In this document: in pieces, positions 1-64,000 of the stretch
How the letters are laid out: every line of letters begins with the position of its first letter
Position numbering within the stretch: position 1 is the stretch's first letter
Assembly: GCA_037968415.1 (NCBI GenBank)
Contig: JBBKVM010000014.1
Span: forward strand, 11,954 to 75,953
Length of the DNA stretch: 64,000 bases
From: Bacteroidia bacterium
GTDB taxonomy: Bacteria; Bacteroidota; Bacteroidia; AKYH767-A; JBBKVM01
Reading direction: 5' to 3'
The notes under the pieces: model-generated
What the model was told of the DNA's origin: nothing
Databases searched by the model: none
The model's input: only the letters and a program-made list of their open reading frames with translations
Position numbers and translations under genes: made by a program

Positions 1-1
1 A

Positions 2-760
2 GTCGAAAGGCTTCGCAACAAAGGACTCAAGATCATTGACCACGACCAGTTGCGGCAATTGCGAGATTGCAAAGTGCTGATCCGTGCGCATGGTGAACCA
101 CCGGAGACATACAGGATAGCTACTGAAAACAACATTGAGTTGATAGACGCATCGTGCCCTGTGGTGCTAAAATTGCAAAATCGTGTGCGCAAAAGTCACG
201 AACAAGCCCTTACGGAAGACGCACAGATTGTAATTTATGGTGAAGTGGGGCATGCTGAAGTGAACGGCCTCATAGGGCAAACGCAAGGTAAGGCGATCAT
301 AGTAAAAGAAGAAAAAGACTTAGAGCAAATAGACTTTACAAAACCGGTGCATTTGTTTTCGCAAACTACCAAAAGCACCACCGGATTTAAGAAAATGCGC
401 GAGATGCTTGATGCACGGATACAAGCGGGTGGGAGCGAGGATGCCTTTCTGAATGCAAATGATACTTTGTGCAGGCAGGTATCCAACCGCGAGCCACAGC
501 TTGAGAAATTTGCGGTAGCGCAAGATGTGATCGTGTTTGTAAGTGGCCAGAAGAGTTCTAATGGCAAGGCGTTGTTTGGCGTATGCCAGCGCGCAAATGC
601 CCAATCTTACTTTATCTCCACTCCCGAAGAAATTAAGACCGAATGGTTTGCGGAGGCAGCTACGGTGGGCATCAGTGGAGCCACCAGCACGCCCATGTGG
701 CTGATGGAGATGGTTGCGGATAACATTCGCACACTTACTACTCCTGTTTCAGTAGCCTAA
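2..760 (+). CDS. ispH: 4-hydroxy-3-methylbut-2-enyl diphosphate reductase IspH/LytB, 5'-truncated at the window edge (C-terminal ~250 aa present)
   Basis: Frame 2 is open from base 2 with no upstream stop. The product resembles IspH (IRAHGEPP, DASCPVV, GATSTP motifs). The ORF-track start at 50 is an internal TTG. Confidence 0.8.
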   Translation, partial: VERLRNKGLKIIDHDQLRQLRDCKVLIRAHGEPPETYRIATENNIELIDASCPVVLKLQNRVRKSHEQALTEDAQIVIYGEVGHAEVNGLIGQTQGKAIIVKEEKDLEQIDFTKPVHLFSQTTKSTTGFKKMREMLDARIQAGGSEDAFLNANDTLCRQVSNREPQLEKFAVAQDVIVFVSGQKSSNGKALFGVCQRANAQSYFISTPEEIKTEWFAEAATVGISGATSTPMWLMEMVADNIRTLTTPVSVA

Positions 761-832
761 AAACACTCTTTCGGAGTATTCATTTCCCAACAAATCAGTC
801 ACTTATACGCTTTCAAAAGATGCTATTTTTCT

Positions 833-862
833 TTTGGAAGTCAATATTAATGCTTACATTTG
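833..862 (+). promoter_or_regulatory. Putative Bacteroidota sigma-A-type promoter for rpsA (-33 TTTG at 833-836, -7 TACATTTG at 855-862, 18-nt spacer)
   Basis: Read directly from sequence, which matches the Bacteroides-type consensus TTTG...TAnnTTTG about 65 nt upstream of the rpsA start. There is no experimental support. Confidence 0.35.
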
Positions 863-926
863 CGCTCCTTTTTGAGGTAGAAAAGGGCTAAGGAATCTTA
901 TTTATTAACCATTTAAAAAAAACAGA

Positions 927-3035
927 GTGCAGAATTCAGAAACAGAAAACCCACAAGCCGAGTCCGCTGACGAAACTACTACGCCACAAGCCGAAGTAGT
1001 AACAGCGGAACCCATCACAGAAGAACAGATATTGGAGATTCAAAAACCCAATGCCGAAGATTTTGACTGGGATGCCGTAGGCAATAACTGGGATGATTAT
1101 AGCTCAGACAAGCGTACCGAACTCGAAAAAATGTATGAGGATACCCTCAAGACAGTTGTAGAGAACGAAATACTAGAAGGCAAAGTAATTGGCCTTACCA
1201 ATAAAGATGTTGTAATCAACATCGGATTCAAATCTGACGGACTCGTTTCATTGTCAGAATTTCGTCACATGCCCGATATCAAAGTGGGCGACCAGGTAGA
1301 AGTTTATGTAGAAAGCCAGGAAGACAAAAATGGTCAACTTATACTTTCGCACAAAAAGGCCCGCGCGTTAAAATCGTGGGAGCGTGTGAACACATCGCTT
1401 GAGAAAGACGAAACCATTACCGGATTTGTAAAGTGCCGCACCAAAGGTGGACTTATTGTGGATGTGTTTGGTATCGAAGCGTTCCTTCCCGGATCGCAAA
1501 TTGATGTGAAGCCTATCCGCGACTACGATATCTATGTAGGCAAGAATATGGAATTCAAAGTGGTGAAGATCAACAACGAATTCAAGAACGTAGTTGTATC
1601 GCACAAAATATTGATCGAAGAAGAACTCGAAAGTCAGAAAGCCGAGATCATCTCTAAACTCGAAAAAGGTCAGGTACTTGAGGGCAGCGTGAAGAACATT
1701 ACTTCGTACGGTGTGTTTATGGACCTGGGCGGTGTGGACGGACTGTTGCACATCACTGATATATCATGGGGCCGAATTTCTCACCCGGAAGAAGTACTCA
1801 AACTGGATGAGAAAGTAAACGTGGTAATCCTCGATTTTGATGACGAGAAAAAGAGAATCGCGCTTGGCTTGAAACAACTTACTCCTCATCCATGGGATTC
1901 ATTGGATGAAGCAATGAAAGTTGGTGATAAAGTAACAGGTAAGGTTGTGGTATTGGCCGACTATGGTGCGTTTGTAGAAATAGCCACCGGAGTAGAAGGT
2001 CTTATCCACGTTTCGGAAATGTCATGGTCACAGCACCTGCGCAGCCCATCTGATTTCCTTACAGTAGGACAGGAAGTGCAAGCTGAAATCCTAACACTCG
2101 ATCGTGAAGACCGTAAGATGTCATTGGGAATAAAGCAATTGATGCCTGATCCGTGGGGAGATATCGTAAAGAAATACCCTGTGGGCTCTAAGCACAAAGC
2201 AATAGCCCGCAACTTCACCAACTTCGGTGTGTTTGTTGAACTCGAAGAAGGTGTGGATGGATTGATACATATCTCTGACCTTTCTTGGTCTAAGAAGATA
2301 AAGCACCCAAGTGAGTTTATGAAAGTGGGTGACGAAATAGAGGTAATTGTACTCGAAGTGGATGCAGAAAACAGAAGGTTGAGTCTCGGACACAAGCAAC
2401 TGGAAGAGAATCCATGGGAAGTATTCGAAACCATATTCATCGTTGACAGCGTACACAAGGGTACCATCATCAAGTCTACCGACAAAGGTGCTGTAGTATC
2501 ATTGCAATACGGAGTGGAAGGTTTTGTGCCAAGCCGTCATCTTATGAAAGCAGACAAAACTTCTGCTAAAGTAGAAGAGACGATTGACTTCAAAGTGATT
2601 GAGTTCAACAAGGACAGCAAGAAAATTGTATTGTCACACTCACGCATATTCGAAGATGTGGATATGGAATACAAGAACGAAGAGAAGGCACGTAAGAACC
2701 AGGAGAAATCTGATACTGCAAAAACTGCGAAGAAGATGAAGGACAATCTGGAGAAGACTACGTTGGGCGATATCGAAGCACTGTCTGCATTGAAGCTTGA
2801 TATGGAGACTACTGCCAAGAATGCACCGGCTGCCGATGCTGAGGTAGAAGCAAAACCAAAAGCAAAGAAGGCACCAGCTGCTGACGCTGAAGTAGAAGCC
2901 AAGCCTAAAGCCAAGAAAGCTAAGAAGAGCGAAGAGGCTGAAGCAGAACCTGAGGCCGAAGTGGAAGCTAAGCCAAAGGCGGCTAAGAAGAAAGCCAAGA
3001 AAGAAAGCGATGCTGACGAAAGCAGTGAAGCTTAA
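927..3035 (+). CDS. rpsA: 30S ribosomal protein S1 with an extended Lys/Ala/Glu-rich C-terminal tail
   Basis: 702 aa with multiple S1 repeat motifs (GKVIGLTNKDVVINIGFKSDG, GSVKNITSYGVFMDLGGVDGLLHITDISW and others). The tail is AKPKAKKAPAADAEVEAKPKAKKAKK. Confidence 0.93.
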   Translation: MQNSETENPQAESADETTTPQAEVVTAEPITEEQILEIQKPNAEDFDWDAVGNNWDDYSSDKRTELEKMYEDTLKTVVENEILEGKVIGLTNKDVVINIGFKSDGLVSLSEFRHMPDIKVGDQVEVYVESQEDKNGQLILSHKKARALKSWERVNTSLEKDETITGFVKCRTKGGLIVDVFGIEAFLPGSQIDVKPIRDYDIYVGKNMEFKVVKINNEFKNVVVSHKILIEEELESQKAEIISKLEKGQVLEGSVKNITSYGVFMDLGGVDGLLHITDISWGRISHPEEVLKLDEKVNVVILDFDDEKKRIALGLKQLTPHPWDSLDEAMKVGDKVTGKVVVLADYGAFVEIATGVEGLIHVSEMSWSQHLRSPSDFLTVGQEVQAEILTLDREDRKMSLGIKQLMPDPWGDIVKKYPVGSKHKAIARNFTNFGVFVELEEGVDGLIHISDLSWSKKIKHPSEFMKVGDEIEVIVLEVDAENRRLSLGHKQLEENPWEVFETIFIVDSVHKGTIIKSTDKGAVVSLQYGVEGFVPSRHLMKADKTSAKVEETIDFKVIEFNKDSKKIVLSHSRIFEDVDMEYKNEEKARKNQEKSDTAKTAKKMKDNLEKTTLGDIEALSALKLDMETTAKNAPAADAEVEAKPKAKKAPAADAEVEAKPKAKKAKKSEEAEAEPEAEVEAKPKAAKKKAKKESDADESSEA
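2824..2925 (+). repeat. Imperfect tandem duplication (2 x ~51 bp) encoding APAADAEVEAKPKAKKA twice in the rpsA tail
   Basis: Seen in sequence: gcaccggctgccgatgctgaggtagaagcaaaaccaaaagcaaagaag is followed by a near-copy that differs mainly at synonymous positions. Confidence 0.6.
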
Positions 3036-3043
3036 AACAATTA

Positions 3044-3073
3044 AAAGCCCTCGTGAAAACGAGGGCTTTTTTT
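3044..3073 (+). terminator. Rho-independent terminator after rpsA (aaagccctcg-tgaaaa-cgagggcttt followed by a T7 run)
   Basis: Perfect 10-bp stem plus T-run immediately 3' of the rpsA stop. Confidence 0.8.
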
Positions 3074-3118
3074 ACGCCTGCTGCCGAAATTAATTTTATA
3101 TTTGTCCGGCTTTACGAT

Positions 3119-3676
3119 ATGGAGAAATCACTCATCATCAACAGCAAACAATTCGACATCATAATCAGAAGGCTGTGCTATCAGCTTGTCGAACAGCATG
3201 ATGATTTTTCTGATTCCGCTATTATTGGCCTTCAACCCCGAGGTATATTTCTTTCCAAACGCATTGCCACCACGCTTGCCGCACTCAAGCCGGGCATTAA
3301 AATAGCGCAAGGTGAATTGGATGTTACTTTTTTTAGAGACGACTTTAGACGTAGGGATGCCCCGCTGGTGCCGAGCACAACCAACATTGATTTTTTGATA
3401 GAGAACAAAAATGTAATACTCGTAGATGACGTGCTCTTCTCCGGGCGTACCATCCGATCAGGCATGGATGCCTTGCTCGCATTTGGCCGCCCACGCAGAA
3501 TAGAATTGCTTACCCTCATAGACAGACGCTACAGCCGCCATCTGCCTATTGAGCCCGATTATACCGGCAGGCAGGTGGATACCATCGCCTCCGAAAAAGT
3601 GAAAGTGTATTGGAAAGAAACCGATGGCGTAGATCAGGTCATGCTGTTTACACCAGAACCCACACAACAAACTTAA
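3119..3676 (+). CDS. pyrR: Bifunctional pyrimidine operon regulator / uracil phosphoribosyltransferase PyrR
   Basis: PRTase fold motifs (VILVDDVLFSGRTIR) and PyrR-like N-terminus. Start chosen at MEKSLIIN, because the longer ORF start at 3053 would overlap the rpsA terminator. Confidence 0.85.
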   Translation: MEKSLIINSKQFDIIIRRLCYQLVEQHDDFSDSAIIGLQPRGIFLSKRIATTLAALKPGIKIAQGELDVTFFRDDFRRRDAPLVPSTTNIDFLIENKNVILVDDVLFSGRTIRSGMDALLAFGRPRRIELLTLIDRRYSRHLPIEPDYTGRQVDTIASEKVKVYWKETDGVDQVMLFTPEPTQQT

Positions 3677-3684
3677 ATTAACGG

Positions 3685-4614
3685 ATGGAAAGTACGCTCA
3701 GTGTGAATCACCTGCTTGGAATCAAAGATTTGACGGTCGATGATATGGAGCTCATTTTTAAAACCGCTGACAATTTCAAAAGCGTTATCAACAGACCGAT
3801 AAAGAAAGTTCCTTCGCTCCGCGATATCACCATTGCCAATTTGTTTTTTGAGAACTCAACCCGCACACGCCTCTCTTTCGAATTGGCAGAAAAAAGACTC
3901 AGTGCCGACATCATCAACTTCTCCGCTTCTTCCTCTTCCGTCAGCAAAGGCGAGACGTTGATTGACACAGTCAACAATATTCTGGCCATGAAAGTAGACA
4001 TGGTAGTGATGCGCCACCCAATGCCGGGCGCGGCTGTGTTTCTGGCAAAGCATGTGAAAGCAAGGATCGTAAATGCTGGTGATGGTACACACGAGCACCC
4101 CACACAAGCATTGCTCGATGCATATTCCATTCGCGAGCGGCTGGGCTCACTCAAGGGCTGCAAGGTGGTAATCGTGGGAGATATTATGCATTCGCGTGTT
4201 GCGTTGTCAAATATATTTTGTCTGCGCAAATTGGGCGCGGAGGTGATGGTGTGCGGTCCTGCCACACTCATACCCAAACACATCAGTGAACTGGGAGTGA
4301 AGGTTGAATACAATCTTAAAAAAGCACTGGAGTGGTGTGATGTGGCAAACATGCTGCGCATACAACTCGAGCGTCAGGACATAAAATATTTTCCATCCAT
4401 ACGTGAATACGTAATGTTGTATGGAGTGAACAGGCAACTGCTAGAAACTCTCAAAAAACCAGTAACAATAATGCACCCGGGACCCATCAACAGAGGCGTG
4501 GAGATAACCAGTGATGTAGCCGACTCAGGGCAAAGCATCATACTTGAGCAAGTGGAGAATGGGCTGGCCGTTCGTATGGCAGTTCTGTACCTTTTGGCCG
4601 GCAGGGTGGATTGA
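3685..4614 (+). CDS. pyrB: Aspartate carbamoyltransferase catalytic subunit
   Basis: STRTR and HPTQALLD motifs, about 309 aa, lying immediately downstream of pyrR. Confidence 0.93.
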   Translation: MESTLSVNHLLGIKDLTVDDMELIFKTADNFKSVINRPIKKVPSLRDITIANLFFENSTRTRLSFELAEKRLSADIINFSASSSSVSKGETLIDTVNNILAMKVDMVVMRHPMPGAAVFLAKHVKARIVNAGDGTHEHPTQALLDAYSIRERLGSLKGCKVVIVGDIMHSRVALSNIFCLRKLGAEVMVCGPATLIPKHISELGVKVEYNLKKALEWCDVANMLRIQLERQDIKYFPSIREYVMLYGVNRQLLETLKKPVTIMHPGPINRGVEITSDVADSGQSIILEQVENGLAVRMAVLYLLAGRVD

Positions 4615-4714
4615 TAAACCGTGCGCAAGTGCATGCTGAAGGCCGATTTTTAAGTGTTTGTTATTTTGAATATTAATTCCATTATCTTTATTTTCTAATT
4701 GTAAAAAACCCGCT

Positions 4715-5086
4715 ATGCTCTATACATTAGACAAACAAGAAAAGTACGTTGCTATCAAGTTGCACGAGAACAAACTCAACAGCGTTATCGCGCCCGAGTT
4801 GAAATCGGAAATCATCATCATGAACAATCAGGGTTTCTCCAATATGATACTCGATTTATCTGAAACTGAGTACTGTGATTCATCAGGCCTTAGCGCTATT
4901 CTGGTAGGTAACAGAATTTGCAAAAATGGAGGCGGATGCTTTGTGGTAAGCGGATTGCAAGATGCCGTCAAAAAATTAATTTCTATTTCACAGTTGGATC
5001 AAGTATTGCTGATTACTCCCACATTGAGCGAAGCCGTTGATTATATTTTCATGGAAGAAATAGAGAAAAATCTTCCCAAAGACTAA
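4715..5086 (+). CDS. STAS-domain protein (anti-sigma-factor antagonist, SpoIIAA-like), orphan
   Basis: About 120 aa with a DLSETEYCDSSGLSAIL motif typical of STAS/SpoIIAA. No RsbW or RsbU partner nearby. Confidence 0.75.
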   Translation: MLYTLDKQEKYVAIKLHENKLNSVIAPELKSEIIIMNNQGFSNMILDLSETEYCDSSGLSAILVGNRICKNGGGCFVVSGLQDAVKKLISISQLDQVLLITPTLSEAVDYIFMEEIEKNLPKD

Positions 5087-5117
5087 ATTTATTTATTCAA
5101 TAAGCACCCTGTGGGCC

Positions 5118-5864
5118 ATGGTAAAATTTAAAATTGTTTTGCTTTTTGTTGTTTCTGTTTTTGTGTCATCACAATTGATGGGACAGTGTGTACCTAACAC
5201 CACTATCACGGTTCCAGGAATTTATCCCGACACATTACCAGTGGCTTTAGTCGGTGCAACTTACAATGAAGTAATTCAGTTCAAGGTGCCAGTAGATACC
5301 GTGTTTCAGGGCAACAATGCCACCATCCTTAGCATCACCGTTACCGGTATGATTGGCTTGCCCGCAGGTTTTACCTACGCATGTGTTCCATCCAATTGTG
5401 TTTTTGCAGGAGGCAGTAACGGTTGTGCCGTGCTCACCGGAAACCCTACAGTAGCGCAGATCGGCCAGTATCCTTTGCGTGTCACCATTTCTATTACCGG
5501 TACAGTGATAGGAATTCCCTTTCCAATCACCATTCCTGATACGGTGAGTAAATACACACTGGTTATAAGTCAGCAAACAGGGGTGCAGATAGTGAAGAAC
5601 CGCAATTTGGAAGTAAATCAAAATTTTCCCAACCCTTCTGTAACTGCCACCACCATTGAGTTTACTGTCCCCAATGCAGCGTTGGCCGATTTCAAATTAT
5701 ACAATGTGCTTGGAAAAGAATTGTACAGCCGTACAGTAAGCGCACGCGCAGGAAAGAACACCATCAATTTTGAAACCCGCGACTACGAGCCCGGTATATA
5801 CATGTACACCATCAAAGCAGGCGATGCAGTAGTAACTCGCAGATTGATGATTGGCAGAAAATAA
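5118..5864 (+). CDS. Secreted hypothetical protein with T9SS type-A C-terminal sorting domain
   Basis: Signal peptide. C-terminus has NFPNPS...GIYMYTI...GRK, typical of the Por secretion CTD. Confidence 0.7.
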   Translation: MVKFKIVLLFVVSVFVSSQLMGQCVPNTTITVPGIYPDTLPVALVGATYNEVIQFKVPVDTVFQGNNATILSITVTGMIGLPAGFTYACVPSNCVFAGGSNGCAVLTGNPTVAQIGQYPLRVTISITGTVIGIPFPITIPDTVSKYTLVISQQTGVQIVKNRNLEVNQNFPNPSVTATTIEFTVPNAALADFKLYNVLGKELYSRTVSARAGKNTINFETRDYEPGIYMYTIKAGDAVVTRRLMIGRK

Positions 5865-6778
5865 TGACATTTGAAGTTCTGATCTTAGGCAGCAGTTCTG
5901 CCACTCCCATCTTTAACAGGCATCCTTCCGCTCAAGTAATCAATATACATGAGCGTTTTTTTTTGATAGACTGTGGCGAAGGCACACAACTTCGTTTGAT
6001 GGATCTGCGTGTGAAGTTTCATCGTATCAATCATATTTTTATTAGCCATCTGCATGGCGACCATTATCTGGGCTTGGTAGGGCTGATGTCCACGTTACAC
6101 CTGCAAGGCCGCACTGAACCGCTTCATTTATATGCGGTGCCGGCTCTCAAAGAAATTATCGACATACAGTTTTTACATTCACAAACAGTACTCAAATACG
6201 AATTGATTTTTCATCCGCTCGGTGAGCAAGGTGGTGAGTTGATTTTAGAAGAAGACAACCTTAAGGTAAAAACCATTGCACTCAATCACAGGATACCATG
6301 TGTTGGTTTTTTATTTAACGAACACATTGCTCCACGCAAACTGATCATAGAGGAAGTGCGCAAAGCGGAAATTCCTTTAACGTTTTATCAGAACCTGAAA
6401 GCAGGGGAGGACTACAAAAATGAACAAGGTGTGGTGGTGTCTAATAGCAGTGTAACAACTGCCGCACGTGCCTCGCGCAGCTATGCCTATTGTTCAGATA
6501 CAGCATATTCCGAATCGGTGGTGAAAGTTGTGGCCGGTGTTGACCTATTGTATCACGAGTCTACGTTTACATCGGAGATGGCCGAACGCGCGGCTGACAC
6601 ATTCCATTCCACCGCGCAACAAGCCGGCATGGTGGCTGCCAAAGCCAATGTAAAGCAATTGCTCATTGGACATTTTAGCGCACGTTACAAAGATTTGATT
6701 CCGATGCTGAACGAAGCGCGGCAAGAGTTTGCCAACACACACCTCGCCATAGAAGGCACGCGTTTCAGAATAGATTGA
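5864..6778 (+). CDS. rnz: Ribonuclease Z (tRNA 3' processing endonuclease, metallo-beta-lactamase fold)
   Basis: HLHGDHYLGL zinc motif and about 304 aa. Start overlaps the previous stop (ATGA). Confidence 0.9.
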   Translation: MTFEVLILGSSSATPIFNRHPSAQVINIHERFFLIDCGEGTQLRLMDLRVKFHRINHIFISHLHGDHYLGLVGLMSTLHLQGRTEPLHLYAVPALKEIIDIQFLHSQTVLKYELIFHPLGEQGGELILEEDNLKVKTIALNHRIPCVGFLFNEHIAPRKLIIEEVRKAEIPLTFYQNLKAGEDYKNEQGVVVSNSSVTTAARASRSYAYCSDTAYSESVVKVVAGVDLLYHESTFTSEMAERAADTFHSTAQQAGMVAAKANVKQLLIGHFSARYKDLIPMLNEARQEFANTHLAIEGTRFRID

Positions 6779-6901
6779 GACGCTGACCAAATTCATTTTA
6801 CTGCATTCGATTTCCCCGCACCTTAGTTCTGCTGGTTTCTAAAAAGTTGTTAGATTTGCAGCTTTATTTATAATCAGTCTAAATAAGAAAAAACCCTCTT
6901 T

Positions 6902-8095
6902 ATGATTCGTCTCCCGCTAATTTTATTATTCATAATCTCATGGCAAATAGCTGCAGCACAGCAAGTTGATTCTCTCAAACTGACCGAAAGCACCATCAAT
7001 AATTTTGTGGCTACGAACGAGGGCAACAAGCTCACTATAGGTTTGTATGGCCAAGTGGATTTCAACAAACCGATTGTCGAGAACAGAAGAACAAACGGGA
7101 AGTTCGATGTGCATCGCATTGTAATGTCGATGGCCTACCGCTTTAATTCCAAAGTGCATTTTGCTACCGAAATTGAATTCGAACACATGGACGAAGTGTA
7201 TGTGGAGCAGGCATTTTTGAATTATAAGTTGCAGGAGAAAGTGCATCTGCGCGCAGGATTGTTGCTGGTCCCCATGGGTATCATTAATGAGTATCATGAG
7301 CCAACAACTTTCAATGGGGTGGAGCGGCCAAATGTTGACAAGGTGATAGTACCTTCTACTTGGCGGCAGGTGGGAGCTGGGTTTACCGGCAGGCTGGACA
7401 ATGCTTCGTTGAAGTATCAACTGTATGCTATGAGTGGATTGAAAAGTTATGACAGCGGTGCCCTATTCAATGCCAAAAATGGTTACCGCAGCGGGCGTCA
7501 GAATGCTGGTGAAATTACTGTGAGTTCGATAAATGTAGCCGCGCGAGTAGATTATTATGGTATACGTGGATTGCGCGTGGGTGCTTCTTTTTATGGAGGC
7601 GATAGTCAATCATCACGGTACAACGGAATTGATTCGGATAATAATTACGAATTGCAAAGTGCTGACTCTAGCGTGGTAAGCATCTCAATAGGTGGTTTCG
7701 ATGCGCGTTACCAGATTAACGGACTGGTTTTGCGGGGGCAATTTATTTATGCTGCCAACTCCAATGTGCTGCAATACAATACTGCCACCGGTAGCGACCT
7801 TGCCACTGCTCTCAGCGGATATTATGTGGAAGCAGGGTACAATGTGCTGAGGCATTGTAAAACCACCACCAACAAATTAGTACCATTTGTACGCTATGAG
7901 GATTACGATACAAACCTGAAAGTGATCAACGGTCAATCGCGATTGAGGGGCTATCACAGGAACGAGATTACTGTGGGTGCTGGGTTTTGGGTAGACGAAG
8001 GCGCGGTGTTGAAAGCGGATTATCAAATATTAAATGATGAAAGTGATGCGAAAGCAACTGGAATGTTCAATATTGGAATTGGCATCGCCTTTTAA
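6902..8095 (+). CDS. Outer-membrane beta-barrel porin-like protein (phosphate-selective porin O/P-like, tentative)
   Basis: Signal peptide, alternating amphipathic beta-strand pattern and C-terminal aromatic residue (…IAF). Confidence 0.55.
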   Translation: MIRLPLILLFIISWQIAAAQQVDSLKLTESTINNFVATNEGNKLTIGLYGQVDFNKPIVENRRTNGKFDVHRIVMSMAYRFNSKVHFATEIEFEHMDEVYVEQAFLNYKLQEKVHLRAGLLLVPMGIINEYHEPTTFNGVERPNVDKVIVPSTWRQVGAGFTGRLDNASLKYQLYAMSGLKSYDSGALFNAKNGYRSGRQNAGEITVSSINVAARVDYYGIRGLRVGASFYGGDSQSSRYNGIDSDNNYELQSADSSVVSISIGGFDARYQINGLVLRGQFIYAANSNVLQYNTATGSDLATALSGYYVEAGYNVLRHCKTTTNKLVPFVRYEDYDTNLKVINGQSRLRGYHRNEITVGAGFWVDEGAVLKADYQILNDESDAKATGMFNIGIGIAF

Positions 8096-8118
8096 GTCAT
8101 TAGTGTAACTTAGCAAGC

Positions 8119-8640
8119 ATGTCAATCAAGCTAATTATTGTTTTTCTTTTGATGCTAATGGTGCGTTCTGACAGCGACTTGCAGATAGACAAGACCGGTT
8201 GGCGAAAAATAAATTCTGCTGCGGCCGAGAGTTGGCCAGGAAAAAATGTTGTTTTTGTGAAAGTGATTTTGGCAGCCGCAAATCCCAAATCTATCACACC
8301 AAATCATTGTGTGTATAAGGTAACAAGTGGAGCTGCAGTGATGGGTTATCTTTATGCAGATAACGCGATGGGCAAATTTGACACATTTGATTTTGCAGTT
8401 TTGTTTTCGACTGATCTACGAATCATGTCAACTGTAGTGCTCACATACAGGGAAGAGTACGGTGGCGAGATCGCCTCTGCGCGCTGGTTACGGCAATTTA
8501 CAGGCAGTACCACTCCATTTGAATTTGGCCACAATGTACAAGGTATTTCAGGTGCCACCATTTCGGCCCGCGCTATGACGGCAGGCATGAACAACGCGGT
8601 GGCACGCATGCGCGAACTGAAATCTAAATACCAATTATAA
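8119..8640 (+). CDS. FMN-binding domain protein (NosR/RnfG/NqrC-type FMN_bind fold)
   Basis: ISGATISARAMTAGMNNAV matches the covalent-FMN attachment region of FMN_bind domains. N-terminal signal/anchor. Confidence 0.6.
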   Translation: MSIKLIIVFLLMLMVRSDSDLQIDKTGWRKINSAAAESWPGKNVVFVKVILAAANPKSITPNHCVYKVTSGAAVMGYLYADNAMGKFDTFDFAVLFSTDLRIMSTVVLTYREEYGGEIASARWLRQFTGSTTPFEFGHNVQGISGATISARAMTAGMNNAVARMRELKSKYQL

Positions 8641-8650
8641 AAGTAGTGTC

Positions 8651-9166
8651 ATGATTGAATGGAGAGGAGCCATACACCATTTTGATTACCCGGTGAAGAT
8701 GTTTATCACTGCATTCCTCCTTGCGCTTAGCTTTGGCTATTTTTCAGGATTTAAGTTTGTGGGGCGTACTATGAACTATTCGCCCGAAGGTATTTCGCAA
8801 AATTATTTGGGAAACGAAGAGGACATGCGGGCAGAGTTGATGAAGTTTAAAAAATCTGAAAACGAAGTGCTCACCATTATCCACACACACGTGCTTTCAC
8901 TCAGCATGATTTTTCTTGTGTTGGGTTTGTTGTTGTTCACCACATCACTTCACCCCACCTTGCGCAACTTACTGGCTATTGAACCTTTTGTTTCTCTTAT
9001 CGTCACCTTTGGCGGCATATGGCTATTATGGAAAGGTTGGTATTGGGTAGCACCAGTAATTATGGTCTCAGGGATTTTGCTCAACCTTAGTTTTGTGTTG
9101 GCTGTTTTGTTGTTACTTTGGCAATTGTTATTTGTAAAAACAACGCAAAAAAGTAATCCAAACTGA
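8651..9166 (+). CDS. Hypothetical integral membrane protein (about 4 TM helices), partner of the FMN-binding protein
   Basis: Hydrophobic segments and strong coding periodicity. No recognisable family. Confidence 0.5.
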   Translation: MIEWRGAIHHFDYPVKMFITAFLLALSFGYFSGFKFVGRTMNYSPEGISQNYLGNEEDMRAELMKFKKSENEVLTIIHTHVLSLSMIFLVLGLLLFTTSLHPTLRNLLAIEPFVSLIVTFGGIWLLWKGWYWVAPVIMVSGILLNLSFVLAVLLLLWQLLFVKTTQKSNPN

Positions 9167-9167
9167 T

Positions 9168-10013
9168 ATGATGTTGGTGGCAGACAGTGGCAGTACTAAA
9201 ACCGACTGGCGAATTGTAGACGCGCAAGGCGCCATTAGGCAATTGCGCACTTCGGGATACAATCCATATATCCTTAATCAATCAGAAATTATTGCGTTGC
9301 TGGATGCAGAGATCGACAGCAGCATAGCGCGTGAAGATGTGACCACTTTATTTTTTTATGGTTCCGGTTGTTCGGGCGAAAAATCGAATGCCATCGTGCA
9401 GGTTGCCCTTCGACATATTTTTACGAATGCAATTGTAGAAGTCTCGCATGACATGCTCGGGGCGGCCCGTTCATTGTGCGGCAGGGAACCGGGTATTGCA
9501 TCCATATTAGGCACAGGTTCTAACTCGTGTCTGTATGATGGTGAGCACATAATCGACAATATACCTTCACTTGGTTACATAGCCGGTGATGAGGGCAGTG
9601 GAGGGCATTTGGGCAGGCTTATGTTGCAAGCATTTTATTATCGCGACATGCCAACCCACATTCACGATGAGTTCAAGAAAATTGTGGGCAACAGCCGTGA
9701 AGAGGTGCTCGATTCGATTTACCGCAAATCGTTTCCCAACAAGTATTTGGCATCGTTATCGGAATTGCTCGCGCACCATGCCAAAGATGCATTTAGCATA
9801 GGAATTGTGAGCAAGGCGTTCAATTCTTTTGTACAAGGCCAGCTGATGAAGTACAAAGACAGTAGAAATTTAAAGATGCATTTTACTGGATCCATTGCAT
9901 TCCATTATGCTCCAATTCTGCAATCAGTGCTCAAAGACAATGGCTGCATGCCCGGCCACATCACACCCGATCCGATAGCCGGAATATTACTGTACCACCA
10001 GCCAATGCGCTAG
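9168..10013 (+). CDS. BadF/BadG/BcrA/BcrD-type ATPase (N-acetylglucosamine kinase-like)
   Basis: ADSGSTKTDW N-terminal phosphate-1 motif and an ILGTGSNS motif. Confidence 0.8.
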   Translation: MMLVADSGSTKTDWRIVDAQGAIRQLRTSGYNPYILNQSEIIALLDAEIDSSIAREDVTTLFFYGSGCSGEKSNAIVQVALRHIFTNAIVEVSHDMLGAARSLCGREPGIASILGTGSNSCLYDGEHIIDNIPSLGYIAGDEGSGGHLGRLMLQAFYYRDMPTHIHDEFKKIVGNSREEVLDSIYRKSFPNKYLASLSELLAHHAKDAFSIGIVSKAFNSFVQGQLMKYKDSRNLKMHFTGSIAFHYAPILQSVLKDNGCMPGHITPDPIAGILLYHQPMR

Positions 10014-11254
10014 GCCGCTATCAAGCCGCTGGCCACACGTTTGTGGTAATCGCGGATCAAAAACTGATACCACACCACGCCCAATGCATACAGCGCAGCT
10101 GTGATGTAAAAAATATCTGCGTAGCTGATGTTTTCTTCCCGCAGGTTCATGAATATTCTTGCACTGATATACCAGCTGCCCGACCACACTGCTGAGGTGA
10201 GCGCGCTCATCATTTCCTGATTGCGTTTGCCCACATAGTTCATTACCAATTCCGATGTCATAGGCCCGGCCATATTCATCAAAGGCTGACGGAACAAGTA
10301 ACACAACACCGCCAGCGGTAGCGCAATGGCCATGTGCGATATGTATTCTGTGGTGGCCAACAGTACCAGCGCTAGCACCGCCAAAGATTGAAAAAGTGTG
10401 ATCGCCACGCTGTACCCATACTTGCGCCTGATACCCGGTATGGAGATGGCAGCCACAAAAACCAGCACCGCGGCCACCGCGCCCAACATCGAAAATGTGT
10501 TGGAATCCATACCATGAATTTTAAAAAAGAACAGATTGATAAAAGGTATGGTAAGCCCTGCACCCACGGCAATAATAATAGTCGGCACCAAAGCTTTAGC
10601 TATCAACAGCCAATCGAAATTGCGCATGTCACGCCTCTTGGAGTCCATGGTTGGAACAACTTCACCACCATCAGATTTGTAGACAAAATATAAACTGATA
10701 AATCCCGCGCAGGCAAATATTTGAAGTAGCAATTTTTCATCAAACACTCCCGGTGCCCAAGTGTATAAACCATAAATCATAGAACCGCTAATGATGGTGC
10801 TGATACTCCATGTAGAGTAGTTGAGGGCGATGGCTTCGCTTTGGTTCTCTTTGCTGGCGTTGCGCATGATAAACGGGAGAATGCAAACTTGCATGAGCGT
10901 GAATGAAACACCCCACAGCGCAAGGCTTGCAAGCAAGAAGTATTCATTCTTATACTGAACTGCTTCCAACACAAGCAGTGAAAAAAACGGCAGCGCAATG
11001 CCTGAGATGTAGAACAGTGGCCGCAGTTTTCTTCCTTTAATAAACAGTCCAAGTGGAAAAGCCAGCAGCAACACACCTAAGAATCGGAATGAAACATATT
11101 CGGCAATCGCGTAATCTTTGTACCCCAACTTGCTCATGTAGATATTAAGAATCAACATGTATGAGCTGTTGATCAGCTGCAGAAAAAATTCCGCAATAAT
11201 CAACATAACAATATTTCGTTCAAGCCTTCGGTAATTTGAAATGATTGTTTTCAA
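10010..11254 (-). CDS. MFS transporter
   Basis: About 12 predicted TM segments, 414 aa. Convergent with the kinase and overlapping it by 4 nt. Confidence 0.8.
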   Translation of the reverse strand: MKTIISNYRRLERNIVMLIIAEFFLQLINSSYMLILNIYMSKLGYKDYAIAEYVSFRFLGVLLLAFPLGLFIKGRKLRPLFYISGIALPFFSLLVLEAVQYKNEYFLLASLALWGVSFTLMQVCILPFIMRNASKENQSEAIALNYSTWSISTIISGSMIYGLYTWAPGVFDEKLLLQIFACAGFISLYFVYKSDGGEVVPTMDSKRRDMRNFDWLLIAKALVPTIIIAVGAGLTIPFINLFFFKIHGMDSNTFSMLGAVAAVLVFVAAISIPGIRRKYGYSVAITLFQSLAVLALVLLATTEYISHMAIALPLAVLCYLFRQPLMNMAGPMTSELVMNYVGKRNQEMMSALTSAVWSGSWYISARIFMNLREENISYADIFYITAALYALGVVWYQFLIRDYHKRVASGLIAA

Positions 11255-11269
11255 TGCAACGGGTGGTTT

Positions 11270-12181
11270 TCAATCTGTAGATGCTGATTTTGCCTCAATG
11301 TATTCAATTACTTTCTCTGTATCATGTGCGTTAAACCAAGTGATATTGTTTTCGCGCCTTAGCCATGTCATTTGTCTTTTGGAGTAGTTGCGCGTGTGTT
11401 GCTTTATCAATTCCACAGCTGATTGTAGATTGCAATTGCCATCCAAATAATTAAATAATTCGGTGTAACCTACGGTGTGTAAAGCCTCGTGGTGCCGGTG
11501 CGGTAGCATGGACCGGGCCTCTGCTTCCAGTCCGGAAGCCATCATTTCATCTACTCGTTGGTTTATCCTTTCATACAATACCTCGCGGGGTAATTCCAAC
11601 CCTATTTTAATGATTTTGAATGGCCGGTGAGCGGATGCTGATTTTCGTTGGGCTGAGTAAGGTATTCCTGTCACCAGGCATACTTCCAGCGCGCGCAATA
11701 CGCGTTGCGGATTATGCGTGTCGGCTATGGCGTGGTAAACGGGATCCAACTGCAGCAACTTGTCGGCCATGTGTGCAAGGCCATGTGTCTCCATCTCATC
11801 ACGCAGTTTTTTTCTTAATGTTTTGTCAGCAAGAGGGAGTTTATCAAATCCATCGCATAGCGCTCGCAGGTAGAGGCCTGAGCCACCCACACAGACTACC
11901 AACTGATGTGTTTTGAACAACGTGTCTAATAAAGCCAACGCATCGTGTTCAAATTTACCTGCATTGTATGCAGTTGTTACTTCGAGGTTGTCGATAAAGT
12001 GATGGGTGATTGTAGCGCGCTGGAGTGGGGTGGGTTTGGCCGTGCCAATGTCGAGACCGACAAAAAACTGACGCGAGTCGGCCGAAATTATTTCAGTTTT
12101 GAAATGTGAAGCAATGGCAATGGCGAGGTCGGTCTTTCCTACGGCTGTGGGGCCTCCTATTACCACAAGGTGTTTATTCAC
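11270..12181 (-). CDS. miaA: tRNA dimethylallyltransferase
   Basis: GPTAVGKTDLAI P-loop and ISADSRQ motif. Confidence 0.93.
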   Translation of the reverse strand: MNKHLVVIGGPTAVGKTDLAIAIASHFKTEIISADSRQFFVGLDIGTAKPTPLQRATITHHFIDNLEVTTAYNAGKFEHDALALLDTLFKTHQLVVCVGGSGLYLRALCDGFDKLPLADKTLRKKLRDEMETHGLAHMADKLLQLDPVYHAIADTHNPQRVLRALEVCLVTGIPYSAQRKSASAHRPFKIIKIGLELPREVLYERINQRVDEMMASGLEAEARSMLPHRHHEALHTVGYTELFNYLDGNCNLQSAVELIKQHTRNYSKRQMTWLRRENNITWFNAHDTEKVIEYIEAKSASTD

Positions 12182-12228
12182 CCCTGTTAAAAGTTTTTAA
12201 AAATTCGGTTGAAATCGTGAGTAATTTC

Positions 12229-12918
12229 TTATTCGCGTTCATCAACAATACTGCTTTCGCTGTCACTGATGTTATCGACTTCCGATTCGTCAAGCACATC
12301 GCCCAATTCAACGGTCAAATCATCGGCTTCTATTTCCGCTTCTTCGACATCTTCTTCATCACCCAGCAACGCAGCTATGCCTGCTTCATCATCCAGTATC
12401 CCTTCAGTAATACTTCCAAGCGCGGCTGTGCCATATTGTTTTGGGGCAATTCCTTCACTGTTTATACAAATAGGGTACGTAATGTTTGGGTCAGCTTCAA
12501 TTATTATTTTGCGGAGCTCAATGTAGAAAGTCCAATTAGCATTATAATCAAACACATAATATAACTTTTGATGCGGATCGATGATAAATGAAAACATTTT
12601 AGTTTCACGCATGGCCAGCGGAGTAGGGGGTTCAGCTACTTTGGCCCTGTCATCGTCACGCAAAACAGGCTGTTCAGGTTTTTTAACTTTATCAATCACC
12701 AAGGCAATCTCTTGACCTTTTTTCCAGTGGTCATCACTCATGAAAAAAGAGGCCGGATGGGCTGAGTCAAAATTAATACTTTGTTGAATTGCGTTATGGA
12801 AATCTTCAAAAGTTTGATTTGACTTTATATCAATTGTTCGCACAATTTCGTCATGATCTTCAAACACAACTCTAAAACGGTAAACTGATGGCATAATTTG
12901 TTTATTAGAAGTATGCAA
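12229..12918 (-). CDS. Hypothetical protein, possibly of the plasmid pRiA4b ORF-3-like family, with a strongly acidic C-terminal tail
   Basis: N-terminal VYRFRVVFEDHDEIVRTIDIKSNQTFEDFHNAIQQSINFDSAHPASFF resembles the PRiA4_ORF3 pattern. The last ~60 aa are about 50% D/E. Confidence 0.55.
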   Translation of the reverse strand: MHTSNKQIMPSVYRFRVVFEDHDEIVRTIDIKSNQTFEDFHNAIQQSINFDSAHPASFFMSDDHWKKGQEIALVIDKVKKPEQPVLRDDDRAKVAEPPTPLAMRETKMFSFIIDPHQKLYYVFDYNANWTFYIELRKIIIEADPNITYPICINSEGIAPKQYGTAALGSITEGILDDEAGIAALLGDEEDVEEAEIEADDLTVELGDVLDESEVDNISDSESSIVDERE

Positions 12919-12959
12919 GTAAAAATAGAAAACTTTTAAAACACCATCAAACGGTGAAA

Positions 12960-14372
12960 TTATTTTTGAACTATCGTCAAGCCCATTTTGGAGGCCATTT
13001 TCAGCATAAAAGCATGCGCCTCTTCGTGGCTGTTGTTTATTTTACCATCCAGTATCGCATCACGAATGGCGTTTTTTATTTCGCCCACTTCGCGACAAGG
13101 TTGCAATCCAAATGTGAACATTATTTCTTCACCCGTTACTGGTGGTTGCCAGTTGCGTACTTTGTCTTTTTCTTCTACTTCAATTAGCTTTTGTTTCACC
13201 ACTTCAAAGTTTTTCATGTAGCGCTTTACCCGCGTTTCGTTTTTTGAAGTGATGTCGGCATGGCAAAGCACCATCAAATCGTCAATGCAATCGCCTGCAT
13301 CAAACAATAGCCTGCGCACAGCCGAGTCGGTCACATTGCTTTGGGCAAGTACGATGGGGCGTAAATGAAGTAATACGAGTTTCTGTACGTACTTCATTTT
13401 TTCATTCATAGGCAACTTTAACTTGCGGAAAATGTGTGGCACCATCCGGGCACCTTTATCTTCATGTCCATGAAAGGTCCACCCGGTCACAGGGTCAAAG
13501 CGTTTGGTTGGAGGCTTGGCAATGTCGTGCAATATAGCCGCCCACCGCAGCCACAAGTCATCCGTTTCCTTGGCAATATTATCCAGTACTTCGAGGGTGT
13601 GGTAGAAATTGTCTTTGTGGCCTTTGTTGTCTATGTATTCTACACCGTGCAGCGCGGTGAACTCCGGAAATATGATGTGTAGTAAACCGCTATCGAAGAG
13701 TAACTTAAAACCCACTGAGGGTTTTTTTGCAAGAATAATCTTATTCACTTCATCAATGATGCGTTCGGCCGACACAATTTTAATTCGTTCTTTGTTATTT
13801 GTGATCGCTTCAAATGCTTCGGTTGTAATGGTAAAATCGAGTTGGGTGGCAAATCGCACAGCGCGGATCATGCGCAGCGGATCGTCAGAAAAAGTGATAA
13901 CAGGATCGAGAGGTGTGCGGATGATTTTGTTTTCAATATCGTTGATACCACCAAAAGGGTCTATTAACTCGCCCAAAGTGGCCTCGCTAAGGCTCAGCGC
14001 CATCGCATTGATGGTAAAGTCGCGTCTGTTTTGGTCATCTTCGAGGGTGCCGTTTGCTACAATGGGCTTCCGGGAATCTTCGCTATAAGATTCCTTACGT
14101 GCACCCACAAATTCTATTTCCATATCGCGGTGCCGCAACATGGCGGTGCCAAAATTCTTGAATACAGTCACGCGTGTGTTTTTGCCAATGCGCTTGGCCA
14201 CAGCGTTTGCAAGAGCTATTCCGTTGCCGGCAACTACTACATCTATGTCTTTGCTGGGACGCGATAAAATAATGTCACGCACAAAACCACCTATCACGTA
14301 GGCTTGCACACCCAGCGAATCTGCTGCATGGGCAATAATTTTAAATACGGGATGAGAAAGGTGCTGTTTCAA
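12960..14372 (-). CDS. CCA-adding enzyme / tRNA nucleotidyltransferase with HD domain
   Basis: GGFVRDIIL...DIDV polymerase-beta motif, [10 protein letters not shown] and a C-terminal HD region. Confidence 0.88.
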
Positions 14373-14447
14373 ACGAAAAGTAATTCAGTACTGCGCTGCA
14401 AAATTATAATTTCTGCTTAACTCTTTGCGGTTGGTAGTTTTCGGTTG

Positions 14448-15386
14448 TTACCACTTTTTCTTTTCTGCAGGGTCTTTACGCTTTAGGGTGAACACACGCG
14501 AAATATTAAATCCAAAATGGATGTCTCCATTGGTGATGTCACCGGTTGTTTCGGTGATAAACATCTTTTCAATCATGGCACGCGAGTTACTCACATGCAA
14601 TTGGAAAACGTGTCCTCCGGTTTCGATATCGATACCAAGGGATGCCGAATTGAAAACTTCTTTGGTCACCACTTGATCGGGCAGGAGGTAAAAATACTCA
14701 CCATTGATGGTGATGCTCTTTGTAATCTTTTGTCTAAAACCAGCCCCCATTGCATAGATGTCGTTTTTGTCGAGCGTGGTGGGCACCAGATTGTGGTGAA
14801 CGTATGTAGGAGTAAGTTGTAGCGATAAGCCATCATTTATTTTGCGTGCTAGCAATAGCTGATGCGTATAAGACAAACGTGAAGAGAAAAAGTTTTCGCG
14901 CTCGGGTTCGGCCCAACGAAGAGAATTAAGCGCCACGCTGGTAAAATATACCAGACTTACAGGCATTTTTCTGCCACCAGTGCTCTGTCTAAGCAGTTTG
15001 TATTTGCCAAAACCGTCAAATGTTTTTTCGAATGTACTTCGGCCTACGCCCACTGTAAGTCTGTCTAACACGCCATATTCAAATCCCAAGCGCATAGTGG
15101 CCTGGTCGAGACCAAAAAATTCGTAGGGCCCAGCGTTGAGCCTGCCAAATCTGTGGCCAATTAAAAATTGCAATACACCAGCAGCTGGTAACTCTATGGA
15201 GTGGCCGGTAACAATGCGGGTGGTTTTAAAAGTTGCAGTGGTGTAATTAATTTCCGTACTGTCTTCTGTGGCATCCTGCAGCATATTCATCAAATCGTCC
15301 TGCGCCTGTGTTAATTGGGGAATGATACTCAGTGCTCCGATCAAACACACCAATGAAATCCATTTTGCAAGTATTCTTTTATTCAT
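14448..15386 (-). CDS. Secreted/outer-membrane hypothetical protein (DUF5777-like, recalled from memory)
   Basis: Signal peptide and beta-rich sequence. Immediately downstream of YceI on the same strand. Confidence 0.5.
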   Translation of the reverse strand: MNKRILAKWISLVCLIGALSIIPQLTQAQDDLMNMLQDATEDSTEINYTTATFKTTRIVTGHSIELPAAGVLQFLIGHRFGRLNAGPYEFFGLDQATMRLGFEYGVLDRLTVGVGRSTFEKTFDGFGKYKLLRQSTGGRKMPVSLVYFTSVALNSLRWAEPERENFFSSRLSYTHQLLLARKINDGLSLQLTPTYVHHNLVPTTLDKNDIYAMGAGFRQKITKSITINGEYFYLLPDQVVTKEVFNSASLGIDIETGGHVFQLHVSNSRAMIEKMFITETTGDITNGDIHFGFNISRVFTLKRKDPAEKKKW

Positions 15387-15408
15387 TCTTATAATTTATT
15401 GAGACTGA

Positions 15409-15972
15409 TTATTTATTGATGAGTTCATATTTCATCACTACCGAAACTTCCACTTGCCTTGCAATATTGTCGCGTACGATGCGAGGCACCGTGATCTGAT
15501 AATCCTGCACTACTACCGGGAATGAAGCTGTTGCGCTCACTTGCCCACCAGCCACTGTGATGGTGGCTTTTACTATTTGTTGGTGTATCACTCCATGTAT
15601 GGTCAGATCGCCTAGCACGGTTGCATCATATTTGCCATCTTTTAGGAAATTGATGTCTTGCAGATTGGTAATCCTGCCTGTAAATGAAGCGGTGGGATAC
15701 TTATCCGACTCCATGTATTTTTCATTGAAGTGCTCCTGCATTGCAGCCCGTTCAAAATAAAAACTTTTTATCGTGGCTATCACACGCATCTCTCCTGTTT
15801 TTTTATCAATGATGCTTGCCACCTGACGATTGGTTGCTTCAATATTTTCGAGTGGAGCCTCCGATACAAATTTGATGGTGCCTGTGCGAGTGAATAACTT
15901 ATCCTGCGCCATGGCTTGTAAGCACATGCCGGTGAGAAAAAGCGTAAAAAATATTTTCAGATTTATGCCCAT
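15409..15972 (-). CDS. YceI-family periplasmic polyisoprenoid-binding protein
   Basis: Signal peptide, about 187 aa, lipocalin-like YceI pattern (GTIKFVSEAPLENIEATN…TITVAG). Confidence 0.85.
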   Translation of the reverse strand: MGINLKIFFTLFLTGMCLQAMAQDKLFTRTGTIKFVSEAPLENIEATNRQVASIIDKKTGEMRVIATIKSFYFERAAMQEHFNEKYMESDKYPTASFTGRITNLQDINFLKDGKYDATVLGDLTIHGVIHQQIVKATITVAGGQVSATASFPVVVQDYQITVPRIVRDNIARQVEVSVVMKYELINK

Positions 15973-15973
15973 T

Positions 15974-16384
15974 TTAGTTTTCCGGGGCTCCTTTTGCTAC
16001 CCATGTACTGATTAGTTGAAGCTCGCACGCACTCAATGGCGATTGGCTTGGGGGTGGCATGTTTTTTAAATCAATGACCCTGTTTTTAAAAGTGCCATCA
16101 TCTATTTTGGCTTTTACCTGTGCATAAGTGGTAAGCAGGGGGTTGGCCGCGCCATTGCCATGACACCCTGATATTGCGCAATTTGTATCTATTAGAAGTT
16201 TAATTTTTCCATTATATACATTGGCCGTAGTGTCGCAAGCTGGACCTGGTCCATACAATTCTTCTTCGTTATCATAATAGCATCCTTGCAGCATTGCAGT
16301 AACCAAAAACACAAAGAATACTTGTCCGAAGCCTACGAGAAATTGATGATGAGAAGAAATATTTTTGAAAGTACGGATTGTCAT
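15974..16384 (-). CDS. Lipoprotein with planctomycete-type cytochrome-c-like (PSCyt1-like) signature and a CAISGCHG motif
   Basis: Lipobox AMLQGC. C-terminus has …CAISGCHG…KNMPPPSQSPLS…ISTWVAKGA, matching the MPPP / W..GA hallmark of PSCyt1 domains. Start chosen at MTIRTF rather than the longer ORF. Confidence 0.55.
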   Translation of the reverse strand: MTIRTFKNISSHHQFLVGFGQVFFVFLVTAMLQGCYYDNEEELYGPGPACDTTANVYNGKIKLLIDTNCAISGCHGNGAANPLLTTYAQVKAKIDDGTFKNRVIDLKNMPPPSQSPLSACELQLISTWVAKGAPEN

Positions 16385-16538
16385 AAAGTGAATTTCAGAT
16401 TTAAAAAGGTGTCTTCTCAAATTTAATCAATTTATCTGTGTTGCTACATGTATTTGGAATTAACATTCCAGCCAAAGTGTTGACAGCGCACATCATTTTG
16501 TGAAATATTGGCATAAATTTACAGGCTAATCTATTGCT

Positions 16539-16970
16539 ATGAAAAAGACGTTTGTGATTCTGTTTGTGCTGGTCATTGTAATTGCATCAGTGGCCGGATA
16601 TTTTATGTACACCCGTTCGCACGATAATCTTGCAAGTGCCAAGCCTGATTTTGAGTTGAGCGCTGGCGAATTGCTGGAGGAGTTTGCAACTAACCAGGAT
16701 GCGGCCAACGCACGCTATCTCAATAAAGTGATTGAGGTGCGCGGAGTGGTGGATGATGTGATGGAGGATCAAAGTATGATCACGGTCCGCATTGTGGAAC
16801 CCGGTGATTACAATGGAGTAAGCGCCCAGTTTATAGAGCAGAACAAAGCGGATGCAGTAATTGCGCCTAATGGAAGCGATATAAAAGTGAGAGGGCTGTG
16901 CAGTGGCTATACGGGCGATGACATGATGCCCGGTGATGTAGTTCTGACAAATGCAGTAATTATTCCCTGA
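16539..16970 (+). CDS. Membrane-anchored OB-fold protein (tRNA_anti-like family)
   Basis: N-terminal TM helix followed by an OB-fold pattern (…AANARYLNKVIEVRGVVDDV…). Confidence 0.55.
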   Translation: MKKTFVILFVLVIVIASVAGYFMYTRSHDNLASAKPDFELSAGELLEEFATNQDAANARYLNKVIEVRGVVDDVMEDQSMITVRIVEPGDYNGVSAQFIEQNKADAVIAPNGSDIKVRGLCSGYTGDDMMPGDVVLTNAVIIP

Positions 16971-17972
16971 TTACAAAGGGATAGTAGCCAGCAGCGATTC
17001 AGTTTTTAATTGAACTGCACAATTGAAATGACCCAGGGGACATTTGTTAAATCCATGCAGCCCACAAGGCTTGCACGCGGGCCGGGGCATCGACTCTATC
17101 ACAAATTTTTTGGTGGACAATGGTCCAAAACCAAATTCAGGTATGGTGCTGCAATACACCGCTGTTACGGGTGCATCTATTGCTGAGGCCATATGCAGCG
17201 GGGCTGAATCATTAACATAATTCATCGCTGCATTTTTCATGAGAGCTGCAGATTGCAGCAAGCTGAGTTTGCTCGCCAAATTGTGTACGTCCTGTCGTGT
17301 TACATTTTCTTTGATCTGGTCACAGGCCACATTATCGGCCTTGCTGCCCAACAGGTACACAACATATTTTTCAGGAATGCTGCTGATAAACTTTTGCCAT
17401 TGCGCTGCGGGCAACTGCTTGGAAAACCATACAGAAGTTGGCGCAATGCATATGTAGGGGCTTGATTGCAAGTCGGCCACCGAAGCCACATCTTTGGCAG
17501 AAGGATATAACCGGGGAAGGGCAGAGGCAGGGTTTCCCAAATGAGCTATCAGTTGTAGGTTGCGTTCAGTTTCGTGTACAGCAGGCTCGCCCGTGGCCGC
17601 CACATAGTGGGGTACGCGTACATCGAAAAATCGCGACATCGGATTTTTATCAAAACCTATCCTGTTTTTGGAGCCAGACAAAGCTGTGAGCAGGCCCGTA
17701 GCAACAAACCGCTGCAAATTGATTACATAATCATATTGGTTGCGCCTAACGTTTTTTATCAACTTCATCAGTCCCGCGTACTTGTTGTGACTTTTGTCCC
17801 AAACTATCACGTTTCGTATAAACGGATGATCCTTAAATAACGACTCATTGCCTTTGCGCACCAGCACATCCAGCGCTGCATCCGGAAAATCGCGATGCAG
17901 TTTTTCCAGCACAGCTGTGGCAAGTATGGCATCGCCAATAAATGCTGTTTGTATGATCAGAAACGATTGCAT
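16971..17972 (-). CDS. Glycosyltransferase family 9 (LPS heptosyltransferase-like)
   Basis: About 333 aa with the GT9 pattern (LIIQTAFIGDAILATA…GNDSAPLHMASA). Confidence 0.85.
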   Translation of the reverse strand: MQSFLIIQTAFIGDAILATAVLEKLHRDFPDAALDVLVRKGNESLFKDHPFIRNVIVWDKSHNKYAGLMKLIKNVRRNQYDYVINLQRFVATGLLTALSGSKNRIGFDKNPMSRFFDVRVPHYVAATGEPAVHETERNLQLIAHLGNPASALPRLYPSAKDVASVADLQSSPYICIAPTSVWFSKQLPAAQWQKFISSIPEKYVVYLLGSKADNVACDQIKENVTRQDVHNLASKLSLLQSAALMKNAAMNYVNDSAPLHMASAIDAPVTAVYCSTIPEFGFGPLSTKKFVIESMPRPACKPCGLHGFNKCPLGHFNCAVQLKTESLLATIPL

Positions 17973-17976
17973 GCTT

Positions 17977-18792
17977 TTACACAGCTACGTTGTGTTCGCG
18001 CAGTGCATCGTTAAGCGAAGTCTTCATGTCAGTTGATGCCTTACGCTCGCCTATTATCAGTGCGCACGGCACTTGGTATTCACCGGCAGGAAATTTTTTG
18101 GCATAGGTTCCTGGAATTACCACAGAGCGCGAAGGCACATACCCTCGATATTCCTTCGGTTCGGAACCACTCACATCTATCACTCGGGTCGATTGTGTAA
18201 GCACCACATTGGCGCCCAAAACGGCTTCGCGCTCTACGCGAACGCCTTCTACTACAATACAGCGCGAGCCAATAAAACAATTGTCCTCTATAATAACTGG
18301 TGCAGCTTGCACAGGTTCCAGCACACCGCCTATGCCCACGCCACCACTCAGGTGCACGTGTTTACCAATCTGCGCGCATGATCCCACTGTAGCCCACGTG
18401 TCTATCATGGTGCCTTCGTCCACATAAGCTCCTATATTTACGTAACCGGGCATCAGTATCACTCCTTTAGCAAGATAGGAGCCATGGCGCGCCAGCCCGT
18501 GGGGCACCACGCGCACTCCCAATGCAGCAAGATTTTTCTTTAGTGGTATTTTATCATGAAACTCAAATGGGCCCACCTCAATGGTCTTCATTTCCATAAT
18601 GGGAAAATAAAGAATTACCGCTTTTTTTACCCAGTCGTTTACCTTCCACCCATCAGTCTTGGGCTCAGCCACGCGAAGTGTGCCTTTATCCAGTTGTTCA
18701 ACAACTGATTGTATGGCCTCGCGCGAGGCGGGTTGCGCCAGCAGCGATCGGTCCTCCCAAATTTTTTCGATCGTATTTTTTAATTCTTCCAT
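17977..18792 (-). CDS. dapD: 2,3,4,5-tetrahydropyridine-2,6-dicarboxylate N-succinyltransferase
   Basis: Left-handed beta-helix hexapeptide repeats. Start chosen at MEELKNTIEKIW; the longer ORF start is probably upstream read-through. Confidence 0.88.
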   Translation of the reverse strand: MEELKNTIEKIWEDRSLLAQPASREAIQSVVEQLDKGTLRVAEPKTDGWKVNDWVKKAVILYFPIMEMKTIEVGPFEFHDKIPLKKNLAALGVRVVPHGLARHGSYLAKGVILMPGYVNIGAYVDEGTMIDTWATVGSCAQIGKHVHLSGGVGIGGVLEPVQAAPVIIEDNCFIGSRCIVVEGVRVEREAVLGANVVLTQSTRVIDVSGSEPKEYRGYVPSRSVVIPGTYAKKFPAGEYQVPCALIIGERKASTDMKTSLNDALREHNVAV

Positions 18793-18890
18793 AGTGTATG
18801 CAAAGTAAATAAAATAGTGTGAGCCACTGGGCGCATGCCCCACGGGTGAACAGCCCGCGGTTATTATTGTTTATATTTGCACACTGAAAA

Positions 18891-19313
18891 ATGGCAAGAA
18901 TAGTGGCAATAGATTATGGCACCAAGCGCGTGGGCCTCGCAGTGACAGACAACCTGCAGATAATTGCGCGTGGGCTCACCACAGTGCCGGGAGCCAAGGT
19001 GATGGACTACCTCAAAAATTATTGCCTTAAAGAAGAAGTAGAATGTTTTGTGGTGGGCTTGCCGCGTGGGCTTAATGCGGCCGGCACACAAGCCTCTGCA
19101 GGAGCCGATAATTTTTGCAAACAGCTTGCAAAAATATTTCCTCAACTGCCCATTCATAGGGTAGATGAAAGATTTACATCTAAAATGGCAGCTGCCACCA
19201 TGTTGGCCTCAGGATTAAAGAAAATGGCCCGCAGAAACAAAGAATTAATTGATGAAATAAGTGCCACCATCATACTGCAATCATTTATGGAGCAGCGTGA
19301 TGCTAGGGCATAA
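18891..19313 (+). CDS. ruvX: Holliday-junction resolvase-like RuvX/YqgF
   Basis: IVAIDYGTKRVGLAV N-terminal RNase H-like motif, 140 aa. Confidence 0.9.
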   Translation: MARIVAIDYGTKRVGLAVTDNLQIIARGLTTVPGAKVMDYLKNYCLKEEVECFVVGLPRGLNAAGTQASAGADNFCKQLAKIFPQLPIHRVDERFTSKMAAATMLASGLKKMARRNKELIDEISATIILQSFMEQRDARA

Positions 19314-19323
19314 TAATTGGAAA

Positions 19324-19875
19324 ATGATATTACCCATTATCTCATATGGTCACCCGGTGCTTCGCAAGAAGGCAGAACGCGTAACTAAGGATTATAAAGA
19401 TATCGACCTCATCATTGCAAACATGTACGATACCATGTACCATGCAAGTGGTGTGGGTTTGGCTGCGCCACAAGTGGGTTTGGCCATTCGTATATTTGTG
19501 GTGGATGGCGCTGCATTTGAAGAAGATGAAGTGGCAAGTTTTAAAAAGACTTTTATCAATCCGGAGATAATTGAGGAGTCGGGTGATGCGTGGAAATTCA
19601 ATGAAGGCTGCCTTAGTATACCAGGTATTCGCGAAGATGTAAACCGACTCCCGGAAATTACTTTGCAATATCAGGATGAAGAATTCAATGAACACACGGA
19701 AACATTCAAAGGAATGGCTGCCCGCATCATTCAACATGAGTACGATCACATTGAAGGGGTATTGTTTACTGACCATATTTCACCGCTGCGCAGAAGATTG
19801 CTGAAAAAGAAACTTACCGACATCACCAAAGGCAAAGTTGATGTAGATTACAGAATGAAATTCCCACAATCCTAA
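19324..19875 (+). CDS. def: Peptide deformylase
   Basis: GVGLAAPQVG, EGCLSIPG and QHEYDHIEG motifs. Start chosen at MILPIISYG. Confidence 0.92.
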   Translation: MILPIISYGHPVLRKKAERVTKDYKDIDLIIANMYDTMYHASGVGLAAPQVGLAIRIFVVDGAAFEEDEVASFKKTFINPEIIEESGDAWKFNEGCLSIPGIREDVNRLPEITLQYQDEEFNEHTETFKGMAARIIQHEYDHIEGVLFTDHISPLRRRLLKKKLTDITKGKVDVDYRMKFPQS

Positions 19876-19888
19876 TATATTTGCTTCC

Positions 19889-20401
19889 ATGAAAAATGTA
19901 TCTATCGCTTTTTGTTTATTGGTGTTAATAGCCTGCACCAATACGCGTGTCAAACAAGAGAATGCCATTAACGAAATGGAGAAAACGGTTTATTCGGATT
20001 CTACAGGCCGGTTAGATCCTGCTGTGGCGGCTAAACTTGTGGATGATTACATGGCATTTGTCGATGCATATCGCAATGATTCGGTGTCAGCAAGATATTT
20101 GTTCAAAGCTGCCGAACTGGCTTCTGGGCTAGGAAAGAACGAACGCGCACTCGAACTTTTTGCAAGGTATTGCGGAGAGTACCCCGAAACCGAAAAAGCT
20201 CCAGTAGCACTGTTCCTGCAAGGTTTCATTTACGATGACCAACTTAAGGAATTTGGTCAGGCGGATAAGTTTTACACGGAGTTTCTTGAAAAATATCCAC
20301 AACACTCATTAGCCAATGATGTGGCTGTACTTAAACGAAATTTGGGTAAATCTGATGAAGAGTTGATTCGTGAATTTGAAGAACAAATGAAAATTCAGTA
20401 A
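19889..20401 (+). CDS. Hypothetical lipoprotein (helical, TPR-like)
   Basis: Lipobox LIACTN. 170 aa, helical composition. Confidence 0.55.
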   Translation: MKNVSIAFCLLVLIACTNTRVKQENAINEMEKTVYSDSTGRLDPAVAAKLVDDYMAFVDAYRNDSVSARYLFKAAELASGLGKNERALELFARYCGEYPETEKAPVALFLQGFIYDDQLKEFGQADKFYTEFLEKYPQHSLANDVAVLKRNLGKSDEELIREFEEQMKIQ

Positions 20402-20405
20402 CCGT

Positions 20406-21203
20406 TTATTTAAACTGTTCAGCTAGAATTTTTTCCAGTTCTTCTACAGATAAGTTTGTTTTGATGTGACCTTCTGAAGCAAAACTTATCTCCCCGGTTT
20501 CTTCCGAAACGACCACTGCCACCGCATCGCTGTGTTCAGTAATTCCAATGGCCGCCCTATGGCGCATGCCAAGGCGTGCCGGCAGCTCTGTGTTTTCAGT
20601 AACGGGTAGCACACAGCGGGCCGCTTTTATCCTATTGTTTGCGATGATGATGGCACCATCATGCAACGGGTTGTTTTTGAAGAAAATACTCTCGATCAAT
20701 CGTTTGGAAACTGCTGCATCCATGATGTCGCCTGTGCCGCTGTAAAATTTTAACTCGGAGGAGCGTGCAAGCACAATGATGGCGCCCGTTTTATTTTTAG
20801 ACATGTTATTGCATGCCTTCACCACGGCCGAAAAATTTTCGTTGCGCGGTTGTGTCAGCTGCCAATTCCAGGGTAACAATTGCTTGGTGATGCTATTGCG
20901 TGAAATAAAACTATTGGTGCCTAACACAATGAGGAACCTACGCACTTCCTGCTGAAATACGATTATCAGTGCGATCATACCCACGCCAATAAACTGCCCA
21001 AGCAATGTGCCTAGCATTTGCATATTGAGCACTTTCACAAACAACCACCACAATATGTAGATTGACAACAATCCTATAAAAATATTGATGGCCACTCCAC
21101 CGCGCAGTAATTGGTAAAGCTTATAAAGAAGAAAAGCCACAATCATGATGTCGATAATATCGAGCAACCTGACCGTGAGAAAACCAATCTTGAACAATTC
21201 CAT
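20406..21203 (-). CDS. cdaA: Diadenylate cyclase (c-di-AMP synthase) CdaA/DacA
   Basis: N-terminal TM helices and a DisA_N domain with DGA and RHRAAIG motifs. Confidence 0.9.
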   Translation of the reverse strand: MELFKIGFLTVRLLDIIDIMIVAFLLYKLYQLLRGGVAINIFIGLLSIYILWWLFVKVLNMQMLGTLLGQFIGVGMIALIIVFQQEVRRFLIVLGTNSFISRNSITKQLLPWNWQLTQPRNENFSAVVKACNNMSKNKTGAIIVLARSSELKFYSGTGDIMDAAVSKRLIESIFFKNNPLHDGAIIIANNRIKAARCVLPVTENTELPARLGMRHRAAIGITEHSDAVAVVVSEETGEISFASEGHIKTNLSVEELEKILAEQFK

Positions 21204-21244
21204 GTGTAAAGCGCTGTGGCTATAAATTATTTGTCACGGTGAAA

Positions 21245-22117
21245 TTATACTTTCTGCATGTACTTTACAATGTGGATAGCTTCCAGCGCTTCTTTCACAT
21301 CGTGCACACGCAGTATGGCCGCACCCTTTTGCAAAGCTAGCGTATTCAATATGGTTGTGCCATTCAACGCTTCTGCCGGAGTGGTCCCCAAAACCTTGTT
21401 GATCATCGATTTGCGCGATATTCCCACCATGACCAGCAGATCAAAAATCTGAAACCGGGTGAGCGATTCCATCAGCATGTAGTTGTGATCCACCGTTTTG
21501 CCAAACCCAAATCCCGGATCGATGATAATGTCGTTGATGCCTGCGCTGCGGGCAGCCTGCACCCGCTCTATGAAAAAATTAATCACTTCTTCGGTTACAT
21601 TTTCAAATTGGGGATCTTTAGCCATGGTCTGCGGGGTGCCTTGCATGTGCATCATAATGAAAGGCATTTGCATACGGGCAGCGGTGGCCAGCATGCGCTC
21701 ATCTGCTGTGCCTGCGGAAATATCGTTAATTATATCTGCCCCGGCCTGTGCTGCAGCTTCGGCCACCGTGGCGTGCACCGTATCAATTGAAATGAAAGTG
21801 TCCGGAAAATATTTTTTAATCAGCGCAATGGCCGGTAGCACGCGCGCTTGTTCCTCATCCACGCTCACTGCAGAAGCTCCAGGCCTTGAAGAAGCCCCGC
21901 CCACATCCAATATAGTGGCGCCCTCTGAAATCATTTTGTGCGCTCTCGCCAGCAGCGTGTCGGCATCAGGAAGTTGGCCACCATCGTAAAACGAATCAGG
22001 TGTCAAATTCAATATCCCCATCACCACCGGACCATCCAATACGAGTACCCGCCCACGGCAGTTCAGGGTCACTTGTCTGCAAAATAATGTATCTTTCGAG
22101 CTGTATTTACGATGCAT
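21245..22117 (-). CDS. folP: Dihydropteroate synthase
   Basis: GILNLTPDSFYDGG pterin-binding motif. Start ambiguous between M at 22117 and downstream codons. Confidence 0.9.
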   Translation of the reverse strand: MHRKYSSKDTLFCRQVTLNCRGRVLVLDGPVVMGILNLTPDSFYDGGQLPDADTLLARAHKMISEGATILDVGGASSRPGASAVSVDEEQARVLPAIALIKKYFPDTFISIDTVHATVAEAAAQAGADIINDISAGTADERMLATAARMQMPFIMMHMQGTPQTMAKDPQFENVTEEVINFFIERVQAARSAGINDIIIDPGFGFGKTVDHNYMLMESLTRFQIFDLLVMVGISRKSMINKVLGTTPAEALNGTTILNTLALQKGAAILRVHDVKEALEAIHIVKYMQKV

Positions 22118-22696
22118 AAAACTGCCGGTAATATTATGGTTATGAACACCTCAGTGCAATACGAAAAAGCGGTTGCCACTTGCAAAGATATTTTTATTAA
22201 AAAAATGCAGGATTATGGCACTGCATGGCGGGTGCTGCGGGTAAGTTCAATCACCGACCAAATTTTTATCAAAGCCCAACGTGTGCGCAGTATTGAAGAC
22301 AAAGGAGCGCAGCGTGTGGCCGAAGGTGTAGTGCCAGAGTATATTGGCATTGTGAATTATGCCGTAATCGCGCTCATACAAATAGAGCTGGGTGCGGGCG
22401 AGGAATTGGAAATGCCATCATCGAAAGTTACCGCCTACTACGATAAGATTGTGAAAGAAGCCTGGAGACTGATGGACGACAAAAACCACGATTATGACGA
22501 AGCGTGGAGGCAGATGCGTGTGAGCTCATTCACCGATCTGATCCTGATGAAACTACTTCGCATCAAACAAATAGAAGACAATAGCGGCAAAACTGTTGTT
22601 TCGGAAGGTGTGGCTGCAAATTATCACGACATTATCAATTATGCCATGTTTGCACTCATTCGGTTGGCCGAACAATCAGAAACTCAACAAAATTAA
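22112..22696 (+). CDS. DUF1599-family protein (two internal DUF1599 repeats)
   Basis: The motif DYGTAWRVLRVSSITDQIFIKAQRVRSIEDKG recurs as DYDEAWRQMRVSSFTDLILMKLLRIKQIEDNSG. The true start may be M at 22136 or 22142. Confidence 0.75.
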   Translation: MHKTAGNIMVMNTSVQYEKAVATCKDIFIKKMQDYGTAWRVLRVSSITDQIFIKAQRVRSIEDKGAQRVAEGVVPEYIGIVNYAVIALIQIELGAGEELEMPSSKVTAYYDKIVKEAWRLMDDKNHDYDEAWRQMRVSSFTDLILMKLLRIKQIEDNSGKTVVSEGVAANYHDIINYAMFALIRLAEQSETQQN

Positions 22697-22719
22697 TTTC
22701 CTGAACCTTAAGATAACTG

Positions 22720-23838
22720 ATGAAAGCACTCACATTCATAAGCCGAATTATTGTCGGATTACTTTTTATCATTTCCGGATTGATCAAAGCCAACGACCCA
22801 TTGGGCTTTTCTTACAAACTGGATGAATATTTTGAAGTCTTCCACATGGATTGGATGAGTGCCATCTCGCTTCAGATGGCCATGTTCATAAGTGTGATAG
22901 AAATTGTATTGGGTATGGCCGTTCTGGTAGGCGTGTACATGAATGCCACCGCCTGGGCGCTGCTCTTGATGATTTTATTTTTTACATGGCTCACTGGTTA
23001 TTCGGCCATCACTGGCAAGGTAACAGACTGTGGTTGCTTTGGCGATGCCATCAAACTCACACCCAAAGAATCTTTTTATAAAGATCTGGTGCTGTTGTTT
23101 TTTATACTCATCATATTTGTTAGACGTAATGTGATAGAGCCATTGTTGACGGCAAAAGTGGGCAAGGGCCTAGTAGCTGTTTCACTTGTTTTGGCCGCCT
23201 GGTTTACGATACATTGTTTCAATCATTTGCCAGTAAAAGACTTCAGACCTTATGCCATCGGGAAAAATATTCCGGAGCAAATGAAGTATCCCGAAGGTGC
23301 GCAAAAGCCGGAGTATAAAACAATGTTGATTTATGAGAAAGATGGTGTAGAGAAAGAGTTCACAATGGAAGACTATCCATGGGATGATAGCACTTGGGTG
23401 TGGAAGGACACAAAAAATATTTTAGTGAAAGAAGGCTACAAATTGCCGATCACAGATTTTTCTATTACTGATGCGGATGGTGTAGATCACACGCAAGATG
23501 TGCTCGATGATCAAGAGTATAATTTTGTTGTAGTGGCTTACAACCTTGAAAAAAGCAACTTGAAAATTCAACCCGCCCTCTCCGCATTTGCGCAAGCCGC
23601 AGAAGCCAAAGGCTTTCATTTCATAGGTCTCACGGCAACCAATGCTGACCAAACAGAAGCATTCAGACACACACATCAGGCCGCATACCCGTATTATTTC
23701 TCAGATGCTACATTACTCAAGACCATTATCCGATCGAATCCTGGTTTGGTGTTGCTCAAAGGGGGCACTATAATAGACATGTGGCATCACAATGACTTGC
23801 CTACCTTCGAAGAGTTTAGTGCCAAGTATTTGAAATAG
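22720..23838 (+). CDS. DoxX/MauE-like membrane domain fused to a C-terminal thioredoxin-fold (TlpA-like, no CXXC) domain
   Basis: Four TM helices with a TDCGCFG motif, then a soluble alpha/beta domain. Confidence 0.55.
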   Translation: MKALTFISRIIVGLLFIISGLIKANDPLGFSYKLDEYFEVFHMDWMSAISLQMAMFISVIEIVLGMAVLVGVYMNATAWALLLMILFFTWLTGYSAITGKVTDCGCFGDAIKLTPKESFYKDLVLLFFILIIFVRRNVIEPLLTAKVGKGLVAVSLVLAAWFTIHCFNHLPVKDFRPYAIGKNIPEQMKYPEGAQKPEYKTMLIYEKDGVEKEFTMEDYPWDDSTWVWKDTKNILVKEGYKLPITDFSITDADGVDHTQDVLDDQEYNFVVVAYNLEKSNLKIQPALSAFAQAAEAKGFHFIGLTATNADQTEAFRHTHQAAYPYYFSDATLLKTIIRSNPGLVLLKGGTIIDMWHHNDLPTFEEFSAKYLK

Positions 23839-23857
23839 GTCAACCAGGTTAAATGGC

Positions 23858-24931
23858 GTGATCAACTTTATCACAAAAAGACTGTTGTACGGATTTCTGG
23901 TTTTGCTGGGAGTGGTCACCATTGTGTTTTTTCTTTTTAATGTGCTGCCGGGTGATCCTGCCCGTATGATGCTTGGCCAGCGCGCGGATGTATCTTCTAT
24001 TGAAGCCATTAACAAAGAATTAGGGCGCGACAAACCTTTACTCACACAGTTTGCACTTTATGTCAATGACCTATCGCCATTGTCTGTCCACCGCACCGAT
24101 TCATTGTCGTCTACATTTCTTTCGGATGAAAAATATGGTGCACACTTGCAAATGATGCAAATTGGTGGTTTGGCATTCGCCCTCAAGAAACCATACTTGC
24201 GCAGATCTTATCAATCTAAGCAAAAAGTAACCGAAGTGTTGGCCGAGGCGTTTCCCGGCACGGCTGTGCTGGCTATTTCATCATTGGTGCTTGCCACAAT
24301 ACTGGGTATCATTCTTGGCGTGATTGCCGCACTCTTCAAAAACCGATGGCCCGATGTGCTGTCACTCATATTCGCGGTGCTCGGAATGTCAGTGCCCAGT
24401 TTTTTTGCTGGTATCATCATAGCCTGGTTGTTTGGGTATGTGCTGAGCGATTATACTGGTCTCAACATGACAGGCAGTCTTTATCGCATCAGCCCGTTTA
24501 AAGGAGAAGTACTTGAACTCAAGAATTTAATTTTGCCTTCCCTTGTGCTTGGCCTGCGCCCATTGTCAATCATTGTGCAGCTTACCCGTAGTTCTATGCT
24601 GGAGGTGCTTTCCAAGGACTACATACGTACCGCGCGGTCCAAAGGGCTCTCGCGCAATACAATCATCTACAAACATGCATTGAAAAACGCTCTCAACCCC
24701 GTGCTCACAGCCGTTTCAGGTTGGCTTGGTTCGTTGCTGGCCGGGGCTGTTTTTGTAGAATATATATTTGGGTGGAAAGGCATCGGCAAAACAACGGTAG
24801 ATGCGCTGGAAAAATATGACTTTCCTGTGGTGATGGGAGCTGTGCTTTTTGTGGCGGTAATATTTGTGGTGATTAATATTTTTGTTGACATACTTTACGG
24901 ATTTCTTGATCCGCGCGTAAGGGTTAAATAG
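23858..24931 (+). CDS. ABC transporter permease (DppB/OppB-type), orphan
   Basis: N-terminal RLLYGFLVLLGV and an EAA-like loop (…DYIRTARSKGLSRNTIIYKHALKNAL…). No ATPase or SBP adjacent. Confidence 0.85.
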   Translation: MINFITKRLLYGFLVLLGVVTIVFFLFNVLPGDPARMMLGQRADVSSIEAINKELGRDKPLLTQFALYVNDLSPLSVHRTDSLSSTFLSDEKYGAHLQMMQIGGLAFALKKPYLRRSYQSKQKVTEVLAEAFPGTAVLAISSLVLATILGIILGVIAALFKNRWPDVLSLIFAVLGMSVPSFFAGIIIAWLFGYVLSDYTGLNMTGSLYRISPFKGEVLELKNLILPSLVLGLRPLSIIVQLTRSSMLEVLSKDYIRTARSKGLSRNTIIYKHALKNALNPVLTAVSGWLGSLLAGAVFVEYIFGWKGIGKTTVDALEKYDFPVVMGAVLFVAVIFVVINIFVDILYGFLDPRVRVK

Positions 24932-24934
24932 ACT

Positions 24935-25702
24935 ATGAAAAGAAAAAAAATTATAGCCGGTAACTGGAAAATGAATCTTGATTATTTCGAAGCCATGAAA
25001 CTGGTAGCTGAAATAAAGGGGATGGTGGATAGTGAAGTGAGGAATGAAGTATCGGTGATTCTTTTTCCACCACATGTTTACTTACACAGTGTGGTGCAAC
25101 AAGTGAAAGGGTTTGATAAGGTGCAGGTGGGTGCCCAGGATTGCAGCGCTAATGCAGGCGGAGCATTCACAGGTGAAGTATCTGCTGCCATGGTGGCGGC
25201 TGTGGGCGGCAGCCACGTGTTAATCGGACATTCTGAGCGAAGGAAATATTTTAATGAAGATGCACAGCTTTTGTCACAAAAATTAGAGCAGGCAATGGCG
25301 CATGGGCTTACACCTGTTTTTTGTTGTGGTGAAGATGAGCACGATCGCGCCAGCGGCAATTATTTTCGGAAGATAGCGCAGCAACTGGAAGAAGTAATCA
25401 TGAAACTGCCTGCTGACCAAGTTGCCAAAATGGTGATTGCATACGAACCTGTGTGGGCCATCGGCACAGGCCTAACTGCCACACCCGCGCAAGCCGGAGA
25501 AGTGCATTTGCATATCAGAAACTTGTTGGCTGCCACTTATAGCGAACCATTAGCAGAAAGCATGACATTGCTATATGGTGGGAGCTGCAATGCAGCCAAT
25601 GCGCAGGCCCTTTTTGGCACTCAGGGCATTGATGGCGGCTTAATTGGAGGCGCATCATTAAAATCAAGAGAATTTGTTGATATTGTCAAAATGTTGGCTT
25701 AA
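24935..25702 (+). CDS. tpiA: Triosephosphate isomerase
   Basis: GNWKMN, IGHSERR and YEPVWAIGTG motifs. Confidence 0.93.
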   Translation: MKRKKIIAGNWKMNLDYFEAMKLVAEIKGMVDSEVRNEVSVILFPPHVYLHSVVQQVKGFDKVQVGAQDCSANAGGAFTGEVSAAMVAAVGGSHVLIGHSERRKYFNEDAQLLSQKLEQAMAHGLTPVFCCGEDEHDRASGNYFRKIAQQLEEVIMKLPADQVAKMVIAYEPVWAIGTGLTATPAQAGEVHLHIRNLLAATYSEPLAESMTLLYGGSCNAANAQALFGTQGIDGGLIGGASLKSREFVDIVKMLA

Positions 25703-25710
25703 TTTAGGTT

Positions 25711-26565
25711 ATGGATTATATCGAGCTTGATATCACGTTTGACAAAACAAAACCGTTTCACGACATATTGTATGCCGAGCTTGCCAGTGTGGGCTTCGAA
25801 TCTTTTACACACACCGATGACGGTATCAAGGCATACATCCCCAGCGATAAATTTGATTCCACTTTATTGAATGATCTGCATTTTTTGTCGCACAACAAAA
25901 GTGAACTGACCATGAAAGAAACCTTGATAGGCCACCGCAACTGGAACGCTGAATGGGAGCAAAGTTTTCAGCCTGTAAATATTGAAGACAAAGTTTACAT
26001 ACGCGCACCATTTCATCCTGAGTATCCGGGTAGTATTTGCGAAATTATTATTGAACCCAAAATGGCCTTTGGCACAGGGCATCACGAAACCACAGCACTC
26101 ATGATACGCCAAATGCTGGACATGGATTTGGAAGGCAAACGGGTGGCTGACATAGGCTGCGGCACAGGCATACTGGCTATATATGCAGCCAAATGCAACG
26201 CAGCATCTGTCAAGGCTATTGATGTGGATCAATGGGCATGCAACATTGCCGAGGAGAATGCAATCATTAACAAAGTGGACAATATCGAGGTCATGCACGG
26301 TGACATTACATTGCTGCAAGGCCAAAAGTTTGATTTAATTCTTGCCAACATCAACCGTAACATATTGGTAGACGACATGCCGGCATTGAGTGATTGTCTT
26401 GCCGAAAAAGGAGTGATCGTACTAAGTGGCTTTTACGAGCCCGATGAAATTATTATATCTCAAAGCGCATTGAAGTCAGGATTGCTGCGAAAAAAAATAG
26501 TGCAGGAAAACGATTGGCTGTCGGCATTGTATGCGCATCAAACAGTATCCGAACAAATTAGTTAA
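25711..26565 (+). CDS. prmA: Ribosomal protein L11 methyltransferase
   Basis: SAM motif DIGCGTGILAI and PrmA N-terminal domain. Confidence 0.9.
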   Translation: MDYIELDITFDKTKPFHDILYAELASVGFESFTHTDDGIKAYIPSDKFDSTLLNDLHFLSHNKSELTMKETLIGHRNWNAEWEQSFQPVNIEDKVYIRAPFHPEYPGSICEIIIEPKMAFGTGHHETTALMIRQMLDMDLEGKRVADIGCGTGILAIYAAKCNAASVKAIDVDQWACNIAEENAIINKVDNIEVMHGDITLLQGQKFDLILANINRNILVDDMPALSDCLAEKGVIVLSGFYEPDEIIISQSALKSGLLRKKIVQENDWLSALYAHQTVSEQIS

Positions 26566-26629
26566 TTTTCCATGCAATACATGCACTCTGTGTGCGTGAT
26601 GTATGTGCAACAATTAACTTTTTCTGATT

Positions 26630-29600
26630 ATGCTTCGAACTGTATTCCCAATTCTATTTTCTGTTTGTATTTTATTAGTAAGTAGTTCACAGGCGCAAAC
26701 CATCAAAAGTTTTACGCCCGAAGCATCCAAGTATGTACAGGAACTCGAAAACTTTTTAGGTGAGACCAACAAGAAAGAAACACAAGAGATAATTGCTGTG
26801 TTCAAGCCGCTTTGGATGGGGGGTAAGTTTAGCACTGGCATGCAAGAGGCGGTATACAAAACCAGCAACGCTATGTTGGCCAAGCGCATGAAGGCGTTTC
26901 CCGATTTCGAATCGTATGTAAAAGCTATGGGCGCATATGTCCAAAGCGGGCAGGGCGAGGCAAATTTTAAAGCTTGGCACACCGCACTTGATCAATTGGT
27001 GACAGGCAAGTCGCGCACATATTCACAGTTCCTTTCCATGTCGGAAGATTTATTTACTTCCAATATTCTTTACAAATCATCTTCCACCGAGTGGGCAACC
27101 TCAGATCGTAATTACACATTTACCTACGACTCCATTCCTAAAATCACTTTTGGGAGCATGAACCTTGTGTGCCGTGCGCGAGGCGATAGTATGTTTGTAT
27201 TCAATACTTCCGGAGTGTACATGCCTACACTCGAAACCTTTTTGGGCCTTGGTGGTCGAGTCTATTGGGAAAAAGCAGGTCTTTCAAAAACGGCAGCTTA
27301 CGCTGATCTCTCAACCTACTCACTTGATGTCAGTAAGAATGATTACACGGCCGACACCGTATCGCTTTCGCTGGCCGACAGGTCTTTGTTTACCCGCGCA
27401 CTCACCGGCAAATTGCAAGACAAAATTGTGGCTAACAACACCCCCGAGCGTTCTAATTATCCCAAGTTCGAATCCTATGACTTGAGCATGGAAATAAAAA
27501 ACATTGTAAAGGACATTGATTACACTGGCGGATTTAGTTTACAAGGTGCCAAAATCTTAGGCTCGGGCACACCCGAACACAACGCTAAATTGTTCATCAA
27601 GTGGAAGGCCAAACCATTTATGGAAATTGCATCACAAAGTTTTATAATCCGTGCCGATAGGATAAGTTCTGCCAATGCATCCGTACTCATGCGTTATGGT
27701 ATTGACTCTATTTATCACCCTTCACTCGAGATGAAATACACAGTGAAAGACCGGGAGCTTTCATTGTTGACAAGCGACAATTTATCAAGTAGCCCGTATT
27801 TTGATTCGTTTCACAACCTCGATTTATATTTCGAAAGTATGGTGTGGAAAATTGACGACCCCAAAATGGATATGAAGATGATTACCGGGGCGGGTGAGAA
27901 TAAAATGGTGCTTGAATCTGAAAATTTATTTAAGGATCAACGATTCATGCGTGTACAAGGGTTGTCTTCGGTTAGCCCTTTATATGTCATCAAGCAATTT
28001 GCCGAAAAGTACAGCATGCGCGAGGTGTACATTGCCGATTTGGCAAAATATATGAAATTACCCGAACACGAGGTTCGATCGCTTATGATAATGCTTTCTA
28101 ACAATGGTTTTGTGAGTTACGATGCCGATGATCAGAAAGTAATTGTAAAAGACAGATTGTATCATTATCTGGAGGCAAAAGCGGGGAAGAAGGATTATGA
28201 TGTGATTGAGCTTGAGTCTATCATTTCGGGAATGCCCAATGCCACCATCAACCTTTTGAATTTTGATCTAGATGCGCGCGGAGTGTCTCAACTGATGTTG
28301 AGCGATTCGCAAAACGTGGTGATTTATCCAAGTGAGCAAGAGATGAACATTCACGAGAATCTTGATTTTAGTTTTGGCGGGCGCGTAAAGGCAGGTCGCT
28401 TTGATTTTTTTGGAAAAGAGTTTGATTTCAATTACGAAAGTTTCAAGTTTGACTTGAATAATGTAGACTCCTTGCGGATGAAAATCCCTGAAGATCAGCC
28501 GGGGCCCGATGGCCGCGTGCGATTGGTACCCGTGCAGAGTGTGTTGCAAAACCTAAGTGGAGATTTAAAAATTGATCACCCCGGCAATCGCTCCGGAAGA
28601 CGCAGTTCGGCCGAGTATCCTATTTTCAAAAGCGCCAAAGAATCATATGTGTATTATGACCGGTCAGATATTTATGGAGGTGTTTACAAACGCGATCGGT
28701 TTTATTTTACGTTATTGCCCTTCACCATTGATAGCCTGAACCGAATCACCAAAGAAGGAATGGTGTTTGACGGCAGTTTGGTATCAGCTGATATATTTCC
28801 GGAGTTCAAAGAGAAACTAACATTGCAACCTGATTACTCTTTAGGATTTGTACGTGAGGCTCCCGCTGCGGGCTTTCCTGCTTACAAAGGAAAAGGCAAG
28901 TACTTCAACACCATATTGTTGAGCAATGAAGGATTCAAAGGGCGTGGATACATAGAGTACTTGTCCTCAACGCTGAAATCTAAAAAGTTTACTTTTTTCC
29001 CCGACAGCACCAAGGCACTTGCAGAAGAGTTTAATGTAAAGAAAGGACCATATCAAGGCGTAGAATTTCCGGCAGTGAAAGGCCGAGAAGTGGCCGCCCT
29101 CTGGCTGCCATACTTCGATGCCATGAACGTGGTGCAGAAGAAAGATCCCATCGATTTTTTTGAAGGTCAGGCGTTGCTTGCCGGAAATCTTACCATGGCG
29201 CCTAAAGGTATCACCGCACAAGGGCTCATGACTTTCGGCCAGGCCGACCTGCAGGCCAACGTTTTTAATTTCAAGCAAAATAGTTTTGGTTCCGATACTG
29301 CTGACTTTCGGTTAAAAACTGATGATTCCGGCACTCTTGGCTTCGCAACCAAGAATGTGAAATCGAATGTCGACTTCACCAAACGACTGGGTGAGTTTAA
29401 GAGTAATGGAGGAGGTTCGTATGTGACATTTCCAGCCAACCAGTACATCTGTTATATAGACGAGGTAAAATGGTACATGGATCGCGAAGTAATTGAACTA
29501 TTGTCGCAGGCATCAAAAGGCAAAACAGGCGAAACCGGATCGGAGTTTGTTTCCATTCACCCGCTGCAAGACTCTCTCAGGTTTTTTGCGCCACTGGCCA

Positions 29601-31078
29601 TATACAGTTTGAAGGACTATCTCATAAAAGCGGAGCAGGTTGATCACATTGACGTGGCTGATGCAATCATTAAACCCGATAAAGGTAATGTGGTAGTGGA
29701 GCGGAATGCAAAAATGCAAACGTTGCGCAATGCTGAAATCGTTGCTGACAGAACCAACAAGTTTCACAAATTGTTCAACGCTACCATAGATATACAAGGC
29801 AAGCGAAAGTATTCAGGAAGTGCCGATTACAATTTTTTCGATCAGGCAGGCCTGCCACACCTCATAAAGTTTACTTCAGTAAGTGTAGATGACTCCACCC
29901 GCACGGTAGCTATTGGTGAAGTATATGAGCGCGATGATTTTAGCCTGAGCCCCAAGCTCAATTATAAAGGTGGAGTGAAGATGAAAGCATGGCGCCAGAA
30001 TTTAACTTTCAATGGATTTGCAAAATTAAATCTGGTATGCGAAAAATTGGAGGCCAGCTGGTTTGGATTTGATGCTGAGCTTGACCCCAAGTCATTTAAT
30101 ATTCCAATAAACAGCGCCACCCGAAATGAAAGTAATGAACAGCTATTTGCCGGCCTCATGATGTCGGCCGATACGATGGGTGTTTATCCTGTGTTTATTG
30201 GTAAGAAATTTAATCCGAAAGATCAGGAATTGATGAAAGTTGAAGGATTACTGAATCACAATCGCGACCGTAGCGAATTTGTAATAGCTCCTGAAGAAAA
30301 ACTAAAGAATCCCGAACTACCGGGTAACATGCTAGTATTGGATGAAGGACAATGTCTTATCAAAGCCCAGGGCGAACTTGCTTTGGAAACCGATCTTGGT
30401 CAGGTAAAACTTAAAAGCTATGGTAGCCTCACATACAATTTAAATAATGATTCAACCACCAGTAATGTGATGATGGTGCTTGATTTCTTTTTCAGTTCAG
30501 ATGCATTTAAGTTAATGTCGGAAAGCATTTCAATCACACCAAGACTTGAAGCGGCTAATGACAATACACCCGCCTTTAAAACTTCGCTCAGTCAATATAT
30601 GGGTGAGAAAAAAGCAACCGAATATTTGAATGACGTGAGTTTATATGGCGCTATGAAGAAGCTTCCTGATGAACTGAAAGTGGCCATGATCATATCGGAT
30701 GTAAAACTGAATTGGAACCCAAAACGAAATGCATTTGTGAGCGAAGGCCTCATCAGTATAAGTATGATAGATAAGGTGCAGGTTAGTAGAAAAATGAACG
30801 GTCTGCTGGAAGTAGCACGTAAGCGTTCGGGTGATGTGGTTACTTTGTATCTGCAGCCCACTGAACAAACGTGGTACTACTTCAGTTATACCAAAGGTGT
30901 GATGCAGGTGTTTAGTTCCGATCCTGTGTTCAATGATGCCATTCGCGATCTAAAACCAGAGAAGCGTGTGAACGACAGCAAGGATGGGAAGCCTTATCAA
31001 TTCATGCTTTCAACGGAAAGAAGAAAGACGGATTTCTTACGCAAAATAAATGAAGCCACTGTGGTGGATGAAGAGTAA
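26630..31078 (+). CDS. Very large (1482 aa) secreted hypothetical protein; AsmA/TamB-like assignment is speculative
   Basis: One uninterrupted ORF with a signal peptide, beta-rich, no recognisable catalytic motif. Lies immediately upstream of plsY. Confidence 0.7.
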   Translation: MLRTVFPILFSVCILLVSSSQAQTIKSFTPEASKYVQELENFLGETNKKETQEIIAVFKPLWMGGKFSTGMQEAVYKTSNAMLAKRMKAFPDFESYVKAMGAYVQSGQGEANFKAWHTALDQLVTGKSRTYSQFLSMSEDLFTSNILYKSSSTEWATSDRNYTFTYDSIPKITFGSMNLVCRARGDSMFVFNTSGVYMPTLETFLGLGGRVYWEKAGLSKTAAYADLSTYSLDVSKNDYTADTVSLSLADRSLFTRALTGKLQDKIVANNTPERSNYPKFESYDLSMEIKNIVKDIDYTGGFSLQGAKILGSGTPEHNAKLFIKWKAKPFMEIASQSFIIRADRISSANASVLMRYGIDSIYHPSLEMKYTVKDRELSLLTSDNLSSSPYFDSFHNLDLYFESMVWKIDDPKMDMKMITGAGENKMVLESENLFKDQRFMRVQGLSSVSPLYVIKQFAEKYSMREVYIADLAKYMKLPEHEVRSLMIMLSNNGFVSYDADDQKVIVKDRLYHYLEAKAGKKDYDVIELESIISGMPNATINLLNFDLDARGVSQLMLSDSQNVVIYPSEQEMNIHENLDFSFGGRVKAGRFDFFGKEFDFNYESFKFDLNNVDSLRMKIPEDQPGPDGRVRLVPVQSVLQNLSGDLKIDHPGNRSGRRSSAEYPIFKSAKESYVYYDRSDIYGGVYKRDRFYFTLLPFTIDSLNRITKEGMVFDGSLVSADIFPEFKEKLTLQPDYSLGFVREAPAAGFPAYKGKGKYFNTILLSNEGFKGRGYIEYLSSTLKSKKFTFFPDSTKALAEEFNVKKGPYQGVEFPAVKGREVAALWLPYFDAMNVVQKKDPIDFFEGQALLAGNLTMAPKGITAQGLMTFGQADLQANVFNFKQNSFGSDTADFRLKTDDSGTLGFATKNVKSNVDFTKRLGEFKSNGGGSYVTFPANQYICYIDEVKWYMDREVIELLSQASKGKTGETGSEFVSIHPLQDSLRFFAPLAIYSLKDYLIKAEQVDHIDVADAIIKPDKGNVVVERNAKMQTLRNAEIVADRTNKFHKLFNATIDIQGKRKYSGSADYNFFDQAGLPHLIKFTSVSVDDSTRTVAIGEVYERDDFSLSPKLNYKGGVKMKAWRQNLTFNGFAKLNLVCEKLEASWFGFDAELDPKSFNIPINSATRNESNEQLFAGLMMSADTMGVYPVFIGKKFNPKDQELMKVEGLLNHNRDRSEFVIAPEEKLKNPELPGNMLVLDEGQCLIKAQGELALETDLGQVKLKSYGSLTYNLNNDSTTSNVMMVLDFFFSSDAFKLMSESISITPRLEAANDNTPAFKTSLSQYMGEKKATEYLNDVSLYGAMKKLPDELKVAMIISDVKLNWNPKRNAFVSEGLISISMIDKVQVSRKMNGLLEVARKRSGDVVTLYLQPTEQTWYYFSYTKGVMQVFSSDPVFNDAIRDLKPEKRVNDSKDGKPYQFMLSTERRKTDFLRKINEATVVDEE

Positions 31079-31097
31079 TTTTGCTGATATTTGACAG

Positions 31098-31733
31098 ATG
31101 ATTACCTACATCGATATTTTAGCATTGATCATGGCATACCTGGTAGGCTCCATACCCACTGCTGTGTGGGTGGGGAAATATTTTTATGATGTAGATGTGC
31201 GAGAATATGGAAGTAAAAATTCCGGAGCAACCAATACATTTAGGGTGTTGGGTGCGGCAGCAGGATTGCCTGTATTGTTGCTCGATGTGTTGAAAGGTTT
31301 TTTGGCGGTAAAAGTGGCCACACTTTTATTAATTTATCCCGTAGGATCTGATCAGTTTTATAATTTGGAACTTGCCATGGCAATGGCGGTATTGTCTGGT
31401 CATATTTTTCCGGTGTTTGCCGGATTCCGCGGTGGCAAAGGGGTGGCTACGATGTTGGGGATTGTGTTTGCGCTTCATGCCCATGCCGCATTGGTGTGTA
31501 TTGGTATTTTTATTTTGGTGTTGTTGGTTTCCCGTTATGTTTCTCTCAGTTCTATTGTCACCGGCATCGCTTTTCCTTTTGTTATCATGCTAATTTATCA
31601 CAACTCTGTGGTTATGGTTAATATGTTTGCCGTCATCATGGCGGTTGTGATTTTGCTCACGCATCAAAAAAATATTGAGCGGTTATTGCGTGGCGAAGAA
31701 AACAAATTGAACATCGATAAATTCAGAAAATAA
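31098..31733 (+). CDS. plsY: Glycerol-3-phosphate acyltransferase PlsY
   Basis: GSIPTAVWVGK and SKNSGATN motifs, 211 aa, membrane protein. Confidence 0.92.
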   Translation: MITYIDILALIMAYLVGSIPTAVWVGKYFYDVDVREYGSKNSGATNTFRVLGAAAGLPVLLLDVLKGFLAVKVATLLLIYPVGSDQFYNLELAMAMAVLSGHIFPVFAGFRGGKGVATMLGIVFALHAHAALVCIGIFILVLLVSRYVSLSSIVTGIAFPFVIMLIYHNSVVMVNMFAVIMAVVILLTHQKNIERLLRGEENKLNIDKFRK

Positions 31734-31783
31734 TTCCTGCATTTGTTGCGTTACAGTCTCAGTATTTTTGCCAAACAAAAAAT

Positions 31784-31812
31784 TTGATTGGTAAATAATT
31801 TGAGTAAATTTG
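31784..31812 (+). promoter_or_regulatory. Putative Bacteroidota promoter for clpS (-33 TTTG at 31784-31787, -7 TAAATTTG at 31805-31812, 17-nt spacer)
   Basis: Read directly from sequence; matches the TTTG/TAnnTTTG consensus about 20 nt upstream of the preferred clpS start. Confidence 0.4.
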
Positions 31813-31831
31813 TAACACATGGTATTAACAA

Positions 31832-32109
31832 TGAGTGATAAAAATTATAAACCTTTTGAAGAGCTTGAAGAAGACGTAGCTGTTGTTGATCAACGCCAGC
31901 TTATTGTTTTCAATGACGACCATCACACTTTTGATTTTGTGATTGATTCGTTGGTGAAAGTTTGTTCCCATGAGGTGGAGCAGGCTGAGCAGTGCACCTA
32001 CATTATTCATTACAATGGAAAATGTTCTGTGCGAGTAGGTGAGTATACCAAGTTGCGGCCCATGCGCGAAGGCCTTGTAGACCGCGGGCTGTCTGCCGTA
32101 ATCGAATAA
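31832..32109 (+). CDS. clpS: ATP-dependent Clp protease adaptor ClpS
   Basis: VVFNDDHHTFDFVIDSLVKVC core matches ClpS. Start chosen at MSDKNYKPF, downstream of the putative promoter. Confidence 0.85.
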
Positions 32110-32120
32110 ACATTTATTTT

Positions 32121-32924
32121 ATGAAAAATTTAATCAAACCATTGCTAATTGCATTGGTAGTTGTGATTTCGGGATGTTCAAAAGTGCCGGTCACCGGCCG
32201 CAAGCAAATGAACTTACTACCTGAATCTACTTTGGTTGGTATGAGCCTTGATCAATACAAATCATTTTTAACTGAGCACCCTGCGGTAGCATCAAGCGAT
32301 CCAAATGCGGCCATGGTGAAAAATGTGGGTGCCAAAATTGCCAGCGCAGTCACCACTTACCTCAAACAAAACGGAAGCTCTGATCGTGTGGCAAATTACA
32401 AATGGGAGTTCAATCTTGTGAATGATCCGGTGGCCAATGCGTGGGCTATGCCAGGTGGTAAAGTGGTGGTGTACTCTGGCATATTACCTATCACCCAAGA
32501 TGAAACCGGATTGGCAGTCGTAATGGGCCATGAAGTAGCACATGCCATCGCGCGCCACGGCAACGAGCGCATGAGTCAAATGCTTGTAACACAAATGGGG
32601 GGCATCGCATTGGATGTAGCACTATCTGAAAAAAGTGCGCAAACGCAACAGATATTTCAAACAGCTTATGGAGTGGGTTCGACAGTGGCCTTATTGCTGC
32701 CGTACTCACGGCTGCATGAATCCGAAGCCGATAAACTTGGACTAATATTTATGGCCATGGCCGGATACAACCCACAAAAAGCAGTTGACTTTTGGCAGCG
32801 CATGGCGGCCCGCAGCGATGGGCCTAATGTACCCGAGTTATTGAGCACTCATCCAAGCAACGAAACTCGCATCAACGATATCAAGGCCTACTTACCTAAA
32901 GCCATGTCGTACTACAAACCTTGA
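32121..32924 (+). CDS. M48-family zinc metallopeptidase lipoprotein
   Basis: Lipobox VISGCS. HEVAHAIARH zinc motif. Confidence 0.85.
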   Translation: MKNLIKPLLIALVVVISGCSKVPVTGRKQMNLLPESTLVGMSLDQYKSFLTEHPAVASSDPNAAMVKNVGAKIASAVTTYLKQNGSSDRVANYKWEFNLVNDPVANAWAMPGGKVVVYSGILPITQDETGLAVVMGHEVAHAIARHGNERMSQMLVTQMGGIALDVALSEKSAQTQQIFQTAYGVGSTVALLLPYSRLHESEADKLGLIFMAMAGYNPQKAVDFWQRMAARSDGPNVPELLSTHPSNETRINDIKAYLPKAMSYYKP

Positions 32925-32981
32925 TTGCGCCCACTGCTTTTTAGTTAATTTCCCATTCAATTCTTTGAGTACCTTAGCGGC

Positions 32982-33452
32982 ATGCTTTTACTTGCTACCA
33001 TCATAGGCGTGATTTTGATTGGCCTTGTGCTCATCATTATCGAAATAGTGGTGATACCCGGTACCACTGTGGTGGGTATTGTGGGCACTATGATGATGAT
33101 TGGTGGCGTGTATTGGATGTATGCTGATTATGGCATGACGGCCGGCAACATTGCACTCGTGGTAACATTTGTTTCTTCGATCGGTGCCATATATTTTGCT
33201 CTTAAATCAAAAGCATGGAAACGGTTTTCACTCAATTCTTCCTTGCAAGGCCGCGCTAACTTGATTGACAATGAAAAAATTGTTGTGGGCGGAGAGGGTG
33301 TGACTTTATCTAAACTTCGACCCATGGGATCAATTTTGGTGAACGGCATGAAAGTGGAAGCACAGTCAGAGGGCGAAGCAATAGAAGAGAATAAGAATAT
33401 CATTATCTTGAAAATAATTGCGAATAAAATAATTGTAAAAATTAAAAACTAA
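32982..33452 (+). CDS. NfeD-family membrane protein (partner of FloA)
   Basis: Two TM helices plus a C-terminal OB-like beta domain. Immediately upstream of floA. Confidence 0.75.
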   Translation: MLLLATIIGVILIGLVLIIIEIVVIPGTTVVGIVGTMMMIGGVYWMYADYGMTAGNIALVVTFVSSIGAIYFALKSKAWKRFSLNSSLQGRANLIDNEKIVVGGEGVTLSKLRPMGSILVNGMKVEAQSEGEAIEENKNIIILKIIANKIIVKIKN

Positions 33453-33455
33453 ATC

Positions 33456-34430
33456 ATGGAAATAGGAGTGTTGTTGTTAATGATTGCAGGTATCATAGTC
33501 CTGCTATTTGTCTTTTTGTATTTCGTTCCGGTCAACCTGTGGATTACAGCAGTGTTTTCTGGTGTGAACGTATCCATACTGGATCTTATCCTCATGCGTA
33601 TCCGAAAGGTACCACCATCTATCATTGTCAATGCCCTTATCACAAGTACAAAGGCAGGGCTCAACCTCACGCCCAATGATATGGAAACACACTATCTGGC
33701 AGGTGGACACGTAAACAACGTGATACGCGCTCTGATTTCCGCTGACAAAGCAAACATCCCGCTTGGATTCAAACTTGCCACTGCTATTGACCTTGCTGGA
33801 CGAGACGTGTTTGAGGCGGTTCAACTTTCAGTAAACCCTCGTGTAATTGATACACCTCCTGTGGCAGCTGTTGCCAAGGACGGTATTCAGCTAATAGCTA
33901 AAGCGCGCGTAACGGTACGTGCTAACATCAACCAATTGGTGGGTGGAGCAGGCGAAGAGACAATATTGGCACGAGTAGGCGAGGGTATAGTTACTTCTAT
34001 CGGTTCGGCATTGTCGCACAAAGCTGTGCTCGAGAATCCCGATTCAATATCGAAAGTTGTTTTAGCAAAAGGACTCGATTCAGGAACCGCGTTTGAAATA
34101 TTGTCTATTGACATTGCTGATATAGATGTGGGCAAGAATATTGGTGCGGTACTACAGATGGATCAAGCAAATGCAGATAAGAACATAGCACAAGCTAAAG
34201 CTGAAGAGCGCAGGGCAATGGCTGTTGCCGAAGAGCAGGAGATGAAAGCCAAAGCGCAGGAAGCGCGAGCCAAAGTAATATTGGCAGAAGCCGAAATCCC
34301 CAAAGCGATGGCCGAAGCATTCCGTACCGGCAACTTTGGTATAATGGATTACTACCGATTGCAAAACATAAAAGCCGACACCGATATGCGCGACAGCATT
34401 TCGAAAAACGACCCCAAAGACAAAAAATAA
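33456..34430 (+). CDS. floA: Flotillin-like protein FloA (UPF0365/YqfA family)
   Basis: N-terminal TM helix, SPFH-like core and a C-terminal [17 protein letters not shown] motif. Confidence 0.88.
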
Positions 34431-34453
34431 TTTGGATTTGAAAAATTAAAAAA

Positions 34454-34481
34454 GAGGATGCCAAAAGCATCCTCTTTTTTT
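34454..34481. terminator. Bidirectional rho-independent terminator (gaggatgc-caaaa-gcatcctc flanked by A-run and T-run)
   Basis: 8-bp perfect stem, A-rich 5' flank and a T7 3' flank. Lies between convergent floA and the DUF2807 gene. Confidence 0.75.
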
Positions 34482-34496
34482 GTGGGTAATATCCGG

Positions 34497-35168
34497 CTAC
34501 ATTTTTATCATTTTTCCGGAGCCGGTGATGTTTACATTCTTGATTTGCGGATTACCTGCATATTGGATATTTCCTGAGCCTGTAATTGAGCCTTCCAGGC
34601 TGTCCTTTACATTTACTTTCGCATGGCCTGCGCCACTGATCGTTGCTTTACACACCGATACATGCAGATGAGCCGCATCAATATGCCCGTTACCAGTAAT
34701 ATTTAAGTTGTGTTCGGTAGCTTGCCCGGTAATCACCATCTTGCCCGAGCCTGCCAAAGCGGTGTTCAGTATACTTACACCCATATCCAATCGCACACTG
34801 CCGCTGCCCGTAAGATGGATATCCAGCTTGTCTCCTTTAATAATTGATTTGCTTGTGACATTGGCTGTTCCGGCCACATCTATGCTGCGCAATGAAACGA
34901 AATATACTGTCACCACAGTATTGTCTGCTCGCTTGCTTTTGCCTGGCGAAGCGAGTGTGAGCAAATTTCCTTGTCGCAGTATGACCACTTCAGCGCTATC
35001 TGCTTTATTGGCCAGGGCCACCCCAGCTGTGTCTGATTGTATCAGCACAACTTCAAAATTGCCCGTCACACGTAGACTATTCATCTCAACACTGTTGGTT
35101 TGAGCATGTGTGAGCAGCCCAGAGGCTACACAAACGAGGCATATGATAATTGAAAATAGCTTTTTCAT
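34497..35168 (-). CDS. DUF2807 / putative autotransporter-adhesin head (GIN) domain protein
   Basis: Signal peptide. Repeated TGSG/SGSG beta-helix-like motifs (ITGSGKM, LTGSGSVRLD, ISGAGHAKVN). Confidence 0.7.
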   Translation of the reverse strand: MKKLFSIIICLVCVASGLLTHAQTNSVEMNSLRVTGNFEVVLIQSDTAGVALANKADSAEVVILRQGNLLTLASPGKSKRADNTVVTVYFVSLRSIDVAGTANVTSKSIIKGDKLDIHLTGSGSVRLDMGVSILNTALAGSGKMVITGQATEHNLNITGNGHIDAAHLHVSVCKATISGAGHAKVNVKDSLEGSITGSGNIQYAGNPQIKNVNITGSGKMIKM

Positions 35169-35301
35169 GGTATATGATTGGTTGTATGTTTCCTTACAAA
35201 TTTAGAAAAACTGTTACTTCAAAAGAAAGAACCCTCAAATGGGATAAATGGATGTTGTGAAAAAGTAATTATTTCTACTAACTTTGCCGCTCAATTTTCG
35301 G

Positions 35302-35378
35302 GGACCCGTAGCTTAATTGGATAGAGCATCTGACTACGGATCAGAAGGTTGGGGGTTCGACTCCCTTCGGGTCCACCA
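35302..35378 (+). tRNA. tRNA-Arg (anticodon ACG)
   Basis: Hand-folded cloverleaf: acceptor GGACCCG/CGGGTCC, anticodon loop CTACGGA, T-loop TTCGACT, 3' CCA encoded. Confidence 0.85.
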
Positions 35379-35384
35379 AAGTTT

Positions 35385-35413
35385 AAAGCCGCATAGGACA
35401 CTATGCGGCTTTC
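35385..35413. terminator. Hairpin (aaagccgcatag-gacac-ctatgcggcttt) between tRNA-Arg and a convergent gene; likely bidirectional terminator
   Basis: 12-bp stem. The T-run on the plus side is weak. Confidence 0.55.
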
Positions 35414-36679
35414 TTATTTCCCAGCTCCTTCAAACTGAAAGTCAAGCGTTTTTTGATTCGAAAGGTCATCACAAACTTTAGGCGCATTGTCAAAATAGTA
35501 ATCCGGAACATTTATCTCCCACAATTTGGGTTCGTATTTGTATTTCATGGTATACAATCTGCTGGCTTTAATATATCGTGCGTCAGAAGGGTGGTCCATG
35601 ACAGCTTCTCCGAAATACATTTCGAAATTTTCGGTGAGCGTGTAAGCGCGTAAAAAAGAATTTTTGTCTGAATAATCGTATGTATAGCTGCGTAATAAAT
35701 ATTTATTCTGCCATTTGTTGTTTGTCTTTTCATAGGCAGCATGGAGGCTTCCTCTCACCAATTGCACGCGATATTTGTAATCCGCAGTCACATTATTTTC
35801 ACTTCGATAAGAGGGCTTGCGCACGTAACCAACATCAATAGAGACGATTGCATACGACTTCTTATCTACACTCATGGTGCCTTTTACTATTCTATCATCA
35901 TATGCGGCAGCCGAGTAAAAGTGAATGATATGTGTGAGTTCGTTATTCTGGTCGGCAAAACTGTATTGGACCAAATCAACCGATGAGGGATTTAACACAC
36001 TACCACGTTGTTCATACACAGGATTTTCTTCCATCAGATCGAAGAAATGATCGAGGTGCGGTTGTTCGTTGTCTTCGTAATTGAAACTTCGTCTTGTAGT
36101 GTGTATTTGAGCTGCGAACTGCGTGGTTGTTTTTTTGTTGTAATGGACAAACCGATTGAGCACATCGGCATGCGCCTCAACCAGAAAGACGTATTTGCTG
36201 TCTTTCTTGTGATACTGCCTGTAGAACACGGGCACTGAATGATCGGAGTGTCTATAATTGTCACGTATACGAGCGATGGCTTTTTTTACTATTTCGCTAG
36301 CTGAAAGGCCTACAATTTCAATAAGTGGCAGATTATGCAAAAGCACAGTTACAAATACATTTTCTATCTGCTTTCCGGTGCGCGTAAAGGCCATTGCTTG
36401 CCTGCAATTAAGTGCCGATACTTCAATGGTCAGTGTGTTTAGACTATCAGGTATGATGAATTCAAACATCCCGCTGTCGTTGCTTGCAGTGAGAATGCCG
36501 GTGTCGGTTAGCTTTACTATAGCAAAGGGTATGGGCATCGAATCAGCTTTGCTCAACAACCGGCCAGTGAACAACTTTTGGCTACAAACTTCACCAGCTA
36601 ACAAAATGAGCCCAAGTACCAACACACATTTTTTCCAGCAATTTATCATCAGGGATTTGAGTTTTTTACATCTAGCCAA
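35414..36679 (-). CDS. Secreted hypothetical protein with N-terminal carboxypeptidase-regulatory-like domain
   Basis: KLFTGRLLSKADSMPIPFAIVKLTDTGILTASNDSGMFEF matches the CarboxypepD_reg pattern. The true start may be MINCWKK at 36649. Confidence 0.65.
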   Translation of the reverse strand: MARCKKLKSLMINCWKKCVLVLGLILLAGEVCSQKLFTGRLLSKADSMPIPFAIVKLTDTGILTASNDSGMFEFIIPDSLNTLTIEVSALNCRQAMAFTRTGKQIENVFVTVLLHNLPLIEIVGLSASEIVKKAIARIRDNYRHSDHSVPVFYRQYHKKDSKYVFLVEAHADVLNRFVHYNKKTTTQFAAQIHTTRRSFNYEDNEQPHLDHFFDLMEENPVYEQRGSVLNPSSVDLVQYSFADQNNELTHIIHFYSAAAYDDRIVKGTMSVDKKSYAIVSIDVGYVRKPSYRSENNVTADYKYRVQLVRGSLHAAYEKTNNKWQNKYLLRSYTYDYSDKNSFLRAYTLTENFEMYFGEAVMDHPSDARYIKASRLYTMKYKYEPKLWEINVPDYYFDNAPKVCDDLSNQKTLDFQFEGAGK

Positions 36680-36732
36680 TATACCGTATCGACACCAAAA
36701 GATGCAATGTCTGGCACTATTTATTGGGTGCT

Positions 36733-36748
36733 GGAATTATTTAATTCC
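36733..36748. repeat. Perfect palindrome GGAATTA-TT-TAATTCC in a divergent intergenic region
   Basis: Seen in sequence. Candidate operator for a dimeric regulator. Confidence 0.4.
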
Positions 36749-36879
36749 ATAATGTGGACACATTTTGCGAATCATATTTATCATTCGCTATGCACTAAAG
36801 TTGAGAATACGGGTGTTTTAAATTGTTGTTAAGTTGATTATTGGCTTTACTTTTGCGGCAGCGAAATTTTAAAACAGAG

Positions 36880-37860
36880 ATGCAGAAGAAGCAGTACATA
36901 TGGAAACTTGTGTGGGTCAACATACTGGTGTTGGCCGTGATGGTGTTTGGCATTGAGGCAGCAGTGCGGTGGACTATGCCGGGCATCAACAATCAAGGAA
37001 CGGATGGCAATTTGATGAAAGACAACCGCTACGGGGACAGTCCAGGGCTGAGGCCTGGTGCACAAGGTTTAGTTTTTGGGAAAAAAGTGCAGGTAGGAAG
37101 AGATGGATTTATAGAAACTTCGGTGCCACCTGATAGCACCAAGCCGGTGCGCCTGATATTGGGCGACAGCGTGACTATGGGCGTGGGCGTGGATGCAGAT
37201 TCATCTTTTGTAGGTCGGCTGGCCAAATATTACCAACACACTTTACGCCTGAGCAATGCTTCATTGATTGGATACAGCAACAAAGATTATTTGAATGTGG
37301 CAGAGCATCTGCTGGCCACAGATACAAAGGTGAAAGGCATTACAGTGTTTTTTTGTTTGAACGATGTGTATGAAGGAACCACTGCTGTTCCAATGATGAG
37401 CCGCAAGGGTTGGCTGGCGCCAGCATTTACATTTCTCAAACAGAACAGCAAGGCGTACATGTTTTTGAAGGGAATACTGAGCGATCGCGCCAAGGCTTAT
37501 TTTGATTTTGATTACGCTTTTTATGCAGCCAATCCTGATTTGGTAAAGCTGGCAGCAGACAGGTTAGATACGATTAATCAAGCATGCATCAAAAAAGGGG
37601 TTTCTTTCAATGTGGTTTTGTTACCCTATGAATATCAACTGCGGAATAAAGATGTAGATTCACTGCGCGCTCCACAGCACTCATTACAGTTGTTGTTGGA
37701 GGAAAGATTAATAAACGTAATGGATGCAACCGATGCGGCTGCAGAAGTGCTGCAACCTGCAGCAGAAGGGTATTTGTATGCCGATGGAATACACTTTTCC
37801 AACAGAGGCCACCTAGCCATTTCCCGGTTCATCATTGACAAAAAATTGACGGAACTCTAA
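36880..37860 (+). CDS. SGNH/GDSL-family hydrolase, membrane-anchored
   Basis: LILGDSVTMG block I motif. C-terminal DGIHFS block V. Confidence 0.75.
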   Translation: MQKKQYIWKLVWVNILVLAVMVFGIEAAVRWTMPGINNQGTDGNLMKDNRYGDSPGLRPGAQGLVFGKKVQVGRDGFIETSVPPDSTKPVRLILGDSVTMGVGVDADSSFVGRLAKYYQHTLRLSNASLIGYSNKDYLNVAEHLLATDTKVKGITVFFCLNDVYEGTTAVPMMSRKGWLAPAFTFLKQNSKAYMFLKGILSDRAKAYFDFDYAFYAANPDLVKLAADRLDTINQACIKKGVSFNVVLLPYEYQLRNKDVDSLRAPQHSLQLLLEERLINVMDATDAAAEVLQPAAEGYLYADGIHFSNRGHLAISRFIIDKKLTEL

Positions 37861-37894
37861 AAAAGAGTTTAATTTGTTGTAATATCTCTCAAAT

Positions 37895-39217
37895 ATGCTC
37901 CGGCTTTCACTTTGGTCCCGCCTCAAAAATGTTCTTCCCCGCGGGAACAAGGATACTGATATTCCATTTTCACGCCAGGAGAAAGCACTATTATTTATCC
38001 TTTCGTGTATACAATTCAGCCACATCATGGATTTCATGATCATCATGCCGCTGGGCGAAATTTTCATGTCTTATTTTTCTATCTCTCCACAGCAATTCAG
38101 TTTGGTTGTTTCATCTTACACAATGAGTGCAGGTGTTTGCGTTTTCATTGGTGCATTTTTTATTGATAAAATTGATCGCAAGTCGGCATTGTTGGTTTGT
38201 TTTACGGGGTTTGTAGCAGGCACAATGGCGTGTACTGCCGCACCTAATTATCAAGTGCTATTGCTTGCGCGCGTTCTTACTGGCGCGTTTGGCGGCATTC
38301 TTAGTGCGTTGGTGTTGGCCATCGTAGCAGATGTGTTTCCACCCGAGCGCAGAGGCAAAGCAATGGGTGTGCTGATAGGTGCCTTCTCGGCAGCGGCAGT
38401 GCTGGGTGTGCCTGCCGGATATTTTCTGGCGTATAAAATAAATTGGAATGCACCCTTTATGCTTATCAGTTTGTTTGGCACACTGGTGGTGTATCTCATC
38501 TATATCGGCATTCCTTCGCTGACAGGCCACATCGTGCGGGCGGCAAAGCAACCGCATCCGCTTGTGGTGTTTATGAACATAGCCAGCGATGGCAACCAAC
38601 GCAAGGCTTTGATATTAATGAGCCTGATGATGTTGGGGCAATTTTCGGTAATTCCTTTTATCGCTCCGTATATGGAACGCAATGTGGGATTCACTCAGGA
38701 GCAAGTCACTTATATTTATTTGGTAGGTGGATTCCTTACCATTTTCACATCACCATGGATAGGACTAATGTCCGACAAATATGGTAAGCCAAAAGTGTTT
38801 AGTTTTTTTGGCATTCTAATATGTGTGCCCATCTTGTTGGTAACAAACTTGATTCAGTTGCCGCTCACAATTTGCTTGATTATTACTTCATTATTCTTTG
38901 TGGCAGCCACCGGTAGAATTATTCCTGCCACCACCATGATTACTTCGGTTGTAAAACCACATCAGCGAGGAGGATTTATGAGTGTAAATGCTTCGGTACA
39001 GCAATTTTCTGCAGGGCTCGCATCGTTTATTGCAGGCTTAGTAATTACTGAAGGCAAGGAAGCGGGCATGCTCGAGAATTTTGAAGTGGTAGGCTGGTTT
39101 GCTGTGGCTGCATGTCTCGGAGCTGTGTTTGTAGGCAACAAACTCAAGGTGGTCGATCAAACTATAGTTTCGCCATTGCAAGAAATTGCACAGACAGAGA
39201 TAGAGCCTGCCGGCTAA
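37895..39217 (+). CDS. MFS transporter
   Basis: 12 TM helices, 440 aa. Confidence 0.8.
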   Translation: MLRLSLWSRLKNVLPRGNKDTDIPFSRQEKALLFILSCIQFSHIMDFMIIMPLGEIFMSYFSISPQQFSLVVSSYTMSAGVCVFIGAFFIDKIDRKSALLVCFTGFVAGTMACTAAPNYQVLLLARVLTGAFGGILSALVLAIVADVFPPERRGKAMGVLIGAFSAAAVLGVPAGYFLAYKINWNAPFMLISLFGTLVVYLIYIGIPSLTGHIVRAAKQPHPLVVFMNIASDGNQRKALILMSLMMLGQFSVIPFIAPYMERNVGFTQEQVTYIYLVGGFLTIFTSPWIGLMSDKYGKPKVFSFFGILICVPILLVTNLIQLPLTICLIITSLFFVAATGRIIPATTMITSVVKPHQRGGFMSVNASVQQFSAGLASFIAGLVITEGKEAGMLENFEVVGWFAVAACLGAVFVGNKLKVVDQTIVSPLQEIAQTEIEPAG

Positions 39218-39286
39218 AATTATTGACTTAGTCATTTTGCGTCCTGATTTCAGTTTATTAAGTTTGATTACAAACCGAATAACATT

Positions 39287-40945
39287 ATGAAACAATCTTA
39301 CTTTCCATTTTGTCTCAAGTTTTGCATTGCCTTGTGGTTCACTCTCATTAGTTCTTTTGCAGCGGTGCAGGCCCAATCGTGGGAGTGGGGCAGGCAAGGG
39401 GGTAGCGCTGACTTTGATTACGGAACATCTATTGCTACTGATGCTTCAGGTAATTTGTTTGTATTGGGCTCATTCCAGGGGTTTTGTTCGTTTGGTGCTA
39501 CCAATATTTTTAGCAGGGGTTTTGATGATATTCTCATAGCCAAGTACAACAGTGTGGGTGCACTGTTGTGGTTAAAAACAATTGGTAGCAGTGGCTTTGA
39601 TTCGGGCAACGGCATCGTAGTGGACCCTGCAGGATCAGTTTACATTACCGGATCAGTTAGCGACTCCGCTTATTTTGATACGCAAATTGTAACGACTGCC
39701 AGCGCAAGCGATGATATTTTTTTGGCTAAGTACGATGGCAACGGCAGCCTGATATGGGTGCGTACTGCTGGAGGGCAATTTTCCGATTATGCTTCGGCCA
39801 TTGCCACAGACAATACCGGCAATGTTTTTATCACAGGTGGATTTAGTGATGTGGCCACGTTTGCCACCAATGTCACAGTTACTGCTGCAGGATTTGATGA
39901 TGCTTTCGCGGCTGCTTATAATACAGTGGGGGCGCTCATTTGGGTGCGCCAGGCTGGCGGAACCGAATACGATTTTGGTACGGCTATAAAAACAGACCCT
40001 GCCGGTAATGTGTATGTAAGTGGGGTGTTTGATGGCACCGGTGTGTTTGGGACTTTTACCATCACAACAAGCGGCTTTGATGATATTTTCTTGTTGAAGT
40101 ACGACAATATTGGAACGCTTGCATGGGCCAAGCGCGCGGGTGGCGCGAATTACGACAGCCCCAATGCCATGGCAGTTGACAATACAGGCAGTATTTATCT
40201 GACAGGTAGTTTTATTGGCACTGCATTTTTTGATTCACAACCCATAAGCAGCGCTGGCAATGACGATATGTTTGTAGTGAAGTATAATGCCAACGGAAAC
40301 ATTGTGTGGATGCAAAGTGGTGGTGGAGGCGATTTTGATGGCGGTTATGGAATTGCATTTGACAACAACGGAAAATTATATGTGTGCGGTGGGTTTTCGG
40401 GCACCGCTACTTTTAATGCCAATAGCGTAACGAGTGTGTCGGGGTTGTTAGAGGATATTTTTATTGCGCGATATGATTTGACGGGCAATATAGATTGGGT
40501 GAAGCGTGCGGGTGGCGCTAATTCTGACTTGGCATATGGCATGGTGTGCGATGCGGCTGGCAATGCGTATGTCACAGGAAATTTTTATAACAATATAAAT
40601 TTCGGAAACCCACTGGTGTCAAATGGCTCTTCCGATTTTTTTCTGGCAAAGTTTAATCCACTGCTCGTTGGCATTGCCGACATGGGGGCATTAGGGGTAA
40701 GCTTTAGAATATATCCCAATCCAATTGTTGCAGGTGGTGTGCTTGCCATCGAACATGCAGTTGGCGAAATCAATCAGCTTCAACTTGTGGACGCATTAGG
40801 TAGGATAGTCACGCAGGTGAAGCTAAATTCGGGACTGACTTTATCTTACATGAGTTTGAATGAAACGATGCCTGGCATTTATTTTGTGCGAGTGATTTCG
40901 ACTGACGGCTCGACAGTCAATTCAGGCAAAGTGGTGGTGAGATAG
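39287..40945 (+). CDS. SBBP beta-propeller repeat protein with T9SS C-terminal sorting domain
   Basis: Repeated units (…ATDxxGNxYVTGxFxGxxxFG…DDIFLAKY…) and a terminal RIYPNPIVAGG…GIYFVRV CTD. Confidence 0.75.
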   Translation: MKQSYFPFCLKFCIALWFTLISSFAAVQAQSWEWGRQGGSADFDYGTSIATDASGNLFVLGSFQGFCSFGATNIFSRGFDDILIAKYNSVGALLWLKTIGSSGFDSGNGIVVDPAGSVYITGSVSDSAYFDTQIVTTASASDDIFLAKYDGNGSLIWVRTAGGQFSDYASAIATDNTGNVFITGGFSDVATFATNVTVTAAGFDDAFAAAYNTVGALIWVRQAGGTEYDFGTAIKTDPAGNVYVSGVFDGTGVFGTFTITTSGFDDIFLLKYDNIGTLAWAKRAGGANYDSPNAMAVDNTGSIYLTGSFIGTAFFDSQPISSAGNDDMFVVKYNANGNIVWMQSGGGGDFDGGYGIAFDNNGKLYVCGGFSGTATFNANSVTSVSGLLEDIFIARYDLTGNIDWVKRAGGANSDLAYGMVCDAAGNAYVTGNFYNNINFGNPLVSNGSSDFFLAKFNPLLVGIADMGALGVSFRIYPNPIVAGGVLAIEHAVGEINQLQLVDALGRIVTQVKLNSGLTLSYMSLNETMPGIYFVRVISTDGSTVNSGKVVVR

Positions 40946-41051
40946 AAAAACGCCTGCAGTCTAGGTGTGCTTCGGATAGTGGAAAGGAATCTAGGATTGG
41001 ATTGCGTTGAGCACACGCGAAAATAGTCCTGCAGGCGAATGATTTTTCACT

Positions 41052-42110
41052 TCATTTAATTATTATTTTTTGAGTTATCAATTCATTGATTCCGGATACA
41101 CTTACCAGGTATGCACCTGCGCGCAAGCCATCTATTTCTATTTCTAACACATCCCATTCCTGTGATTCGACAAGCTGATGTTTTGCCAACACACCATCCA
41201 ACTTCACTATGTCAATTTGATACGGACCTTCGCGCAGACCAGTAACATGCAATTTGCCACCAAGCAATATTGTTGGATAAATAGTAATGGCAGATACATA
41301 TTCATGGCATGCTACAACTACTTTGCTCAGTGTGGATTTGCCATCGAAATCTGTTTGCATTAGTTGGTAGTAATTATTTCCTGCCACCGGCTGAGCATCA
41401 GCAACTACGTATTTTATTTGATGGTTGCTATTGCCCGCGCCCATCACACGAATTAATGCATCATAGTTTTTGCCATCTGCAGATTTTAAAATTGTGAAAT
41501 AGTGATTGTTTGTCTCAGTGGCGGTGGCCCAGCGCAATTCGATTCCTTCGCGTTTATCAATAGCTTCAAAGTATAGCAGGTTGATGGGCAAGGGTACAGG
41601 TTGCCTTACACACGCGGTAATGTCGTTGTCTTTTATCTGCCAAAACCTATTTGTTGCCGTGGTTTTTAGAATAATCTGAATTACCAGATTGCCACCCGCA
41701 GGCACATAAATGCTGTCAGAAAGAGTATACACTCTTGTTGAAACTGTATCGCCCCTAATTGTGTTGTTGAATACAAGTACCCCGTTGATGTAATATCGAA
41801 TCCACGCAAAATCGCTAGATGTCAGATTACCACTTTGGTTGATGCGTATTTCCGTGGTAATTAAAGTGGATTCACCGCCTACAGTTCCTCCTACATTTAT
41901 TTGTGGCGAAGTAAATATGCAGGAATCATTCTTGACGGTCCATTGGGCCGGATTGATTGTTGGAATGGCAATGGTGCCGCACGATACAATATAAGTTGAA
42001 GGGACTTTCCAATCAAGTTTATAGCTATTGTTGGCACATTGGCTGCTTGCTTGAAATGTTCCAAACAATAAAAGCGTAAAAGTGAAGAGTCTGTGCAACT
42101 TTGATTTCAT
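41052..42110 (-). CDS. T9SS-secreted hypothetical protein with internal LLYFEA/FN3-like module
   Basis: Signal peptide. Module LPINLLYFEAIDKREGIELRWATATETNNHYFTI…QTDFDGKS. C-terminal type-A CTD-like beta domain. Confidence 0.65.
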   Translation of the reverse strand: MKSKLHRLFTFTLLLFGTFQASSQCANNSYKLDWKVPSTYIVSCGTIAIPTINPAQWTVKNDSCIFTSPQINVGGTVGGESTLITTEIRINQSGNLTSSDFAWIRYYINGVLVFNNTIRGDTVSTRVYTLSDSIYVPAGGNLVIQIILKTTATNRFWQIKDNDITACVRQPVPLPINLLYFEAIDKREGIELRWATATETNNHYFTILKSADGKNYDALIRVMGAGNSNHQIKYVVADAQPVAGNNYYQLMQTDFDGKSTLSKVVVACHEYVSAITIYPTILLGGKLHVTGLREGPYQIDIVKLDGVLAKHQLVESQEWDVLEIEIDGLRAGAYLVSVSGINELITQKIIIK

Positions 42111-42287
42111 GACGCCATGTTTTTAACATTCGTTTACTCATCGTTACTGACTTTTCTGATTGCTTTAATAATTTACTGCCGCTTTGCCGTTCATGCAAAT
42201 CAAATTGACCAACACAACAGATGCATTGGCTAATTTCTATAAAGGTTGGGTAAAAGTTTTGAAAATTGGTTAGACGGAAATATTTTC

Positions 42288-42869
42288 CTATCGCTTAAAA
42301 AATTTGAATTGGGTTGTTCCACCAAGCGCATAGCGCAAGGCAAATGCTATTTCTACATGCTCGGGACCCGGATTTACAAGGTCGAAAAATGGAGCGGCTT
42401 CAATGCTTATGGTGAGCGGTGCAACGCTTAGTGGATATTCTAGCCCTACCAGCGCATCCACACCTATACTGATGCCGCTGCCATAATAGGCATCCTTTTC
42501 TCCATTTTTTACTCTGTAATATCCTTCTTTGTAAAAAGCACCGTGTAAACCCGCTCCCACGAAATAGTCAAGAGGTATTTGAAGAATCTTATTAAAAAAT
42601 GGACGTTGATGAACGTAAAAGAATGTGGTCATTAAGGTGCCGAAATTTTTCTTTACGGTTACATTGGCTTCAATAGCGTTGCTGTTTGTGTTTCCGAAAA
42701 AATATTTTCCGCTCAACCCGGAAGAAAATTTTCCGCCCTTTATTCCCAGGCTCATCACATAGCCTCTATCTGCTTGTGCACTCGCTTCATATGTGCCTAC
42801 CATTAACAAAGCAGCAAAGAAAACTGCGGTGAAAATTATTTTGTATTTATTGAAAGAAGAGAAATGCAT
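42288..42869 (-). CDS. Small outer-membrane beta-barrel protein (OmpA-N/OmpW-like)
   Basis: Signal peptide and amphipathic beta strands. Confidence 0.6.
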   Translation of the reverse strand: MHFSSFNKYKIIFTAVFFAALLMVGTYEASAQADRGYVMSLGIKGGKFSSGLSGKYFFGNTNSNAIEANVTVKKNFGTLMTTFFYVHQRPFFNKILQIPLDYFVGAGLHGAFYKEGYYRVKNGEKDAYYGSGISIGVDALVGLEYPLSVAPLTISIEAAPFFDLVNPGPEHVEIAFALRYALGGTTQFKFFKR

Positions 42870-42927
42870 TCGGATTATTTCAACATGTGAATTACGAAAT
42901 TATAACAATAGTGCCGTTATGCCAATA

Positions 42928-44727
42928 TTATTTGACTAAAACTTTTTGATTTTTACTCCCATTCTCTGTATGGGCGGTAAATACGTATAGTCCTTTTGCC
43001 AATGACACATCGGGTTCTATAATCATTTGTACCACTCCCGAACCACCTGTTTCGATGTGCTGAGAATAAATTAATCGGCCAGTCAAATCCTTAATGGTCA
43101 AGTCAATTCCTGCTTCCCGCCCTGAATTGGCGACCATTGTAAAATGGCTGCCGTCAGATGGGTTGGGAACAATCATGAATATGTCTTTGTTCGATATATT
43201 TTTAACTGGTGCAATGTTGCTTAATGAGGTTTTTCCATCAAAATCGGTTTGGCGCAATCTGTAATATGACATGCCGGGCAGTGGGTTTTCATCTAAAGTT
43301 TCGTAGCTCAAAGTATGTTGACTATTGCCTGCCCCAGCCATTGATTGAATAGGCTCAAAATTATGACCATCGTGAGATCGCTCAATCGTATAAAAATTAT
43401 TATTGGTTTCTGAAGCAGTGGCCCAGTTAAGTTTTACTTGCCCATTGCTCAATTGGGCATCAAAGTATAGTAGCTCAATTGGTAGAGGGAACAAAGGTAA
43501 GCAGTTAACAGAAGCACCCGGTCCTTTGGGGTCTGCTGGTACGAATATGCAGTTCAAATACATGCGTCTGCCGTTTATTTTATCTGCCTGTGGGCCGCCA
43601 CCATAATCGTGTCCTCCAAGGTAGAATGCATTTCCTCCTGCAATATTATTTGGTAATCTTTTCACACCACTGGCCACATCATGCACTCCATCACCCGATC
43701 CCACTACACGATAGTATATCGGATGATAACTACTACCTGCACTCAAAGCCCAATTGCGCAAACTACCACCTATTGTACTTAATGTTCCATGAAACTGAGC
43801 GTAAGGCATATCATAATTATAGTAATTGTAAGTGATGTTGGCGTTGATACGATCAATACCTCCGGTGGTCATAAGCATGTCATCATCTTCATAGGTCTCA
43901 ACACCTTCGCATTGGGCAAGAAAATTTGATCCATTCAGCAAAAAACGATTTATGGCATATGTATGCAATGTATCAGGCCCGGCATCCCAATGAGGTTCGC
44001 TGGCAAATGTGTAGCAACCGCCCCAGTCAATTACTTCAACCGCTGGAATCACCGTAACCCATGGTCCATAGTGTGTGGTGGTTTGCGTGACTTCTGGAGT
44101 GATGGTAGTATCAGTGCCTGAAATCACAGTATCCGCTGGAGTGATTATCGCGGTGGTCGTCCAAATTGAATCAATGAAGCCTGCTTCTTGCAAATAGCTT
44201 ATATGAATGTTTTGGTTGCCTCCATTGCTGAGAACGGCAATATTGGGTTTGAAAATAAGTCGATATCGGATGTCTACACTCAGCCATTGTGTAACTCGGT
44301 ACACAGCCACATCATTGGCATATGGGCCAATCACTGCGCGCGCCAGGTTAGCGTGGGCACTGTCAACAATAAATGGCCCTGAGCGGAAATTGAGGGTGGT
44401 GATTGATTGAATAGTGGGATATTCACGTTGAACCGTAGCAGTGAAATCAATGCCGTTGTATAATTTACCTGAGCGTATGGCCCATTTTACCGGTATCCCC
44501 GCTTGTAATAGCTTGTTAACCAAACCATAAGACTTTAAATTGAATCTGCCCGGTACTGCCTGCGTGCTGTTATCCATGCCTATCACCAGTGAACCGGTAG
44601 GTATGTACTGCATACTCTGCCAAGGTCCGGCAAGGTCGTTTTGGGCCTTTAATGTGCTACTTGCCACTACTATGAGGCAAATAAGGATAAATGTTGTTAC
44701 TTTTTTAATTTGAATGGCGACCATCAT
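42928..44727 (-). CDS. T9SS-secreted hypothetical protein (599 aa) with the same LLYFDA/FN3-like module plus a type-A CTD
   Basis: Module LPIELLYFDAQLSNGQVKLNWATASETNNNFYTIERSHDG…QTDFDGKTS, paralogous to the module in the 41052 gene. Terminal IVPNPSDG…GLYVF…VLVK CTD. Confidence 0.7.
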   Translation of the reverse strand: MMVAIQIKKVTTFILICLIVVASSTLKAQNDLAGPWQSMQYIPTGSLVIGMDNSTQAVPGRFNLKSYGLVNKLLQAGIPVKWAIRSGKLYNGIDFTATVQREYPTIQSITTLNFRSGPFIVDSAHANLARAVIGPYANDVAVYRVTQWLSVDIRYRLIFKPNIAVLSNGGNQNIHISYLQEAGFIDSIWTTTAIITPADTVISGTDTTITPEVTQTTTHYGPWVTVIPAVEVIDWGGCYTFASEPHWDAGPDTLHTYAINRFLLNGSNFLAQCEGVETYEDDDMLMTTGGIDRINANITYNYYNYDMPYAQFHGTLSTIGGSLRNWALSAGSSYHPIYYRVVGSGDGVHDVASGVKRLPNNIAGGNAFYLGGHDYGGGPQADKINGRRMYLNCIFVPADPKGPGASVNCLPLFPLPIELLYFDAQLSNGQVKLNWATASETNNNFYTIERSHDGHNFEPIQSMAGAGNSQHTLSYETLDENPLPGMSYYRLRQTDFDGKTSLSNIAPVKNISNKDIFMIVPNPSDGSHFTMVANSGREAGIDLTIKDLTGRLIYSQHIETGGSGVVQMIIEPDVSLAKGLYVFTAHTENGSKNQKVLVK

Positions 44728-44993
44728 TAGCGATTAATACTGTGTGCTATTGCGTGAGTCGTACCTCGGAGATGGGGGATAATTAATCTCCGGCCTGTTT
44801 CACTATCTTGTTTTTTAGATGATTTCTGGCTAATCATCTATGCAATGTTAAAGCAAGATTAAAGAGGAACTCAAGCTTATTTGGCGAACGACCGCTTACC
44901 TTTGGTGAATGTTTTTGAGAATTTGGTTAACGCCAAATGAAAAATCAGAAAAAGGGCACTTTTGTGCATTTTTGTCACAATGGCAGTATGTGC

Positions 44994-45893
44994 CTATTTG
45001 GCTCTTGGGTGGTAACGAAGTATAGCATCGCGCAGAAACTCGCGATCGAGATGGGTATATATCTCAGTTGTGGTGATCGACTCGTGCCCCAGCATTTCCT
45101 GCACCGCGCGTAAGTCAGCTCCGCCTTCTATCAAGTGTGTGGCAAATGAATGTCGGAATGTGTGGGGGCTAATTTTCTTTTTCAGGCCGATTTTATTTGC
45201 AAGATCTTTTATAATTATAAATACCATAACCCGGCTCAACGCACCCCCCAATCTGTTTAAGAACAAAATATCAACGCTCGCATCTTTGATTTTTTGCAAA
45301 AGGCGCACTTCGTTTTTGTAGATGCCAATATATTTCAGGGCCACACTACCAATGGGAACCAAGCGCTCTTTGTCGCCTTTGCCCATCACTTTTACAAATC
45401 CAATGTCACCATATATGTTGGATATTTTGAGTGAAACCAATTCTGAAACGCGCAAGCCACAGCTATAAAGTGTTTCAATAATAGCTTTGTTTCTCACTCC
45501 ATCAGGTGTGCTTTGGTCAATGGCATCTACCAGCGCATCTATTTCTGCAATCGACAATGTATCGGGAAGTTTTCGGCCCAGTCTTGGGGTTTCCAACAGT
45601 TCTGTAGGGTCGTTTTTTATTAAGTTTTCGAGCAGCATGTATTTGTAAAACGATCGGATGCCCGATATGATGCGCGATTGAGAGCGGCCATTTATCCCCT
45701 CCTTATGCAAACTTTCCAAAAATCCTTGAAGCTCTTTGAGTGTAATCGCTTCTGGTTTTGTAGGTATTTCGGCCTGCTTTAAGTAATCTTGAAACTTACG
45801 GATATCGTGCTCATACGACTGGATTGAGTTCTTCGCAAGCGATCGCTCGAGCTTCAAATAGCTGATGAATCCTTTGATATAACTATCCCACAT
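44994..45893 (-). CDS. xerD: Tyrosine recombinase XerD (chromosome dimer resolution)
   Basis: Catalytic R…HxxR…Y signature (HTFRHSFATHL…EIYTH). Paired with aroQ, not with phage genes. Confidence 0.9.
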   Translation of the reverse strand: MWDSYIKGFISYLKLERSLAKNSIQSYEHDIRKFQDYLKQAEIPTKPEAITLKELQGFLESLHKEGINGRSQSRIISGIRSFYKYMLLENLIKNDPTELLETPRLGRKLPDTLSIAEIDALVDAIDQSTPDGVRNKAIIETLYSCGLRVSELVSLKISNIYGDIGFVKVMGKGDKERLVPIGSVALKYIGIYKNEVRLLQKIKDASVDILFLNRLGGALSRVMVFIIIKDLANKIGLKKKISPHTFRHSFATHLIEGGADLRAVQEMLGHESITTTEIYTHLDREFLRDAILRYHPRAK

Positions 45894-45960
45894 GGTTGCT
45901 CACTTCAAATTGATTGTTACAATGTTAGTAATTTGTGGGTCATTCGAATTGAATTGCCAG

Positions 45961-46401
45961 ATGAAACCACAAATTATAATTATTAACGGTCCAAACCTCA
46001 ATTTGGTGGGCACGCGAGAACCACACTTGTATGGGGTAGATGCGTTCGAAGATTTTATTCCCCGATTGAGACAAGCATATCCCCAATTTGAACTTGAGTA
46101 CTATCAATCAAATGTGGAAGGAGAGCTGATTAACAAATTACAAGGAGTGGGATTTAAATATGCGCTGATCTTGCTCAATGCTGGCGGCTACACACACACT
46201 TCGGTAGCAATTGGCGATGCGGTGGCGGCAATCAGTACTCCGGTTTATGAGGTGCACATTTCCAATGTATTTGCACGCGAATCCTACCGCCACCATTCAT
46301 TTATCACGCCCCACGCGCTGGGCCTTGTGTGTGGGTTTGGGTTGCAATCCTACGCGTTGGCCCTTGAGCATTTTTTGCAATTAGATTTATCAACCAAATA
46401 G
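45961..46401 (+). CDS. aroQ: Type II 3-dehydroquinate dehydratase
   Basis: IIIINGPNLNLLG, AGGYTHTSVA and HISNVFARE motifs. Start chosen at MKPQIII. Confidence 0.92.
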   Translation: MKPQIIIINGPNLNLVGTREPHLYGVDAFEDFIPRLRQAYPQFELEYYQSNVEGELINKLQGVGFKYALILLNAGGYTHTSVAIGDAVAAISTPVYEVHISNVFARESYRHHSFITPHALGLVCGFGLQSYALALEHFLQLDLSTK

Positions 46402-47655
46402 TAGTTTGAAGTAAAAGAGTGGGTTGGTTAAGCGCGAACGCAACTCGATGTCATCAAACATACACATCAAAGTTTCTTCCAGTACTTTATTTTTTTCGGC
46501 TTTGTTGGCGATTATATTAAAGAGCCAAGGAACCTCCACCATCTTCTGCAGGGTACTACTAAGCTTTAGTTCACTCCACAATCTTGAATACACCGCTTCA
46601 TCATACTGCTTTAATAGGGCCGATGAATAATCCTTTTCTGAAACACATTTCACTGCCATTTCACCAGCCTTTACACCCGATATCATTGCGTTGCTAATGC
46701 CTTCTCCCGTAAAGGGATCGATAAGCGAACCTGCATCTCCCACCAGCATATAGCCCGCTCCTGAAAGAGGCCTGCGCCTGTTGCCCAGCGGCAATCCCCA
46801 CCCTTGCACTGGTGATAACAATTGAGCGTGTTCAAACCTAGGCCGTATTTCTTTATGGTGTTCAATAAGATTTGCAAACAGGGATTTTAAATTCACTTTG
46901 TTCTTACTCACCTTACTGCTCAACATGCCCAAACCGACATTGGCCATTCCTCCTGCCATAGGAAATATCCAGAAGTAGCCGGGCAATGCTTCTTTTAAAA
47001 AATGAAGTTCGATAAAATTATTTTGGTGCATGCCACTCACATTTTTGTAGTAGGCGCGCAAGCCTGCGCAGTAACTCTCAGGATTTTTTTTGAAACCACC
47101 CAAATCGCGCGCTACGGCCGAGCGTTCGCCCTCTGCGCCTATCACCAGCCTCGTGCGGATGTAAATCACCTCATTGTTTGAGACACATTCCAGAATTATG
47201 TAGCTAGCCTCACGCGTCACTTTCTTAATGGTGACACCGCATAAACGTTTTGCGAAAGCTGATTCTGTTTTTTGGTATAGGTAATTATCAAAGGCCAGGC
47301 GCGGGCTCACATAACCCGGTGGATTCGATTGTTCGTTGTTCTGCTTAAAAGGGATCTCTAATGACTTTCCGTTGGGTGCCACAAATTTTACACCATAGCT
47401 TCCAAGAAAATTCTCTTTATTACCTAACATCTCATTAGCCGATTCAGCGCGTAACCGCTTCAGCACCGACATCACTTTTCCGCTCAGCGCATCGCCACAC
47501 ACTTTGTCGCGCGGAAACACTGCTTTGTCAATCAACAAGTGACTCACACCATGATCGGAAAGCACCATGCTCGTGGTGCTGCCTCCTGGGCCGGCCCCGA
47601 TTATAACCACCTGCTCGTCATAGGCAAAAGGATGCGCTCCAATTGTTTCGGTCAC
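46390..47655 (-). CDS. Geranylgeranyl reductase-family FAD-dependent oxidoreductase
   Basis: VVIIGAGPGG dinucleotide motif. LVGDAGSLIDPFTGEGI. Confidence 0.85.
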   Translation of the reverse strand: MTETIGAHPFAYDEQVVIIGAGPGGSTTSMVLSDHGVSHLLIDKAVFPRDKVCGDALSGKVMSVLKRLRAESANEMLGNKENFLGSYGVKFVAPNGKSLEIPFKQNNEQSNPPGYVSPRLAFDNYLYQKTESAFAKRLCGVTIKKVTREASYIILECVSNNEVIYIRTRLVIGAEGERSAVARDLGGFKKNPESYCAGLRAYYKNVSGMHQNNFIELHFLKEALPGYFWIFPMAGGMANVGLGMLSSKVSKNKVNLKSLFANLIEHHKEIRPRFEHAQLLSPVQGWGLPLGNRRRPLSGAGYMLVGDAGSLIDPFTGEGISNAMISGVKAGEMAVKCVSEKDYSSALLKQYDEAVYSRLWSELKLSSTLQKMVEVPWLFNIIANKAEKNKVLEETLMCMFDDIELRSRLTNPLFYFKLLFG

Positions 47656-48671
47656 TTTGATATAAAGTCTTGCGGGTTCAATTGATCGAATCGTTTTGTG
47701 CCACGCGCAAAATATTCAAAAACAATATTACGCTGGTATACACCTGCCGGATAATTATTAATTCCCTTTTGCCGATTACGTAGCAGACCTCTTATTTTTC
47801 GGTATAAAGAAAAATGCGCACGCACCACTGCGAACATATGTTTTAATCCTCCTGTAAACAAAAAGCGTAAAGCAGCCACACCATCAAGTACCAAGCGCAC
47901 AAAGAGCACCGCAAATATTTCACTGTCAGGCAGATTTTTAACTAACATCATCAAATTGTTGCGAATGTTCAAATAAGTCTTTCGACTGCTATACTTGTTA
48001 AGTGTGCCTCCTCCTACATGATAAACAGTAGATGTTGGTACGTACATGATTTTATGTCCATCGTTATGCATCCGCCAGCATAAATCAATCTCTTCCATGT
48101 GAGCAAAAAATGATTCATCAAATCCGCCTAGTTTTTTGAACACTTCCGTACGCACCATCATACATGCTCCGGTTGCCCAAAATATTTCCCTCACATCGTT
48201 ATACTGACCGTGATCAGACTCCAGTGTGTCAAACATCCTCCCACGGCAAAATGGATATCCCAGCCTGTCGATAAATCCCCCTGCTGCACCAGCGTATTCA
48301 AACTTGCTCCGTTCATGCCACGACAATATTTTTGGTTGGCATGCAGCCACCAAAGCATCGCTTTTCATCATCTCAACTAATGGTTCAAGCCATCCGGCAG
48401 TCACTTCCACATCCGAATTCAATAATAGCAGGTATTCATCATCTACGTTTGCAAGCGATTTGTTGTAACCACCTGCAAAACCATAATTTTTATCATTTGA
48501 AATCACCTCTACTTGAGGAAAAGTTTTCGAAATACATTCTATCGAAGAGTCGGTAGATGCGTTATCTGCCACTATTACACGTGCGCCCAAAGAATATTCG
48601 AGCACTTTCGGCAAAAAAGTTTCCAACAACTTGACTCCGTTCCAATTGAGAATCACCACTGCTACTGACAT
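47652..48671 (-). CDS. Glycosyltransferase family 2
   Basis: VVILNWNG, ADNASTD, LLLLNSDVEV (DXD) and FDESFFAHMEEIDLCWR motifs. Confidence 0.88.
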   Translation of the reverse strand: MSVAVVILNWNGVKLLETFLPKVLEYSLGARVIVADNASTDSSIECISKTFPQVEVISNDKNYGFAGGYNKSLANVDDEYLLLLNSDVEVTAGWLEPLVEMMKSDALVAACQPKILSWHERSKFEYAGAAGGFIDRLGYPFCRGRMFDTLESDHGQYNDVREIFWATGACMMVRTEVFKKLGGFDESFFAHMEEIDLCWRMHNDGHKIMYVPTSTVYHVGGGTLNKYSSRKTYLNIRNNLMMLVKNLPDSEIFAVLFVRLVLDGVAALRFLFTGGLKHMFAVVRAHFSLYRKIRGLLRNRQKGINNYPAGVYQRNIVFEYFARGTKRFDQLNPQDFISK

Positions 48672-48854
48672 GCTATCGTACGGCTTGTATGAGCGCCAAA
48701 AGTATTAATTCCATATGAGTAATTGGAAGTAGAGAAAATGCCAAAAAAGAATGGGCCGAAAACCGCTAAGGGAAACAAACCATAACCTTATAAGTTTTCA
48801 GCCCAAAAAAATGTGTTACTACTAGCTTAACGATTCAGACCTGATAATATTTTC

Positions 48855-50321
48855 TTATCGCGGCATATCAAACAACAGGTTCGACTTGCTGCCAAAATGA
48901 TCCTCTACGCGCTCAGTGTCAAAGTCTCTGGACTGATTGTCTCGCTTCATTATTTTCATTTGCCATCTGGGGTCGTTTACCTCACCCAATGCATCCGAAT
49001 GAATCAACTGAAAATCGTTGGTAACCAAATCAGGATTGTAGAAAATAAATTTACGGTTGCTTTGATTATCGAGTTTGTAATAGTGCCAGATCTCATAAGG
49101 ATAGGCACTGGGCTCGCTCAGTTTTTGAGCTATGCTATTGGGAGCACCATATTTCAAATAAACGCGTCCCCTGTCAGTCTCATAACCACGCATGATGCGG
49201 GTGCTATATGATTCATTTACTTTTTGAACTTGCTTGGCATATTCGAGCCATGCCATTTCGGGATTCGTAGGGTTCTTTCGTTCCCAAAAGCTGTAGAAGA
49301 ATTTTTGCATCATTTCCACATTGCTTATGTCCAATTGATTGTCGGCAAAAGCTACTTCGCGATTATTAGAGATGGGTCTTATGGAACTTATATAGTCTTT
49401 AAGTTGCGATTCGGTGGTGTAGTTTTGTACAAATGTGTTGTTGATGTTCACTAGACTGTAATCGTTTGATTCATTATCTGCAACCATGGTATTGCTTCGC
49501 TGAAAAAACTGTTCCTTAAAAGTGATAAGGTCATTCTTCTTGTTTCGCACTTCCACTGTCAGTAGATAGTTTCCTGATGGCAGTTCGCCAATCGGTATGT
49601 TGCCAATGATAGGATTTACATCATTTGGGTTTTGCTTGATGAATGACTTATATTTTTCAATAATTCTTTTCGTTTCGAAAGAGGATATGTAATAATTTAC
49701 CAGATAGCTCTCTTGCTTAAATACCTCACTAGTATTGTACACTTCTGCATAAAACTTTAAATCACTGGTTTTTTGTGGATAAAAGTTTGCCACCAAGGGT
49801 ACCATGTCATAGCCACTTTTTGCAATTAACGATTGGGAGGCTGCCGGGCCATAGTGATCCACCAATTCGATATCAGATATCGCCACAATATTTGGATGAT
49901 ATTCAATTTTTATCTCTTGCTTTGATGTAAAAGGAACCTTGGTTCCATGCGCATCGCTAATGGAAACCTCCATTGTATACTTACCATTAGCAAGCAGAAA
50001 TCGTTGTTGGTCAATGAAGCTAAAAGCGGTTGATTTTGGGTCGGCAACCTCAGGGCTCAGCAAATTGTATTTCTCAAAAGCTTTTACTGTTTCACCAGAT
50101 TTAAACACAATTGTTACCTGAATCTTGCTTTGATACTGGCCACTTTCGTTCATTACAAATTCAACACTTTCTCCTTTCACCGACAAATATGTTTCAACAT
50201 AAGGTCCTGTAGTGGGTGAATAAAAAGTTGAATAGGCCAACATTGCTTGCAGGCTTTTTGATCCGGCATGAGCTGTAACGGCCATGCAACAAATACAAAA
50301 TGAGATAATTAACTTTTTCAT
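48855..50321 (-). CDS. GWxTD-domain secreted protein (tentative family assignment)
   Basis: Signal peptide. C-terminal …SYSTRIMRGYETDRGRVYLKYGAPNSI… resembles the GWxTD domain. Confidence 0.65.
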   Translation of the reverse strand: MKKLIISFCICCMAVTAHAGSKSLQAMLAYSTFYSPTTGPYVETYLSVKGESVEFVMNESGQYQSKIQVTIVFKSGETVKAFEKYNLLSPEVADPKSTAFSFIDQQRFLLANGKYTMEVSISDAHGTKVPFTSKQEIKIEYHPNIVAISDIELVDHYGPAASQSLIAKSGYDMVPLVANFYPQKTSDLKFYAEVYNTSEVFKQESYLVNYYISSFETKRIIEKYKSFIKQNPNDVNPIIGNIPIGELPSGNYLLTVEVRNKKNDLITFKEQFFQRSNTMVADNESNDYSLVNINNTFVQNYTTESQLKDYISSIRPISNNREVAFADNQLDISNVEMMQKFFYSFWERKNPTNPEMAWLEYAKQVQKVNESYSTRIMRGYETDRGRVYLKYGAPNSIAQKLSEPSAYPYEIWHYYKLDNQSNRKFIFYNPDLVTNDFQLIHSDALGEVNDPRWQMKIMKRDNQSRDFDTERVEDHFGSKSNLLFDMPR

Positions 50322-50443
50322 GGCATTGATATTTGGGTGTATTTAAAGTTACGAATCTTTAGGGTTTATTCAAAAGGCTGATCTTTTTCAAATTTTTGGC
50401 TTGGCATGAAATGCGATTCATAAAAAATAGTACTTTTGCGCCC

Positions 50444-50531
<88 letters not shown>

Positions 50532-50539
50532 TCACAATT

Positions 50540-50563
50540 AACCCCGTTTTTCGGGGTTTTTTT
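50540..50563 (+). terminator. Rho-independent terminator after tRNA-Ser (aaccccg-ttttt-cggggtt followed by T-run)
   Basis: 7-bp GC-rich stem plus T-tract. Confidence 0.75.
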
Positions 50564-50674
50564 GTTTGTGACAGATTTCAAGACCATACATCAAGTAATG
50601 CACACGGCAGCTCTGGTCGGTGCTAATCGGAAATATTTAACTTAGTCGCTGACAGTGATCCGTCACACAAGTTT

Positions 50675-51895
50675 ATGACCACCACTCATAGTCCTTTTAA
50701 TATGATTGTGTTGGTAGCCGCACTCGGCTACTTCGTTGATATTTACGACCTGGTACTTTTTAGCATTGTGAGGCGCGAAAGCCTGCTCAGCCTAGGTTTA
50801 GCAGAGTCTGAATTACTGACGGCAGGTGTAAGGTTGCTCAACTGGCAGATGGGAGGTATGCTTTTGGGTGGCATTCTTTGGGGCGTGTTGGGAGATAAGA
50901 AGGGCCGAATTTCCGTATTATTTGGCTCAATCTTTTTGTATTCTGCGGCCAACATCGCCAATGGTTTTGTACAGTCTGTAGATATGTATGCTTTTTTAAG
51001 ATTTGTGGCAGGTGTAGGCTTAGCGGGTGAGTTGGGAGTTGGCATTACATTGGTGAGCGAAACCATGACCAAGGAGAATCGCGGTTATGGTACCATGATA
51101 GTAGCTACAGTAGGCATTTGTGGAGCAATTGTAGCCGCTTTGGTGGGCGATTCTTTCGATTGGCGTATTGCCTATTATGTGGGGGGAGGCATGGGGCTGT
51201 TGTTGCTTTTGTTGAGGATTGGTGTATATGAATCCGGGATGTTTAGGAATATCGAACAGCATGTAAAGCGTGGCAACCTGGGGAGTTTATTCCGGTCGCG
51301 GAAGAAAGTAATCAAATACTTGAGTGTAATATTAATTGGTGTCCCCATTTGGTATGTGGTAGCGATCTTAATCACTTTTTCGCCTGAGATGGGAAAAGCA
51401 ATGGGGATGGAGCAATTACCCAGTGCGGGCAAAGCCGTTATGTATTGTTACATTGGTTTGGCTTTAGGCGATTTTGCAAGTGGTTTTTTAAGTCAAATAA
51501 TGAAGACCCGTAAAAAGGTTGTGTTCGGGTTTCTGGGCATCACTGTGTTGGGTATTGTTTCATATTTCATGTGGGGCGCGGGATCGCTAACCCAGTTTTA
51601 CATCATCAGTTTGTTGCTCGGATTTGGGACTGGCTATTGGGCTGTGTTTGTAACCATGGCATCAGAATTATTCGGAACCAACATAAGAGCTACTGTCACG
51701 ACCACCGCTCCCAATTTTGTGCGTGGCAGCGTAGTGCCTATCACTCTTGCTTTTGGAGCGCTCAAAGGTACTATGGGTATATTGGCCAGCGCGGCCATAG
51801 TAGGAGCCCTTACAATTGTAATAGCTGTTGTATCTTTATACATGCTTGAAGAAACTTTTGGGAAAGACCTGGATTACATAGAATCTGAATCATAA
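50675..51895 (+). CDS. MFS transporter
   Basis: 12 TM helices, 406 aa. Confidence 0.8.
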   Translation: MTTTHSPFNMIVLVAALGYFVDIYDLVLFSIVRRESLLSLGLAESELLTAGVRLLNWQMGGMLLGGILWGVLGDKKGRISVLFGSIFLYSAANIANGFVQSVDMYAFLRFVAGVGLAGELGVGITLVSETMTKENRGYGTMIVATVGICGAIVAALVGDSFDWRIAYYVGGGMGLLLLLLRIGVYESGMFRNIEQHVKRGNLGSLFRSRKKVIKYLSVILIGVPIWYVVAILITFSPEMGKAMGMEQLPSAGKAVMYCYIGLALGDFASGFLSQIMKTRKKVVFGFLGITVLGIVSYFMWGAGSLTQFYIISLLLGFGTGYWAVFVTMASELFGTNIRATVTTTAPNFVRGSVVPITLAFGALKGTMGILASAAIVGALTIVIAVVSLYMLEETFGKDLDYIESES

Positions 51896-51899
51896 AATA

Positions 51900-52262
51900 A
51901 TGTCAAAAGATACATTGGTTATTGGAGTTTCAAATCATGCTGAACGATATGCCAACATGGCCGTGCAGCAGTTGCAGAGCGAGGGCCACAATGTGCATTG
52001 CATTGGATTGCGCGAAGGCCACGCGCATGGCGTGAAGATTCAAACCGGATTTCCTGAACTCAAAAACATCCACACGGTGACTCTATACATAGGGCCAGCG
52101 CACCAGCCACAATACTTTGAGTACATAACCAACTTACAACCAGCGAGACTTATTTTTAATCCGGGCACAGAAAATCCGGAGTTTTATAGAATTGCTGACG
52201 AAAACGGCATTGCCTTTGAAACTGCCTGTACTTTGGTGATGTTGTCAGCTAAGTTGTATTAA
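51900..52262 (+). CDS. CoA-binding domain protein (YccU-like)
   Basis: IGVSNHAERYANMAV Rossmann-like N-terminus, about 120 aa. Lies 5 nt downstream of the MFS gene. Confidence 0.8.
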   Translation: MSKDTLVIGVSNHAERYANMAVQQLQSEGHNVHCIGLREGHAHGVKIQTGFPELKNIHTVTLYIGPAHQPQYFEYITNLQPARLIFNPGTENPEFYRIADENGIAFETACTLVMLSAKLY

Positions 52263-52306
52263 TCGGACTTTCTGATTTTCATTCATTCCACAGCGGCAGA
52301 TAGGAT

Positions 52307-53638
52307 TTATACAGTTGGAAAAATAAAAGTGAATGCGGTGCCTTGTCCCATTTCTGATTTCAAGTGCAATTTTATTTTGTGGAATTCGGCAATCTTTTTT
52401 ACAATGGGCAACCCCAACCCATACCCTTCTTTTGATGAACGATCAAACCTTTTGAAGCGATCAAAAATCCGTTCGAAGTGTTCACTGTTAATGCCGGCTC
52501 CCTTATCTGTAATGGTAAGCATATAGTTTGACGCTTCATCCGAATCATCTGTGATGACAATGGTTTGACCTGACTCGCTGAATTTCGCTGCATTGCTAAC
52601 CACGTTGAAAAGCATGGTAAACAACAGTGACCTATTACACTCAGTCAATTGAAAATCGCTTTTGAGATTGTTTTCAATCGTAATCTTTTTCTCAGCGGCT
52701 CTTTCTTCTATTTCAGATACTACTTCATTGACCAACTCACTTACTGCCACTGATTCTTTTTTTAGAAACTGGTCGTTTTCTATTTGCGAAATCATCAATA
52801 GCGCCTTTATAACTTTGCTCAATCTGCTTAGCGTGCGCTGCGATTCCACCAATTTTATATTTGCGCTGGAAGGCAGATTGTTTTCCGCTAGCATATTTTC
52901 GAGCCTCGATTGAAGGACCGAAATGGGGGTGAGCAATTCATGAGAAACGTTTCCAATAAATTCTTTTTCGATAATAAAAAGCTCTTTTGCTTTCTGCATT
53001 ACTCCATTGATCGAATTGTCTAGCAGTGCAAACTCATCAGTGTTGGTAGGTATAATTGAAGCCACATAATCAGTAGGGTGTATGGCTGGTTTTAGTTTGG
53101 TATCAATGATCTTGTGAAATGGTTTCAACAATACTTTGGTGAAGCCAATGTCCGCAATGATGGTAAGTAAAATGAGAATTAATGTGATCCAGAATGTAAA
53201 CTTCCGGATGGAATGGTTCAGCTCCTCAATTGCACCAAGGCCTTCGCCAATGCGCAATTCGTACAATTGATTGTCATACAGAAAAGGTTGGCTGATTACC
53301 CTGTGTAACAAAATCTCCTCTTCAATCGAAATTTCATCGTTACTGATTTTCGCAGTACCAGCGCTTCCTTTGTCAATTTTCGTAAGCGGTTCGATGGAAA
53401 CAAACTCCTCTTTAAGAATATTGTAGCTCTCAAAACTGCAATCCTGCTCCAACGTAATCTCGTCAATGCCACCGCGCTCAATCATCTTAAAAACCCTGTC
53501 AGTACGCGCCTTCAATCTACTATCTATGTGCGTGTAAACAACGGTTGAAATAATACTGGGTATGGTCACGCTGATGGCAAGTATGATCAATACTTTTGAA
53601 GCAGCACTGTACAACGCAAATTTTGTTTGGATTTTCAT
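52307..53638 (-). CDS. Two-component sensor histidine kinase
   Basis: N-terminal TM helices. H-box SHELLTPIS. C-terminal HATPase_c motifs (DKGAGI, GYGLGL). Confidence 0.88.
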   Translation of the reverse strand: MKIQTKFALYSAASKVLIILAISVTIPSIISTVVYTHIDSRLKARTDRVFKMIERGGIDEITLEQDCSFESYNILKEEFVSIEPLTKIDKGSAGTAKISNDEISIEEEILLHRVISQPFLYDNQLYELRIGEGLGAIEELNHSIRKFTFWITLILILLTIIADIGFTKVLLKPFHKIIDTKLKPAIHPTDYVASIIPTNTDEFALLDNSINGVMQKAKELFIIEKEFIGNVSHELLTPISVLQSRLENMLAENNLPSSANIKLVESQRTLSRLSKVIKALLMISQIENDQFLKKESVAVSELVNEVVSEIEERAAEKKITIENNLKSDFQLTECNRSLLFTMLFNVVSNAAKFSESGQTIVITDDSDEASNYMLTITDKGAGINSEHFERIFDRFKRFDRSSKEGYGLGLPIVKKIAEFHKIKLHLKSEMGQGTAFTFIFPTV

Positions 53639-53639
53639 T

Positions 53640-54314
53640 TTACAACTTCGCTTTGTAGCCTATTCCTCTTACGGTTTCTATCCAATCGATATCACCGTGA
53701 GTGGACATTTTTTTTCTAAGATTTTTGATGTGCACATCAATATAATTAGAATCATAACTCTCTTCCATCACATCTCCCCAAATGTGTTCAGTAAGCTGTG
53801 TGCGGGTGAGTACGCGATTTTTGTTGAGCACCAAGTAGTGAAGCAAATCAAATTCTTTTTTGGTGAGAGTAATTTCTTCAGCCCCAGTGCTTACCGTTCT
53901 TTTATTTAGGTCAATTATGAAATTAAGTACCTCAATGGTATTGCTTTTGAGACCGTGTTTGCGTCTGGTCACGGCATGCATCCGTGCCATCAATTCAGCC
54001 AGGGCAAAAGGTTTTGCCAGATAATCATCCGCACCCATATCGAGTCCTTTTACTTTGTCATCGGTTTCGCTTCTTGCGGTGAGTATTATTATGGAAACTT
54101 CTTTTCCGTCTTCTTTTATCTCCTTCAATAAATCTAACCCTTCGTAATCAGGTAACCCCAAATCCAGCAACACAAAATCATATTCATTGACAAAAATCTT
54201 CTCCGAACCTTCACGCCCTGTGAATGCCACATCACACATAAAGCCTTGTCTTGTGAGAAAAGCATTAATCTCTGTAGCAAGTTCTTTTTCGTCTTCAATG
54301 ATTAACACATTCAT
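53640..54314 (-). CDS. OmpR-family response regulator
   Basis: Receiver domain (MNVLIIEDE…DLGLPD…) plus winged-helix C-terminus. Confidence 0.92.
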   Translation of the reverse strand: MNVLIIEDEKELATEINAFLTRQGFMCDVAFTGREGSEKIFVNEYDFVLLDLGLPDYEGLDLLKEIKEDGKEVSIIILTARSETDDKVKGLDMGADDYLAKPFALAELMARMHAVTRRKHGLKSNTIEVLNFIIDLNKRTVSTGAEEITLTKKEFDLLHYLVLNKNRVLTRTQLTEHIWGDVMEESYDSNYIDVHIKNLRKKMSTHGDIDWIETVRGIGYKAKL

Positions 54315-55495
54315 ATTTCGTCCAAGCTTTTAATAATTATCTCGATTGCAGTTTCAAGTTCGTTGTCGGTAATAGTAAGTGGAGGTGCGATACGCATCTT
54401 GTGCGCGGCAAACAGAAACCAATCTGTGAAAACACCATTTTGTAGACATTTGTCAATGGCATTCGTGCATACTTCCGCACTCTCGAAAGTTGCAGCCAGC
54501 AAAAGTCCACGGCCATCTATGCTTTTGATTAATGGGTGTGTCAGTTTTTTGCGAATTATTTTTTCGCACGCCAATGCGCGGTCTGCGAGTTTGTTTTCAA
54601 GGATTACCTCCAAACACGCAATTGCTGCCGCACAGCTTACCGGGTGACCTCCAAATGTGGTAATGTGTCCGAGCACCGGTTGATGTGTGAACGCAGCCAT
54701 CATTTCTTTTTTTGCCACAAAGGCTCCCAACGGCATGCCACCGCCCAGGCCCTTGGCCAGCAAAAGTATATCGGGGATGATACCCATTTGTTCGAATGCA
54801 AACATGCTGCCCGTACGCCCCATCCCGCACTGTATCTCATCAAGTATGAGCAGTGTTCTGGTTTCATCACATTTATTTCTGAGCGCATGCATGAAAGACT
54901 TATCAGGCACCAGCGCACCGGCTTCCCCTTGTATCGTTTCAAGTATCACACATGCAGTTTGCTTTGTGATGGTTTCTATCGATTGGGTATCGTTGATGTT
55001 TATGATTTGTACATCTGGCAGCAGCGGTCTGAATGCCTGCTTGAAAGTCTCGTTGCCCATCACACTCAATGCGCCATGGGTGCTGCCGTGGTAGCTATCA
55101 CGAAAAGTCACCAGCCCTGAGCGACCTGTTATACGCTTGGCAAGTTTCAATGCGCCTTCAGCGGCCTCTGCTCCGGTGCTGACAAAATATACACTCCAGC
55201 CATCACCGGGCATTTGCGCGGTCAGCATTTGCGCCAGCTTCACCTGCGGATATTGAATGAGTTCGCCATACACCATTAAGTGCATGTACTTTTCAGCCTG
55301 ATCTTTTACGGCCTGCACCACGCGTGTATGGCTGTGGCCAACAGCGCTTACAGATATTCCTGCGATCAGGTCGATATACTTTTTGCCATCGATGTCTATC
55401 AGGTACACCCCCTCGGCTCGCACTATTTCTAAACCCAGAGGAGTAGGAGCGGGCGCTGCGAGGTACTGCTGAAACATTTGCCTGTTGGTTAGCAT
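54311..55495 (-). CDS. Class-III (omega) aminotransferase (acetylornithine/ornithine aminotransferase-like)
   Basis: PLP motifs GSTHGAL…ILDEIQCGMGRTG…LAKGLGGG. Overlaps the response regulator by 4 nt. Confidence 0.88.
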   Translation of the reverse strand: MLTNRQMFQQYLAAPAPTPLGLEIVRAEGVYLIDIDGKKYIDLIAGISVSAVGHSHTRVVQAVKDQAEKYMHLMVYGELIQYPQVKLAQMLTAQMPGDGWSVYFVSTGAEAAEGALKLAKRITGRSGLVTFRDSYHGSTHGALSVMGNETFKQAFRPLLPDVQIININDTQSIETITKQTACVILETIQGEAGALVPDKSFMHALRNKCDETRTLLILDEIQCGMGRTGSMFAFEQMGIIPDILLLAKGLGGGMPLGAFVAKKEMMAAFTHQPVLGHITTFGGHPVSCAAAIACLEVILENKLADRALACEKIIRKKLTHPLIKSIDGRGLLLAATFESAEVCTNAIDKCLQNGVFTDWFLFAAHKMRIAPPLTITDNELETAIEIIIKSLDEI

Positions 55496-55608
55496 AGCCC
55501 AAAAGTAACAAGAATTGCTAAGGTCTTATCTTTGCTTCGGTTCAGCCAGAGGTGCTTGAAATTAGGGTACACTTTTTGAATAGACATTTATACACTAAAC
55601 ACGATTTT

Positions 55609-56670
55609 ATGAAAAATACACTTACAAAAAATGTGTTGCTTTTAGCCATCCCCTTGGCCATGCTCGCTACCGGATGTTCTAAATCCGGAGTGTCTTTTCA
55701 GGCTTTACGCCCTGCAGATATTGACATGAATAAGCAAATCAAAACCCTTGTTGTGGTGAACAGAACATTGCCCGAAAAAGGGTGGGTGAGCGCAGGAAAC
55801 GTGCTTGAAGGTTTGCTTTCAAGCGAGGGCATTGGGCAAGACCGCGATGGAGGCCGCACTTCTTTGGCCACACTTTCCAGACAAATCGCTGATGCTCCAC
55901 GATTCAAGGTGGTCAATCCTGGTATCGAGCTTAGAACCAAAAGGCTTATCGGTATGCCTCCACCCCTCACTTGGGCTATCGTAGACTCAATTGCTGGAGC
56001 GCACAACGCGCAAGGCCTTCTGGTGTTGGAATATTTCGATTCGGATGTAACCAAGTTTACTAAGGTGGATACAGTGATTGAAAAAACGAAAGAAGGCGTG
56101 CAGATCAAACGCCCTGTATATACGGCAGTTCAAAATGTGCGTGTAAAATCAGGCTGGAGGGTGTATGATGCGGCTAATAAAACCATCTCTGACGAGTTTC
56201 ACGGGGTGGATGAGTTCAATTCAGATAAGAGTTCGAAAAGTGCCCACAAGGCTGCATGGCAATTGCCTAGCGCGCGAAGTACTGTGGAGCAGGCAGGATC
56301 ACTTGCCGGGTTCAATTATGCTGCGCACATTTCGCCCACCTGGGTGAATGTAAACAGGACATATTACAAAAAAGGGGGGAAGGATGCACGATTCAAAACA
56401 GCAGCCATTTCTGCTCGCTCTGGCGATTGGAAAACAGCAGCTACACAATGGAAAAACATAGCTGATACAGGTAAAAAGAAAGCGGCCAAACGCGCAGCTT
56501 ATAATATGATAGTGGCATGCGAAAAGGAAGGCAAGCTTGACCTTGCGATGGAATGGGCTCGAAAAGCCTCTACTGAATTCAATGCCAAAGATGCAGGTGG
56601 ATACATTGGCCGATTGCAAAAAAGGATCAACGATGAAAACCGTGTGAAAATGCAACTCTCAGAGGAATAA
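55609..56670 (+). CDS. Hypothetical lipoprotein
   Basis: Lipobox LATGCS. Start chosen at MKNTLTKN rather than the longer ORF. Lys-rich helical C-terminus. Confidence 0.6.
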   Translation: MKNTLTKNVLLLAIPLAMLATGCSKSGVSFQALRPADIDMNKQIKTLVVVNRTLPEKGWVSAGNVLEGLLSSEGIGQDRDGGRTSLATLSRQIADAPRFKVVNPGIELRTKRLIGMPPPLTWAIVDSIAGAHNAQGLLVLEYFDSDVTKFTKVDTVIEKTKEGVQIKRPVYTAVQNVRVKSGWRVYDAANKTISDEFHGVDEFNSDKSSKSAHKAAWQLPSARSTVEQAGSLAGFNYAAHISPTWVNVNRTYYKKGGKDARFKTAAISARSGDWKTAATQWKNIADTGKKKAAKRAAYNMIVACEKEGKLDLAMEWARKASTEFNAKDAGGYIGRLQKRINDENRVKMQLSEE

Positions 56671-56674
56671 AAAA

Positions 56675-56701
56675 ACCACCGTCCACTTGTGGACGGTGGT
56701 T
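56675..56701. terminator. Hairpin accaccgtccac-ttgt-gtggacggtggt with 5' A-run (terminator for the minus-strand sigma operon, possibly bidirectional)
   Basis: 12-bp perfect stem between convergent genes. Confidence 0.65.
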
Positions 56702-56721
56702 CACTTCATAATCACCTATTT

Positions 56722-57207
56722 CTAATCTTCGTGACGCATGCCAGGGCCACCGCGCTTATCCTGTATGCGTTTCAGCAGTTCGCGCTTAAAGTCTTCTTCA
56801 GTTTTGTACAACATTGCTAATTTTTTGATGGGCAACACCTTTTTAAACTGCGTATGATATTTTTTCAGCAAGTCCAATTCGGCTTGTCTTTGAGTTATTT
56901 CTGCATCCACCATCTTCTCTACTTCCTTGTCTGATTTGTTCCCAAAATCTTCGCCTAGTTCCTGGCGGTTAGCTCTGCGCTTGGTACGCATGGCTTCCAT
57001 TTCGCTTTGAAATTGATTGTACACAGGCCAAAATTCGCGCGCCTCAGCAGGGGACAAATCAAGCTTGTTGGTGATAAAAGCAATCTTCATTGCTTCAATG
57101 CGGCTCTTGTCATCTTTTTCACCGCGTCCCCCGGGCTGCGCCAAAAGTGACCCACCCAGCAATACCGATGTCAATATCAGCGTAAATATGTATAAAGTAT
57201 TTTTCAT
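56722..57207 (-). CDS. Periplasmic Spy/CpxP-like (LTxxQ-type) helical protein
   Basis: Signal peptide. Repeated …LDLSPAEAREFWPVYNQFQ… helical motifs. Third gene of the sigma operon. Confidence 0.5.
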   Translation of the reverse strand: MKNTLYIFTLILTSVLLGGSLLAQPGGRGEKDDKSRIEAMKIAFITNKLDLSPAEAREFWPVYNQFQSEMEAMRTKRRANRQELGEDFGNKSDKEVEKMVDAEITQRQAELDLLKKYHTQFKKVLPIKKLAMLYKTEEDFKRELLKRIQDKRGGPGMRHED

Positions 57208-57680
57208 AATTCAATTATCAATTGGTTCATTTCTATATTTTGATCGATGAGATATTGTTCAATATCATTGTAGTCAATTGATGTGTTGCCTGAGTGAATA
57301 TTACTCGCCAAAGCGGTTTCAATAATCAGGTCTTCGTCAATGGATAATAAATAATTTGACTCCGATAAGTCGGCAGCTGTTATTTGGAAAGCACTCAGGT
57401 CTTGCTTAGGCACAGTTGTGTAATTATTGTAATAATAAATACCACACACCAATAATACAATGGCAGCACTTAGCCCATAGGCCAATTTTTTTACTGCAAA
57501 AATTGAAATCACCTTAGCGCTTTCTGATGGCTTTGTTTTTATTCTTTGATGCACACTTTCCGCAAAACTTTCAAAGTATTTTTCAGGCACTTTGAAATCA
57601 TTTTGCTTAGGAATCATTGCTAGTCTTGGCGCCAGTGACCCCAAATCTTCGTCTGATGTTTTTTGATTCCGGTTTTTCAT
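57204..57680 (-). CDS. Putative membrane-anchored anti-sigma factor
   Basis: Single central TM helix (LSAAIVLLVCGIYYY). Immediately downstream of the ECF sigma gene, with a 4-nt overlap with the next gene. Confidence 0.55.
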   Translation of the reverse strand: MKNRNQKTSDEDLGSLAPRLAMIPKQNDFKVPEKYFESFAESVHQRIKTKPSESAKVISIFAVKKLAYGLSAAIVLLVCGIYYYNNYTTVPKQDLSAFQITAADLSESNYLLSIDEDLIIETALASNIHSGNTSIDYNDIEQYLIDQNIEMNQLIIEL

Positions 57681-57727
57681 TCTTGTGTTCTTATTATGGT
57701 GCTTTGATGCATTAGGATAGGTATAGT

Positions 57728-58276
57728 TTAAATATTGCTGATGAATTTTTCGATCTTTTTTACCGCGTGATGATATGAGGCTTTCAGTGCTCCCATAGTC
57801 AACCCGAGCATTTCAGCCATGTCTTCATATTTCATGTTTTCGTAATATTTGAGATTGAAAACCTCTCTTTGGCGGGCAGGTAATGTGAGAATAGCTTGTT
57901 GTAATTTTTGCTGAATATAATCGCCATCATACATTTCATCGTCCGAAAGTTTGTTGCTCAATTCATGTTCCACGTCCACAATGGGTAACATAAACCGCGT
58001 TTTCTTCTGTCTTAAAAACGTCATGGATTCGTTGCTGGCTATTCGATAAAGCCATGTGTACAACTGACTCTCTTCTCTAAATCCCGCGAGGTGATTCCAT
58101 ACTTTTATAAAGACATTTTGCATGATGTCATTGGCGTCATCGTGGTCCACTACCATCCTGCGCACATGCCAGTACAATCGCTCTTGATATTTTTTGATGA
58201 TTAAATTGAAAGCGTAGTGTTTGTTATCACCCTCTTTGAAAAGTAACACAAGTTCACTGTCCGGTGTATCAGACAT
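57728..58276 (-). CDS. ECF-subfamily RNA polymerase sigma-70 factor
   Basis: Region 2 (…IMQNVFIKVWNHLAGFR…YTWLYRIASNESMTFLR) and region 4 (…EDMAEMLGLTMGALKASYHHAVKKI). Start chosen at MSDTPDSELVLLFKEGD. Confidence 0.88.
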   Translation of the reverse strand: MSDTPDSELVLLFKEGDNKHYAFNLIIKKYQERLYWHVRRMVVDHDDANDIMQNVFIKVWNHLAGFREESQLYTWLYRIASNESMTFLRQKKTRFMLPIVDVEHELSNKLSDDEMYDGDYIQQKLQQAILTLPARQREVFNLKYYENMKYEDMAEMLGLTMGALKASYHHAVKKIEKFISNI

Positions 58277-58316
58277 AGATTGCTTTACGGGTGCGGAAGA
58301 TGTTTCCGTATCCGTT

Positions 58317-59300
58317 TCAGATCTGTGTGAATTGTTCGTGTTTTCTGGCAATTACTTTTAATGTTCGGTCTACAATGTCGGGTGCATCGAGTCCGTATTT
58401 TGTTAATAGTTCTTCAGGTTTACCACTTTCGCCAAAACTGTCATTCACGGCCACCATTTCAATGGGAGTAGGCAAGTGTTGTGCGAGTAACTGTGCTACC
58501 GCCTCACCCAGACCGCCATTGCGCTGATGCTCCTCTGCAGTCACCACACATTTGGTTTTGCGCGCAGATTGTATGACGGCTTTCTCATCCAGTGGTTTAA
58601 TGGTATGGATATTTATGATCTCTGCGCTGATACCTTGCTCGGCAAGCATGTCTGCCGCCTGTATGGCTTTCCACACCAAATGCCCTGTAGCCAATATCGT
58701 CACATCTGTGCCTTCACTCAGCATAATTGCTTTGCCTATTTCGAATTTTTGATTAGTAGGCATAAACACAGGCCAGGCAGGCCGTCCAAATCGGAGGTAC
58801 ACAGGTCCATTGTATTTGGCTATCGCAATAGTGGCTGCTTTTGTTTGATTGTAATCGCACGGGTTGATCACCACCATGCCGGGCAGCATGCGCATCATAC
58901 CGATGTCTTCCAATATCTGATGCGTGGCTCCATCTTCGCCCAGTGTAAGTCCCGCATGCGAAGCACAAATCTTAACATTCTTACCCGCGTAGGCTATTGA
59001 TTGTCTTATTTGGTCGTACACCCTACCGGTAGAGAAATTGGCAAATGTTCCGGTAAAAGGAATATATCCACCTATGGTAAGGCCCGCTGCCACACTCATC
59101 ATGTTGGCTTCTGCCACTCCCGCCTGAAAAAATCTTTCAGGAAATTCTTTAGCAAATGCATCCATTTTCAATGATCCTGTGAGGTCGGCACATAAGGCTA
59201 CCACGCGTTTGTCTTCGCGACCTATTTCAAGTAAACCCGCGCCAAAGCCCGATCGGGTGTCTTTCTTTTCGGAGTATGAGAATTTTTTCGCCAGCGACAT
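58317..59300 (-). CDS. Transketolase, C-terminal (pyrimidine-binding plus C-terminal domain) subunit
   Basis: …[17 protein letters not shown]…[14 protein letters not shown]… motifs, 327 aa. Confidence 0.92.
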
Positions 59301-59319
59301 AAGTATGAATAATTTTGAA

Positions 59320-60753
59320 TCAGTTGATATTTACTACAATAGAACTGCCTGAAACAATTCTGAATTTTTTTTCAATTGTGTACACCGAGTCTTTGCTGTT
59401 TCGTGGCCGATATTCCACACGATAATTGCCGGGTTGCAGCACCACCGTCTCTTTGGTGAGTGTTTCATTTAAGTTTACTACCAGTGCTAATTTATTGTCC
59501 TCTTCAAGCAATACGCTTCCATATCCGGCAGAATTAGTGAGAAATGTCACCATTCCGGGTTGCGGGATTTGCACCGTAGTAGTTTTACTCTGCGATACTT
59601 CCACATCTCTGATGTGAATGCGCGGTAAACTCAACACTTCAAGGTCGTACTTGCCGGAGATATATTTATTGGTGTTGTTGAATTCTTGCACGTACAAAGT
59701 ATTCATGTCTGTTGATCTGCGCACAATGCATTGCAATTTTCTGTAATCGCTGATGCCATCGAATACCAGTTTGAGGTAACCTTGTGATGCATCTATTGGG
59801 ATGATGGTATGCTTCCCGGGTGTGAGTTTGACTCCCGAAGCACTTACCGGTGGAATGGTATGAACTGTGATGTCGTAAGTGCTTAGCGGGTCTATTTTTA
59901 GTGTGTCAGGATTGCCGCGGTGGTTCATGGTGTGAATGAAATTGTAGCGGATGTTTTTACTGAATGAATCGTAAAATGTCATGTTGACATTAGTCTCAGT
60001 TGGGTTGTTGTTTGCATCCAGCAAATTGACTTGTGCGGTAGTGGAATTGAGTGCCTGCGATATCACAATGTTCAACACTGTCTTGAAAGTGGTTTCGTTG
60101 GTGGCGTCATAATAATTTCCTACGCATTCAAATGTCCGCATATAACTTTCATCCAATCCCATTCCTATGACAAATGGTTTGAGAATGATGCCACGCTTTT
60201 GCAGTGCCTGCGAAACGGCACAAGGATCACCATTACACTCTTCTACACCGTCAGTAATCAGTATGATGATGTTCCTTGCTGGGGTAGCGGGAAAATCACC
60301 CCCTGAAGCCTCCAGCGAGCTGGCTATGGGTGTGGTGCCTTTGGGTGTCAGATTGTTGAGCACCCGTTTTATCTGATCGTGGTTGGCTTTGCCAAATGGC
60401 ACTTCAAGCCTGGTGTCATCGCAATCTTGCGGAGGATATTTTTTTAAATGGCCATACACACGCAAGGCCAGTTCTACATTTTCAGCTTTTTTCAACGAAT
60501 CGAGCAACTCGGAAAGCATCTTTTTGGCCACATCTATTTTAATTCCGCTCTGCCAACGCCCGTACATGCTTTGCGAAGCATCAAACAAAAACAAGATTCG
60601 TGTGGTGGTTACAGTTTCATCCGCAGGCTTTTGCCGCGTTTGCCCTTGCGCTGGAGCAGTGGTCAGCAGACCAGCGAGTAGGATCAACACCACGCAGGCG
60701 GTTGCACGCAAATTTTTGAACTGGAAATAAAATGGGAATGTAATTCGCATCAA
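59320..60753 (-). CDS. Secreted von Willebrand factor type A (VWA) domain protein with unknown beta-rich C-terminal domain
   Basis: Signal peptide. VWA region [15 protein letters not shown] … TPIASSL … IILITDGVE (MIDAS-like DxSxS…T…D). Lies between the two transketolase subunit genes. Confidence 0.85.
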
Positions 60754-61616
60754 TAGTCACCTAAAGTTTCTTCCAACTGACCCAACGCTGATTCCAATTG
60801 TTCATCATTGGGTGCTATGCCGTGCCATTTGTGTGTGCCCATCATAAAATCAACCCCATAACCCATTTCTGTTTGCATGATGATGGCAATTGGTTTCCCT
60901 TTACCGGTCAAGGCTTTGGCGCTGTCAAGGGTAACGAGCACTTCTTCCATGTTATTGCCATTCATGGCAAGGGTTTGCCATCCAAATGCATCAAATTTTG
61001 CCTTAAGATCTCCGAGTGCAAGTATTTGTTCGGTATTGCCATCAATCTGCTGAAAGTTGCGGTCAATCGTACAAATGAGGTTATCTATTTTGTGAGCTGC
61101 AGCAAAAATCGTGGCTTCCCATATTTGTCCCTCCTGCATTTCGCCATCGCCATGTAGCGAGTATACCAACGAATTGTCTTTGTTTAGTTTTTTTGCCAGC
61201 GCTGCGCCTGCCGCTACCGACATGCCTTGTCCAAGCGAACCCGAAGCCATACGCACTCCTGGCAACCCTTCGTGGGTTGTGGGGTGGCCCTGCAACCGGC
61301 TGTCTATTTTTCTGAACGAATTGAGTTCGGTCAGATCGAAATAACCTGATCGCGCCAATACACTGTACCATACAGGAGATATATGTCCGTTAGATAGAAA
61401 AAATATATCCTCGCCCTTGCCATCCATATCAAATTTAGAAGCATTGTGATTCATTACTTTGAAGTACATGGCGGTAAAAAATTCGGTACAACCGAGTGAT
61501 CCACCCGGATGGCCAGACTGCACCGCATGAACCATACGCACAATGTCGCGTCTTACTTGCGAGGCAATGGATTCAAGCTCTTCAATACTTTTCATGGGAT
61601 TATAAATTTTGCCCAA
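60750..61616 (-). CDS. Transketolase, N-terminal (thiamine-diphosphate-binding) subunit
   Basis: …HPGGSLGCTEFFTAMYF…GHISP…GSLGQGMSVAAGAALA…GDGEMQEG… motifs, 288 aa. Confidence 0.92.
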   Translation of the reverse strand: MGKIYNPMKSIEELESIASQVRRDIVRMVHAVQSGHPGGSLGCTEFFTAMYFKVMNHNASKFDMDGKGEDIFFLSNGHISPVWYSVLARSGYFDLTELNSFRKIDSRLQGHPTTHEGLPGVRMASGSLGQGMSVAAGAALAKKLNKDNSLVYSLHGDGEMQEGQIWEATIFAAAHKIDNLICTIDRNFQQIDGNTEQILALGDLKAKFDAFGWQTLAMNGNNMEEVLVTLDSAKALTGKGKPIAIIMQTEMGYGVDFMMGTHKWHGIAPNDEQLESALGQLEETLGDY

Positions 61617-61753
61617 AGGTACTCATTTAGGGCATTGTACTTGGCCAGCATGCCCTGCTGGGGGGAGGTACTTTTCAACAATTTGTGGTTCTTTTTCCAC
61701 ACTTTTCTGCTGCATCTGTTTCATTAACCATATCTTTGCGCAAAATTTAAGAG

Positions 61754-62854
61754 ATGGCATTAAAATGTGGTATCGTTGGATTACCCAATGTGGGCAAGTC
61801 AACATTGTTTAATTGTTTGAGCAATGCAGTAGCGCAAGCAGCTAATTTTCCGTTCTGCACTATTGAACCCAATATTGGCACCATCACCGTTCCAGACGAC
61901 CGGTTGAATAAGCTCGAAGAACTTGTGAAACCACAACGCGTAGTGCCCACTACTATTGAAATAGTGGACATTGCCGGGTTGGTGAAAGGTGCGAGCAAAG
62001 GCGAGGGCTTGGGCAATCAGTTTCTGGCCAATATCCGCGAGACAGATGCCATCATACATGTAGTGCGCTGTTTCGAAGACCCCAATGTGGTGCACGTGGA
62101 TGGATCAGTAAATCCGGTGCGCGACAAAGAGACGATTGATTACGAGCTTCAACTGAAAGACCTCGACAGTGTGATGAAAAAAATACAGAAGGTGGAGAAG
62201 TTGGCAAAGACGGGTACCGACAAAGAAGCCAAAAAAGCATTTGACGTATTGATGGTGTATAAAACACATCTGGAATCGGGGCAGGCCGCACGGAGTGCAC
62301 CAGTAGCACCCGAAGATCGCAAGTATGTGGCAGATGCATATTTGCTCACCGACAAACCTGTTTTGTATGTATGCAATGTGGATGAAGGATCGGTGACGAC
62401 AGGCAATAAATATGTGGATGAGCTGAAGGAATCAATCAAGAATGAAAACGCGGAAGTATTGGTGATTGCCGCAGCCATCGAAGCCGAAATAGCACAACTC
62501 GATAGCTACGAAGACCGTAAAGTTTTTTTAGAGGAATTGGGGTTGCAAGAATCAGGAGTAAGTAAATTGATCACCGCAGCATATCGGTTATTGAGATTGT
62601 CAACCTATTTTACCGCAGGCGAAAAGGAAGTGCGCGCATGGACAATCACCACGGGTATGAAAGCGCCTGAAGCCGCAGGTGTGATACATAGCGATTTCGA
62701 AAAAGGATTTATCAGAGCAGAAGTAATAGGGTTCAATGACTTTGTGAAACTTGGCTCAGAGCAGGCGTGCAAAGAAGCAGGCCGCTTGTCAGTAGAAGGA
62801 AAAGAGTATGTGGTGAGTGACGGAGATGTGATGCATTTCCGCTTCAACGTATAA
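61754..62854 (+). CDS. ychF: Ribosome-binding redox-regulated ATPase YchF
   Basis: [16 protein letters not shown]-loop, TGS C-terminal domain, 366 aa. Confidence 0.95.
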
Positions 62855-64000
62855 CCTTCACCAATTTTTGATTCCACAAATAAGAACCATCGCGCACTTG
62901 CATAAGGTATAAGCCTGAATCGTATTCTTGTAAATCAATGTTGATTTGATGGTCGCCACCGTCCAGCCACACTTTTTTAGTCCACACTATTGTACCGTCA
63001 GCACGGAGGAGAAACAGCTCAATCACACTCTTTTGTAACATCGATACACCCAGCGTGGCCATGTCATTGGCGGGATTGGGAAACAATACCGGGCGTTGAG
63101 ACATCGATTGCAATAGATGCACGCCCACAGGAGTGATAAACACAGCATCTGATTCTGTGAAGCAACCGTTTGGATCCGTAATAATCAAAGAATAAGTACC
63201 GGCCACGGTCACGATGTGCGTGGGGCCTATGGCAAAAGGAATGGCACTCCCATTCAGCATCCACTGAATATTGCCTGCGATGGCTGTATTTAACGCATTG
63301 CCGGTGATCCAGAATGTGGGTTTGGCAGGAACAGGAAGGGCCACCACTGATATAGGGGCAGACTCAGCAGTGCAACCATTGCTACCTGTTACTACTACAG
63401 AGTAGCTGCCATCATTTTTTGCCACGAAATCTTGATAGTCGGCACCTATTATATATTGCCCGCTCAGGTGCCATGCATTGCCTGATGGCGCTGATGAAGT
63501 CAGCACTGATGAGTCGCCAAAACAAAAAGTGAGCGAGCCCGAAGTTGTAACCAGTGGGGTGGCCGGTGGTTGAAAAACAATAATCGTATCGGTACTTATG
63601 ATGTTTTGCACCGGGTGGTTGATTGCAATATCCACTGAAAAGCCTTGGCCGTTTGTGAGTGAAAACACACCCGACTGGTGGCCATTGAAACTTACACTAC
63701 CACAAAAATCATTTGCGCCCAGCAGCCCGTTATCGTTATCCCATACCTCCAGCAAGTAATTTTGATTTTGCAATTGCACTGCCGGAAACGAAACGCTTGC
63801 GGGTGGATTTACATTACTCAACCCAGGGTAAGTGCTGTGTACCACCGCACCGCTTTGGTTTTTGAGGATGCAGAAAAAATCGGGTGCGCCAAAAGGCCAG
63901 TCGTTGCATGAGGCTGCAGTGATGGTGACATTGGTAAGATAATAAGGCAATGTATCGTACACTACACTTTGTGCAACAATGTAAGTGCCGCCCGTATTGT
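62844..64000 (-). CDS. T9SS-secreted protein, 3' portion (gene continues beyond the window end)
   Basis: C-terminal LFPNPANDMATLGV…GLYLMQV…KVIR type-A CTD. The reading frame remains open upstream of the GTG at 63962 to the window edge. Confidence 0.65.
   Translation of the reverse strand, partial: NTGGTYIVAQSVVYDTLPYYLTNVTITAASCNDWPFGAPDFFCILKNQSGAVVHSTYPGLSNVNPPASVSFPAVQLQNQNYLLEVWDNDNGLLGANDFCGSVSFNGHQSGVFSLTNGQGFSVDIAINHPVQNIISTDTIIVFQPPATPLVTTSGSLTFCFGDSSVLTSSAPSGNAWHLSGQYIIGADYQDFVAKNDGSYSVVVTGSNGCTAESAPISVVALPVPAKPTFWITGNALNTAIAGNIQWMLNGSAIPFAIGPTHIVTVAGTYSLIITDPNGCFTESDAVFITPVGVHLLQSMSQRPVLFPNPANDMATLGVSMLQKSVIELFLLRADGTIVWTKKVWLDGGDHQINIDLQEYDSGLYLMQVRDGSYLWNQKLVKVIR

Follow-up and report, generated by a model that had tools for sequence, protein, structure and literature searches.

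Porin-cytochrome conduits, including MtrCAB, PioAB/MtoAB and Pcc of Geobacter, are built from 20–26-strand barrels that enclose multihaem cytochromes (8–12 haems). Barrels with 12 strands occur in autotransporter β-domains, intimin and FapF, where a segment of the protein's own chain occupies the lumen. Cyc2 is a single polypeptide with the motif PXFAR[QK][TY] 5 aa upstream of CXXCH and a 16-strand porin (PMC8406198). In BcnA/LcoA of Burkholderia, and yceI-yceJ of E. coli, a YceI lipocalin is linked to cytochrome b561 (PMC9113575). The logic proposed for BcnA/LcoA is that the cytochrome re-reduces lipocalin-bound quinone, the quencher of lipid peroxyl radicals in the cell envelope (PMC9113575). 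Here, we describe a locus of Bacteroidota that shares features with each of these systems. It lies in a 64-kb stretch of DNA, referred to as the window, and is a reduced copy of a conserved cell-envelope module.

Three tightly packed minus-strand open reading frames (ORFs) occupy positions 14448–15386, 15409–15972 and 15974–16384. These encode, respectively, a 312-aa DUF5777 protein, a 187-aa YceI-family lipocalin-like protein and a small type-A lipoprotein (136 aa from ATG) whose cytochrome c domain resembles PccH. Stop-to-start spacing is 22 nt and 1 nt, in agreement with an earlier note that described three consecutive genes. The ORFs are not chance because their family matches are highly significant and synteny is conserved. 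All three products were also said to be exported. By-eye calls of export signals support this: the small protein has a lipobox-type signal peptide, and those of YceI and DUF5777 are type I. Cleavage is placed between AMA and QD in YceI, and between TQA and QD in DUF5777, with Gln following in both cases. On the plus strand, a divergent gene (16539–16970) encodes a tRNA_anti-like OB-fold protein of 143 aa with an N-terminal membrane anchor. Other genes around the cluster encode a GT9 transferase and a CCA-adding enzyme.

The 154-nt region between the divergent genes (16385–16538) must carry promoters for both transcription units. On the minus strand, a box with the sequence TAAATTTG (16425–16418) resembles the Bacteroidetes -7 element. 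It overlaps a TTG at 16420, upstream of the small-lipoprotein ATG, that could serve as an alternative start and yield a 148-aa protein. The region contains no full TTTG-N17-21-TAnnTTTG Bacteroidetes promoter pattern upstream of the cluster. Hence, the box is weak evidence for a promoter. A scan of the region for sigma-70 promoters and terminators gave background-level scores, and no Rfam elements were found.

The protein encoded at 15409–15972 matches YceI (Pfam PF04264) with 51.9 bits (E = 1.4e-13), above the gathering cut-off of 23.7, in line with its previous assignment as a YceI lipocalin. It contains the conserved motif ALMQEHFNENY and weakly matches the sequence of a YceI protein of known structure (PDB 5ixg, E = 0.0084). 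Against the NCBIfam equivalog for E. coli YceI the score was 22 bits, and 232 are needed. Hence, the protein is a family member rather than an orthologue of E. coli YceI. As in the YceI/cytochrome b561 systems, a YceI lipocalin gene is linked to the gene for a haem-type electron-transfer protein. However, the partner is a c-type-like lipoprotein domain and not an inner-membrane di-haem b561. Furthermore, the module adds an outer-membrane barrel and an OB-fold protein, and YceI is not constant. We rejected membership of the BcnA/LcoA group because no cytochrome b561 gene adjoins yceI. No cytochrome b561 family was recurrent in 160 related loci. The contrast already drawn with the enterobacterial yceI/cytochrome b561 pairing is apt (PMC9113575).

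The 312-aa protein, previously described as β-rich and DUF5777-like, matches DUF5777 (Pfam PF19089) over the full length of the profile (1–247 of 247; 320.3 bits, E = 8.9e-96, gathering cut-off 23.1). In the structural model, the protein is predicted to form a 12-stranded outer-membrane β-barrel. Conserved features of the predicted barrel are its polar lumen, which is rich in glycine, the first outer loop and the periplasmic turn DIETGGH. Polar lumen faces and loops are more conserved than lipid faces. The folds closest to the model include barrels with polypeptide in the lumen. DUF5777 is the most conserved component of the module (median 52.8% identity) and its family comprises at least 8000 clusters at 90% identity. 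Our literature search found DUF5777 in no paper. Since DUF5777 is modelled as an outer-membrane barrel, the module would be anchored at the outer membrane. Hence, the idea of a periplasmic module holds in part; with this predicted anchor it would not be purely periplasmic.

The small lipoprotein (15974–16384) has a 34-aa signal peptide with a lipobox-like end, LQG followed by the lipobox residue Cys35 (nt 16282–16280). The mature N-terminus, CYYDNEEELY (nt 16282–16253), is near-invariant among orthologues. With D at +4 and an acidic run at +6 to +8, CYYDNEEE is similar to the signal (LES) of surface-exposed Bacteroidota lipoproteins but shifted. The LES is C-X-K-(D/E)2 or S-D-D-D/F-D/E at +2 to +6 and is position-critical (PMC5080379). 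Conservation of CYYDNEEELY far exceeds what a sorting signal requires. The haem-type motif is CAISGCH (C69–H75, nt 16180–16160), which is C-x4-CH and not CxxCH. Attachment of haem c at CX3CH and at CX4CH is documented (PMC11492766, PMC10454114). The candidate distal ligand is Met109 (nt 16060–16058), in the sequence MPPP; Met109-Pro-Pro is conserved, as are two further cysteines, C50 and C120. The Cys...Cys-His motif and downstream Met-Pro are retained in 140 of 141 orthologues. In the DUF5777-anchored sample, 50 of 57 orthologues have canonical CxxCH.

The earlier note ascribed a planctomycete-type cytochrome c signature to this protein and expected Pfam matches to YceI, DUF5777 and a PSCyt1-like domain. 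The first two were found but the third was absent. The best Pfam result for the small lipoprotein was Cytochrome_CBB3, at a sub-threshold 17.2 bits (cut-off 27), and PSCyt1 (PF07635, cut-off 22 bits) gave no match at E ≤ 1. Hence, the protein is a cytochrome-c-like lipoprotein and the planctomycete-type signature is a weak resemblance only. Orthologues score 14–21 bits against PSCyt1, and no Pfam model reached threshold on the small lipoproteins tested. A Foldseek search returned no match. The predicted structure is that of a PccH-like cytochrome c and has the cytochrome c fold; the model is least confident in the motif loop, where residues 70–73 have pLDDT below 50. The profile of a two-domain cytochrome found at related loci matches the small lipoprotein with E = 1.3e-25. 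The undescribed family in which we place its domain, that of c-type cytochrome domains resembling PccH and PSCyt1, is large, with about 10,000 representatives at 50% identity. Long matches to the cytochrome profile proved to be cytochrome domains in tandem. The small lipoprotein shares 18% sequence identity with PccH of Geobacter sulfurreducens (PDB 4rlr). Unlike the lipoprotein, PccH is soluble, has CxxCH and lacks both a barrel partner and an N-terminal lipid tether.

The three genes belong to a larger, unstudied module of hundreds of Bacteroidota species; Cryomorpha ignava (L057) and Splendidivirga corallicola (L020) are cultivable carriers. Co-occurrence was assessed in two samples of 80 loci each, both biased. 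The small lipoprotein and DUF5777 are adjacent in 57 of 57 genome loci. In an independent, DUF5777-anchored sample, they adjoin in 36 of 36 metagenome loci. Chance adjacency was rejected on these counts. Among the 57 genome loci, YceI is present in 55, the OB-fold gene in 53 and the two-domain cytochrome in 50. The latter is a lipoprotein that passes the PSCyt1 cut-off (38–47 bits versus 22). The co-occurrence across genomes that the earlier note named as a check is thus strongly borne out. However, YceI and the haem-type partner are not the constant pair. YceI is dispensable in some lineages, for example in Lentimicrobium loci and in the closest relatives of the window, where the small protein and DUF5777 are retained but YceI is lacking. 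Minimal loci contain two cytochromes and the barrel, and nothing else. Hence, the constant core is the small lipoprotein plus DUF5777.

The module also exceeds the three genes once taken as the unit. The divergent OB-fold gene belongs to it, and most relatives add the two-domain cytochrome and often a YceI paralogue, a kinase and a LytTR regulator. The OB-fold ORF matches Pfam tRNA_anti-like (PF12869; 61.2 bits, E = 1.1e-16, cut-off 23.5). In most other genomes this gene lies inside the same-strand cluster; in the closest relative of the window (locus L169) it is likewise divergent. Its product, anchored in the inner membrane, is poorly conserved, and no literature was found on tRNA_anti-like proteins together with YceI. 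YceI of the window is of the cluster-proximal paralogue type (43% identity, versus 35% to kinase-linked paralogues). The two-domain cytochrome, Reg_prop sensor kinase, LytTR regulator and YceI paralogue are absent from the 64-kb window, which contains no CxxCH ORF of at least 100 aa. All-against-all ORF clustering of about 160 loci identified no further universal partners. Recurrent neighbours were only lineage-specific (Usp, M50 peptidase, TonB_C and citrate synthase) or antisense-ORF artefacts. A 462-aa DUF5777 match (P0029), considered as a cytochrome-barrel 'Rosetta stone' fusion, proved to be a tandem, partial barrel duplication. The module encodes no quinol-oxidising inner-membrane partner.

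Comparison with porin-cytochromes limits what the core could do. Like the Mtr, Pio and Pcc conduits, barrel genes lie beside genes for periplasmic and lipoprotein c-type cytochromes. However, the module has a predicted 12 strands and between one and three haem motifs in total. It therefore cannot serve as a wire of haems across the membrane. No cytochrome can be enclosed in a 12-stranded barrel, and one or two haems alone cannot bridge the membrane. With 12 strands and one haem-type motif in the window, membership of the Mtr/Pio/Pcc group was rejected. Cyc2 is more similar in scale. Both join a single haem c motif to a small outer-membrane barrel, at a similar combined size of about 380–450 aa, and each is a minimal counterpart of the large porin-cytochrome complexes. 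In contrast to Cyc2, there are two polypeptides, the cytochrome is a lipoprotein and 12 strands are predicted instead of 16. Moreover, Cyc2 is a protein of iron oxidisers, the hosts here are heterotrophic Bacteroidota, and no sequence similarity was detected. Membership of the Cyc2 family was rejected on the separate genes, the 12-strand model and the sequence KLLIDTN upstream of the motif in place of PXFAR[QK][TY].

The module is probably an envelope redox device, and the earlier idea of quinone/haem electron handling or lipid stress is plausible. Our preferred reading, to which we assign a probability of about 40%, is an outer-membrane-associated system for haem and quinone electron handling. 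Briefly, the small lipoprotein would bind one haem c via Cys69, Cys74 and His75, with Met109 as the distal ligand. The acidic tether, CYYDNEEELY, may dock at or inside the barrel's conserved charged lumen, which would keep one redox centre at the outer membrane. Electrons would then move between cytochromes of the periplasm and a lipophilic redox ligand that is probably an isoprenoid quinone; this ligand would either be carried by YceI or reside at the outer membrane. The cytochrome on the periplasmic side could be the two-domain partner where present and, in the window, the general cytochrome c pool. The net role would be redox protection or exchange at the outer membrane, with a logic like that of YceI/cytochrome b561 lipid-peroxyl detoxification and of minimal porin-cytochromes. 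Counted against a redox reading were the non-canonical C-x4-CH, sub-threshold Pfam scores, the low-confidence motif loop and the lack of a Foldseek match. Also counted were the second cytochrome, kinase and regulator missing from the window, and the lack of a quinol-oxidising inner-membrane partner.

A bolder arrangement of the same parts, which we consider doubtful, is that DUF5777 and the CYYDNEEELY lipoprotein form a split minimal porin-cytochrome. The tether would thread or plug the lumen, so that a single haem would lie at the outer membrane or across it and exchange electrons with substrates in that membrane or outside the cell, such as Fe(II), quinones, humics or lipid radicals. YceI might shuttle quinones, and the two-domain lipoprotein cytochrome might relay electrons in the periplasm. 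In autotransporter β-domains, intimin and FapF the lumen segment belongs to the barrel chain; threading by the tether of a separate lipoprotein is purely hypothetical. It is also possible, but unlikely, that the barrel transports hydrophobic molecules. DUF5777 would then be a channel for uptake or export of lipids, carotenoids, quinones or hydrocarbons, as are FadL, COG4313 and OmpW, with YceI as periplasmic carrier and the cytochrome-like lipoproteins in accessory or regulatory roles. Less probable again is that the two-residue insertion inactivated the haem site in this lineage, leaving a degenerate cytochrome domain as structural partner or plug of the barrel. The unusual motif, the failure of every Pfam cytochrome model to reach threshold, the poorly modelled motif loop and the missing second cytochrome all fit such decay. 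However, both Cys, the His and Met-Pro are invariant among C-x4-CH members, and haem c is known to attach at CX4CH (PMC11492766). Moreover, C-x4-CH is conserved across the phylum in domain 1 of the two-domain cytochrome, and also in tandem-domain relatives.

We regard two further explanations as improbable. In one, the barrel is a channel for haem or iron, using conserved histidines, YceI and the lipoproteins bind haem and the OB-fold protein is a CcmE-like haem chaperone. A fold analogy is the sole basis for this, and the OB-fold protein, at a median 27.7% identity, has no conserved His. Furthermore, the loci have no recurrent gene for a TonB-dependent receptor, an ABC importer or a haem oxygenase, and the carriers are mostly free-living taxa. 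In the other, at similarly long odds, the module is not an effector but the sensory input of the adjacent two-component system, detecting envelope redox state or a lipophilic signal. In 33 of 57 loci, a YceI paralogue, a Reg_prop/Y_Y_Y/His_kinase sensor and a LytTR regulator are encoded directly upstream on the same strand. However, this adjacency is equally compatible with a two-component system that merely regulates the operon. Furthermore, the kinase and regulator are absent beside the cluster in 24 of 57 loci, and also in the window and its nearest relatives.

DUF5777 and the related cytochrome domain family are both large, and no function has been published for either. Should the module prove to be a redox device of the outer membrane, a class of machinery for electron transfer or anti-peroxidation in the envelope, known to date from Proteobacteria and metal-respiring bacteria alone, would be extended to Bacteroidota. 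The partnership of YceI with haem proteins would extend to c-type cytochromes, and orthologues with CxxCH, C-x3-CH and C-x4-CH would form a natural set for studying system II haem attachment. Lipoprotein engagement of small outer-membrane barrels could be examined cleanly in this obligate pair of barrel and lipoprotein, whose ten-residue tether is invariant. If the core is a split porin-cytochrome, it would represent an outer-membrane redox machine that had escaped notice, although widespread in Bacteroidota, both aerobic and anaerobic.

Three tightly spaced minus-strand genes encode a 136-aa small lipoprotein (15974-16384, counted from the ATG), a 187-aa YceI protein (15409-15972) and a 312-aa DUF5777 protein (14448-15386). 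The ORF coordinates, with intergenic gaps of 22 nt and 1 nt, bear out the arrangement described in the earlier note. Its assignments of DUF5777 and YceI also hold (Pfam, 320 and 51.9 bits, respectively); NCBIfam added nothing further for the three genes. As it had claimed, all three products carry export signals on inspection of the sequences. The signal peptide of the small lipoprotein ends in a lipobox-like LQG↓C; those of YceI and DUF5777 are of type I and are followed by Gln. An alternative TTG start at 16420 would give the small lipoprotein 12 more residues. However, a promoter-like box resembling the Bacteroidetes -7 element, TAAATTTG (16425-16418, minus strand), overlaps this TTG. Hence, we favour the ATG at 16384. 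No -33 TTTG matching the box was found at the usual distance.

Upstream, a divergent gene (16539-16970, plus strand) encodes a tRNA_anti-like OB-fold protein (PF12869, E 1e-16) with a hydrophobic, apparently uncleaved N-terminal anchor. The flanking minus-strand genes encode a CCA-adding/poly(A) polymerase-HD enzyme (12960-14372) and a heptosyltransferase-like family 9 glycosyltransferase (16971-17972). Neither recurs beside the cluster in other loci. Two genes downstream of the cluster lies a PRiA4_ORF3-like ORF with a strongly acidic C-terminal tail (12229-12918, minus strand, E 3e-18). Two tRNA genes (35302-35375 and 50444-50528, both plus strand) are the only Rfam matches in the 64 kb.

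Homologues of the small protein were aligned, and this route led to marine Flavobacteriales contigs. Here, the gene order is tRNA_anti-like, small lipoprotein, YceI, DUF5777 and a lipoprotein of 236 aa that carries two cytochrome domains (PSCyt1, 38 bits; Cytochrome_CBB3, 29 bits). A scan for the peptide CYYDNEE, with one genome per species, returned 501 relatives. We kept 80 loci, nearly all labelled as Bacteroidota lineages, and classified their ORFs with HMMs built for this analysis. Sufficient flank was available for 57. The earlier note had raised co-occurrence across Bacteroidota as a check, and the families are indeed conserved together: DUF5777 adjoins the small gene in 57/57 loci and YceI is present in 55/57. 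The OB-fold gene occurs in 53 and the two-domain cytochrome in 50. Module genes in this sample share a strand, with few permutations of order. A second sample comprised metagenome loci anchored on DUF5777, 36 of which had at least 3.5 kb upstream. The small lipoprotein adjoins DUF5777 in all 36, with YceI in at least 29 and the two-domain cytochrome in at least 26.

Smaller loci also exist. Those of Lentimicrobium have only the predicted barrel (DUF5777) and the two cytochromes. The closest relatives of the window (L169 and L170, 68% DUF5777 identity) lack YceI but keep the small lipoprotein, DUF5777 and an OB-fold gene in divergent orientation. Since both kinds of locus keep the small lipoprotein and DUF5777, these form the invariant core. 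Clustering all ORFs of ~160 loci identified no further universal partner. The three-gene unit of the earlier note is therefore real but incomplete; the window holds a reduced, four-gene form of a larger module. Its whole 64 kb contains no two-domain cytochrome, sensor kinase or LytTR regulator. The position 3' of DUF5777 is occupied by the CCA-adding enzyme gene in the window, whereas in L169 (8901-10910) and L170 (1699-3705, opposite strand) a ~668-aa Por_Secre_tail protein lies directly downstream.

Three further genes lie upstream of the cluster in 33 of the 57 loci; they encode a YceI paralogue, a Reg_prop/Y_Y_Y/His_kinase sensor of ~900-1100 aa and a response regulator of the LytTR type. 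At three loci (L057:828-4899, L086:1274-5414 and L020:540-4455) the paralogue overlaps the sensor gene by 4 nt, with the regulator following. Such translational coupling suggests a lipocalin-assisted sensor. The YceI of the window is of the cluster-proximal type and retains the conserved core of the family. Beside some copies of the module (L001:4755-5582, and L048, L061, L064, L074 and L076) lies a gene for a plastocyanin/azurin-type cupredoxin whose C-terminal domain is that of type IX secretion substrates, a possible surface electron carrier. One MAG labelled Hyphobacterium (Alphaproteobacteria; L084, CAYGPM010000003.1) has the module arranged as in two Cytophagales loci (L023, L040). Most likely, this MAG was mislabelled or mis-binned.

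The small lipoprotein had been credited with a planctomycete-type cytochrome signature. A weak resemblance stands, but Pfam gives no PSCyt1 match and the motif, CAISGCH, is C-x4-CH rather than CxxCH. Nor did any Pfam cytochrome model exceed threshold (Cytochrome_CBB3, 17.2 bits against a cut-off of 27). The Pfam scan covered nine small lipoproteins and no model reached its cut-off; all eight orthologues gave sub-threshold matches to Cytochrome_CBB3, PSCyt1 and PccH, and none above threshold. Hence, in these small lipoproteins the domain family escapes Pfam. Among 1.84 billion representatives, a profile search picked out 10,109 relatives of the domain (~10,000 at 50% identity). Many of them are lipoproteins of 220-1830 aa that carry tandem arrays of 2 to ~8 copies, combining CxxCH, C-x4-CH and C-x5-CH (P0144-P0292; for example P0144, P0147, P0149, P0152 and P0193).

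Invariant features of the orthologue alignment are the lipidated Cys opening CYYDNEEELY, the C...CH motif and extra cysteines C50 and C120, which may form a disulfide. Met-Pro-Pro is nearly invariant, with Met-Pro following the haem-type motif in 140/141 orthologues. Over 142 distinct orthologues the N-terminus reads C-Y-Y-D-[N/K/V]-x-E-x-L-Y. This acidic tether looks like the lipoprotein export signal of Bacteroidota, displaced from its usual position (PMC5080379). Spacing of the haem-type motif varies by lineage. It is C-x4-CH in 70/81 relatives of the window protein; in the DUF5777-anchored sample, CxxCH occurs in 50/57, with C-x3-CH and C-x4-CH in three each. In both samples domain 1 of the two-domain partner carries C-x4-CH and domain 2 CxxCH, and the HMM of this partner matches the small protein of the window (E 1.3e-25). 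A profile search of PDB sequences returned only marginal matches, namely PccH and the haem c domain of hydrazine synthase alpha; in each alignment a gap of two residues interrupts C-x4-CH. Haem c attachment through CX3CH or CX4CH is well established (PMC11492766; cytochrome c3, PMC10454114). Very probably, then, the small protein is a c-type cytochrome lipoprotein with a single haem, attached at a variant site.

DUF5777 is a family of at least 8000 clusters at 90% identity. We found no paper that mentions it and no sequence relative in the PDB. Fold comparison named the barrels of FapF, KdgM, NanC and the COG4313 channel, autotransporter and intimin barrels, and LpxR. DUF5777 is the most conserved module member (median identity to the window protein 52.8%; YceI and the small protein reach ~44%, and the OB-fold protein 27.7%). 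With a mean column identity of 61% and 58 invariant positions, its conservation is unusually high for a protein of the outer membrane. Conservation mapped on the strands is higher on the polar, glycine-rich faces, which presumably line the lumen, than on the hydrophobic faces. Assuming the usual periplasmic placement of both barrel termini, the first outer loop varies least among the loops. The turn DIETGGH, on the periplasmic side, is invariant. This distribution is consistent with a barrel that makes specific contacts through its interior and rims. Two features motivate the hypothesis that the lipoprotein tether docks at the barrel: this conservation, and the invariance of the acidic tether in the lipoprotein, the obligate partner of DUF5777. 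In one 462-aa DUF5777 protein (P0029, from a short 1.8-kb contig) the barrel domain is repeated in tandem, the second copy being partial; this may reflect either true duplication or an error of assembly. Conservation of the OB-fold protein is poor. Three cysteines occur in most of its homologues, but only one of these in the window copy. Its sole relative in the PDB is 3f1z, a 'nucleic acid-binding lipoprotein' that is itself uncharacterised.

Among studied systems, BcnA/LcoA comes closest in logic: the proposal there is that quinone bound to the lipocalin quenches lipid peroxyl radicals and is reduced again by a cytochrome (PMC9113575). Membership was rejected, as the module has no b561. Cyc2 and the porin-cytochromes are the nearest architectural analogues (PMC8406198). 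Here too membership was rejected; there is no Cyc2-type fusion or PXFAR motif, and 12 strands are predicted, versus 16-26, with one haem motif.

What the analysis shows is the gene content, the conserved linkage, the conserved motifs and the folds as predicted. In the mechanism we favour, a small outer-membrane barrel would hold a haem-bearing lipoprotein, and a second lipoprotein cytochrome would usually feed it. The haem-bearing lipoprotein would work with the lipocalin YceI, a carrier of isoprenoid quinones in other bacteria. Below this we rank a hydrophobic-ligand transport system, a structural lipoprotein without haem, trafficking of haem or iron, and sensory input to a two-component system. 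We conclude that the copy in the window is a reduced form of an uncharacterised envelope module that is widespread in Bacteroidota. The module is a variation on two known kinds: the pairing of YceI with haem, and of a barrel with a cytochrome.

Follow-up and report, generated by a model that had tools for sequence, protein, structure and literature searches.

A lipid-anchored protein with an expanded CX4CH motif, probably a monohaem c-type cytochrome, is encoded in a conserved gene cassette of Bacteroidota

The cyt1 gene of the 64-kb window (the whole stretch of DNA that was analysed) probably encodes a real c-type cytochrome, a lipid-anchored His/Met monohaem protein with an expanded CX4CH loop that would likely act as a small electron carrier in a conserved Bacteroidota envelope module. 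The gene and its surroundings comprise the following features.

14448..15386, minus strand: DUF5777 outer-membrane beta-barrel protein, last gene of the operon, 22 nt after the YceI gene (Pfam DUF5777, E 8.9e-96)
15409..15972, minus strand: YceI-family periplasmic protein, starting 1 nt after the cyt1 stop (Pfam YceI, E 1.4e-13)
15974..16384, minus strand: cyt1 coding sequence, stop codon included, for a 136-aa lipoprotein read as a monohaem CX4CH protein from its open reading frame and family alignments
16418..16425, minus strand: possible Bacteroidetes-type -7 promoter box TAAATTTG, 34 nt upstream of the ATG, a consensus match
16539..16970, plus strand: OB-fold protein (PF12869, tRNA_anti-like) with an N-terminal membrane anchor, upstream of cyt1 and divergent from it here (Pfam E 1.1e-16)

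The cyt1 reading frame is intact, with the ATG at 16384, 136 codons and a stop codon at 15974-15976, and its product is identical to the database protein P0001, found on a single NCBI contig of 81 kb. Although the automatic listing of open reading frames extends the gene to a TTG at 16420, the ATG at 16384 was taken as the start because the homologues begin near it. This TTG falls within the box TAAATTTG (16425..16418), a candidate promoter element which fits the Bacteroidetes -7 consensus, TAnnTTTG. A scan for sigma-70 promoters returned 4 sites against 6.1 expected, such a scan being uninformative for Bacteroidota. As the YceI gene starts 1 nt past the cyt1 stop codon, both genes were assigned to the same operon.

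The N-terminal part of the cyt1 product contains two features.

16280..16384, minus strand: signal peptide with lipobox L-Q-G-C35, Cys35 being the presumed lipidated first residue of the mature protein (sequence reading)
16253..16282, minus strand: near-invariant, acidic N-terminal motif of the mature protein, C-YYDNEEELY (family alignments)

The N-terminus, MTIRTFKNISSHHQFLVGFGQVFFVFLVTAMLQG followed by C35, has the layout of a lipoprotein signal peptide as read from the sequence: an n-region and a hydrophobic stretch are present and it ends in ...VTAMLQG before C35. In 22 homologues Cys35 is invariant and position -1 is occupied by G, S or A. The lipobox and the invariant +1 Cys thus support the assignment of cyt1 as a putative bacterial lipoprotein and signal peptidase II substrate, and the signal peptide with its lipobox would direct the protein to the compartment in which haem is attached. 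Lipoprotein export signals of Bacteroidetes are degenerate and carry acidic residues at about +3 to +5, for example K-(D/E)2, SDDDD or SDDFE (PMC5080379). The C35-YYDNEEELY motif resembles such signals, but its conservation is far above theirs; on a speculative note, it may serve in sorting, in surface export or in docking to a partner.

The sequence-only reading of this gene had pointed to the string CAISGCHG, in which four residues separate the two Cys, and to a C-terminal string KNMPPPSQSPLSACELQLISTWVAKGAPEN reminiscent of cytochrome c domains. Both are present in the cyt1 product, the former being verified codon by codon. The residues presumed to take part in haem binding and in a disulfide are located as follows.

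16235..16237, minus strand: C50, presumed disulfide partner of C120 (Cys co-occurrence)
16160..16180, minus strand: CX4CH haem c attachment motif C69-A-I-S-G-C74-H75, with the presumed proximal His ligand (codons and alignments)
16055..16060, minus strand: M109-P110 of the MPP loop, presumed distal (sixth) haem ligand Met (conservation; aligns to the MP of CXXCH domains)
16025..16027, minus strand: C120 in the C-terminal helix, presumed disulfide partner of C50 (Cys co-occurrence)

Within the motif, C69 is encoded at 16178-16180, A-I-S-G at 16166-16177, C74 at 16163-16165 and H75 at 16160-16162, followed by G76. A first search yielded 22 homologues with 35-51% identity, in which C35, C50, C69, C74, H75, C120 and W128 are invariant and M109-P110 nearly so. 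CX4CH was found in 21 of them, and the most distant, P0022, has CVMCH. The profile built from these 22 sequences (A1; 21 CX4CH, 1 CXXCH) was run against 1.84 billion cluster representatives and retrieved 10109 of them at E<=1e-3 and 132 at E<=1e-30. A second, indexed search gave 2476 cluster representatives at E<=1e-8, none of which has a precomputed Pfam domain. All of these clusters are named 'hypothetical protein' except P0246, a CX4CH member (CAITGCH) whose UniRef name begins 'Cytochrome c domain-co...', presumably 'domain-containing protein'. C69, C74 and H75 are invariant in an alignment of 120 homologues (~46% mean identity) as they are in the 22; in mature numbering, the invariant positions of the larger alignment are C1, C16, C35, C40, H41, C86 and W94.

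Canonical and expanded motifs are exchanged at the same position of the family. The orthologue P0167, which has the same CYYDNEEELY N-terminus, carries a plain CXXCH (CAGCH), as do 6 of the 84 single-domain family proteins (cyt1-type ORFs) of the genome loci. The best 150 representatives retrieved with A1 contain 1 to 8 tandem domains, and the summed number of CXXCH and CX4CH motifs tracks the number of domains and that of Met-Pro pairs. Both types occur within single polypeptides, P0024 having one CXXCH and four CX4CH and P0025 six CXXCH and one CX4CH. When 202 CX4CH domains were compared with 197 CXXCH domains by hhalign, the two sets aligned over 89 columns with a probability of 99.8% (E 2.3e-28), a comparison that is not fully independent as both sets were collected with one profile. 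The register places C--..CH opposite C....CH with a two-residue gap, MPP opposite MPP, and the C-terminal L..C...I..WI..GA helices in line. A profile search of PDB sequences agreed, CAISGCH being aligned to the CA--CH of the hydrazine synthase alpha haem domain and of PccH, two cytochrome matches that are marginal (E about 1) and consistent with each other; phmmer of the cyt1 product against PDB sequences returned noise only. These profile alignments establish homology between the CX4CH segment and the CXXCH of cytochrome c domains, with a two-residue insertion, and so bear out the earlier proposal that CAISGCH stands where CXXCH is expected.

A census of the spacer was carried out on 654 domains from 171 best-matching proteins and 86 genomic loci. 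X4 was the commonest state (344/654), followed by X2 (265/654), and minor classes had X5 (20/654), X3 (10/654), X8 (7/654) or X6 (4/654); only 4/654 domains lack C-Xn-CH. The X4 insert follows the consensus A-x-(S/P)-G, the most frequent motifs being CAISGCH (42), CAIPGCH (37) and CAMSGCH (18). The recurrence of CX4CH in Bacteroidota homologues, for which the sequence-only reading had called, is thus massive. That reading would have been contradicted by a segment unrelated to CXXCH or by homologues uniformly devoid of the Cys and His; given this recurrence and the homology to CXXCH, the alignments gave the opposite on both counts.

In 639 non-redundant domains aligned to the family HMM, C69, C74 and H75 are each conserved at 99%, M109 at 93%, P110 at 94% and W128 at 98%. 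The retention of both thioether Cys, of the proximal His and of the distal Met at any loop length is the pattern that purifying selection on a haem c site would predict. When the motif columns were masked, the nearest relative in another protein was also CX4CH for 303 of 334 CX4CH domains (91%) and also CXXCH for 228 of 260 CXXCH domains. This clustering indicates that the spacer state is old and mostly clade-specific, with occasional switches, and a recently degenerated CX4CH was rejected since the 303/334 domains that cluster with their like point to an old and stable state.

The curated models gave a less favourable picture, which we counted against the cytochrome reading: the cyt1 product missed every cut-off of Pfam and NCBIfam and produced sub-threshold matches only. 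Its best Pfam match was Cytochrome_CBB3 (PF13442), with 17.5-18.5 bits against a cut-off of 27, and PSCyt1 (PF07635, cut-off 22 bits) gave no match at E<=10; among the 22 homologues, 5 matched the PSCyt1 model below threshold (best E 0.013). In silico deletion of two residues, changing CAISGCH to CAGCH or CSGCH, raised the Cytochrome_CBB3 score from 18.5 to 26.2 or 25.2 bits, respectively, and also yielded matches to Cytochrom_C, PccH and Haem_bd, that to PccH being still below the Pfam cut-off. The insertion therefore costs about 8 bits, which explains much of why the curated models miss CX4CH proteins. Relatives containing CXXCH exceed the Pfam cut-offs of PSCyt1, Cytochrome_CBB3, Cytochrom_C and PccH; for instance, P0150, a natural CXXCH relative, lies above the cut-off (27.8 and 22.4 bits), and P0026, a relative with CX4CH only, has no Pfam match. 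Together with the PDB profile alignments and the CXXCH-bearing orthologues, the Pfam matches of CXXCH relatives and the effect of the deletion support the homology of the two motifs independently of the hhalign comparison.

The description of cyt1 as PSCyt1-like holds in part. The protein shares with Cytochrome_CBB3 and PSCyt1 the order of a helix, Cys-Xn-Cys-His, an MPP loop and a C-terminal helix with a conserved Trp and Gly-Ala (family consensus I..PI....C...CH / MPP / L..C....I..WI..GA), and its CXXCH relatives, but no others, pass PSCyt1. By contrast, cyt1 itself has two extra residues between the Cys, has no PSCyt1 match and is best matched by Cytochrome_CBB3; it is a stand-alone lipoprotein of 136 aa with a mature part of ~100 residues, without the PSCyt1-PSCyt2-PSD architecture. 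The planctomycete PSCyt1 is typically the N-terminal domain of large PSCyt1-PSCyt2-PSD proteins. Within the cytochrome c clan, the cyt1 product is best regarded as a branch without a model of its own, its closest neighbours being Cytochrome_CBB3, PSCyt1 and PccH.

An AF2 model computed from the 22-sequence alignment reached a pLDDT of 76 and a pTM of 0.56, with helices at residues 57-68, 87-96, 98-105 and 119-130. It presents an all-alpha cytochrome c fold of class-I-like type, in which the CysXnCysHis motif, of non-canonical spacing, follows the N-terminal helix (57-68) and the putative distal Met lies in the loop that precedes the C-terminal helix. Residues 70-73, which form the CX4CH loop, were modelled with a pLDDT below 50, which we counted against the cytochrome reading; a haem pocket modelled without its haem would be expected to show such low confidence. 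Another AF2 model, built for the mature domain from 120 sequences, brought no gain (pLDDT 71 versus 76) and had the same top structural matches. A Foldseek search of the AF2 model against the PDB found nothing; the fold matches of the models were monohaem and dihaem His/Met cytochromes, with FoxE as the second-best structural match.

With those of the motif included, the domains typically have four Cys each; accordingly, one-, two-, three- and four-domain proteins have 5, 9, 13 and 17 Cys, respectively, including the lipid Cys. In the 639-domain set, C50 and C120 were found together in 356 domains, C120 alone in 6, C50 alone in 130 and neither in 147. This co-occurrence suggests that a C50-C120 disulfide probably ties the N-terminal segment to the C-terminal helix. 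A stabilising disulfide has a precedent in FoxE (PMC10654088). The dihaem proteins (cyt2, see below) have further Cys after the C-terminal helix.

These data bear on a different interpretation, in which a protein derived from cytochrome c would have become a haem-free scaffold with disulfides C69-C74 and C50-C120, and would support the DUF5777 barrel structurally or as a lipoprotein for docking. The disruption of the canonical CXXCH by the insertion, the Pfam scores below cut-off, the four Cys per domain, the invariant docking-like N-terminal motif and the poorly modelled CX4CH loop are all compatible with such a role. A disulfide, however, needs neither the adjacent His (99%) nor a Met-Pro ~34 residues downstream (93-94%), and the same positions are kept over spacers from X2 to X8; moreover, CX4CH and CXXCH are interchangeable within orthologues and tandem arrays, and CX4CH is a proven haem site in cytochrome c3. 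We therefore regard a haem-free scaffold as unlikely. The two possibilities that had been left open for this domain, an atypical haem c site or a haem-free scaffold, can thus be ranked, the conservation of His and Met-Pro and the X2-X8 spacers favouring a putative atypical haem c site.

Several known proteins place this probable cytochrome in context. Among the accepted haem c motifs, CX4CH is one of the less common (PMC11492766), and two sites of tetrahaem cytochrome c3 have it (PMC10454114). The class III cytochrome c3 and cyt1 share the C-X4-C-H spacing but the families are not homologous: c3 has bis-His ligation and a compact multihaem fold, whereas cyt1 has one motif per ~90-residue class-I-like domain and a conserved Met-Pro instead of a second His, which places it outside the multihaem, bis-His class III. 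In Desulfovibrio vulgaris c3, the motif CGTAGCH has a Gly before the second Cys, as does CAISGCH of cyt1. PccH, a periplasmic monohaem cytochrome c of Geobacter sulfurreducens (PDB 4RLR, PF22297), is 18% identical to cyt1 and differs from it in having a canonical CXXCH and in being soluble rather than a lipoprotein, as well as in genomic context and phylum. FoxE, a dihaem Fe(II)-oxidation cytochrome of Rhodobacter ferrooxidans SW2 (PDB 5MAB; ~20% identity), is likewise a soluble periplasmic protein with CXXCH motifs, and its gene lies in the foxEYZ operon with that of a PQQ protein, unlike the cyt1 cassette.

The composition of this cassette was determined in 57 loci with full flanks. DUF5777 is present in 57/57, YceI in 55/57, the OB-fold protein in 52/57 and a dihaem paralogue of cyt1, cyt2, in 48/57. 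The commonest orders are cyt2-cyt1-OB-YceI-DUF5777 (26 loci) and OB-cyt2-cyt1-YceI-DUF5777 (15 loci); the OB-fold gene, divergent from cyt1 in the window, is on the same strand in other cassette loci. The cyt2 product is a lipoprotein whose first domain is usually CX4CH and whose second is CXXCH or CX5CH, and the cyt2 proteins encoded beside cyt1 orthologues in other genomes exceed the PSCyt1 cut-off at 38-47 bits. Many loci have, ~1-5 kb upstream, a second YceI-like gene and genes for a LytS-type histidine kinase with beta-propeller repeats and a LytTR response regulator. In marine Flavobacteriales loci, a gene for a T9SS-tagged cupredoxin adjoins the cassette. The 64-kb window contains no cyt2 dihaem partner, LytS-type kinase, LytTR regulator or cupredoxin gene, and the missing cyt2 was counted against the cytochrome reading. 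The same applies to haem lyase: neither the 64-kb window nor the flanks of the 86 loci encode a WWD-motif protein, so that a dedicated haem synthase, if any exists, is unlinked to the cassette. In Bacteroidota, a System II haem synthase is expected. The neighbours of cyt1 have few relatives of known structure, searches of PDB sequences giving no match for the DUF5777 protein and weak matches only for the OB-fold protein (3f1z, E 0.016) and the YceI protein (5ixg, E 0.008). The literature search returned no paper that mentions DUF5777, which was counted against a functional reading of the cassette, nothing relevant on YceI with cytochrome c in Flavobacteria, and genome surveys only on PSCyt1.

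The adjoining cupredoxin gene is one of the points in favour of another cofactor or chemistry at the motif, namely a haem held by a single thioether, a copper or other metal site made of Cys2-His-Met, or a redox-active C-X4-C dithiol. Copper can likewise be ligated by Cys, His and Met, and the variable spacer length shows that the loop geometry is not tightly fixed. On the other hand, fold and profile homology are those of cytochrome c and not of cupredoxin or thioredoxin, and both Cys are equally conserved, with no homologue in which loss of one Cys is the usual state, making these options improbable, somewhat more so than a haem-free scaffold. A chance motif in a spurious or decaying reading frame, to which the missing annotation alone ('hypothetical protein' everywhere) might point, is refuted by the conservation of the motif, by 2476 cluster representatives at E<=1e-8, by relatives in 501 species genomes, and by an intact frame that stops 1 nt before the YceI start in a conserved synteny.

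We thus return to cyt1 as a probable c-type cytochrome. In the mechanism that we infer, down to the direction and purpose of electron flow, cyt1 would be exported by Sec and acylated at Cys35, haem would be covalently attached to Cys69 and Cys74 of the expanded C-X4-C-H loop, and His75 and Met109 would be the proximal and distal iron ligands, respectively, with the putative Cys50-Cys120 disulfide linking the N-terminal segment to the C-terminal helix. With the consensus A-x-S/P-G, the two additional residues represent a stable, clade-typical loop insertion and not decay of the site. Tethered to the membrane, the protein is predicted to carry single electrons, as a partner of the dihaem lipoprotein in loci that have one, and to function together with YceI and the DUF5777 barrel. 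The export signals found on all cassette products make the module extracytoplasmic, and it may connect the membrane quinone pool or the periplasm to the outer membrane.

A bolder extension of this proposal is that the cassette, often found beside LytS/LytTR, forms a widespread but hitherto undescribed conduit for electrons through the envelope of Bacteroidota; the cytochromes would then be docked to the barrel via CYYDNEEELY or exposed at the surface, and YceI would carry an isoprenoid quinone. The solved members of the YceI family bind polyisoprenoid lipids. In porin-cytochrome conduits (MtrAB, PioAB, Cyc2), as in the cyt1 cassette, genes for exported c-type cytochromes are co-transcribed with a gene for an outer-membrane beta-barrel. 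No sequence relationship to these systems was found, so that the likeness is one of functional analogy with a cassette known from gene linkage; moreover, the cassette cytochromes, with one or two hemes, have too few to span a barrel as MtrA does. We consider this conduit a doubtful, though conceivable, extension. If it were true, CXnCH loops with n from 2 to 8 would imply an unusually relaxed substrate specificity of the Bacteroidota System II haem synthase.

Although the CX4CH motif as such was already known, its occurrence as the only attachment motif of a class-I-like His/Met domain appears, from the literature searched, to be undescribed. The same appears to hold for two further points, namely that CX4CH predominates in a very large family of Bacteroidota whose spacer ranges from X2 to X8 at a single homologous position, and that YceI and DUF5777 belong to the conserved cassette. 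Counts of haem c sites usually rely on searches for CXXCH; in this family of thousands of members, about half of the sites (344 of the 654 domains counted) are of the CX4CH type. Because CX4CH proteins score under the thresholds of Pfam and NCBIfam and carry the name 'hypothetical protein', the cytochrome inventories of Flavobacteriales, Cytophagales, Chitinophagales and Saprospiraceae are likely undercounted. The X2 to X8 spacers found at this one homologous His/Met site also form a natural series in which loop length can be related to System II haem attachment and to redox potential. Finally, the close association of cyt1 with the genes for YceI and for an as yet uncharacterised outer-membrane barrel draws attention to a putative redox module of the Bacteroidota envelope that has so far gone unstudied.

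The taxonomic range of the family was assessed by scanning one genome per GTDB species, and 501 genomes were found to encode a relative with CYYDNEE. Among the best 80 of these 501, 79 are titled as Bacteroidota lineages, including Flavobacteriales, Cryomorphaceae, Crocinitomicaceae, Cytophagales, Cyclobacteriaceae, Chitinophagales and Saprospiraceae. Cultured carriers include Splendidivirga corallicola BMA10 and Cryomorpha ignava QSSC 1-22. It should be noted that the MAG L085 is titled Hyphobacterium sp. and that the gene order of its locus is that of Cytophagales loci.

Variation at the haem-attachment site extends well beyond the CX4CH motif of cyt1, the monohaem lipoprotein of the window. 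Among the homologous database proteins P0023 to P0171 and the homologue loci L007 to L086, the spacer between the two cysteines of the homologous site measures 3 residues in 10 domains, 5 in 20 (for instance CATSSGCH), 6 in 4 and 8 in 7, the last reading CTNPGxGLNCH. Variant spacers are found, for example, at L043:5506-6237, L039:5473-6255 and L018:5148-5942, and CX5CH is the motif of domain 2 in some of the dihaem cassette proteins.

The N-terminus of mature cyt1 and the DNA upstream of its gene contain the following features of the window.

16253-16282, (-) strand: CYYDNEEELY, residues 1-10 of mature cyt1, almost invariant
16418-16425, (-) strand: TAAATTTG, candidate promoter box by sequence match
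16539-16970, (+) strand: OB-fold (PF12869) cassette gene, divergent from cyt1

CYYDNEEELY is nearly constant across orders of Bacteroidota, with a conservation that is far above that of the remainder of cyt1 and exceeds that of known lipoprotein export signals. By contrast, the dihaem paralogue begins with a different conserved sequence, C-[VEQK]-H-[ED]-P. The putative TAAATTTG box, which fits the Bacteroidetes -7 promoter consensus, is located 34 nt upstream of the cyt1 ATG and overlaps the TTG at 16420 that appears as a start codon in the mechanical ORF list.

In each of the 52 loci found to carry the OB-fold gene, it shares its strand with the cytochrome genes. Its divergence from cyt1 in the window points to a local rearrangement, and the same event may have removed the dihaem gene from the window.

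In other genomes, three further genes recur some 1-5 kb upstream of the cassette, as at L004:1064-5176, at L005:429-4475 and in many of the loci L008 to L077: one for a second YceI-like protein, one for a LytS-type histidine kinase of roughly 900 residues that contains beta-propeller (Reg_prop) repeats, and one for a LytTR response regulator. None of the three is present in the window. At marine Flavobacteriales loci (L001 to L003, 4755-5582), the gene directly upstream of the cassette OB gene encodes a further extracytoplasmic redox protein, which combines a cupredoxin domain and a T9SS sorting tail.

P0025, a 749-residue profile-search match, has seven domains, six with CXXCH and one with CX4CH, followed at the C-terminus by a Por_Secre_tail, the sorting domain of type IX secretion. 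This suggests that Bacteroidota have multihaem cytochromes that are secreted to the cell surface or attached there. Domain 2 of the dihaem protein at L004:5313-6017 matches the NCBIfam model of the Leptospira LIC11213 lipoprotein (E 3.6e-13, below the model cut-off); from this match, the LIC11213 family of uncharacterised spirochaete lipoproteins seems to be a small cytochrome c domain related to those described here.

Follow-up and report, generated by a model that had tools for sequence, protein, structure and literature searches.

Three genes for secreted cargo proteins and one for a small outer-membrane protein (OMP) stand side by side at positions 39287 to 44727 of the 64-kb window (by which we mean the whole stretch of DNA analyzed). 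The question that they raise is whether they constitute a single surface or adhesin locus that grew by local duplication, as a sequence-only reading had proposed, or a less unified assemblage. The evidence favors the second answer: the block, from the genome of an uncultured member of the Bacteroidota (class Bacteroidia), is probably a row of chromosomal genes, three for T9SS type A cargo and one for a small OMP, bringing together a spacer module, differing N-terminal heads, and a T9SS-linked barrel, and not a single duplication-made adhesin operon. Taken as a whole, the cluster is ordinary for T9SS cargo, and its single lead of moderate novelty is the family of the 193-aa OMP.

Gene layout and secretion signals

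All four open reading frames were confirmed at the positions that the sequence-only reading had assigned to them, and its designation of three of the products as T9SS type A cargo agrees with Pfam and NCBIfam matches to the C-terminal domain (CTD). The only plus-strand gene (39287..40945) encodes a 552-aa protein with a signal peptide, SBBP beta-propeller repeats (six stretches, E = 4e-30 in Pfam), and a CTD at 40709-40942 that scores 31.3 bits against a cut-off of 27 for PF18962 and 44.1 against a cut-off of 23 for TIGR04183. The remaining three genes lie on the minus strand: a 352-aa cargo protein (41052..42110), composed of a signal peptide, a Cys-rich jelly-roll domain, an FN3-like module, and a type A CTD (aa 277-352, 41055..41282); a small secreted protein of 193 aa, a probable outer-membrane beta-barrel of ~8 strands (42288..42869); and a 599-aa cargo protein (42928..44727), composed of a signal peptide, a GATase1-like domain, an FN3-like module, and a type A CTD (aa 514-599, 42931..43188). 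The CTD of the 599-aa protein passes the TIGR04183 cut-off (27.3 versus 23) but fails that of Pfam (21 versus 27); more generally, the C-terminal TIGR04183/PF18962 matches over curated cut-offs that mark type A CTD cargo are present in the block, with CTD scores in two of the three cargo proteins lying at or below such cut-offs.

Cargo of the T9SS is exported by Sec, after which the CTD is recognized at the outer-membrane translocon and removed, and the cargo is attached to the surface. Each of the three cargo proteins combines a C-terminal beta-sandwich CTD with a Sec signal peptide, recognizable in the translations as a hydrophobic N terminus (ending AVQAQ, QASSQ, or LKAQ), and all three would be expected to take this route; their secretion and surface attachment are predicted on these grounds. 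There are five CTD genes among the ~55 genes of the window and no T9SS core genes within its 64 kb. In a cluster look-up, all four block proteins are singletons.

Two low-scoring matches were set aside as noise, namely, a T9SS sortase N-terminal match on the 352-aa protein (E = 0.004, 17 bits versus a cut-off of 40), which reflects its signal peptide, and a PilY2 match in Pfam (E = 0.01, under the cut-off). Scans for promoters, terminators, and the Bacteroidota -7 motif TAnnTTTG showed no excess over shuffled expectation, leaving operon boundaries unsupported. A -7-type motif occurs 21 bp 5′ of the SBBP gene start, and a weak hairpin lies between the OMP and 352-aa genes.

N-terminal heads of the minus-strand cargo proteins

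The N-terminal halves of the two minus-strand cargo proteins had been described as lacking a recognizable function. Sequence models indeed match neither, but both can be recognized by fold, one as a GATase1-like domain and the other as a jelly roll.

The head of the 599-aa protein (aa 32-402, 43522..44634, minus strand) is a class I glutamine-amidotransferase-like alpha/beta domain, whose flavodoxin-like GATase1 fold is evident in an AlphaFold model of the protein (pLDDT 89.5). The protein has 407 homologues. Across an alignment of 111 sequences, C273, H246, Q311, N268, G266, and G364 are invariant; H373 is invariant among 48 sequences and conserved in at least 90% of the 111. In the secondary structure of the model, Cys273 (codon at 43909-43911) falls between a strand (268-272) and a helix (274-283), and His373 (codon at 43609-43611) follows a strand (366-370), positions that fit the canonical nucleophile elbow and His loop. 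Because the Cys occupies the elbow and the His its canonical position, the 599-aa protein is probably a surface Cys-His hydrolase, either an amidohydrolase or an acyl-transfer enzyme, an activity predicted from residue conservation and secondary-structure position; its targets might be, for example, glutamine, gamma-glutamyl, or peptide amide bonds.

Several searches with this domain returned nothing: neither the query nor 48 family members match the GATase, Peptidase_C26, DJ-1/PfpI, or ThuA models of Pfam/NCBIfam, and the domain has no sequence match in the PDB. A Foldseek comparison of the full 599-aa model with the PDB was dominated by tandem FN3/Ig matches with low TM-scores and was uninformative for the N-terminal domain. 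A thioester-domain-like head, as might be suggested by the invariant Cys273 and Gln311 and by fusion to adhesin stalks, is unsupported, the fold being that of GATase1 and not of a thioester domain.

Relatives of the GATase-like domain come from MAGs labelled Bacteroidota, Gammaproteobacteria, Verrucomicrobia, Acidobacteria, and delta-proteobacteria, and the family is fused to adhesin-type stalks made of DUF11, SdrD_B, cadherin-like, PKD, and SprB domains. Such fusions would suit a non-catalytic binding or scaffold domain (compare the ThuA-like proteins, GldG/IFT52, and the GH42 trimerisation domain) carried by an adhesin, as would the failure to find a conserved acidic third triad residue: the sequence around the His is GGHDYGG, with Tyr or Phe at position +2 in place of an HPE motif, and the 111-sequence alignment shows no conservation of D374. 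We nevertheless consider a non-catalytic head unlikely, since the nucleophile elbow is precisely where the invariant Cys lies and the Cys273/His373 pair persists in sequences only ~30% identical and over several phyla. Non-catalytic relatives with the GATase1 fold typically lack the Cys, which also counts against this alternative.

The head of the 352-aa protein (aa 25-170, 41601..42038, minus strand) is a beta-jelly-roll of CBM/MAM-like fold, one of a small family of ~25 proteins with conserved Cys residues and the motif RINQSGNL; it matches no CBM family. Because the fold is a disulfide-rich, CBM/MAM-like jelly roll, the 352-aa protein is probably a glycan-binding surface protein, to judge from its fold.

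A small OMP family linked to T9SS genes

The 193-aa protein has a signal peptide ending in ASAQA, amphipathic beta segments, and no Cys, and its family of 33 proteins (members of ~170 aa) ends in RYVF-x and shares the invariant motifs GKFSSG, IPLD, and NPGPE. The family has no Pfam/NCBIfam assignment, and the window protein has no Pfam match at E ≤ 10. The earlier designation of 42288-42869 as a beta-barrel OMP gene is upheld as likely by the amphipathic strands and the C-terminal RYVF-x, but the barrel-model matches are weak: OMP_b-brl (PF13505) matches a single homologue at E = 0.1, and CglE matches 10 of 32 members with a best E of 0.0015.

In the window, the OMP gene lies 58 bp downstream of the 599-aa gene. 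The same kind of arrangement recurs throughout the family: in every readable context, the gene immediately ahead of the OMP gene is gldN or one for a CTD cargo protein, on the same strand and with a short gap between, although this adjacency is drawn from ~15 loci, many of them phylogenetically related. It follows gldN at three loci (L088, L090, and the P0331 contig), where the OMPs are 56% to ~42% identical to that of the window; elsewhere, it follows BNR/PKD CTD cargo (L086, L087, L093, and L094), another cargo protein with the FN3-like module and CTD (L095), or CTD fragments (L097 and L098). A metagenome scan with the OMP alignment yielded six loci. Given that its gene is preceded in each case by gldN, at the close of the gldKLMN operon, or by a CTD cargo gene, the 193-aa OMP probably functions as an outer-membrane accessory to the T9SS, a reading by guilt by association; our literature search returned nothing on a gene downstream of gldN.

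Alternatively, the protein could be a generic small structural OMP or porin whose adjacency to T9SS genes is coincidental or inherited synteny. Some of the observations lean this way: CTD cargo genes are common here, making up ~5 of the ~55 genes of the window, and the level expected by chance is correspondingly higher; several contexts derive from closely related genomes; an OMP gene of this family lies near only 1 of 80 loci encoding the GATase-like family; and in sequence the protein resembles none of the known T9SS components. That all readable upstream neighbors are T9SS-related, always on the same strand as the OMP gene and separated from it by a short gap, makes this doubtful, particularly as they span at least three cargo architectures plus the three gldN-adjacent cases with their divergent OMPs. 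With a base rate of at most ~10%, such an outcome is unlikely by chance over six or more independent contexts.

A common FN3-like module ahead of the CTD

A shared module of ~90 aa precedes the CTD in both minus-strand cargo proteins (aa 413-508 of the 599-aa protein, 43204..43491; aa 172-266 of the 352-aa protein, 41313..41597; both minus strand), as the sequence-only reading had recognized. Residues 414-506 of the one align with 173-265 of the other; module and CTD together match by BLASTP at E = 1e-30 with 35% identity, and the modules alone are 48% identical. At the DNA level, ~57% of columns are identical, close to the figure of about 60% reported before. The 64-kb window contains no further copy: a local module HMM found none in the 552-aa SBBP cargo protein, and none occurs in the two further CTD ORFs.

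A search for curated relatives returned only noise at E ≤ 10 in Pfam/NCBIfam (SusE at 0.024 and F5_F8_type_C at 0.033), with no curated FN3 or Ig-like family among the sequence matches and no model for the module even in proteins bearing nine copies of it. At the level of fold, the suspicion of an FN3/Ig-like domain is borne out by a seven-strand beta-sandwich superposable on FN3 domains. The module is, thus, an FN3-fold domain that is very common yet uncatalogued in Pfam/NCBIfam: it has a distinctive signature (LP(V/I).L..F.A / W.T..E.NN..F.IERS.DG / YYRL.Q.D.DG), and at E ≤ 1e-3 it turns up in 135,088 representative clusters, a number that drops to 100,461 at E ≤ 1e-10. The 150 best module representatives carry arrays of 2 to 21 copies, and stalks elsewhere reach ~30 tandem copies. 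Among 164 sequences, chiefly homologues of the two minus-strand proteins and including the queries, 137 contain the module in one copy each, its end lying ~85-104 aa from the C terminus in nearly all (the few exceptions include two truncated sequences). Most likely, the module would serve as a rigid spacer that keeps the N-terminal head off the surface and away from the CTD-processing site.

This near-fixed distance to the C terminus, and a sequence better conserved than that of the CTD, might instead indicate that the module belongs to a longer signal for secretion or attachment, perhaps by offering the cleavage site to the PorU sortase, and is not a passive spacer. We regard such a role as improbable: the SBBP cargo and the two other CTD ORFs of the window do without the module, it forms internal arrays among the 150 top representatives, and no terminal CTD was detected in 79 of 147 of these. 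RgpB and other studied cargo proteins have other Ig-like domains ahead of the CTD, a further point against a signaling role.

Synteny and origin of the block

Comparison with relatives separates the block into parts with different distributions. Only the 599-aa and OMP genes are syntenic (at L001, L089, L096, and L006): L001, L002, L089, and L096 share an xerD...cargo-OMP-MFS order in which the OMP is 63% identical to that of the window, and the cargo-OMP pair is also present in L006. The SBBP and 352-aa genes are missing from that position in L001, L089, and L096, and the closest homologue of the 352-aa protein is encoded in a different context (L005), adjoining pheT and recG. The SBBP and jelly-roll genes are extras in the window lineage, and the block as a whole is not conserved as a single locus. 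The sequence-only reading had staked its case on the block being other than a core locus built around a known domain, and on both counts it stands: the block is not core, and the module matches no annotated family.

What does not survive is the coherence of the supposed surface or adhesin locus, which was overstated, and part of the supposed old duplication. The two window copies of the module are anciently diverged, but the genes that carry them are not paralogues: the nearest relatives of each copy are proteins of other organisms, with the other window copy ranking only 12th and 6th of 78. A coherent adhesin locus whose minus-strand genes are ancient paralogues duplicated in place is, thus, very improbable, for although these genes are adjacent on one strand, share module and CTD, differ in DNA to a degree that fits an old event, and belong to a block in which every product is a predicted surface protein, their N-terminal folds are unrelated (GATase1-like versus jelly roll), the module occurs in >100,000 clusters, its two copies are not sisters, and the 352-aa and SBBP genes are absent from this position in relatives.

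Implications and comparison with known systems

T9SS cargo genes are abundant in Bacteroidota genomes and the module is a common spacer, such that the block as originally framed is ordinary. Its wider interest lies in two gaps in the domain catalogues, an FN3-like pre-CTD domain and an extracellular Cys-His GATase1-like head, and in the OMP. A Pfam/NCBIfam-type model for the module would better annotate a large share of Bacteroidota surface proteins; the multi-phylum distribution of extracellular GATase-like heads with a Cys/His pair points toward surface enzymes of a class yet to be characterized; and a barrel family tied to gldN and cargo genes can be tested as a candidate for an accessory part missing from the known T9SS. 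The post-translocation handling of type A cargo is still being worked out.

Among T9SS type A cargo proteins with a PF18962 (Por_Secre_tail) or TIGR04183 CTD, RgpB of P. gingivalis, mirolase of T. forsythia, and NucA of F. johnsoniae are comparable to those of the block. The window proteins differ in their heads, GATase1-like and CBM-like jelly roll, neither of which our literature search found as T9SS cargo; in particular, it returned no paper on amidotransferase-like cargo.

The 599-aa head resembles the class I GATases (PabA, HisH, PurQ, and the GuaA N-domain, along with MetA, the C26 gamma-glutamyl hydrolases, and ThuA-like proteins) in its flavodoxin-like alpha/beta fold, in which a Cys marks the point where a beta-strand gives way to a helix, and a late core strand is followed by a loop bearing a His. 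In contrast to the cytoplasmic class I GATases, it is predicted to be extracellular and T9SS-exported, and it is ~370 aa long, with sizeable insertions at aa 93-121, 189-227, and 291-356; it lacks an HPE-type His-x-Glu and has additional invariant residues in H246 (within SEPH) and Q311. The jelly roll of the 352-aa protein finds fold matches in CBM61 (2xom), CBM16 (2zew), CBM4, Fbs1, and the Kgp K1 adhesin, at only 4-11% identity. The shared module can be likened to the FN3 domain of Ihog (2ic2) and the FN3-like domain of the beta-1,2-glucanase BDI_3064 (5z06); it differs from fibronectin type III domains in having no Pfam fn3 match, in forming a very large sequence family of its own, and in preferring the place just before the CTD.

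For the 193-aa OMP, two kinds of barrel invite comparison. PorG is an 8-strand barrel that is disulfide-bonded to PorK through a required, conserved C-terminal Cys and is encoded in a uppS-bamA-skp cluster (PMC12365241). The 193-aa protein is likewise a small, predicted outer-membrane barrel, and its genetic tie to the genes of the PorK/N (GldK/N) ring points to a comparable location; identity with PorG was rejected, as the protein has no Cys, a different neighborhood (cargo and MFS genes), and no NCBIfam match. PorP/SprF proteins are ~300-aa, 14-strand FadL-like barrels (PF11751) that are encoded beside type B CTD cargo and serve type B CTDs (PMC9143113). The 193-aa barrel gene similarly adjoins a cargo gene, but the family is of ~170 aa, lacks a PF11751 match, and is partnered with type A CTD cargo, ruling out membership in PorP/SprF; moreover, PorP starts the porP-porK-L-M-N operon, whereas the OMP family follows gldN. 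By analogy with both systems, we tentatively propose, as a realistic possibility, that the likely ancestral place of this small barrel gene is immediately behind gldN, where the gldKLMN motor/ring operon ends; in some lineages, it would have been recruited beside individual type A cargo genes. Its product might help or anchor particular cargo proteins, much as PorP/SprF does with those of type B, or tether the ring in the manner of PorG.

Gene content and synteny of the cargo block

[quoted passage not shown] All four ORFs are found exactly where the sequence-only reading had placed them: an SBBP cargo protein of 552 aa (39287–40945, plus strand), with six SBBP repeats and a type A C-terminal domain (CTD); a 352-aa cargo protein (41052–42110, minus strand); the 193-aa OMP (42288–42869, minus strand); and a 599-aa cargo protein with a glutamine amidotransferase (GATase)-like head (42928–44727, minus strand). 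Both minus-strand cargo proteins carry a module plus a CTD. Of the three type A CTDs that had been assigned, that of the 552-aa protein exceeds both curated cut-offs (Pfam and NCBIfam models) and that of the 599-aa protein passes TIGR04183 (27.3, cut-off 23), but that of the 352-aa protein falls slightly under it (22.2). All three proteins add to an established class, T9SS type A cargo, and their heads go unmentioned in the literature searched. Two further ORFs also end in type A CTDs (5064–5861, plus strand, PF18962 37.4 bits; 62847–63998, minus strand, PF18962 29.2 bits), for a total of five CTD cargo genes in the 64-kb window; these two lack the module and have no Pfam match outside the CTD.

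GC content across the block (0.40–0.45) does not differ from that of the rest of the window. Upstream neighbors are a 421-aa protein (35414–36679, minus strand) with a weak CarboxypepD_reg-like N-terminal domain (E = 2.6e-4, under the cut-off) and a GDSL/SGNH hydrolase-like protein (36841–37860, plus strand); a large uncharacterized ORF of 1486 aa (26618–31075, plus strand) has no Pfam match at E ≤ 0.001. On opposite sides of the block lie tRNA-Arg(ACG) (35302–35378, plus strand, ~4 kb away) and tRNA-Ser(TGA) (50444–50531, plus strand, ~6 kb away). We saw no integrase-associated island features around the block, the sole tyrosine recombinase being the syntenic xerD, and promoter and terminator scans of the block were uninformative.

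The window shares a backbone of GWxTD–GT2–GGR–aroQ–xerD ... MFS with a related locus, L001. Because the run at 44994–50342, comprising xerD (minus), aroQ (plus), and genes for a geranylgeranyl reductase-like protein, a GT2 and a GWxTD-domain protein (all minus), is collinear with L001, the cargo block sits in conserved chromosomal backbone and is not an obvious island. L001 additionally has MgtC and DoxX genes between xerD and the cargo gene, which are absent from the window. In L001 and two other loci (L089 and L096), the GATase-like cargo gene is followed by the OMP gene and then by an MFS gene on the opposite strand; L098 has a CTD fragment, the OMP gene, and the same MFS gene. No gene separates OMP from MFS in any of these four loci, and it is at this interval that the 352-aa and SBBP genes are inserted in the window (the OMP gene there stands 58 bp from its cargo partner on one side and 177 bp from the 352-aa gene on the other). 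In GCA_037969175.1, which holds the closest homologues, the cargo–OMP pair (L006) and the 352-aa homologue (L005) are on different contigs. From this synteny and these separate contigs, the cargo–OMP pair is conserved within a clade (50 to 63% amino acid identity); the genes for the 352-aa and SBBP proteins are additions specific to this lineage. The block had been said to look like a surface or adhesin locus, which overstates its coherence: relatives keep only the pair, which is the syntenic part, and the other two genes are not core. What the sequence-only reading observed thus stands, but its interpretation is borne out only in part.

Heads of the minus-strand cargo proteins

Residues ~32–402 of the 599-aa protein define a large family (407 matches), and in none of 48 members does Pfam assign anything to the GATase-like domain. 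The family occurs in MAGs labeled Bacteroidota, Gammaproteobacteria, Verrucomicrobia, Acidobacteria and delta-proteobacteria, and the C-terminal parts of its members are extracellular and varied, among them FN3-like plus CTD, DUF11, SdrD_B, cadherin-like, PKD plus SprB plus CHU_C (a type B CTD), and CarboxypepD_reg. Across 111 aligned sequences, C273, H246, Q311, N268, G266 and G364 are invariant; H373 shows no exception in a subset of 48 sequences and is conserved in at least 90% of the full set, and the codons were confirmed. The structure model places C273 between a strand (268–272) and a helix (274–283), the position of a nucleophile elbow, and H373 after strand 366–370, the site of the catalytic His in GATases. 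The canonical Glu two residues after H373 is absent. We lean slightly toward a surface-displayed Cys-His amidohydrolase or acyltransferase; the main rival is a noncatalytic, ThuA/IFT52-like binding domain. The Cys273/His373 pair is accompanied by two other invariant residues, Gln311 and the His246 of the motif SEPH, which could possibly serve in an oxyanion hole, in substrate binding, or in a Cys-Gln cross-link.

The 352-aa protein belongs to a small family (~25 full-length homologues with the common motif RINQSGNL), and the most economical reading, from its fold alone, is a glycan-binding surface protein. Its nearest homologue, L005, adjoins pheT and recG in GCA_037969175.1. The C-terminal fragment of a further CTD protein lies ahead of it there (JBBKWX010000053.1, L005 positions 1–201; local CTD HMM, E = 7e-8), so cargo genes cluster there too, in a different neighborhood.

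A widespread FN3-like module

The ~90-aa module noted in both minus-strand cargo proteins is real (BLASTP E = 1e-30 over module plus CTD). These are its only copies in the window; the modules alone are 48% identical, and their DNA identity, put at about 60%, measures ~57%. No Pfam or NCBIfam model covers the module, even at E ≤ 10. A local HMM built from the two copies and iterated finds it once each in 137 of the 164 sequences analyzed (chiefly homologues of the two proteins); in all but a few of the 137, it ends ~85 to 104 residues from the C terminus, directly before the CTD. Run against 1.84 billion representative proteins, a 79-sequence profile matched 135,088 clusters at E ≤ 1e-3, with 100,461 remaining at the stricter E ≤ 1e-10. 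Top-scoring proteins have 2 to 21 copies by the local HMM (up to ~32 stretches by server count), and those with nine copies show no Pfam domain over them. A CTD ends 68 of 147 top-scoring proteins, and the last module abuts it in 46 of the 68. One of the top multicopy proteins from outside the window, P0165, bears a GDSL lipase head, recalling the GDSL/SGNH hydrolase-like neighbor of the block.

An old duplication had been proposed. Among each module's relatives, however, the other window copy ranks only 12th and 6th of 78, so the two are not mutual nearest relatives; given also their unrelated N-terminal domains and the cluster counts, the module is a widespread, mobile FN3-like domain and not the product of a duplication within this locus. 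Its fold is known, but the very large sequence family that it forms is uncatalogued. Its role, we infer, is most likely that of a spacer or stalk between functional head and CTD. An alternative role as part of the secretion signal is weakened by the three CTD proteins in the window that lack it and by its occurrence in internal arrays.

The 193-aa probable outer membrane protein

The 193-aa protein carries a signal peptide and recurrent amphipathic beta segments, and it lacks Cys. Its family, with a C terminus of RYVF-x, is covered by no curated model and numbers just 33 detectable members; sequence searches give nothing beyond weak hints of OMP_b-brl and the myxobacterial barrel CglE.

At all loci with a readable upstream gene, the OMP gene directly follows gldN, a CTD cargo gene, or a CTD fragment in the same orientation. 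The upstream gene is gldN, the last gene of the porP–gldK–gldL–gldM–gldN cluster, in L088, the P0331 contig and L090; a GATase-like type A CTD cargo gene in the window, L001/L002, L006, L089 and L096; a BNR/PKD cargo gene in L086/L087, L093 and L094; a further FN3-like plus CTD cargo gene in L095; and a CTD fragment in L097, in another neighborhood, and in L098, whose downstream MFS/SnoaL synteny is that of the GATase-like cargo loci. L090 (positions 1–3366, JGI Ga0247727_10055421) has two OMP genes in tandem, separated from gldM–gldN by ~700 bp with a short tandem DNA repeat (about 1600–1980) that is repetitive in all reading frames.

Since CTD genes are frequent (five in the window), the chance of a T9SS-related neighbor is perhaps 5 to 10% per context; chance is a poor explanation for at least six contexts, largely independent of one another, that are without exception T9SS-related. 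A gene of this OMP family lies near only 1 of 80 loci encoding the GATase-like family, which ties it to the T9SS at large rather than to that cargo family.

Two described T9SS barrels were considered and rejected. In PorG, a conserved C-terminal Cys forms the bond to PorK, and the gene belongs to the uppS–bamA–skp cluster (PMC12365241); the window protein lacks Cys and has a different gene neighborhood. PorP/SprF proteins form barrels with 14 strands and a length of about 300 aa (PMC9143113); the window protein has 193 aa and no PF11751 match. The family is the most novel element of the block. From gene association only, with contexts that are all T9SS-related and a protein that is neither PorG nor PorP/SprF, we tentatively propose, at close to an even chance, that it may be an undescribed T9SS-associated barrel.
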